A stretch of 29,187 bases of DNA from an uncultured Gemmatimonas sp. Its GTDB lineage: Bacteria > Gemmatimonadota > Gemmatimonadetes > Gemmatimonadales > GWC2-71-9. The notes under the pieces are model-generated. The model ran no database searches. It had not been told where the DNA came from and saw only the letters and a program-made list of their open reading frames with translations. Position numbers and translations under genes: made by a program. The DNA is taken from assembly GCA_964398345.1 (NCBI GenBank), contig CAYNNS010000004.1:1-29187 (forward strand), read 5' to 3'. Below, piece by piece: positions 1 through 29,187 of this stretch; position 1 is the stretch's first letter, and each line of letters opens with the position of its first letter.

Positions 1-204
1 CGTAGGGGGGTGGCCGACGGCAGCGAGGGGCGCCTGGTGTCGGTGGATTACATCGGCAACCTGATGTCCAGCACGGTCGATGCACCGTCCACCAACGTGA
101 TCGACGGCACGCTGGTCCACGTCGCGGCCTGGTACGACAACGAGATGGGCTACTCGGCGCGCTGTCTCGACCTGTTGCGCTATCTGGGAACCCGGGACGG
201 ATGA
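1..204 (+). CDS. gap: Glyceraldehyde-3-phosphate dehydrogenase, 3' end only (gene starts upstream of window)
   Basis: The frame is open from base 1 and carries the C-terminal GAPDH motif VAAWYDNEMGYSAR. It lies directly upstream of pgk and tpiA, and its stop overlaps the pgk ATG (ATGA, 201-204). Confidence 0.93.
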   Translation, partial: RRGVADGSEGRLVSVDYIGNLMSSTVDAPSTNVIDGTLVHVAAWYDNEMGYSARCLDLLRYLGTRDG

Positions 205-1391
205 AACGCGGCCTGGCGGCGCTCCCCGCGGTCCGGCTGGATGGCCAGCGCGCGCTGGTGCGGGTCGACTTCAACGTCCCCATCAAGGACGGCGTGGTCA
301 GTGACGACACCCGCATTCGCGCCGCGCTGCCGACCATCCAGTACCTCAAGGACAAGGGCGCGCGGGTCGTCCTCCTGTCTCACCTCGGACGGCCCGCTGG
401 AGCGCCCGACCCGAAGTACTCGCTCAAGCCGGTGCTGCGACCCCTCGAGAAGCTCCTGGGGGCGCCGGTGAGCTTTCTCGACGATCCCGCCTCCGACGCC
501 GCCGTCACCTTTACCAGGCGGATGCCGCGGGGCAGCGTGGCGCTGGGTGAGAACACGCGCTTCTACGCCGGCGAGGAGCAGAATTCCACGGAGCTGGCGC
601 AGCGGTTTGCCGGGTTAGGCGATCTCTATGTCGACGACGCCTTTGGCTCGGCCCATCGGGCCCACGCCAGCACCGAGGCGGTGGCCCACCTGCTCAAGCC
701 GGCGGTCGCGGGCTTTCTGCTAGAGAAAGAGCTCAAGTACTTGGGGGCGGCGATCGAGAATCCCCAACGGCCCTTTGTGGCCGTGTTGGGGGGCGACAAG
801 GTGAGCGGCAAGATCGACCTCATCGAGAAGCTGCTTCCCAGGGTGGATGAAATCCTGATCGGCGGGGCCATGGCGTGCACCTTCTTCAAGGCGATGGGGC
901 TCGAGGTGGGGCAGTCGCTGGTGGAAGACGATCGCCTCGAGCTGGCGCGCGCGCTGATGCAGAAAGCCGGCACGAAGCTGGTCCTCCCGTCCGGTTGCGT
1001 CGTGGCTCCCGAGCTGCGCGAAGGGATCACCAGCCTCACGGTGCGGCGCGACAAAGTGCCGGCGGGCTTCGGCGTCTACGATATCGATCCACCGACCGCG
1101 GACGACTACGGCGAGCGCCTGGGACGGGCGGGGACGGCGCTCTGGAACGGCCCCATGGGGGTCTTCGAGACGCCGCCGTTCGATTCGGGTACCAAGAGCA
1201 TCGCGATGGCCCTGGCCGAGGCCACTAGCCACGGCGCCATCACCATCGTGGGCGGGGGCGATTCCGCGGCCGCTGTCGCGAAGCTCGGCGTGGCCGATCA
1301 GATCACTCACGTCTCGACCGGAGGCGGTGCGGCGCTGGAGTTTCTCGAAGGCCGGGTGCTGCCGGGCGTCGCGGCGCTCGACGAGGCCTGA
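201..1391 (+). CDS. pgk: Phosphoglycerate kinase
   Basis: Motifs RVDFNVP, LSHLGRP, DAFGSAHR, WNGPMGVFE, GGGDS and HVSTGGG; gap-pgk-tpi context. Confidence 0.98.
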   Translation: MKRGLAALPAVRLDGQRALVRVDFNVPIKDGVVSDDTRIRAALPTIQYLKDKGARVVLLSHLGRPAGAPDPKYSLKPVLRPLEKLLGAPVSFLDDPASDAAVTFTRRMPRGSVALGENTRFYAGEEQNSTELAQRFAGLGDLYVDDAFGSAHRAHASTEAVAHLLKPAVAGFLLEKELKYLGAAIENPQRPFVAVLGGDKVSGKIDLIEKLLPRVDEILIGGAMACTFFKAMGLEVGQSLVEDDRLELARALMQKAGTKLVLPSGCVVAPELREGITSLTVRRDKVPAGFGVYDIDPPTADDYGERLGRAGTALWNGPMGVFETPPFDSGTKSIAMALAEATSHGAITIVGGGDSAAAVAKLGVADQITHVSTGGGAALEFLEGRVLPGVAALDEA

Positions 1392-2140
1392 TGCGCCGGC
1401 TGCTCTTCGCCGCCAACTGGAAACTGCAGATCGGGCCGGGCGAAGCGCGGAGGTATGCGCTGGAATTCCGCAGGCACTTCACCCCCTCCGCTGATCGCGA
1501 CACCTGGTTCTTCCCGCCGGCGGTCAGCCTCGAGGCCGCGAGCGCGGCATTTCTGGGACTCCCTAACACGCAGATCGGCGCCCAGGACGTGTACTGGGAG
1601 GTCAAGGGCGCGTTCACGGGAGCGGTGTCCGCGGGCCTGGCGAAAGCGGCGGGCGCCCGCGCGGTGCTCATCGGGCATTCCGAGCGGCGCCATGTCTTCG
1701 GTGAGAGCGAGGCCGATACCGCGAAAAAGCTGCGCGCCGCGTTACGCGAGGAACTCGTGCCGGTGCTCTGCGTCGGCGAGAAGCTCGAGGAGCGCGAGGC
1801 GGGGAAGACCGAGGCCGTGGTGCGGCGGCAGCTGCTGGCCGCGATCGATGGCCTAGCTCCGGGAGAGTTGGCTTCCCTGGTGCTGGCGTATGAGCCGGTC
1901 TGGGCGATCGGAACCGGCCGCAACGCAACCCCCGCGGATGCGGCCGCGGTGCACGTGGGGCTTCGGCAGCTGCTGAGTGGAGCCGGCGCGGCGGGGTCGC
2001 GAATTCTCTACGGCGGCTCGGTGAACCAGGGCAACGTGGCGTCGCTGCTCGCCGAACCGGAGATCGAAGGGGTGCTGGTGGGCGGGGCGAGTCTCGATCC
2101 CGAAGGCTGGGCCGCGATCTGCGCGACGCCGGGCGAGTGA
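1391..2140 (+). CDS. tpiA: Triosephosphate isomerase
   Basis: Motifs ANWK, GAFTG, IGHSERR, AYEPVWAIGTG, LYGGSV and LVGGASL. TGATG overlap with pgk. Confidence 0.98.
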   Translation: MRRLLFAANWKLQIGPGEARRYALEFRRHFTPSADRDTWFFPPAVSLEAASAAFLGLPNTQIGAQDVYWEVKGAFTGAVSAGLAKAAGARAVLIGHSERRHVFGESEADTAKKLRAALREELVPVLCVGEKLEEREAGKTEAVVRRQLLAAIDGLAPGELASLVLAYEPVWAIGTGRNATPADAAAVHVGLRQLLSGAGAAGSRILYGGSVNQGNVASLLAEPEIEGVLVGGASLDPEGWAAICATPGE

Positions 2141-2203
2141 GCTGCATTTGACACTGTGACCGCTGCCAAAGCGTGATCGCAGTCCCGTGGCTAGCTTGCC
2201 ACC

Positions 2204-2539
2204 ATGCCGCCTCCCCTGACCTGTTTCATCCGCTACCAGATCGACCCCTTCCAGCGCGAGGCCTTCGCCGCATACGCCCGCAACTGGGCCGAGATCATTC
2301 CAGCCTGCGGCGGGCACCTCGTGGGATACTTCCTGCCGCACGAAGGAACCAACGACGTCGCCTGGGGGTTGATCGGCTTCGACAGCCTTGCGGCGTACGA
2401 GGCGTATCGTGAGAGGCTCAAGGGCGATCCGCGGGCGCGGGAGAATTTCGCGCAGGCGGCGACGCAGCGCTTCATCCTGCGCGAGGAGCGCAGCTTCCTC
2501 GAGGTCGAAGCGAGCACGTTCGGGGTACCGGCACGATGA
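2204..2539 (+). CDS. NIPSNAP family protein
   Basis: The 111 aa sequence [12 protein letters not shown]...[35 protein letters not shown]...[10 protein letters not shown] matches the small bacterial NIPSNAP family pattern. Confidence 0.85.
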
Positions 2540-3192
2540 GCATCCCATCGTGTGCCGCCGCGATCGGCGAGCCGGCCCGCGCGAGGATGTTGTATGCCCT
2601 GTCGGCCAACCATGCACGCACCAGCACTTCGAGGGTGCGCATCGCGAAGGTGACGCCCTCTACAGCAAGCGCGCACCTCAAGCGACTGAAGGCCGAGGGG
2701 CTGGTGGGTGTGGCGGTCCAGGGCAGGCACCGGTACTACCGGCTGAGCGGGGCGGAGGTCGCGGGCGTGTTGGAGGCGCTGAGCGTCCTGAACGGCGACC
2801 AGCGGGAGCGGTTTGCGGTGACCACTCCCGCGCACTTGCGGGAGGCCAGGACCTGTTACGACCACATCGCGGGCGCGCTCGGCGTAGGCCTGCACGATCG
2901 CCTGGTCGCGCTGGGTTGGCTGCGCAATTACGAGCTGACGCAGAAGGGCGTCACGTCGCTTGGCTCGCTGGGAATCGACCTCGATGCGGCGCGATCTGCG
3001 AGGCGCCGCTTCGCGTTCGGCTGCATGGACTGGAGCGAGCGCCGTCCGCATCTCGGCGGGGCGCTGGGGGCGGCACTCCTGGAGCTTCACCTTCGAAGAC
3101 AATGGGTAACGCGGAACCGGAGTGACCGGGCGCTCACCGTCACGACGGCCGGCCGGCGAGCACTCCGAGTTCACCTTGGGATAGCGGTGTAG
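2536..3192 (+). CDS. ArsR/SmtB-type winged-helix transcriptional regulator (ARTCYDHxAG subfamily)
   Basis: Motifs [36 protein letters not shown] and [20 protein letters not shown] overlap with the NIPSNAP gene. Confidence 0.85.
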
Positions 3193-3216
3193 GGTTGTGG
3201 AGCGCATCTTCAGGCG

Positions 3217-4338
3217 ATGCTTCGCCGCATTCACAGCACCGGGCTTCTCCTGTTGGCGTTGTGCTGGTCTGCCGCGCCAGAGGTGCTGGCGCAGGACGCA
3301 GTGCATCCCGGTCCAGCTCAGGTCGTCGAGCAGTTCTTGACGGCCATGAACGCTTCACGGTGGGCAGAGGCGGGTGCGTTGCTCGAACCGGCAGGGCTCC
3401 TCCAAATTCGCCGGAATTACCTCAACGATCCGAATACCTGGGCGCTGCCTCGACCGATGACAGCCGACGATTATCTGCGCGACGATCCCGACATGCCCCG
3501 CGCAGTCGCTGAGTGGTTCGCCAGTCGTTCCGCGCGCTCGATGACGACCCGAGCCGGGCAGTCTCCTCAGGTTTCGGAATTTGGGCTGGACTCGATCACT
3601 CAGCTGCAGCGCGTCAAGCAATCCGACGTGCTAGCGTTCCTTTGGGCCAAGGCCCATGACGCTGCGTACAGGATGCGCGAGTTCCTCCTCGCAGAAGGTT
3701 GCGCCGTGCCGCCAGCCTTCGATTCGCTGTTCCGAGCGAGCACAGTGCGGGTCTACGGCTCGGTTCCGGTGGACTCCGTGACAGCGTTCGTTCTCATCGA
3801 ACCGGCAGAGTTGTCTTTCATGCATGACCCCCCGACCGTCGTTAGGGTCCGGAAGGTGGGACTTGATTGGCGGATCGTCCCTCACGAGAGCCTGCTGGGA
3901 AGGGGCGGCTTCGGGGGGATTTCGATCCAGGAGTGCCCCAACAGATCCGGGCAGGTCGCCGCGATCAAGGCGGAACTCGCGCGTTACGAGCGGTTCGTCC
4001 TCACCATGGCGCACGACAGCATCGCCGCTATGTTTACGCCCGACGGTGAGCTCCACACTCCCGGCGCGTCGAGCCCGGTCGGGCCGAAAGCGATCGCCGA
4101 ATACCTGAAGTCGTTCAGCGCCTTCCACGTGATCGCGGACAGCATGACCGCCGACTCCACGTTCGCCAGTACAACAGCCGGCCGGCAGGTCGGGAGCTAC
4201 TGGCAGCGCGTCCGGATCCCCAGAGGCGACACGGTGGAAGTCCGTGGAAGGTTCGAAGCGCGCTGGCGCAAGGTCCCGCCGGGTCAATGGAAGCTCAGCT
4301 GGCTCGGCACTGTGCCTGCAGGGGCAGGCCGCCAGTAG
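3217..4338 (+). CDS. Exported hypothetical protein with C-terminal NTF2-like (SnoaL/DUF4440-type) domain
   Basis: Signal peptide MLRRIHSTGLLLLALCWSAAPEVLA|Q. The C-terminal ~125 aa (DSIAAMFTPDG...GPKAIAEYL...GRFEARWRK...QWKL) fit an NTF2-like fold. Confidence 0.6.
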   Translation: MLRRIHSTGLLLLALCWSAAPEVLAQDAVHPGPAQVVEQFLTAMNASRWAEAGALLEPAGLLQIRRNYLNDPNTWALPRPMTADDYLRDDPDMPRAVAEWFASRSARSMTTRAGQSPQVSEFGLDSITQLQRVKQSDVLAFLWAKAHDAAYRMREFLLAEGCAVPPAFDSLFRASTVRVYGSVPVDSVTAFVLIEPAELSFMHDPPTVVRVRKVGLDWRIVPHESLLGRGGFGGISIQECPNRSGQVAAIKAELARYERFVLTMAHDSIAAMFTPDGELHTPGASSPVGPKAIAEYLKSFSAFHVIADSMTADSTFASTTAGRQVGSYWQRVRIPRGDTVEVRGRFEARWRKVPPGQWKLSWLGTVPAGAGRQ

Positions 4339-4350
4339 ATTGCAGCCGCC

Positions 4351-4632
4351 ATGAACAAGCAGATCCTCGCGCTGCTCATCCCGATCATTGCGCTGACGAT
4401 CCCGGTCGTTGCGATCCTGTCGAGTCACGCGTTTCGGATGGCCAGGCTCCGCCTGGAGCACGAGCGATTGCGCCTCCAGGTCGGCGGTCCGGATTCCGCG
4501 GAAGAAGTGCAAAGCCTCCGGAACGATGTAGAGACCATGCGAGCCGAGCTGACCGAGCTCCAGGAACGCGTCGATTTCACCGAGCGCCTGCTGGCCAGCC
4601 CGAAGGCCAAAGAGCCGGGGGCCGGCAGCTGA
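4351..4632 (+). CDS. Small membrane protein, N-terminal TM helix plus coiled coil
   Basis: Hydrophobic stretch ILALLIPIIALTIPVVAILS followed by heptad-rich VQSLRNDVETMRAELTELQERVDFTERLL. Confidence 0.7.
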   Translation: MNKQILALLIPIIALTIPVVAILSSHAFRMARLRLEHERLRLQVGGPDSAEEVQSLRNDVETMRAELTELQERVDFTERLLASPKAKEPGAGS

Positions 4633-4636
4633 GCGA

Positions 4637-4665
4637 TTGACCCAGGCGTGGCGCGCAACTAGAAT
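4637..4665 (+). promoter_or_regulatory. Sigma70-type promoter for secG(-carA), probably leaderless
   Basis: TTGACC (4637-4642), 17 bp spacer, TAGAAT (4660-4665). The secG ATG follows 7 nt later with no Shine-Dalgarno. Confidence 0.7.
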
Positions 4666-4672
4666 TCCCCAA

Positions 4673-5080
4673 ATGCTTTACAACTTTCTCCTCATACTTC
4701 TCATCATCGATGGCATCGTGCTCGCCGCCTCGGTCCTGCTCCAGGCGGGGCAGGGTGGCGGACTCGCCTCGATGGGCGGCGGCACCACCGATATGGTGAT
4801 GGGTGGCCGCCAGGCGGTGACCATCCTGCACAAGGCGAGTTGGATCACCGGCGGGCTGTTCATGTTCCTCGCGGTGGTGCTGTCGATCGTTGCCTCGCAG
4901 CGGACCGTTGGGCAGTCCGACGTTCAAAGGCAGCTCCGCCAGCAAGCCGCTCCGGTTCAGCCGCCGGCACCTCCGGCGCCTTTGCCGCTCCAGACACAGC
5001 CGGCTACCGGCAACGCCCCGGTCACTCCGGCGCCGGCTCCCGCGCCGGTTCCTCCTTCGCCGGCTCCCAAGAAGCCGTGA
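4673..5080 (+). CDS. secG: Preprotein translocase subunit SecG
   Basis: Two TM segments around [17 protein letters not shown]...ILHKASW, then a Pro-rich tail. Start placed at ATG 4673 rather than the track's TTG 4637, which is the -35 box. Confidence 0.9.
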
Positions 5081-6228
5081 GCCCAAGCGTTCCTGAGCGG
5101 GGCGAACCGGACACCGGTCGCCCCGCTTTTGTTTTGCTGGAAGACGGCGCCTGGTTTCCCGGCGTCTTGCACGAGCCCGCCGAGCCGGCCTTTGGAGAAG
5201 TGGTATTCACGACCAATCTCACCGGTTATCAGGAAACGTTTACCGACCCCAGCTACCTCGGCCAGATCGTGGTAATGACTGCGCCGATGATCGGGAACTA
5301 CGGGATCAACGGCAGCGACCTCGAATCGGAGCGGCCCCAAATCAGCGGAGTAGTTGTGCGTGAGCTGTCACGTACCGCGTCAAGCTGGCGCGCCACCGGA
5401 GGCCTGGCGGAGTGGCTGCAGCGCTTCGCGATTCCGGTGATCGAGGGCGTGGACACCCGCAAACTCACGCGCCATATCCGCTCCCAGGGCGCGATGCGGG
5501 GCATGATCGCGGAAGGTGATGCTCCCAGCCCGGCGCAACGGGACGCGCTGCTGGCCTCGCCTTCGATGGAAGGGCGCGACCTCGCCCCGGAGGGGTCGAC
5601 GCGGGGGGGCGGGGGCGAAGGGGGGCAAGGTCCCCACGTGGTGGCCTACGACTTCGGCATGAAGCGCAACATCGTCCGCATGCTCAACGAGGCGGGTTGC
5701 CGGGTGACGGTGGTGCCGAGCACCACCACCGCAGCCGAGGTCAAGGCGCTGGAACCGGACGGGTTGTTCCTGTCCAACGGACCCGGAGATCCCGCGGCAC
5801 TCACCGGCGCGATCGCCAGCGTGCGCGAACTCGCCTCGAGCGGCCTTCCGACCTTCGGGATCTGCCTGGGACACCAGGTCCTTGGACTGGCCTTCGGCGG
5901 CCGGACAGCGAAGATGCCTTATGGTCATCGTGGCGGGAACCATCCGGTGCGCGATCTCGCCAGTAGCCGGGTGCTGATCACCTCCCAGAATCACGGATTT
6001 GCCGTGGAAGGAACCCCCGAAGGCATCCCCGGCGCCCCAGATCTCGAGGTGACGCACCTCAATTTGAACGACGGAACCGTGGAAGGCCTTCGGCACAAAG
6101 CACTTCCGGTTTTTGCCGTGCAGTATCATCCCGAGGCGTCACCCGGACCGCACGATGCCCATCCGCACTTTGCCGAGTTTCTGGCTCTCATGGCCCAGAA
6201 AACCGGGTCAAAACCCGCAACCTCTTGA
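5077..6228 (+). CDS. carA: Carbamoyl-phosphate synthase small (glutaminase) subunit
   Basis: Motifs [46 protein letters not shown] (catalytic Cys), [16 protein letters not shown] and [12 protein letters not shown]. Start inferred at GTG 5077 (GTGA overlap with secG stop). Confidence 0.96.
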
Positions 6229-6253
6229 CAGACAACAGGTAAGCTCATAGTAT
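6225..6253 (+). promoter_or_regulatory. Sigma70-type promoter for the HU/IHF gene
   Basis: TTGACA (6225-6230), 17 bp spacer, TAGTAT (6248-6253). The -35 box overlaps the carA stop. Confidence 0.75.
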
Positions 6254-6316
6254 CGGCACAAAGGAACGCCCTGCCCAAGGGCGATTGCCTGTCCCGGTTC
6301 CGCTATTGGGGGTAGC

Positions 6317-6652
6317 ATGACCAAAGCCGACCTCGTCGAGCAGGTAACCGCCGCCATGGCCCGGACTTCGGGGCCGCTTATCTCCAAGAAAGACTGTGCT
6401 CGTGTCGTGGATTCGTTCCTCGACGCGATCAAGAGCGCACTCAAAGATCAGCACAACATCGAGGTGCGAGGCTTCGGCACCTTCAAGATTCGCCGCCGGA
6501 AGACCCGCATGGCGCGCAACCCGCGCACCGGTGAGCCCGTCGAAGTCGCCGCCCGCCCGGTCCCTGTCTTCAAGCCCAGCAAAGAGTTGCGGGCGCTGGT
6601 CGCCGATGAACCGCATGAGGGACTCGACGGACCGGAAGAAGAGACGGAGTAG
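6317..6652 (+). CDS. HU/IHF family nucleoid-associated DNA-binding protein
   Basis: Motifs MTKADLVEQV, IEVRGFGTF, ARNPRTGEPV and PVFKPSKEL, plus an acidic C-terminal tail. HU and IHF cannot be told apart by eye. Confidence 0.93.
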   Translation: MTKADLVEQVTAAMARTSGPLISKKDCARVVDSFLDAIKSALKDQHNIEVRGFGTFKIRRRKTRMARNPRTGEPVEVAARPVPVFKPSKELRALVADEPHEGLDGPEEETE

Positions 6653-6663
6653 CCGCACGACAA

Positions 6664-6687
6664 CGGGCGCCTGAAGCGAGGCGCCCG
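6664..6687 (+). terminator. Candidate hairpin/terminator after the HU gene
   Basis: Perfect 9 bp stem CGGGCGCCT / AGGCGCCCG with loop GAAGCG, followed by only a weak U-rich tail (GTTATTCTCT). Confidence 0.4.
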
Positions 6688-6700
6688 GTTATTCTCTGGT

Positions 6701-6955
6701 ATGGCCGACACTCCCACTGTCCGCGTTCAGCTCTTCGCGCGCTATGCCGAGCTCTTCGGCCGCGAATACGTCGAACTATCGCCGGAGGGGATCCACACCG
6801 TCGCGGACGTCCTCGAGCGGCTGCGCGGCTTGCCAGGTGGAACGGCCCTGGGCGCGGCCACGCTCGTGGCAGTCAATCTTCGTCAGGCAAAGCCCTCTGC
6901 TCCCGTGAAGCCGAGTGACGAAATCGCGATTCTGCCGCCGCTGGCCGGCGGCTGA
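6701..6955 (+). CDS. moaD: Molybdopterin synthase sulfur carrier subunit (MoaD/ThiS family)
   Basis: 84 aa with VRVQLFARYAE, VAVN, DEIAILPPLAGG and the C-terminal di-glycine; adjacent to moaE. Confidence 0.9.
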   Translation: MADTPTVRVQLFARYAELFGREYVELSPEGIHTVADVLERLRGLPGGTALGAATLVAVNLRQAKPSAPVKPSDEIAILPPLAGG

Positions 6956-6956
6956 C

Positions 6957-7379
6957 GTGGGCTTTCTGTCAGAGACTCCCCTCGAGCTCGATGAGCTGAT
7001 CGCCGCGGTATCGGGAGCTTCTCGCGGAGGCGTCGTGACATTCCTGGGCACGGTGCGGAATCACCACGGTGGGCGCGGCGTCAGTTCGCTCGGCTATAGC
7101 GCTTACGAGCCCATGGCGGAATCGGTCTGCGCCGAGATCGTCGCTGAAGCCGAGCAGAAGTGGCCGGTCAAGATCGCCCTCAAGCATCGCCTGGGGGAGC
7201 TCCGCATCGGTGACAGCGCCGTGGCCATCGCGGTTGCGGGAGACCACCGCGACGAGGCCTTCGCCGCGTGTCGCTATGCGATCGAAGAGCTCAAGCGCCG
7301 GGTGCCGATCTGGAAGCGGGAGATGTTCGCGGACGGGAGTGTGGAGTGGGTGGGGGCGGAGGGAGTTGTCGGCCGATGA
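6957..7379 (+). CDS. moaE: Molybdopterin synthase catalytic subunit
   Basis: Motifs GGVVTFLGTVRNHH, YSAYEPMA, HRLGEL.IGD..V and ELKRRVPIWKRE. Start inferred at GTG 6957, just after the moaD stop. Confidence 0.93.
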   Translation: MGFLSETPLELDELIAAVSGASRGGVVTFLGTVRNHHGGRGVSSLGYSAYEPMAESVCAEIVAEAEQKWPVKIALKHRLGELRIGDSAVAIAVAGDHRDEAFAACRYAIEELKRRVPIWKREMFADGSVEWVGAEGVVGR

Positions 7380-8422
7380 CCGCCGGTCCGCCCGTCCGCC
7401 TGTCCGACCACCTCGGCCGTCCGCTCGGCAGCCTGCGCTTGTCGGTCACCGACCGCTGCAACATGCGCTGCGGCTACTGCATGCCGGAGGAGAATTACGT
7501 CTGGCTGCCGCGCGAGTCGTTGCTCAGCTTCGAGGAGCTGGATCGGGTCGCCGGAGTTTTCCTGCGGCTCGGAGCCACCAAGCTGCGGCTCACCGGTGGC
7601 GAACCGTTGCTGCGTCACGAGCTGCCCACGCTCATCGGCATGCTCGCGGCGCGTCCGGGGCTGGGCGATCTAGCCCTCACGACGAACGGCATTCTGCTCG
7701 CTGCCCAAGCAGAGGCGCTGCGCGCCGCGGGACTCAGGCGCGTAACGGTCAGCCTGGACACGCTCCGGCCGGAGCGCATGCTCGCGTTTGCCAGGAGCGC
7801 GCGCCACGCCGATGTCTTGCACGGCATCGAGGTGGCACAGGCGGCCGGCTTCGAGCGGATCAAGCTCAACAGCGTGATCATCCGTGGCTTCAACGACGAC
7901 GAGGTGGTCCCCCTGCTGGAGTTCGCCCGGGCCCACGACCTCGAGCTGCGCTTCATCGAGTACATGGATGTGGGTGGCGCGACGCGCTGGCGCCGCGAGG
8001 ACGTGGTGAGCCGGGCCGCGCTGCTCGAACAGGTCGCCGGGCGATTCGGCGCTCCCGAGCCGCTCACCGATCCGGCGAACCCGAGCGTGCCTGCCGAGCG
8101 GTTCGTCCTGCGCGACGGCACGGTGTTCGGGATCATCGCGTCGGTCACGGCTCCGTTCTGCGCGAGCTGTGATCGCAGCAGGGTCACCGCGGACGGTACC
8201 TGGTTCACCTGTCTCTATGCGGGCAAGGGTATCGATCTGCGCGAGCCGCTGCGGATGGGTTGCACCGACGCAGAGCTCGAACGGCTGATCACCGATACCT
8301 GGCGGCATCGCAGCGATCGGGGTGCCGAGCTACGGCTGGGATTACGGGATCGGGGGGTGCTCTACCAGGTCGAAGGGCTGCGCCAGGATCCGCATCGCGA
8401 AATGCATACCAGAGGCGGGTAG
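7376..8422 (+). CDS. moaA: GTP 3',8-cyclase (radical SAM)
   Basis: LRLSVTDRCNMRCGYCMP (CxxxCxxC), RLTGGEPLLR, RFIEYMDVG, FCASCDRSRV..DG..FTCL and C-terminal MHTRGG. Start inferred at ATG 7376 (ATGA overlap with moaE). Confidence 0.96.
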   Translation: MTAGPPVRLSDHLGRPLGSLRLSVTDRCNMRCGYCMPEENYVWLPRESLLSFEELDRVAGVFLRLGATKLRLTGGEPLLRHELPTLIGMLAARPGLGDLALTTNGILLAAQAEALRAAGLRRVTVSLDTLRPERMLAFARSARHADVLHGIEVAQAAGFERIKLNSVIIRGFNDDEVVPLLEFARAHDLELRFIEYMDVGGATRWRREDVVSRAALLEQVAGRFGAPEPLTDPANPSVPAERFVLRDGTVFGIIASVTAPFCASCDRSRVTADGTWFTCLYAGKGIDLREPLRMGCTDAELERLITDTWRHRSDRGAELRLGLRDRGVLYQVEGLRQDPHREMHTRGG

Positions 8423-8971
8423 ATGCTCCACATCGCGCTGATTGAGCCGAAGATCCCGCCGAACACCGGCAACATCGCCCGGCTCTGTGCGGCCACCGAC
8501 AGCAGTCTGCATCTGATCGAGCCGCTGGGATTCACGGTGGACGACGCGGCGCTCAAGCGTGCGGGTCTCGATTACTGGGATTCCGTGGACCTCTGGGTAC
8601 ATCCGGGCTGGCGCGCGTTCCGCGAGGCCATGAGCCGGGAGCGCTGCCTCTATTTCTCCGCGAAAGCCGAGAGACCCATCGCAGAAGCGAAGTTTCAGGC
8701 CAACAGCGTGCTGATCTTCGGGAACGAGACCGACGGCATGCCCGACCGGATCCTGGAGAAGTATCCCGAGCGCTGCTACACGATTCCGATGCAAAGCGGC
8801 AAGGTGCGCAGCCTCAACCTCGCAACGGCGGCGGGGATCGTGTTGTACGAGGCGCTGCGGCAGCTCGGTCACGAGGAAGCCGCCCGGACCGCCGCCAGTT
8901 TAACCGAGGATGAGAAACCCGTGGTTAAACGCGCTGGCCGGCGAGGGTCACCGCGCCGGAGACCGAGATAG
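8423..8971 (+). CDS. trmL: tRNA (cytidine(34)-2'-O)-methyltransferase, SpoU family
   Basis: Motifs EPKIPPNTGNIARLCAAT, KRAGLDYW, LIFGNETDG and RSLNLATAAGIVLYEALRQ, plus a basic C-terminal extension. Confidence 0.92.
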   Translation: MLHIALIEPKIPPNTGNIARLCAATDSSLHLIEPLGFTVDDAALKRAGLDYWDSVDLWVHPGWRAFREAMSRERCLYFSAKAERPIAEAKFQANSVLIFGNETDGMPDRILEKYPERCYTIPMQSGKVRSLNLATAAGIVLYEALRQLGHEEAARTAASLTEDEKPVVKRAGRRGSPRRRPR

Positions 8972-8973
8972 CC

Positions 8974-10977
8974 TTACCGCGCCACCCGTACCGGAGTGAA
9001 GCGAGCCGCGTTCGTTCCGTCGCCCAGCTGGCCATAGGCGCCCAGGCCCCAGCACCAGATCGCCCCCAATGCTGTAAGCCCACAGGAGTGCTCCGACCCA
9101 ACGGAGATGGCGACGAAACTCACTCCGGCCGGCATGGACACGGCCACGGGCGCGGGTCGATCGGTGGCGGTTCCATCACCCAGCGCTCCGGTTCCGTTGT
9201 AACCCCAGCACCACGCCGCCCCGGCCGTGGTGAGTGCGCAGGTGTGATCGACTCCGGTGGCGAAGGTGACAAAGGTCACTCCCGCCGGCATCGACACGAG
9301 AACTGGGGTGGGTCGGGGTGTGCTCGTCCCGTCGCCCGTCAGCCCGCCCGCGCCCCAGCAATACATCACCTGAGTAAAGGTCATGCCGCAGCCGGCCACA
9401 CCGGTCTGCACCGAGGCGAAGCTGACGCCGGCCGGGGCAGACACCGGCGACGGCACATTCCGCTGCGTGGTGGTGCCGTCTCCAATCTCATTGTTGAGGT
9501 TGATGCCCCAGCAATAAGCGACCCCGGTGGCTGTGGTTGCGCAGGCGGTTTGGAACCCCGCGAATAGGGTAGAAAAGAAAACACCGGCCGGCGGAGTGAC
9601 CGCCGTCGGAAGCGCATGGTTGGTATGGAGCCCGTCGCCGAGCGTCCCGACGACGCCGTTACCCCAGCAGTAGCCCGTGCCGGTGCTCTCCAGCCCGCAG
9701 GTGAAAGTGCCGCCCGCGCTGATCGAGGTGAACGTCACTCCGAGGGGAGGAGTAACCAGGGTTGCCGTCAGCCGGTTGACCGAGCCTCCGTCGCCGATCG
9801 CGCCGCCTGCGCCATATCCCCAGCAATACGCAGAGCCACCCACAGCCAGGGCGCAATTGGTCACCGTTGTCACCGCATCGCGCTGGTTCTGGCTCACCGC
9901 GATGAAGCGCACTCCCGCGGGGGCGACTACGCGGGTAGGGACAGACCGGTTCGTCGTGGTTCCGTCGCCCAGCTGCCCGTTGTTGTTCTGCCCCCAGCAA
10001 TAGAGGGCGTTGGACGCGGTCACCCCGCACGTCGTGGCGTTGCCGACTCCAACTGAGACGAAGTTGAGGAAGGTCGTAAAGGCGCTGCTGGTTGCCGAGG
10101 TGAGCCCTGTAGCGGAGGCGACCAGCGTATACCCAAATCCGGCCTGGCTGAGGGTGAGGCCGGCGAAGTTTGCGACCCCGCCCACGGCATTGACGGAGAT
10201 GGTGCCCCCCAGGACGCCGGCTCCGGGATTGGTGCCGATGGCGAGGTTCACGGTATTGCGCGCACCGACCACGAGGGCACCGTTGGCGTCGCGGATCTCG
10301 ACCTGCACGGAGTTCGGGAAGTTGAGGCCTTCGGTCGCTCCGGTTGGCTGCACCGTAAAAGCAAGCTGAGTTGCGACCTGAGTAACGGTAAGCAGGGTAC
10401 TCCCCGGGACGCCGAGTGCAGCCGCCGTGACCGTGGTGGTCCCTGGGGCCTTTGCCGTCGCCTTGCCAGTGGCATCGACCGTTGCGACGGAAGGATCCGA
10501 GGAGATCCACAGAAACCCGACTCCGTTGACCACGGCGCCGGCCGCATCCTTGGCCACGGCCGTGAATTGCTGATTGGCGCCGATGGCGGTGAGCGTCGGC
10601 GTCCCCGGCGTCACCTCCACCGTGCTCACCTGCTGAGCGACGAGGATCGAGGCTTGCCCGGTCTTGCCATCGACACTCGCCGAGATCGTCGCCTCGCCCT
10701 GCGCGACCGCCGTGACCAGCCCGGTGCCTGGATCGACGCTGGCGACCGCCATGGCTGAGGATTGCCACGCGAAGGTCTTTCCGTTGATGACGTTGCCCGC
10801 CGCGTTCCGGGCCTGTGCCGTGAGCTGGCGGGTGCGGCCGATGGCGAGCAGCGTGTCACGGCCAGGGGTAATGAGAATCGAAGCGACGACCTGTGAGCTC
10901 GGCCCTGTCGTCGATCCGCCGCTACCGCAGGCGACGAGTACGGCGAGGGTCACGGAGGCGAGTGCGCGACGTTGCAT
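8974..10977 (-). CDS. Lipoprotein with Ig-like (Big_2-type) domains and a C-terminal RCC1/BLIP-II-like repeat propeller
   Basis: Signal peptide with lipobox [16 protein letters not shown]|C. Two repeats of the type WxSS...VAxVD.tG..TA..G..TI.A, a third Ig-like domain, then seven C-x7-8-CWG...GDG repeats. Start placed at ATG 10977. Confidence 0.85.
8977..10063 (-). repeat. Seven ~52-aa RCC1-like protein repeats
   Basis: Seven occurrences of (Y/W)CWG each followed by GDG; six are followed by a P(A/L)GV linker. Confidence 0.85.
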
Positions 10978-11070
10978 GGGACGCTTCGCGTTCGGGAGGT
11001 GAGGAAGCAGTAGCAAGCGGACCGAATGGAAGCAAGAGTCTCCGATGTTGGTGCACGCAGAGAACTGCGG

Positions 11071-11098
11071 TTGCTGTTCACAGGAGCCGCGCTAGATT
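11071..11098 (+). promoter_or_regulatory. Candidate sigma70-type promoter for mdh, probably leaderless
   Basis: TTGCTG (11071-11076), 16 bp spacer, TAGATT (11093-11098). The mdh ATG follows 7 nt later with no adjacent SD. Confidence 0.5.
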
Positions 11099-11105
11099 CG
11101 GCCCC

Positions 11106-12035
11106 ATGCTCAACAAGATCACCGTGGTGGGCGCCGGCAACGTCGGTGCATCGGCGGCCGTACGTCTCGCCGAGAAGAGCCTGGCGCGCAGCGTCGTCAT
11201 GGTAGACGTGGTCGAAGGCGTGCCTCAGGGCAAAGGCCTCGACCAGTGGCAGTCCGGACCGATCGAGGGCTACGACACCCGGGTCATCGGCGCGAACGAT
11301 TACAGCGCCGCTCAGGGCTCGGAGCTCTTCGTGGTGACGGCGGGGATCGCGCGCAAACCCGGTATGAGCCGCGACGATCTGGTCAAGACCAACGCCGGCA
11401 TCGTGCAGGCGGTGGGGAAGGAGATCGCGCGGGTCGCGCCACAGTCGATCATCATCGTGGTCTCCAACCCGCTCGACGTGATGTGCTACGTCGCGCTCAA
11501 GGCGAGCGGCTTTCCGCGCGAGCGCGTGCTCGGCATGGCGGGCGTGCTCGACACGGCGCGCTATCGCATGTTCCTCGCGGAAGCGCTCGACGTATCGGTC
11601 GAGGATATCCAGGCTATGGTGCTTGGCGGCCACGGCGACACCATGGTGCCACTGGTGTCGTACACGACGGTCTCCGGCATTCCCGTCACCCAGCTGCTCG
11701 CCAGGGACAAGCTCGACGCGATCGTCGCGCGGACCCGGAACGGCGGCGCCGAGATCGTGGCGCACCTCAAGACCGGGTCGGCGTACTACGCGCCGAGCGC
11801 GGCGTCGGTGCAGATGGTGGAGGCGATCGTTCTCGACAAGAAGCGGGTGCTGCCCTGCGCCGCCTGGCTGCAGGGGGAGTACGGGTTGCGCGACCTCTTC
11901 TGCGGCGTGCCCTGCAAGCTGGGCCGCCGCGGCCTTGAGCAGATCCTCCAGGTCGAGCTCACCGCCCAGGAGCAGGCCGAGCTCAAAGCCTCGGCGGAGT
12001 CGGTCCGGAGCGTGCAGGCCGGACTGGCGCTCTGA
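11106..12035 (+). CDS. mdh: Malate dehydrogenase (LDH-like MDH)
   Basis: Motifs [44 protein letters not shown] and GSAYYAP. Start placed at ATG 11106. Confidence 0.96.
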
Positions 12036-12062
12036 GCGGCAGCGGGCTACCGGGTTAGGTTC

Positions 12063-13958
12063 GTGAGCGTCCATCCCCCGCGTCCCCGCCTCGTGGTGCG
12101 GGTGGGGGTCACCGGACATCGCTGGAACAAGCTGCGACACGAAGACGCCGACGCCATCCGGCAACAGTGCCGGGCGGCCCTCGGCGCGATCAGCGACATC
12201 GCCGCCGCGATCGCGACGGAGCCGCACTCCGGGTATCGGGATCCGACCGAAATGCCGGCCGAGCTGCGGCTGGTGTCCGCCCTGGCCGAAGGGGCGGACC
12301 GCCTGCTGGTAGAGGCGGGCCCGACCCACGCGACGCTGCAGGCGATTCTCCCCTTTGCTGCGGACGTGTACCAGCGGGACTTCACCGAGCCCGACTCGCG
12401 CCGCGCGCTGGACCGGTATCTCGAGCGCGCCAGGCGGGAAGCGGGCGTCGTGGTGCTGGATGGCAAGCGCGACGCGACCAACGCGTTCGAGCCGAGCGGC
12501 ACGGCGGTGTGCCTCAATTCGGATGTGCTGATCGCGATCTGGGACGGCCAGGCCGGGCAACCCGGCGGCACCGGTGACGTGGTGGACCTCGCGGGACGGG
12601 TGGGCATTCCGGTGCTGCGGATCGCGCCGAGCGGGGCGGAGCCGCCCTGGCTGGAGCAGCCGGAGCTCGCCGATCGCGGGAAGGGAAGCGGGTTAGGCGC
12701 GCTGGCGGAACGGCTGCGCCGGCTCTACCTCCCGCCGGCCCCGCCGGCCGACGCCGACCGCGAGGAGCTGCACGAGTGGCACCGCCTCGATCTCCGGGAG
12801 CGCTACTTCGCGGAGCACCATCGCGGCTGGCAGCGGGGGCGGTTCTACAACTTTCTGCTACGGCTGCTCGCCTTTAGCTGGCGCGATCGCGCCGCGTGGT
12901 GGCGGACGCTGCGGCAGGGCGAGGGCCCGCGGCCGCGTCGCGCCCCGCCGCATTACGGCGATGCGGTGCGAAAGCGCTGGACCCGGAAATGGAAGCAGGA
13001 GCTCGGCCTTTCGGGCGAGTGCGTGGACTGGATGCTGGAGTCCTCGCTGCCGGATCACTACGGCTGGACCAGCTACCTCGCCAGCTACTACGCCGGGCGC
13101 TACCGCAACACCTATCTCTGGGCTTATCTGCTCTCCTGGATCGCGGTGGGATTCGGTGCGGCGGGGGGCCTGGCGACGACGTCGCTGCTGCTCTGGGTGC
13201 CGTACTCGAGCGTGGTGACCGCAGCAGTGGAGACCGGCATCCTGGTCGCCATCTTCTATCTCATCGCGCGGGCGCGGCACGGCAAGTTCCACGAGCGCTG
13301 GCTGGCGTACCGCTCGCTGACGGAGGGCTTGCGGTCGCTCACCTATACCTTGCCGCTGGCGCGGGCATCGACGCTCGACGCCCGCAAGGCGCGCGAGTCC
13401 GAGCACTGGGGCGACTGGCTGCACCGCGCGGTGGTACGCGAGCTGGGACAGCCGCCGGCGGTGATGTCGGCGACGCACCTCGCCGAGGCGCGCACCCTGC
13501 TGGTGGAGGAGGTGTTGCGCGAGCAGATCGCCTATCACACCCAGAACGCCGCGACGTTGGCGCGGGTGGACCGGCTGCTGCATCGCGCCACCGAGGTGCT
13601 GTTTTTCGTGGCGGTGGCGATCGGATTGAACCACCTGTACGAGGCGATGCAGCTGCTGCGCAGCAAGGCGGGTCTCCAGCTGGAGATTCTCACCATCGCG
13701 TTAGGCGTCGTGGCGATCTCCATTCCCGCCGCTGCCGCGGCGATTCACGGGTTCCTGAGCCAGGGGGAATTCGAGCCGAGCGCGGACCGTTCGCGGAAGA
13801 CGCGGCGGGAGCTGATGCGGCTGGAAAAGCGTGCGCTCGATGCGCCGCTCACCAGTGCGGCGCTTGGCGAGGTCGCGTCGGAGACCGCGCAGGCGATGCA
13901 CAGTGAGCTGGGGGCCTGGTTCGCGGCCTACAACACCAAGGGACTCAAATACCCCTAG
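12063..13958 (+). CDS. SLOG-domain protein fused to two SLATT/DUF4231-like 2-TM modules (candidate nucleotide-sensing membrane effector)
   Basis: N-terminal Rossmannoid SLOG motifs VGVTGHR, VSALAEGADRL, ILPF, SDVLIAIWDG...GGTGDVV..A...GIPV. Then two hydrophobic hairpins (~13110-13275 and ~13590-13760) followed by ERWLAYRSLTEGLR and EFEPSADRS motifs. Confidence 0.72.
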   Translation: MSVHPPRPRLVVRVGVTGHRWNKLRHEDADAIRQQCRAALGAISDIAAAIATEPHSGYRDPTEMPAELRLVSALAEGADRLLVEAGPTHATLQAILPFAADVYQRDFTEPDSRRALDRYLERARREAGVVVLDGKRDATNAFEPSGTAVCLNSDVLIAIWDGQAGQPGGTGDVVDLAGRVGIPVLRIAPSGAEPPWLEQPELADRGKGSGLGALAERLRRLYLPPAPPADADREELHEWHRLDLRERYFAEHHRGWQRGRFYNFLLRLLAFSWRDRAAWWRTLRQGEGPRPRRAPPHYGDAVRKRWTRKWKQELGLSGECVDWMLESSLPDHYGWTSYLASYYAGRYRNTYLWAYLLSWIAVGFGAAGGLATTSLLLWVPYSSVVTAAVETGILVAIFYLIARARHGKFHERWLAYRSLTEGLRSLTYTLPLARASTLDARKARESEHWGDWLHRAVVRELGQPPAVMSATHLAEARTLLVEEVLREQIAYHTQNAATLARVDRLLHRATEVLFFVAVAIGLNHLYEAMQLLRSKAGLQLEILTIALGVVAISIPAAAAAIHGFLSQGEFEPSADRSRKTRRELMRLEKRALDAPLTSAALGEVASETAQAMHSELGAWFAAYNTKGLKYP

Positions 13959-16829
13959 TTACAGCCCCGCCTTCTGTTTGGCTCTGAGATAGCGCTCGTG
14001 GAACTGGGGATCGGCGCGGCGCCACGCGGATTCGACAGCGCGCCAGTGGGCCTTCGCGCTGTCGGATTGGCTCGCCTGTTCGAAGGCCTGGGCCATCGCT
14101 TCGTGGAGCTCCGTACGGCTGGTGTAGGTGTTGCTGCCGTCGACGCCGCCGCGGATGGCGGGGCGTAACACGGCGATGGCTTCCGCCGGGCGATGGAGCT
14201 CGAGCAGGCTCCGCGCCATCATGAGATTGGTGCGGGTGTAGCCATCGGTCAGCGAGAAGAGCGAGCGCCGGAAGGCATCGACCGCGTCGGCGTGACGGCC
14301 CTGGCTCTGGAGCAGGAGTCCCCGCAGGAAGTAGTGGAGCTTGGCGTCGCGCCCGAAGTGGCTGGTCTGGCCAAGCACTTCGAGTGAATCGGCGAGTCGC
14401 CGGACGACCGCGGAGTCGCCGGTGGCGGCATACACCGTCCCGGCGAGCGTGAGATACCAGATCATGTAGCGGTTCCGCACGCCGGGAGGCGTCTTCGAAT
14501 GGATGGTCCGTTCGAAGTCGTGACGGAAGGTGCGGATCGACACCTCCGGATGCCCTCGCTCGAACCCGATCATGAAGGCATCGTCGGGTTGGTCGGCCGG
14601 AACGCCACCTCGGGCGAGGATGTCTTCGCGCGACCGCTGGCGTACGCTGTCCGCCTCGCGCAGCCGACCCTGGTCGCGAAGACTCAATTGCAGCAGCCAC
14701 CACGCTTCGCCCTGGTTCTCCCGAATTGAGCTGCGCGCATTGTCCCGCAGCCTCCGATCCACCTCCTCGTAGCGCCCCCAGCGTATGGCATCGCGGAAGA
14801 GCATCGGCGCGTGGGAAACATCCGAGGTGTCCGGATCGAGCGCGGCTTCGATGCGAGCGGCTTCCTGAAAGCGTCCCTGGCGCAACAGCGGCTCGATGAG
14901 GTTGGACCGGCTGGACGCTTCCGGCCGCAACGCACTGAGGCGCCTGGCGGTCCGCTCCGCGGCGGCTGCCGAGTCCCACCAGAGGTATTGCTGCGCCATT
15001 CCTCCTAAGGCGCTGCACACGCGGCAATAGGGACCGTGCAGCGTACCGGCAGCCGAATCGAGCTCGACCGCGCGCTGGTACGCGGCGACGGCCTCCGCCC
15101 AGTTTCCCGCGTACCATTGGACGTTGCCGAGCAGGAGATGGCCCTCGGGGTCGCCGGGATATTTGACCGTCAGGGTTTCGGCGATGGCGAGGGAGCGGCG
15201 GAGCGGGGCATCTACCTCAGCGATGGAACCGAGGATGAGCAGGCGCTCGCGCTCGGTAGTCCGCGCCGCGAGCCGTTGCGCACGGGACTGCTCCTCGGCC
15301 TGCGTGGAATCGTTGGCGAAGGAGCGGCCCAGCTGCCAGACGTAAAACGCCGCCATGGCGAAGTTCGAGTCGCGCTCGAGTGCCGCTCGCATCAGGCGGT
15401 ACGCGGCCGGTGCGTCATAGCCGTAGAAGGCCCGCAAGCCTTCGTCGTAGAGGGCGTATGCGGCGGGTGACGCGGTGCGGATCTCGGTGGCGGCGAGTGT
15501 AGGAGGCGAACGCTGCAGGTCGCGCGCGATGGCCGCCGCCGCGCTATCCACCACGGCGAAACGATTGGTGGCGCGAACCACATAGCCTTTGCGTACGACT
15601 CCGCGCTGGAGCGTAACCCGCTGCAATGAGAGGACCAGACCGCCCGGCTCTGTGGCCAGGTTCCCCTCGATGACTTCGGTGGCGCCCGCCCGGCGAGCCG
15701 CGTCGTGGACAGCTCGGGGAATCGTGTCCGCACCGCGTGGCATGAGCTCCACCAGCCGGGAGTTCGCGACGACCGGGAGACCGTCGATGCCACCGAGACT
15801 CGTTGCCAGCAAGTCGCGCAGGATGGGACCGGTCCGGGCGCTGTCGCTCGAGCCTTCGACGCGAATCTCCCCCACGGCGAGAAAGAGGCCACCCTGGTCG
15901 GCACGACTTCCCAGCCTCCGCGCCACCAGCGCGACGGCTAGGAGCGAGAGCAAGGCCGCCGGAATCAGCCAGCGCTTCCAGTGCCGCTCCGGCTGAGCGG
16001 GACTCGCGGATACGATCGGCTGTGCTGGAGCGGGTTGAGCCGGGAACGGTGCGGGGGCTGACGACGCTGGCTTCAGCGACGGCGCCGACCTCAAGGTCTG
16101 CTCCAGCTTGAGGACCGCCGGATCCGGTTCGGTATCCAGCTCTCGCTGGACCGCCTCGCAATAGGCTCTTGCGCGTACCAGCGCGGCGGAACGATCTCCA
16201 GCATTCGCCAGCGACTGCATGTGACCCGCGGCGTAACGCGCGCACAAGGGGTCGAGGTCGCTCAGCTGCTGCCACCAGCGCAGCGCTTCCGCATGGTCGC
16301 CGGTTTCGTCGGACTGTCTGGCCAATCGCTCGATGGCGCGCAGAGCGACCTGGTGCAGCCGAGCTCGCTCATCCTCGACCCAACGCTCGAAGTCGGGCGC
16401 GGCGGGCAGGTAGAAGCCTTCGAGGAAGCGGCCGGTATAGAGCGTGGCAATCGCGTTGAGGTCTCCGGTTGCCGCAGCCTCCTGGAGCTCGCCGATGTCG
16501 CTGGGGATGGTCAGCCGGAGCTGGGTGGTGCCGGAGATGAGCTCGGTCCCGCCGTCTCGCCTCAGGCTATAGAGCGTCTGGGACAGGGTGTGCCGAGCCT
16601 GGTCCTCGCCGGTGTCGGGCCAGAGGATCCCGATCACCCGTTCCCTGGAAATGGCCTTCTTACCCGCTGCCGCTACCACCGCGAGCAGCGCAAGCTGTCT
16701 CGGTCCGAGTGACGGAGACGCCGCCAGTTCTTCGATCCACAACCCGCCGATAGTCTTGAGGCGCAAGAGCTTCCGAGCGCTTTGATAATCGTTTGATAGA
16801 GCCTGATCCGCCCCTGACGGGGGCGGCAT
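13959..16829 (-). CDS. SARP/AfsR-like transcriptional regulator: winged HTH + BTAD, TM helix, TolB-like domain and TPR repeats
   Basis: N-terminal LRLKTIGGL...LALLAVVA...ISRERVIGILWP...ARHTLSQTLYSLRR, then SDI..L...Y.G.FL.GF...A.DFERWVEDER.RL (BTAD), a Pro-rich linker, TM LIPAALLSLLAVALVA, and TPR-like helices (AYALYDEG; GHLLLG..W..AVAAYQRAVELD). The true start may be ATG 16829 or TTG 16766. Confidence 0.82.
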   Translation of the reverse strand: MPPPSGADQALSNDYQSARKLLRLKTIGGLWIEELAASPSLGPRQLALLAVVAAAGKKAISRERVIGILWPDTGEDQARHTLSQTLYSLRRDGGTELISGTTQLRLTIPSDIGELQEAAATGDLNAIATLYTGRFLEGFYLPAAPDFERWVEDERARLHQVALRAIERLARQSDETGDHAEALRWWQQLSDLDPLCARYAAGHMQSLANAGDRSAALVRARAYCEAVQRELDTEPDPAVLKLEQTLRSAPSLKPASSAPAPFPAQPAPAQPIVSASPAQPERHWKRWLIPAALLSLLAVALVARRLGSRADQGGLFLAVGEIRVEGSSDSARTGPILRDLLATSLGGIDGLPVVANSRLVELMPRGADTIPRAVHDAARRAGATEVIEGNLATEPGGLVLSLQRVTLQRGVVRKGYVVRATNRFAVVDSAAAAIARDLQRSPPTLAATEIRTASPAAYALYDEGLRAFYGYDAPAAYRLMRAALERDSNFAMAAFYVWQLGRSFANDSTQAEEQSRAQRLAARTTERERLLILGSIAEVDAPLRRSLAIAETLTVKYPGDPEGHLLLGNVQWYAGNWAEAVAAYQRAVELDSAAGTLHGPYCRVCSALGGMAQQYLWWDSAAAAERTARRLSALRPEASSRSNLIEPLLRQGRFQEAARIEAALDPDTSDVSHAPMLFRDAIRWGRYEEVDRRLRDNARSSIRENQGEAWWLLQLSLRDQGRLREADSVRQRSREDILARGGVPADQPDDAFMIGFERGHPEVSIRTFRHDFERTIHSKTPPGVRNRYMIWYLTLAGTVYAATGDSAVVRRLADSLEVLGQTSHFGRDAKLHYFLRGLLLQSQGRHADAVDAFRRSLFSLTDGYTRTNLMMARSLLELHRPAEAIAVLRPAIRGGVDGSNTYTSRTELHEAMAQAFEQASQSDSAKAHWRAVESAWRRADPQFHERYLRAKQKAGL
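16781..16798. promoter_or_regulatory. AT-rich heptamer direct repeat TTTGATA-N4-TTTGATA (11 bp period), candidate operator
   Basis: The exact repeat is seen at 16781-16787 and 16792-16798, in the 5' region of the SARP-like gene and ~85 bp upstream of the divergent operon. Confidence 0.45.
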
Positions 16830-16841
16830 AGCTTGCCCGCG

Positions 16842-16871
16842 ATTCTACGGACAGATGGCCCCATTCGGCAA
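16842..16871 (-). promoter_or_regulatory. Candidate sigma70-type promoter for the SARP/BTAD regulator
   Basis: On the minus strand: TTGCCG (16871-16866), 18 bp spacer, TAGAAT (16847-16842), 12 nt before ATG 16829. Confidence 0.5.
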
Positions 16872-16883
16872 GCGTGAGGGGAT

Positions 16884-17336
16884 ATGGGACGGTTGGCCTG
16901 GTTGGTGGTTGCCCTGGTGATGGGGCTTCGGGAAGCCCCCCGGCAGCGGCCGCTTCTGTGGCAGGCGGACCTCCAGGTGCGCAGCCTGACGGTGACCGAA
17001 GACAAGGGGAATCTGTCCGCTCGGGTGGTCGTGGCGACCGAGGTCGGTGAGGCGCTGGGGGCGCGGCTGGAAGTGTTGCTCCCGGTTGGAGTGGGGATCG
17101 TGAGCCTTGGGTCGGGCTGCGTTCCGGGGCCGAATCGCACCGGGATCCGGGAACTCAGGGCCCGGGTCGAGTGCACCCTGGGAGACATGCAGGCGGGGTC
17201 GAATCGCGAGGTCATCGTGGTGACGACGACGCCCCCCAGCGGGATCGCGAAGGGATTCGCCGTGGTCGTCATGAGCGAGACGCCCGATCCCAAGCCGAGC
17301 AACAACTTCGCAGAGCGGGTTATTCCACTTCCGTGA
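16884..17336 (+). CDS. Exported DUF11/CARDB-like Ig-fold protein
   Basis: SD GAGGGG and a hydrophobic N-terminus, then ADLQV...VECTLGDMQAG...V...SETPDPKPSNN, which matches the DUF11 pattern (ADL ... DP..SNN). Confidence 0.65.
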   Translation: MGRLAWLVVALVMGLREAPRQRPLLWQADLQVRSLTVTEDKGNLSARVVVATEVGEALGARLEVLLPVGVGIVSLGSGCVPGPNRTGIRELRARVECTLGDMQAGSNREVIVVTTTPPSGIAKGFAVVVMSETPDPKPSNNFAERVIPLP

Positions 17337-17347
17337 GGACATTCTCT

Positions 17348-18049
17348 ATGAAACGCGGTTTCGGTGTGCTGGTCGTCGCTGCTGTGCTCACCCTGGTTCA
17401 GGCTCGGCCCGCCGTGGCCCAGTCAGGCGACTTCGTGGCGGGCAGCCGCGACCTCTTCGTGATGGATCTGGCCTCCACGCCAACGGGCGAGCTTCCCCAG
17501 GTCTGCGGCCCCAAAGTCCCGCCTCCTTGCCTGGAAATGATGCGGGGCAATGTCACAACAGTGGACAAGGACGGATCGCACATGTTGCGGGCGGCTGACC
17601 CTGCGCAGGTCTGGATCAGGATTCCCCAGGTCATGCCGAACGATTTCACCATCGAGCTCGACTTGATCCCGAAGCCTCTGGGTATCGCGCCTTCCGATTT
17701 CGCGATCGAAGGTACCAGGGAGACCAATCGGGGTGATGCGTCCCTGATGCTGGAGTGGCAGACGCAAGCCATCATGGTCGTTGGCGGCGCGCAGGGCGCG
17801 TCGTTCCAGCGGCCGCAGCCCGAGGACCTCAAGGCTACCACGCCATCGGAGCTTACGGAAATCCGCATCAGCTACAACGACGGGGCGCTCAAGATGTACG
17901 TCAACGGGCAGCGCCTGGTGAACCTGCCCAAGCTCGCCTTCGCCCGCAACCGTGGCCTTCGGCTCGAACTGGGTGGCGCCGATGACGACAAGGCGGCCGT
18001 GTATCTGGCGAAGTTCCGGCTCGCGACCAACAGCCCGAAGCCGCAATGA
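17348..18049 (+). CDS. Exported protein, stand-alone 'domain A' (ConA/LamG-like beta-sandwich, inferred)
   Basis: Signal peptide MKRGFGVLVVAAVLTLVQARPAVA|Q from ATG 17348 with upstream TGAGGA. Shares VDKDG.HMLRA, P..FT.E and D.K.AVYL motifs with the genes at 18046 and 21745. Confidence 0.75.
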   Translation: MKRGFGVLVVAAVLTLVQARPAVAQSGDFVAGSRDLFVMDLASTPTGELPQVCGPKVPPPCLEMMRGNVTTVDKDGSHMLRAADPAQVWIRIPQVMPNDFTIELDLIPKPLGIAPSDFAIEGTRETNRGDASLMLEWQTQAIMVVGGAQGASFQRPQPEDLKATTPSELTEIRISYNDGALKMYVNGQRLVNLPKLAFARNRGLRLELGGADDDKAAVYLAKFRLATNSPKPQ

Positions 18050-19896
18050 GCCGAGATGGGTCGCGGGGCGTGGGGGTCGCGGCGGCGCTACTGCTGGCGA
18101 GTGGTGTCACAGCGGCGTCCGCGCAGCAGTCGGTCAGCGGTGGTGCGCGTCAGATCATGGCGCTCGACTTCACGGCGATGCCGATCGGGGATTTTCCGAA
18201 GCGCAAGGATTTGAGCACGAACAGCAGTCTGGAAATCGTGGACAAGGACGGCGTCCACATGCTCAGAGCCGGGTTTCGGTCCGAGTTCGTGATCAACCTG
18301 CCGGAGAATCTGCCGGACCTGTTCACCCTGGAGTTCGAGGTGATTTCGCAGGAATGCTGCGGCTCCGATGACCTTGGGTTCGAGACCACCAAGAACGACC
18401 CCACCCAGAGCTCGGCGAAGGTCACGTGGTCGCCCGCGTTACAGGCAGTGAGTGGAGGAGGAGGTAACCCTAACCCATTCACGGCTACCACCAAGCTCAC
18501 GGGTGGGCAATTGGCGCATGTCCTCGCGAGCGTCGAGGGCACCACCATCAAGATGTATACCGACAATGATCGACTCTATACCGCGACGGGGTATCGCCTG
18601 GCGAGGGGCCAGGTATTGCGGGTGTCACTTAACGGGACTGATGAGAAGAAGGGAGCGGTCTATCTCGCGCGGGTTAGGGTAGCGGAAGGCGCCGCGACCG
18701 TGACCCAGATCGCTGCCACCGGCAACGGGTCGGGCGCTGGTAGTGGCACCACTGCCGGTAGTGCGGCAACCGGGGCGGGTAGCGGTTCTGCCAGCGGGGG
18801 AGGATCGACTCCCACCGGATCAGGTTCCAGCGGCGGCACCCAGCAGAATGCAGCGACGGAACCGGCAGCCGGAACGGCCGCGGTGGTTCACGGCGTGAAG
18901 GCGACGGTCGGTAGCCTGATGTCCCCTGAAGCCACGGTGAGCTGGCAGTCGGTGCAGGGTGCGACAACCTATTTCGTGATGCGGTGGAAAGATGGAAGCA
19001 CCTGCTGCGTTGAGTCTTCGTCACCGCTGGGAACGTCGAGCCTCAGTTGGCAGGACGGAGGATTGAGCCAGCCGGGGATCTACAGGTACCGCGTCTATGC
19101 GCACACGCCGTCCCTGATCTATACCGGAGAAACGACGGTCCAGTACCCCGCGTCGCTAGAGGCCGTGGCCTTGCTCAACCTCCAGCCTCATGCCCCGCTG
19201 GGAATCCTCCTGGCATGGGGACCGGTCGCGAATGCGACGACCTATCGCGTGTACCGGCAGGCCGACGCCACTCAATCCGGAGTGGTCCTTGGCACGGTGC
19301 CCGCCACATCGGGCCCGACTTCCCCATTTCTGGGCGGCCTGCCGGGAGCGGTCGATGCGGAAGTTACGAATGATGCCGGCAAGTACCAGTACTGGGTACA
19401 GGCAGGCTTCGCGAACGGTAGCAGCAGTGAGCCGGGGCCGGTAACGAGAGTCACGGTGCAGGGCGGGAATAGTCCTCCGATTGGCACTTGGGGAGTCAGC
19501 CTTCCTATCGCGCCTGCGAATATCAAGGCAACGCCCGGTGGGACGACGACGATCACGGTCAATGGTCAACAGGTCCCTGGAAGCAAGGTCGTTGTGACGT
19601 GGGATCAGGATCTCGATACGTATCCGGTCTACTTGTATTTCACCACAGTTGAATCCGCCGGGTCGTCTTCCGGTTTCGGAACCGCTTGGGTCCCGTACAA
19701 ATCGGAGACCGTCAGCGTTCCGGGGACCCCGTTAATCCCGTACCTCAACCCGGCCAGCGCCGTCGGACCGCCGTACACCGTTGAGGTTCCGGCGGGAATG
19801 ATGATCAGGGTCTGCGTCTCGTATTTCCCCCTGACGCCGGACCAGCGCCAGCAGTACGGGAGCACCGCGTGTGCCGGTGCCCAGATCCCCCAGTGA
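18046..19896 (+). CDS. Exported modular protein: domain A + G/S/T linker + Fn3-like modules
   Basis: Signal peptide ...ASA|Q; domain A with ECC; low-complexity GSGAGSGTT linker; Fn3-like VSWQSVQGATTYFVMRW...YRYRVYA and LAWGPVANATTYRVYR. Confidence 0.78.
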   Translation: MSRDGSRGVGVAAALLLASGVTAASAQQSVSGGARQIMALDFTAMPIGDFPKRKDLSTNSSLEIVDKDGVHMLRAGFRSEFVINLPENLPDLFTLEFEVISQECCGSDDLGFETTKNDPTQSSAKVTWSPALQAVSGGGGNPNPFTATTKLTGGQLAHVLASVEGTTIKMYTDNDRLYTATGYRLARGQVLRVSLNGTDEKKGAVYLARVRVAEGAATVTQIAATGNGSGAGSGTTAGSAATGAGSGSASGGGSTPTGSGSSGGTQQNAATEPAAGTAAVVHGVKATVGSLMSPEATVSWQSVQGATTYFVMRWKDGSTCCVESSSPLGTSSLSWQDGGLSQPGIYRYRVYAHTPSLIYTGETTVQYPASLEAVALLNLQPHAPLGILLAWGPVANATTYRVYRQADATQSGVVLGTVPATSGPTSPFLGGLPGAVDAEVTNDAGKYQYWVQAGFANGSSSEPGPVTRVTVQGGNSPPIGTWGVSLPIAPANIKATPGGTTTITVNGQQVPGSKVVVTWDQDLDTYPVYLYFTTVESAGSSSGFGTAWVPYKSETVSVPGTPLIPYLNPASAVGPPYTVEVPAGMMIRVCVSYFPLTPDQRQQYGSTACAGAQIPQ

Positions 19897-19909
19897 GGAG
19901 GCATCGCGC

Positions 19910-21748
19910 GTGAGCGGAATCAAGACGCCACTCGTGTTAGGGGCGCTGGCAGCGGTGGGTGTAGCGCTGCATCCGGTTGCGGCACAGCTGACGACGACAC
20001 CAACCCTGTCGGGGTTGGTGGCGCGGGTTACTTCCGCCGGGGCCGGATCAGTCAGTTGGTCGGCCTTTCAGGGCGCGACCTCCTATCTCGTCGTGCGCTG
20101 GAATACTGCCGACCCGTCCTGTTGCAAAGCGCTCTCTCCCCCGAGCCTCGGCGCCACGACGCTGAGTTGGCAAGACGGCACGCTGCCGCTGGCGGGGACC
20201 TATGCGTACCGAGTCTACGCGACCACGCCGACGGGGACGTACGCGGGCGAAGTCAAACTGGTCTACAACTCGGGGGTTGCATCGAACTCCGATCCGAACC
20301 TGCGATCGAGCGTGACGGCGGCGGGAGGGTCGGGCGGTGGGACGGCACTCTCCAGCGGCCCCACCTCGACGCTCTCTCGCCCCTCCGGTAGCGCGGAGCC
20401 CATGAACACCGGTCCCGCACCCAGCGGTCTCCAGATCACCGGTGGGGTCACGACCGCGAGCCTGCAATGGGATCCCGTCGCAGGAGCCACGGGATATCGG
20501 GTGGCGCGCGCACTCGCGGGGACGACGGGTTGGATGCCGCTGACGCCTAGCGCCATCACGGCGACCAGCTATTCGAGTGATCCGCTGCCGGATCCACGGG
20601 CCACCTATACCTATCAGGTGACTGCGGTCCAGGCCGACGGGCACTACGGTGTCGCCACCAGGAACTATGCGCCGCCTCCACCCTCTGACCCAACGGAGTT
20701 CAGCGCTGCGCAAACCGCAGAACACGAGGTGGAACTGAGCTGGAGGGATACCCCGGGCGTCACGAAATACTTGATCAGTGGACCTGGTGCCCCGGGTACA
20801 CCCGTGTCGAGCAATGCGATGACCCTGGGCATCATCGGGGTCTCCGGGAAGTCATCCTACAAGCTTGCCGGCGTAGCAAACGGAGTGCAGAGCTGGACGA
20901 TTGCGTCTGCCTACGCGCCTGGCGGAGTCCTGACCACAGCGGACAAGTGGCCGAAGGCGACACTGACGGTCGGCTCTCTCTCGGGCAAGTATCGGGTGAC
21001 GATCATCGGATTCGACGTGAATGCCCAAACCGTGGGCGATCCGTTCACGGACGGACTCGGTGACGAGGTCTACCTCGTCGCGCACGTCTCGACGTTCAAC
21101 CTGTCGACCGGCGCGGTGGGAGTCCAAGGAGTTATCCGCAGCTTCCTCTTTGGGGATGTCACGAATCTGCCGGGACGCGTGAAGGCCGGTACGTTGAGTC
21201 AAAATGGTGGACTCAAGAGCGGCGATGCCTATCCGCTCTCGGGCGGCGGCACCATGCCGCCCGTCACGCCGGAGGCGAATACCGTGCCGATGCTGCTCTG
21301 GGAGGGCCAACTGACCAACGACGTCGATCTGTTGCTGATCGCCCCGTCAGTCTGGGAGAGCGATGGCAATGATGCAGCATTGTCGGATTGGAGTCACTGG
21401 ATCGAGACGGGGGCTCATCCCCTGAATTACCAGCCGCTGCAGAACGAGATCACAGCGACCGGGATTACTCCGATCCGGCACTCGGATGCTTCCTACGTCG
21501 GCACGCTAAGGGGCCCTGGCGTCGATCACCCCATTGGAATCGTGACGGTGAGCAGCACGACCTCGACCACCTATGCCCAGATGTATCTCGCGCTGACGCG
21601 GCGTAAGATCGAAGCTGCGCTCTCCCCGAGCTCGACGGTTGGAGGCCTCGCTCCCGGTGTCCTCGCAGTTCCCCTCAAGGATCTTTATTCCGCTGAGGGA
21701 TTTGGCGGGGCCTACACCGTCTATCTGCGCGTGGAGCGATTGCCATGA
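19910..21748 (+). CDS. Exported modular protein: Fn3-like modules + unknown C-terminal beta domain
   Basis: SD GAGGAG (19895-19900) and GTG 19910; signal peptide ...HPVAA|Q; Fn3-like VSWSAFQGATSYLVVRW and LQWDPVAGATGYRV...YTYQVTAV; C-terminal ~250 aa domain starting GKYRVTIIGF. Confidence 0.78.
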   Translation: MSGIKTPLVLGALAAVGVALHPVAAQLTTTPTLSGLVARVTSAGAGSVSWSAFQGATSYLVVRWNTADPSCCKALSPPSLGATTLSWQDGTLPLAGTYAYRVYATTPTGTYAGEVKLVYNSGVASNSDPNLRSSVTAAGGSGGGTALSSGPTSTLSRPSGSAEPMNTGPAPSGLQITGGVTTASLQWDPVAGATGYRVARALAGTTGWMPLTPSAITATSYSSDPLPDPRATYTYQVTAVQADGHYGVATRNYAPPPPSDPTEFSAAQTAEHEVELSWRDTPGVTKYLISGPGAPGTPVSSNAMTLGIIGVSGKSSYKLAGVANGVQSWTIASAYAPGGVLTTADKWPKATLTVGSLSGKYRVTIIGFDVNAQTVGDPFTDGLGDEVYLVAHVSTFNLSTGAVGVQGVIRSFLFGDVTNLPGRVKAGTLSQNGGLKSGDAYPLSGGGTMPPVTPEANTVPMLLWEGQLTNDVDLLLIAPSVWESDGNDAALSDWSHWIETGAHPLNYQPLQNEITATGITPIRHSDASYVGTLRGPGVDHPIGIVTVSSTTSTTYAQMYLALTRRKIEAALSPSSTVGGLAPGVLAVPLKDLYSAEGFGGAYTVYLRVERLP

Positions 21749-23817
21749 CGAGACTCTTGGGTGTCTGCGGTATTGCCGCGCTGCTGGCTCAGTCCGTGAT
21801 TGCACAGGGAACCGGGACCACCCGCGATATCGCGGTGCTGAATTTTGCCGCGATGCCGAATACCCCGCTGCCCCCGTCTAACGGGAACCTGGAAGTGGTG
21901 AATCGGAACGGGAGCCGGGTACTGAAGTCCTACGGGACCCCCGCTTCGTTCCAGGTTACCCTCCCGGAGCAATTGCCCGAGAACTTCACGCTCGAATTCG
22001 ATCTCATACCCAAGGAGTGCTGTAGCGCTGAGGACCTTGCCTTTGAGGGTACCCTAACCTCGGACGCCACCTTCGCTCGGGTGAGCTGGGGCCGAGAGCA
22101 GCAAGTCGTCTACGGCGGTGGGAGCCCGTTCACGGCCACCATTCCCGGCGCGATGCGCGCGGCGTTGCCGGGCCAGCTCACCCACATCATGGTCACATTC
22201 GAGGGTAGTCTACTCAAGCTGTACACCAACGGTGAGCGGATCTACACGGTGACCGATCGCCGCTTTCCGCGGGGCAATGTGCTGCGCGTGTCGCTCAGTG
22301 GAGACGATGAGGACAAGGGGGCGGTCTACCTAACGCGGCTCCGCGTCGCCGAGGGGATCGGAACGCCGGGGGTCGCGGCGGTCATGGCCACGAGTACCGG
22401 CACTGGCATGCTCTCCGCGCCCGCAACGGCCTCGAGCTCGCAAGGAATGACGGGCGCCAGCACCGGAGTGACAGGTCTCAGTGTCACGCTCGATGCTCAG
22501 GGGAAGCCGGTCCTCAAGTGGGACGCTGTTCCGGATGCGACGAGCTACGCGGTCATGCGCTGGAATGTGAGTGACTTCTCGTGCTGCAATAACAACTCGC
22601 CCCCAGGCGCCACGAATACAGCAAGTTGGCAAGACGTCGCGTTTCCCAAGGATGGTACGTACGCCTATCGAGTGTATGCGACAACCGCGACAGGCATCGT
22701 CACAGGGGAAACCAGGACCGTTTATGGGAGCGGCGTCCTCAGGGCCGTTGGGGGGATTGGCGCGGCAGGCACCGGCACCATTCAAAGTGTGGCACCTACC
22801 TCGGTGACCGGAGTGACCGCGACGCAAACAGGCACGGGGATGCTGAGCGCCCCAGCTCCGGCACCACCCCCAAGCCCCGCGGGAGCACCGATTGTTGGAA
22901 CGTCCGGGATTGCCAATCGCACGGTCACAACGAGCTCCACGAGCACAGCAAGCTGTGCGGCGATTACGAATTTCAAGGTCGCCGCAAATGGTGCAACTGC
23001 GGCACACCTTAGCTGGGATCCTCTGAGCAGCAGCTGCCACTGGCTCGCTTCGCGCACCGGAGATTGGCTGTCCTGGTATGCCCTGCTGCGTTGGCCGACT
23101 GGGGACCCGACCGGATGCCCAACCAATTACGACGAGCTCAGTGGCTTCACGCTGGTGCAACCGCCTCTGGCGAAGTCTTCGCGGTTTCCGGCGTGCGGGT
23201 TATTTGCCATTTCGGCGTGGCCCCACGCGGTATCGGCGGATCAAGTCACCACGTGGGATGACAAGTATGGGCTTGAGGGGGGACCATACACCTATAGGTT
23301 GTGGCCAGTTCTCGAGGTCAGTTGCGAGCGTAACATCACCACCTGTTCTTGGGGCTCCATGGATCGTGCCTTTCCCTGGTCGCAGGCTTCGGTCACGCTC
23401 CCGCTCTCAAATGTTGCGACTCGACCGACTGGCGGCCCGATACCACCTCCCCCTGTGCTCCAGGCTCCGGCTCACTTGTACCTTCTGAGGAGCACCAGCC
23501 GCGTGCGTCTTCATTGGTCGGCAGTTGAGGGCGCGGCGTTCTATCGGATCACCCGCGTACGAAACACAGGCGACCCGGAGACCATTATTGATGAGGAGCC
23601 CGTAGCTGCGTTCTACGATCCCTACGGAAGCTCCGCGTGCCACGGGAACGAAGACGATTGGGTCCTATGGTCCCCTGATCTTATCTGCCAATACTTCGAT
23701 TACGACGTCACCGTCGGCACGCTCTACTCCTATCGGGTGTGGGCACTATCTGCCCCGGGCGTACTCTCTCCGCCGAGCCCGGTAGCGAGCGTGACCTTCA
23801 CCGGCAAGTACCCGTAG
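21745..23817 (+). CDS. Exported modular protein: domain A + Fn3-like modules + S/T/G/P linkers
   Basis: Signal peptide ...QSVIA|Q; domain A with ECC; module LKWDAVPDATSYAVMRW; terminal Fn3-like LHWSAVEGAAFYRI...YSYRVWA...SPPS. Confidence 0.78.
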   Translation: MTRLLGVCGIAALLAQSVIAQGTGTTRDIAVLNFAAMPNTPLPPSNGNLEVVNRNGSRVLKSYGTPASFQVTLPEQLPENFTLEFDLIPKECCSAEDLAFEGTLTSDATFARVSWGREQQVVYGGGSPFTATIPGAMRAALPGQLTHIMVTFEGSLLKLYTNGERIYTVTDRRFPRGNVLRVSLSGDDEDKGAVYLTRLRVAEGIGTPGVAAVMATSTGTGMLSAPATASSSQGMTGASTGVTGLSVTLDAQGKPVLKWDAVPDATSYAVMRWNVSDFSCCNNNSPPGATNTASWQDVAFPKDGTYAYRVYATTATGIVTGETRTVYGSGVLRAVGGIGAAGTGTIQSVAPTSVTGVTATQTGTGMLSAPAPAPPPSPAGAPIVGTSGIANRTVTTSSTSTASCAAITNFKVAANGATAAHLSWDPLSSSCHWLASRTGDWLSWYALLRWPTGDPTGCPTNYDELSGFTLVQPPLAKSSRFPACGLFAISAWPHAVSADQVTTWDDKYGLEGGPYTYRLWPVLEVSCERNITTCSWGSMDRAFPWSQASVTLPLSNVATRPTGGPIPPPPVLQAPAHLYLLRSTSRVRLHWSAVEGAAFYRITRVRNTGDPETIIDEEPVAAFYDPYGSSACHGNEDDWVLWSPDLICQYFDYDVTVGTLYSYRVWALSAPGVLSPPSPVASVTFTGKYP

Positions 23818-23886
23818 TACACGCCCTGCGTGGATCATCCGCGGGGAAGTGCTCACCATGAGACCCTCGACCTGGACGTCACAGCG

Positions 23887-24768
23887 ATGACTTCTCTGTC
23901 TGCAGTCCGACCCTTCCGAGCCGCAACACTCTTTGTGGCCCTCGGTCTTCTTGCCCAACCCGCCCACGCGCAGCTTGGTGCGCTCAAGAAAAAGCTCGAC
24001 AAGGCCACCGGTAAAGACGCTACGCAGCAAGCAGTAGCGCCACCGGTCTTCGACAAGGTCACCCTCGAGATCACCCAGGAGCGGATCGAGAAGCTCACCG
24101 CCGCCAAACGCACTGTGCGCAAGTTCCTCGAGGGACCCACAGGTCCGGCGGCATACGAGAAGCAGATCAATGCCCTCGATACCCGGCAGGCCGCGATCTA
24201 CGAGAAGCAGGTCGCCAACATCAATGCCTGGGATCAGAAGCGCCGTGACTACGAGAGCTGCGTCGATTCCGTGCTACGGGTGCTCTCAGAGCAGAAGAGC
24301 GCCCAGTTCCAGGCCCAGATGCTCTCGGACCCCGCCACGCAACAGAAGCTGATGGAACTGAGCCAGGCGATGATGGCGGCGCAGCAGAAGGGGGATACCG
24401 CCGCGATGCGAAAACTCGTGAAGGAACTGGAGCGTCTGAAGACCCCGCAAAAGGCCGACACCGCCGAGGCCGCGAAGCATTGCGCCTATCCGACCCCCCC
24501 GCAATTAGTGAAGGAGTGGCTCGACCTGAAGCGCCAAATCGACTCCCTCAACCAGCTGAAGCAGGATGCCGAGACGCAGGCTGGAAAGACGGAGGACGGC
24601 CTCAGCGGCATGGATGCCCGGCAGCGCGCCATCTTCTGCGAGCGGATCAAGCAGTACGTCCAGGAGCTCAGGGAGAAGAAGCAGCACGTTGGCTTCAGCG
24701 ATGACGAGCTCAAGCGACTCGCGAACATGGAGCAGGCTATCAGAGACTTGGAAGAGCTCTGTCCGTGA
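23887..24768 (+). CDS. Exported alpha-helical/coiled-coil hypothetical protein
   Basis: Signal peptide MTSLSAVRPFRAATLFVALGLLAQPAHA|Q from ATG 23887 (alternative GTG 23830); Q/K/E/A-rich helical body; high-GC codon usage. Confidence 0.72.
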   Translation: MTSLSAVRPFRAATLFVALGLLAQPAHAQLGALKKKLDKATGKDATQQAVAPPVFDKVTLEITQERIEKLTAAKRTVRKFLEGPTGPAAYEKQINALDTRQAAIYEKQVANINAWDQKRRDYESCVDSVLRVLSEQKSAQFQAQMLSDPATQQKLMELSQAMMAAQQKGDTAAMRKLVKELERLKTPQKADTAEAAKHCAYPTPPQLVKEWLDLKRQIDSLNQLKQDAETQAGKTEDGLSGMDARQRAIFCERIKQYVQELREKKQHVGFSDDELKRLANMEQAIRDLEELCP

Positions 24769-25655
24769 AGCTGCTTCCCGCCACACTGCTCGCCACAGCG
24801 CTGCCGGCTTCCACGCTGTCGGTGTGGACCGGCACGCGCTGGCAGGAGTGGTGGCGCTCCGCGGAAGCGCCCACCGCCTGGACCGCGGCCGTGCCCGCGC
24901 TGACCGAAGGTCTTGAATGGCGGCGTGCCGGGAACGGCGTCGAATGGAGTGAGGTCAGGCTTTCGGGAGCCGGTGAGGCGTACCGGATCCGCGTGATCGT
25001 CGCGCGGATCGATCCGCGGCTGGTGCGGTTCCGCCTGGACACGGCCTTTCGCAAGCGCGGCACTCGAGCGGCCTGGACGATCGACCGCTCCCCGCGGGAT
25101 GCTCTCCTCGCTCTCAATGCCGGGCAATTCCCCTACAGTCTGCCCTGGGGTTGGACCGTGTTAGGGGGCAGGGAATTCATGCCGCCCCGCTCCGGTCCGC
25201 TGTCTGTGGCGGTGGTCTTCGACACGAGCGGCAGCGTGCGCTGGCTCAATCCCGATGCCCTGCGTGATCCCGGCAGGGCGCGAGGGGTGGTCGCGGCGTT
25301 TCAGTCCTACCCGAGGCTGCTGGAAGAGGGCAGCGTCCCGCTCCCGCTGCGCGGTGACGAAGCCGGGATCGACCTCGCCCACCGGGATGCGCGACTCGCG
25401 CTCGGTCAGACGGCCGACGGCAAGCTGCTCATCGCCCTGACCCGGTTCGACGGCGCGGGCGGCCTGCTCGACTTCGTCCCGTTCGGCCTCACCGTCCCCG
25501 AGATGGCGGCCCTCATGGGCGGACTCGGCGCGCGCAACGCCGTGCTGCTCGACGGCGGCATTTCCAGCCAGCTGCTCATCCGGAGCGGCCAGACCGTGCA
25601 CCGCTGGCACGGGCTGCGCTTCGTCCCACTCGGGCTCGTCGTGCTCCCCCGCTGA
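24765..25655 (+). CDS. Phosphodiester glycosidase (NAGPA-like) family protein
   Basis: Motifs LALNAGQF, HRDARLALGQTADGKLLI and T..EMA.LM..LGARNAVLLDGGISSQL (family LDGGGS motif). GTGA overlap with the upstream gene. Confidence 0.8.
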   Translation: MKLLPATLLATALPASTLSVWTGTRWQEWWRSAEAPTAWTAAVPALTEGLEWRRAGNGVEWSEVRLSGAGEAYRIRVIVARIDPRLVRFRLDTAFRKRGTRAAWTIDRSPRDALLALNAGQFPYSLPWGWTVLGGREFMPPRSGPLSVAVVFDTSGSVRWLNPDALRDPGRARGVVAAFQSYPRLLEEGSVPLPLRGDEAGIDLAHRDARLALGQTADGKLLIALTRFDGAGGLLDFVPFGLTVPEMAALMGGLGARNAVLLDGGISSQLLIRSGQTVHRWHGLRFVPLGLVVLPR

Positions 25656-25679
25656 GCTCACTTGAGGAGATCTCCATCC

Positions 25680-26303
25680 ATGCCTAGACCGCGTGTCTGG
25701 TGGCTGCTCGGAACGGCTCTCGCCGCGCTGGTTGCATTCAGGACTCCGCACCTGAGTCTGCGGAGCTATGAGGTTCAGTTCGGGTTCGCCGGGTACAACG
25801 ATGTCACCAATACGGAAGGTTGTGAGAACGTCAACAAGCAGGGCTACGACTCCCTGACCGGCACCGTCAGGGGAATGGAGCCCGACGGCAAGTCTGATGA
25901 CGACGTGGTGTACCAGGGGGTGCTCCGGCGCACCACCAGGCTCGACACCTGCGATGCCAGGTCGAAGCCGTGCGTCACAACGCTCACCGGCGAAGCCCAG
26001 ATGACCGTGCAGTTGCAGGTCCACGGCGATGAGGGCAGGGGTGCCTGGCTCAACGCCAAAGCCGTGATGGGGTCAGTGAAGAACCTCAAGGTCGAAGGCG
26101 ATTGTGCAGCCTACGACATGGAGCAGCTTCGCAAGGGGTACCCCGGGGGTGAGAGCGGCGGATCTCCCGACGGTCAGTCCATTCCGGAGAGTGATCCGCC
26201 CAAGTTCTTCGTCGGAGGAATGGCCCGGCTCCGCGTCGGCTACTACCCGACGGAGAAGGATCACCCCGCCTGGAGTCTGCGCGTGTTGAGGCCTGTGCCA
26301 TGA
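25680..26303 (+). CDS. Exported hypothetical protein
   Basis: SD GAGGAG (25664-25669), ATG 25680, hydrophobic N-terminus VWWLLGTALAALVAF, four Cys, ATGA overlap with the next gene. Confidence 0.65.
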   Translation: MPRPRVWWLLGTALAALVAFRTPHLSLRSYEVQFGFAGYNDVTNTEGCENVNKQGYDSLTGTVRGMEPDGKSDDDVVYQGVLRRTTRLDTCDARSKPCVTTLTGEAQMTVQLQVHGDEGRGAWLNAKAVMGSVKNLKVEGDCAAYDMEQLRKGYPGGESGGSPDGQSIPESDPPKFFVGGMARLRVGYYPTEKDHPAWSLRVLRPVP

Positions 26304-27259
26304 AGCGACCGTTCGCCCGCGGGTTAGCACTGGTGGGAATAGTTGTGGCCCTCGTCGCCGCCATGCAGGCCGGGATCACTGTCACACCAGCCGGTCACGA
26401 TTACGGTGATGTCGGGTTGGGTGGGGTCGTTTACCAGGATTTTCAAATGGAGCTTCCGCCGGGGATCGCCCCGCAAGACACGGTGTACCAGCTGTCCATG
26501 ACAACCACGGGACCCGACGCGAAGGATTTTCTTCTCTACACCCCTCTCATCGACGTCCCCGTCGTTACCAGGCACGTCAACCTCATCCAGTGTCCTACGG
26601 GGCCGCGGGCTCTGGTTTGCACTGAATCTGTTCGGTTCACTCCCACACTGGTCGGCCCGAGACAGGCGACGTTGGTGGTCGCCGATAACCGCGGCAACCG
26701 ATTCACCGTTCCGCTCAGGGGAAAGGGTGTCGAGCCGGTCTGCACCAATCGCGTGGTCTTCTGCAACTACGCCCACCTCTACAGCGGGACGTTCGGCTGG
26801 AACTATTCCATCATAGGGCCCGCGTCGCAAACCAAGGTCCACGTACAGGTCACCGTCACGAACGGAGTCGCGGTCTGCAACGGCGCGGAGACCATAACGG
26901 CTAACGGGCGAGCGCAGACCGGCGCGATCACGGGGAAGGGACTCTTCGCCGTCGAATGGCTGGAGGATGCGATGTACCCATTCGTCTATCGCATCACGGC
27001 GGCTTGCCCAACCCCCGACTGGCCGGCCGATCCGGACGGATCGGCTGCCACTCCGTCCCAGCCCGCCGAATTGGGCCACAACGATATGAGCTCCGACAAA
27101 CAGTCAGATCCGTCGATAAAACCCGGAATGACTCTCGAACAGGTGGTGATTCAGCTCAACCGACTCCAGGGCACGCTCTCGTATCCCGCCCCCGAGACCG
27201 ATCAATTGAACGGGGTCAGCGGCAACGTGGTCGTCAGCTGGAACATCGTGAGGTCTTGA
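26300..27259 (+). CDS. Exported protein with N-terminal ASH/choice-of-anchor-D-like Ig domain
   Basis: Signal peptide MKRPFARGLALVGIVVALVAA; ITVTPAGHDYGDV...VRFTPT..G.R.ATLVV.DN...TVPLRGKGV matches the ASH-type Ig pattern. Confidence 0.65.
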   Translation: MKRPFARGLALVGIVVALVAAMQAGITVTPAGHDYGDVGLGGVVYQDFQMELPPGIAPQDTVYQLSMTTTGPDAKDFLLYTPLIDVPVVTRHVNLIQCPTGPRALVCTESVRFTPTLVGPRQATLVVADNRGNRFTVPLRGKGVEPVCTNRVVFCNYAHLYSGTFGWNYSIIGPASQTKVHVQVTVTNGVAVCNGAETITANGRAQTGAITGKGLFAVEWLEDAMYPFVYRITAACPTPDWPADPDGSAATPSQPAELGHNDMSSDKQSDPSIKPGMTLEQVVIQLNRLQGTLSYPAPETDQLNGVSGNVVVSWNIVRS

Positions 27260-27280
27260 GAGCCGTCGAGGTTCGGCCCG

Positions 27281-28669
27281 ATGAAACGACGCAGCTTTGT
27301 AGGGATGCTTGCCGGCGCGAGCGTCGGCCACCTTGGGCTGCGACAGCTGATCGTCGCCAGGGAGCGAGGCCTCGCGTTGTTGTTGCGAGGTGGCAAGGCC
27401 TGGCTGGATGGGCGCTGGAGCGAGACGGACATCGGCGTCGATCAGGATGGGAAGTTGCGCTTCGGCAACGAGCTCCAGGCCGGCGAGGTCATCGACATCA
27501 GCGGGAAGATCGTGAGCCCGGGCTTCATCGATGTCCTCGCCGACAATGGGCTGAGCCTTCTCGCCGCGGTCCCGGTCTTCGAGAAGTACAAGGTCGCCGA
27601 CGGCATCACCACGGCGCTGCAGATTCATGGTGGCACCGCCGACTGCGACGACTTCTACCGGCCCCTCGGCCGCATCCACCAAGCCGTGAACTATGGACCG
27701 CCCACGGTCGCCATGGTTAACTGGCATCGGGTTTCCCCTCTCTAGTAAAAGGGGGCGTTTGTTACGCGCAATCTCCACGAAGGCGCCCTCGGCGTCTCCC
27801 ACAGCCTCGAGTACCAGCCCGCACCGTTCGACGAGCTGGTGGAGTATGCCGAGCTCGCCCGGGCGTACGATCGCCCCTTCTTCCTGCACCTGCGCTATTC
27901 GTCCGCCGAGCGGGAGCTCGATGGTGTAGACGAAGCGATCAGGCTGGCCCGGGTTAGTGGCGCCAGGGTTCATCTTGCCCATCTGCACTCGACCGGGGGA
28001 ACCTTCCGAATGGAGCAGGCCCTCGAGCGGATCCAGGCGGGGATCGCGGAGGGGCTCGAGCTCACTTGCTGCGTCTACCCCTACTCGTACTGGGCGACAT
28101 ATCTCGCCTCGCTACGATTCGGCGCGGGATGGCAGCAGCGCTATGGGCTGACCTATTCAGATCTTCGCGTGGTCGGCTCCGCCGAGCGGCTGACCGCGGA
28201 GAGCTTCGCGCGCTACCGCAAGACCCGGATTCTTGTCGCGGTTCCAGAAGGCAGTATGCCGCTCGGCAAGACCTTCGATCTTGCCATTCAGCAGCCATTC
28301 TGCATGATCGCTTCGGACGGAGGAATCCGGCGCGAGCCCAGATCGAACTCGCATCCGCGTGGGGCGGCCTGCTTTGCCACGGCTCTGCGTTACGCGCTCG
28401 ATCGTGGGATCCCGCTGGAACGAATGCTGGAAAGGATGACGGCGCTTCCCGCCAGGGTGATGCGTCACGCCGTGGGAGAGCGCGGCTACCTCAAAGAGGG
28501 CGCCGTCGCCGATCTCACCGTCATCGATCCAGCAACGGTTCGGGGCAACGCCACGGTGGAGAATCCAAACCAGACTTCGTCGGGTATCGATCTCGTGCTG
28601 GTGAGCGGGAAGAAGGCTTGCTTGACGGGTCAGGTCGCCGGAAAGGCCGGAGTTCCGATCCGCTCTTAG
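27281..28669 (+). pseudogene. Amidohydrolase superfamily protein (D-aminoacylase/dihydroorotase-like) interrupted by in-frame TAG-TAA
   Basis: ORFs 27281-27745 and 27839-28669 are in the same frame, separated by TAG TAA (27743-27748). Motifs VID..GK.VSPGFID, G.TT, EGALGVSHSLEY, HLAHL, ASDG, HPRG, LERMT..PA, GA.ADL.V.DP and GID.VLV.G. Confidence 0.75.
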
Positions 28670-29187
28670 AGCCGAGGGAGCGTCACTCCGCGCTGGGCCT
28701 GGTACTTCCCCTTCTTGTCGGCGTAGCTGGTCTGGCAGACGTCGTCGTCGTCCGCCTCGAAGAACAGCACCTGACAGATGCCCTCGTTGGCGTAGATCTT
28801 GGCCGGCAGGGGAGTGGTGTTGCTGATCTCGAGGGTGACGTGGCCCTCCCACTCGGGCTCGAAGGGGGTGACGTTTGTAATTATTCCACATCGGGCGTAG
28901 GTCGATTTACCCACGCAGATCGTTAAGACGTTGCGGGGTATGCGGAAATACTCCACAGATCTTGCCAGCGCAAAGCTGTTCGGCGGCACCACGCAGACCT
29001 CGCCCTCGAACTCCACGAAGCTCTTGGCGTCGAACTCCTTGGGGTCGACGATTGCCGAAAGCGCGTTGGTGAAGATCTTGAATTCTGGCGCCACACGCAT
29101 GTCGTAGCCGTACAAGCTCACTCCATAGGAGACAACCCGCCCCCCCTGGGTGTCGACTTCCCGCACTTGGCAACCGGTAACCGGCTC
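28666..29187 (-). CDS. dcd: dCTP deaminase, 5' end outside window
   Basis: The frame is open to the window edge. Motifs [66 protein letters not shown] and KYQ.Q.GVTLP. Confidence 0.96.

Follow-up and report, generated by a model that had tools for sequence, protein, structure and literature searches.

The gene analysed here codes for a protein that joins a YpsA-like SLOG domain at its amino terminus, through a helical linker, to two SLATT-like modules each carrying two transmembrane helices. It is a variant of an architecture already described computationally, with a putative ligand, a putative trigger and a putative role in defence. To judge from the genes that recur around its members, the family to which it belongs appears to supply the effector in TIR signalling of a Thoeris-like kind: TIR_2 neighbours are frequent, and TIR genes are few in most of the genomes checked. 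The SLOG, SMODS and SLATT classes were reportedly defined computationally by Burroughs et al. in 2015. A prediction now ten years old casts fusions of SLOG to SLATT as membrane effectors gated by nucleotides. To our knowledge no SLOG-gated SLATT protein has been characterised so far.

The reading frame opens with GTG and runs for 631 codons without internal stops (Table 1). The frame and the four motifs that a first, sequence-only reading had quoted, GVTGHR (aa 15-20), SALAEGAD (aa 72-79), DVLIAIWDG (aa 154-162) and GGTGDVV (aa 168-174), are all present in the translation. Residues G15, T17, G18, H19, R20, S72, L74, A75, E76, G77, D79, D154, A158, W160, G168, G169 and T170 are invariant or nearly so in an alignment of 38 homologous sequences (27-83% identity). 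A further motif, HPPRPRL (aa 4-10), is kept across phyla and lies outside the 621-aa version on record; since this conserved segment would be lost in the shorter protein, the start codon to be preferred is the GTG at 12063. A chance ORF is excluded by the full-length homologues (E-values as low as 0), by relatives in at least 562 species genomes (a search built on a 19-sequence subset of the alignment) and by a dN/dS of 0.15-0.33 (dS ~0.8-1.3), compared with 0.07-0.11 for the neighbouring mdh gene. The AlphaFold2 model of the 631-aa protein is confident (pLDDT 89.2, pTM 0.88), which opens the sensor and the putative pore-forming part to joint study in a single chain.

Table 1. Features of the gene and its immediate neighbours. 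Coordinates are those of the window, that is, the whole stretch of 29,187 nucleotides (29 kb) that was analysed.
Feature	Coordinates	Strand	Basis
Entire gene, 631 aa: SLOG domain, helical linker and two SLATT-like 2-TM modules	12063..13958	+	ORF, homologue alignment, model
SLOG domain, YpsA-like (about aa 8-200); loops GVTGHR, LAEGADR, DVLIAIWDG, GGT	12084..12662	+	VIA-align, Foldseek, invariant residues
Helical linker (about aa 201-335); conserved E251, W306, W335	12663..13067	+	Model helices H214-326, conserved columns
SLATT/DUF4231-like module 1 (about aa 336-436)	13068..13370	+	Pfam/NCBIfam matches below cut-off, relatives, hydropathy
TM1 (about aa 350-375)	13110..13187	+	Module 1
TM2 (about aa 382-406)	13206..13280	+	Module 1
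Connector between modules (about aa 437-484), predicted cytoplasmic	13371..13514	+	Model, K/R-rich flank after TM2
SLATT-like module 2 (about aa 485-631), including C-terminal helices	13515..13955	+	Weak SLATT_1 match, AFDB models, hydropathy
TM3 (about aa 505-531)	13575..13655	+	Module 2
TM4 (about aa 539-568)	13677..13766	+	Module 2
mdh (malate/lactate dehydrogenase family), co-directional upstream neighbour	11109..12035	+	85-91% identical to Ldh_1_N + Ldh_1_C genes preceding the homologue in L001, L003
Spacer, 27 bp, mdh stop to GTG	12036..12062	+	Terminator-like site not found
BTAD + TPR regulator, convergent neighbour	13959..16829	-	Stop abuts the target stop, 0 bp between; outside the system

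The amino terminus adopts in the model the Rossmann-like alpha/beta fold of the SLOG superfamily (LOG, Smf/DprA, YpsA, MoCo carrier). The best structural match of aa 10-194 is Bacillus subtilis YpsA (2nx2), with a VIA-align Z of 15.4 and an rmsd of 2.6 Å over 158 residues at 15% identity. It is followed by DprA (Z 11-12), ShosA (10.7), the MoCo carrier (10.5), LOG (~9) and the SLOG domain of ThsA (7-7.4); Foldseek gives a probability of 1.00 against both YpsA and DprA. The Gly-rich loop G15-x-T17-G18-H19 follows strand E11-18 and a second loop, G168-G169-T170, follows strand E155-159, which is the arrangement of SLOG nucleotide-binding loops. The SLOG fold proposed for the amino terminus is thus borne out by the model and its structural matches. 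The Pfam models of the SLOG clan, in contrast, do not recognise it: aa 1-205 have no Pfam match at E up to 1, and among the 38 relatives the YpsA-related model YAcAr is matched weakly in two (E 0.0024). The assignment provides a name for a widespread family of 'hypothetical proteins' whose SLOG domain is missed by current Pfam models.

The LOG enzymes share the fold of this head, and the invariant polar residues H19, D79 and D154 lie beside its Gly-rich loops. Together with the existence of a CMP-hydrolase-type effector in type VIII Thoeris, these features would fit a SLOG domain that is an enzyme instead of a sensor, engaged in membrane-anchored processing of nucleotides or nucleosides (as a LOG-like N-glycosidase or similar) with the transmembrane part as anchor or transporter. 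Such an activity is quite improbable. The LOG enzyme motif is PGGxGTxxE, and no conserved column of the alignment corresponds to its acidic residue after the GGxGT loop; moreover, YpsA and DprA, which come closest in structure, bind their ligands and do not hydrolyse them, and in related systems the effector part is typically the double SLATT module that is conserved in this protein.

The carboxyl half of the protein is helical. The linker has no Pfam family match over aa 225-335. Hydropathy then identifies four hydrophobic segments in a 2+2 arrangement (about aa 352-379, 379-404, 505-523 and 534-567) that coincide with long helices of the model (H329-375, H382-406, H470-531 and H539-568). The loops joining them are short and uncharged or weakly charged, and the K/R-rich flanks mark the predicted cytoplasmic side. 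The SLATT pattern of a transmembrane hairpin with cytoplasmic helices is found twice, in hydropathy, in the model and in matches to AlphaFold DB. Sequence models match module 1 below their cut-offs (Pfam DUF4231, aa 341-428, E 1.6e-3, 19.3 bits for a cut-off of 24.7; NCBIfam SLATT_1, aa 341-436, E 5.8e-6, 26.3 bits for a cut-off of 41) and module 2 weakly (Pfam SLATT_1, aa 485-619, E 3.9). The relatives match more clearly, 35 of the 38 to DUF4231 with a best E of 2.2e-7 and five to SLATT_1 with a best E of 2e-7, and SLATT-annotated AlphaFold DB models align structurally to aa 285-631 (E 2e-8 to 1e-4). The hairpin pattern and the structural matches uphold the two SLATT-like modules that had been proposed from the sequence. 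The prediction of a three-copy complex of aa 300-631 (score 0.00, chain pLDDT ~57) carries no information on oligomerisation. Note that the likeness of the carboxyl-terminal part to alpha-pore-forming toxins (ClyA, Z 7.5; AhlC, 7.4; MakE, 6.9) was set aside as evidence because these values are below the chance level of helical bundles. A PADLOC match to DrmC (E 0.008, aa 416-527) was judged spurious; it covers a helical and transmembrane stretch, and DISARM genes are absent nearby.

In plan and size the protein resembles prokaryotic SLOG-SLATT fusions (LSDAT_prok + DUF4231 + SLATT_1, ~640 aa) found as ESM Atlas clusters, and a full-length analogue in AlphaFold DB superposes on it with a TM-score of 0.83 at 21% identity. 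The known fusions carry a TRPM-type LSDAT, whereas the SLOG domain described here is nearest to YpsA and has no Pfam SLOG match. The two also differ in genomic setting: the present family is accompanied by a distinct set of genes (TIR, RyR/TrkA_N-RyR and patatin), and the copy analysed here stands as an orphan next to mdh. YpsA itself is a soluble single-domain protein of ~180 aa without a transmembrane part. TRPM2-type channels, which are gated by ADP-ribose, likewise place a SLOG head (the amino-terminal MHR1-2 region) on a membrane permeation module, but theirs is a tetrameric channel of six transmembrane helices, unrelated to the 2+2 SLATT hairpins. TRPM entries do occur among the fold matches of the protein, with poor global alignments (rmsd >30 Å).

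Two Thoeris effectors also invite comparison. ThsH of type VII Thoeris, described by Yirmiya et al. (bioRxiv 10.64898/2025.12.03.692087), is a SLATT membrane effector that responds to TIR-made cADPR, is coupled genetically to TIR proteins and, by prediction, oligomerises within the membrane. The same study lists 29 putative Thoeris types in its Table S1. Compared by description, ThsH carries a SLATT annotation alone, with the signal modelled between protomers, whereas here a SLOG domain is fused to two SLATT modules. ThsA of type I Thoeris (SIR2-SLOG) receives TIR-made 3'cADPR through its SLOG domain (bioRxiv 10.64898/2025.12.03.692087), which is of the STALD type (review PMC13276650). Its output is a SIR2 NADase instead of transmembrane hairpins, and its structural match to the present SLOG head is weaker than that of YpsA.

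The link of the family to TIR proteins comes from the neighbourhood of 80 loci (flanks of ±10 kb). A TIR_2 gene is present within 10 kb in 33 of them, often adjacent, an RyR or TrkA_N-RyR gene in 32 and a patatin gene in 10; the remaining 25 loci have none of the three. Most TIR matches (27 of 37) lie at most 2.6 kb away, and four of five genomes checked have just one or two TIR_2 genes in all, one of which adjoins the family gene. The phylum sample yields a match in 9 of 151 genomes, and a TIR gene lies within 1.5 kb of a copy in six of the eight other Gemmatimonadota genomes with a match. The consensus of the neighbouring TIR proteins retains the conserved, catalytic Glu. SMODS was not seen among the recurrent neighbours in the 80 loci. 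This recurrent TIR_2 adjacency lends independent support to the sensor-effector idea of the sequence-only reading. Natural two-gene operons of a TIR gene and an effector gene exist, for example in L047, L056 and L100, with RyR or TrkA_N-RyR as a third gene in other operons, and, because their genomes hold one or two TIR genes, the assignment of the TIR partner is unambiguous. In the family tree the clade of the window's genus (SH-aLRT 99) falls inside an unresolved group supported at 98, together with one lineage that lacks TIR and a clade whose five copies each adjoin a TIR gene.

The setting of the present copy is different. The mdh stop codon (12033-12035) and the GTG define the 27-bp distance that had been given, and no terminator-like site was found in this gap; the gene is probably co-transcribed with mdh or read through from it. 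The local context is a housekeeping one (pgk, tpi, carA, moaA, SpoU, mdh). Downstream, the genes between 17171 and 27259 have weak fn3 and Laminin_G_3 matches and one above-threshold NAGPA match; they lack any meaningful PADLOC match and a defence-island setting was rejected. PADLOC-DB v2 assigns no system to the protein, DrmC being its one weak match, or to its neighbours, so that no recognised defence system is found at or near the gene. The ORFs of the window include no TIR, RyR, TrkA_N or SMODS gene, and a TIR generator encoded together with the effector, as in Thoeris and in many relatives, is thus absent from these 29 kb. Searches of the assembly, which is 73% complete, gave no match to SMODS (PF18144), the CBASS cyclase, and none to RyR. 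The description of the gene as an orphan with no signal generator visible in the window therefore stands. The sole TIR_2 match in this assembly belongs to an operon of SIR2_2-TIR and nSTAND1 on contig C111. It was rejected as the same type as the relatives' partners, being a SIR2_2 protein with a carboxyl-terminal TIR whose similarity is confined to the TIR domain.

On balance, the model and the family context make it somewhat probable that the product is an inner-membrane single-chain sensor-effector responding to a putative TIR-type nucleotide signal. A cytoplasmic YpsA-like SLOG domain carries, via the helical linker, two tandem SLATT-type helical hairpins. The SLOG domain may bind a nucleotide derived from NAD, of either the ADPR or the cyclic-ADPR type. 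Binding would reorganise or oligomerise the four transmembrane helices, and the resulting depolarisation or permeabilisation of the membrane would stop growth, a predicted action with parallels in the SLATT effectors found in CBASS and in type VII Thoeris. The trigger is probably made elsewhere in the genome, since the gene stands alone after mdh; the C111 operon is the only candidate source seen. The protein may also work without a dedicated generator because the 25 family loci without such neighbours are orphans too. The effector foreseen from the sequence is in this way retained for its architecture, and its role in defence stays putative: the context is housekeeping, PADLOC recognises no system nearby and close relatives keep the mdh-linked position.

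The TIR partners of the relatives look membrane-anchored, with domains facing outward, and for this reason the system may sense a cue other than a phage. With the recurrent RyR and RCK-RyR partners, these anchored TIR proteins hint at signalling broader than classic phage defence. A bolder and unlikely extension is that the family provides the output of a TIR system, as yet undescribed, that is confined to the membrane and from which the effector was uncoupled in this genus. Its parts would be a TIR-TM-outside-sensor protein with the topology of Toll-like receptors, the SLOG-gated double-SLATT effector and a channel-like 2TM-RCK-RyR or small RyR protein, making it a bacterial counterpart of the eukaryotic axis from cADPR/ADPR to RyR/TRPM. 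In this genus a signal supplied in trans could arm the effector, NAD-derived products of the SIR2-TIR/nSTAND1 system being one example; alternatively, the effector could be a guard triggered by a nucleotide that stems from phage or from stress.

Within the genus, the gene was detected in 13 of the 24 other species searched. It is an unlinked single-gene insertion or deletion in the variable interval between mdh and dcd, with clean empty sites in close relatives where mdh is followed by BTAD (G155, G162) or by dcd and nuo (G167, G168). In at least nine related loci mdh adjoins the gene; the mdh products are 85-91% identical compared with 37-63% for the SLOG-SLATT protein, which diverges ~4-5 times faster, under purifying selection. 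The mdh-linked position kept by the close relatives is among the conditions that the sequence-only reading had itself named as refuting it; in the wider family TIR_2 neighbours recur.

This conserved position bears on a rival reading in which the protein has been domesticated as a regulator of physiology and is no longer engaged in conflict in this genus. It would sense a housekeeping nucleotide such as NAD(H), ADPR or an AMP derivative and adjust the potential or the permeability of the membrane, perhaps in connection with redox metabolism through mdh, with which it would be co-transcribed. A loose parallel would then be YpsA, a stand-alone SLOG protein with an effect on cell division. The fixed place 27 bp after mdh without a terminator, the retention in many species of the genus, the purifying selection, the lack of a generator gene nearby, the 25 orphans among the 80 family loci and the nearest solved structure being YpsA and not a Thoeris SLOG domain all favour such a role. 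It is nevertheless rather unlikely. More uniform retention would be expected of a core physiological function, which is therefore disfavoured by the presence of the gene in just 13 of the 24 other genomes searched within the genus and in 9 of the 151 that make up the phylum sample, by the clean empty sites and by the fast divergence relative to mdh.

The same patchy presence, and the absence here of the TIR gene that adjoins the family gene in sister lineages, would also suit a decaying remnant of a formerly TIR-coupled system, now without function. Damaged copies exist in the genus: the match in G164 is in fragments and that in G170 carries one TGA. For the present copy this is highly improbable, as its 631-aa frame is intact, every family-invariant residue is retained, the model is confident and dN/dS stays at 0.15-0.33 over dS of ~0.8-1.3. 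The genus provides a natural series of orphans from which one could learn how such effectors are rewired, or how they are tolerated in the absence of their generator. TIR genes are found in all 14 carriers of the gene in the genus and in 4 of the 11 non-carriers; this co-occurrence was not retained as evidence, being not significant on the mdh tree and, with just 2-4 independent contrasts, inseparable from shared ancestry. In G167 and G168 a 540-aa gene forms an operon with an unlinked TIR gene; it was considered as a diverged family member and rejected (hhalign probability 0.2%), and it codes for a Ser/Thr kinase.

The open reading frame proposed by the sequence-only reading is intact, encoding 631 residues from a GTG start with no internal stop codon. 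This GTG is the true start because the N-terminal motif HPPRPRL is shared across phyla, and the 621-aa record of the protein is therefore probably too short. The four motifs initially taken as the mark of a SLOG domain are all found and are the best-conserved columns when 38 full-length homologues (27-83% identity) are aligned, with G18, H19, L74, A75, G77, D79, D154, A158, W160, G169 and T170 invariant. An AlphaFold2 model built from these 38 sequences (mean pLDDT 89.2, pTM 0.88, every segment at least 50) bears out the N-terminal SLOG fold: Foldseek against the PDB ranks Bacillus subtilis YpsA first, followed by DprA, the MoCo carrier protein, ShosA and TRPM entries. VIA-align superposes the domain on YpsA with Z 15.4 (rmsd 2.6 Å, 158 residues), and gives Z 11-12 for DprA, 10.7 for ShosA, 10.5 for the MoCo carrier, about 9 for LOG and 7-7.4 for the SLOG domain of the Thoeris effector ThsA, all of which we take to be SLOG-fold members. 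Pfam SLOG models yield no match to the domain, and YAcAr matches 2 of the 38 relatives only (E 0.0024). Sequence and model together indicate a clade that is unrecognised by sequence and structurally nearest to YpsA.

Coordinates of the SLOG-SLATT protein, its neighbours and its partners (aa, residues of the SLOG-SLATT protein; L, loci of relatives; the rest, window positions)
Feature	Position	Strand	Description
SLOG-SLATT gene	12063-13958	+	
mdh stop codon	12033-12035		
BTAD + TPR regulator gene	13959-16829		convergent; stop abuts SLOG-SLATT stop directly
Big_2 + RCC1-repeat gene	8974-11016	-	680 aa
Gene run	17171-27259	+	292, 616, 625, 690, 312, 296, 213, 319 aa
HPPRPRL	aa 4-10		
GVTGHR	aa 15-20		
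SALAEGAD	aa 72-79		
DVLIAIWDG	aa 154-162		
GGTGDVV	aa 168-174		
SLOG domain	aa ~8-200		alpha/beta (AlphaFold2 model, Foldseek, VIA-align)
Linker	aa ~201-335		helical; no family match (model, Pfam)
Two SLATT-like modules	aa ~336-631		two long hydrophobic helices each
Hydrophobic segments	aa ~352-379, 379-404, 505-523, 534-567		
Partner TIR_2 (~30 more loci)	L040:14027-15694	-	
	L047:3143-4513	+	
	L100:8465-9901	-	
	L050:4158-5192	-	
TrkA_N-RyR	L044:11786-13870	+	
	L042:11737-13932	+	
	L075:8120-9919	+	
	L060:11791-13761	-	
	L062:5398-7209	+	
Stand-alone RyR, Acidobacteriota	L004:7707-7997	+	equivalents in L074, L102, L115
	L051:9701-9991	+	
SIR2_2-TIR	L037:3324-4760	+	own genome (G000), contig C111
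nSTAND1 NTPase	L037:4757-8266	+	own genome (G000), contig C111
TIR + Ser/Thr kinase	L137:4792-7898	-	genome G167
	L138:4514-7635	-	genome G168

The two 2-TM modules that had been read behind the SLOG domain are likewise present, as four hydrophobic helices with short outer loops and K/R-rich inner flanks. For module 1, the matches to DUF4231 (E 1.6e-3) and NCBIfam SLATT_1 (E 5.8e-6) each fall under cut-off, and module 2 gives a very weak SLATT_1 match only; the signal is consistent among the 38 relatives (DUF4231 in 35, SLATT_1 in 5). AlphaFold DB clusters named DUF4231 or 'SMODS and SLOG-associating 2TM effector' cover aa 285-631 in structural alignment, and a 669-aa entry aligns over the full length (TM 0.83). 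This domain assignment is solid. The plan is an existing, annotated kind, because ESM Atlas clusters of about 640 aa carry the Pfam architecture LSDAT_prok + DUF4231 + SLATT_1. Fusion of SLOG to SLATT was reportedly defined computationally by Burroughs et al. in 2015 and is not new as a general concept. The protein differs from known fusions in its YpsA-like SLOG clade, invisible to Pfam, in the partners particular to its family (TM-bearing TIR proteins, RyR or RCK-RyR, patatin) and in the orphan state of the genus copy, which is polymorphic for presence and absence.

The family is large, with 239 proteins passing E <= 0.001 among 8000 candidates scored and relatives in at least 562 species-level genomes from Acidobacteriota, Alphaproteobacteria, Gemmatimonadota, Thermodesulfobacteriota, Bacteroidota, Planctomycetota, Nitrospirota and Bacillota. 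Its neighbours were surveyed at 80 loci (up to 10 kb each side) by calling and clustering ORFs, naming cluster representatives by Pfam and scanning every ORF with HMMs built locally from those matches. A TIR_2 protein lies within this distance at 33 loci, a RyR-domain protein at 32 and a patatin-like lipase at 10, while 25 have none of the three. Arrangements vary: 27 of 37 TIR matches lie within 2.6 kb, and many TIR genes adjoin the SLOG-SLATT gene directly, on either side and in different phyla. As a check against chance adjacency, five genomes were examined; four hold only 1-2 TIR_2 genes in 2.4-3.3 Mb, one of which adjoins the SLOG-SLATT gene. The partner TIR consensus retains the conserved Glu. 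These proteins carry an N-terminal TIR domain, one strongly hydrophobic segment and variable carboxyl-terminal domains (BNR/Sortilin-type propeller, DUF4189, DUF3859), a Toll-like-receptor-like layout which suggests that they sense something outside the cytoplasm.

The RyR partners are mainly (27/32) TrkA_N (RCK) proteins with a C-terminal RyR domain, of about 350-730 aa (most about 600-730), nearly all encoded directly next to the SLOG-SLATT gene. With one or two hydrophobic segments ahead of the RCK domain and weak PDB sequence matches to the RCK domains of GsuK, TrkA and KtrA, they look channel-like. The remainder are mostly stand-alone RyR proteins (96-111 aa) whose genes overlap or abut the SLOG-SLATT start in four of the 80 loci and in a fifth outside them (L004), which suggests a tight two-protein unit in Acidobacteriota. 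As a lead only, the ESM Atlas holds a cluster of archaeal RyR-domain proteins (865 aa) whose language-model features are similar (score 0.89). The patatin-like phospholipase genes adjoin the SLOG-SLATT gene directly, mostly in Alphaproteobacteria and Gemmatimonadota (L086, L038, L063, L070, L073, L107, L114 and L006 among them), and may code for a second effector of the same system. A full-text search found no paper on RyR domain, SLOG and TIR in combination. RyR, TrkA and patatin are absent from the text of a recent TIR survey, whose 29 putative Thoeris types could include this family.

At the family level the picture is of a membrane-located TIR signalling system, with the SLOG-SLATT protein as its likely receiver and effector; the link to TIR is useful as a lead that can be tested. 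Precedents are ThsA for SLOG as receiver, since its SLOG domain binds 3'cADPR, and ThsH for SLATT as effector, which TIR-made cADPR activates and for which oligomerisation is predicted (bioRxiv 10.64898/2025.12.03.692087). We lean slightly towards a mechanism in which the SLOG domain would face the cytoplasm and bind a NAD-derived nucleotide, changing how the two SLATT hairpins pack or oligomerise so that the membrane becomes leaky; in its own genus the ligand would come from an unlinked source. The Gly-rich loops sit, in alignment and model, at the nucleotide-binding loop positions of the fold. A catalytic SLOG domain is improbable.

The orphan state noted from the sequence holds for the window and for the genus loci, where no TIR, RyR or TrkA_N gene lies beside the SLOG-SLATT gene. 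The own assembly (73% complete) has no SMODS or RyR match and one TIR_2 match, a 478-aa SIR2_2-TIR protein whose gene ends in an overlap with the start of the gene for a 1169-aa nSTAND1 NTPase, forming an NLR/Avs-like conflict operon. This operon is conserved (39-86% identity) in seven other genus genomes whose locus was fetched. The partners seen in other genera have full-length homologues with an N-terminal TIR, encoded at unlinked sites, in other genomes of the window's genus. TIR genes occur in 14/14 SLOG-SLATT carriers versus 4/11 non-carriers of the genus, a co-occurrence not distinguishable from the effects of shared ancestry and assembly completeness because it comprises only 2-4 independent contrasts. 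In G167 and G168, both without the SLOG-SLATT gene, the TIR pairing differs: a partner-type N-terminal-TIR gene (~495 aa) there overlaps a 540-aa Ser/Thr protein kinase gene at the kinase start.

In the phylum sample, only 9 of 151 genomes match (own genome counted); copies outside the genus are 33-41% identical, and six of the eight other matching genomes have a TIR gene inside the 1.5-kb flank of a copy. Within the genus, the gene occurs in 13 of the other 24 species genomes, and it follows mdh in at least nine related loci (L001, L002, L003, L019, L020, L023, L024, L025, L026 and L029, some sharing one genome), in the order gap-pgk-tpi-secG-carA-HU-moaD/E/A-SpoU-mdh. The 27-bp gap reported after mdh is exact and holds no terminator in a consensus scan. 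The main alternative, a domesticated physiological role tied to co-transcription with mdh, is unlikely. Presence and absence on the mdh tree need at least four changes, and empty sites are clean, with the convergent BTAD gene (G155, G162) or dcd and the nuo operon (G167, G168) straight after mdh. Between mdh-linked genomes Mdh is 85-91% identical versus 37-63% for the SLOG-SLATT protein. Nei-Gojobori estimates from four genomes (SLOG-SLATT: dN 0.12-0.35, dS 0.80-1.33, dN/dS 0.15-0.33; mdh: dN 0.04-0.10, dS 0.58-1.00, dN/dS 0.07-0.11) therefore indicate a functional gene under purifying selection that evolves about 4-5 times faster than mdh at the protein level; a dead relic is very improbable. 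The family tree places the genus copies in a single clade (SH-aLRT 99) within a Gemmatimonadota clade. Branching does not resolve inside a 98-supported group of 19 rows, which also takes in one lineage lacking TIR and a clade made up of five TIR-adjacent copies. This unrooted tree does not separate gain from loss; on one reading that fits it, the ancestor was TIR-coupled and its effector gene alone stayed behind in the mdh-dcd interval, which is variable.

The Big_2 + RCC1-repeat gene is inserted between SpoU and mdh; in the relatives L001 and L003 mdh comes straight after SpoU, and both mdh flanks are therefore variable in the genus. Beyond the BTAD gene, a series of partly overlapping genes on one strand shows nearly no family matches (weak fn3 and Laminin_G_3, one NAGPA phosphodiester glycosidase) and nothing meaningful in PADLOC; from the sequence, it had been read as an operon encoding modular proteins for export.
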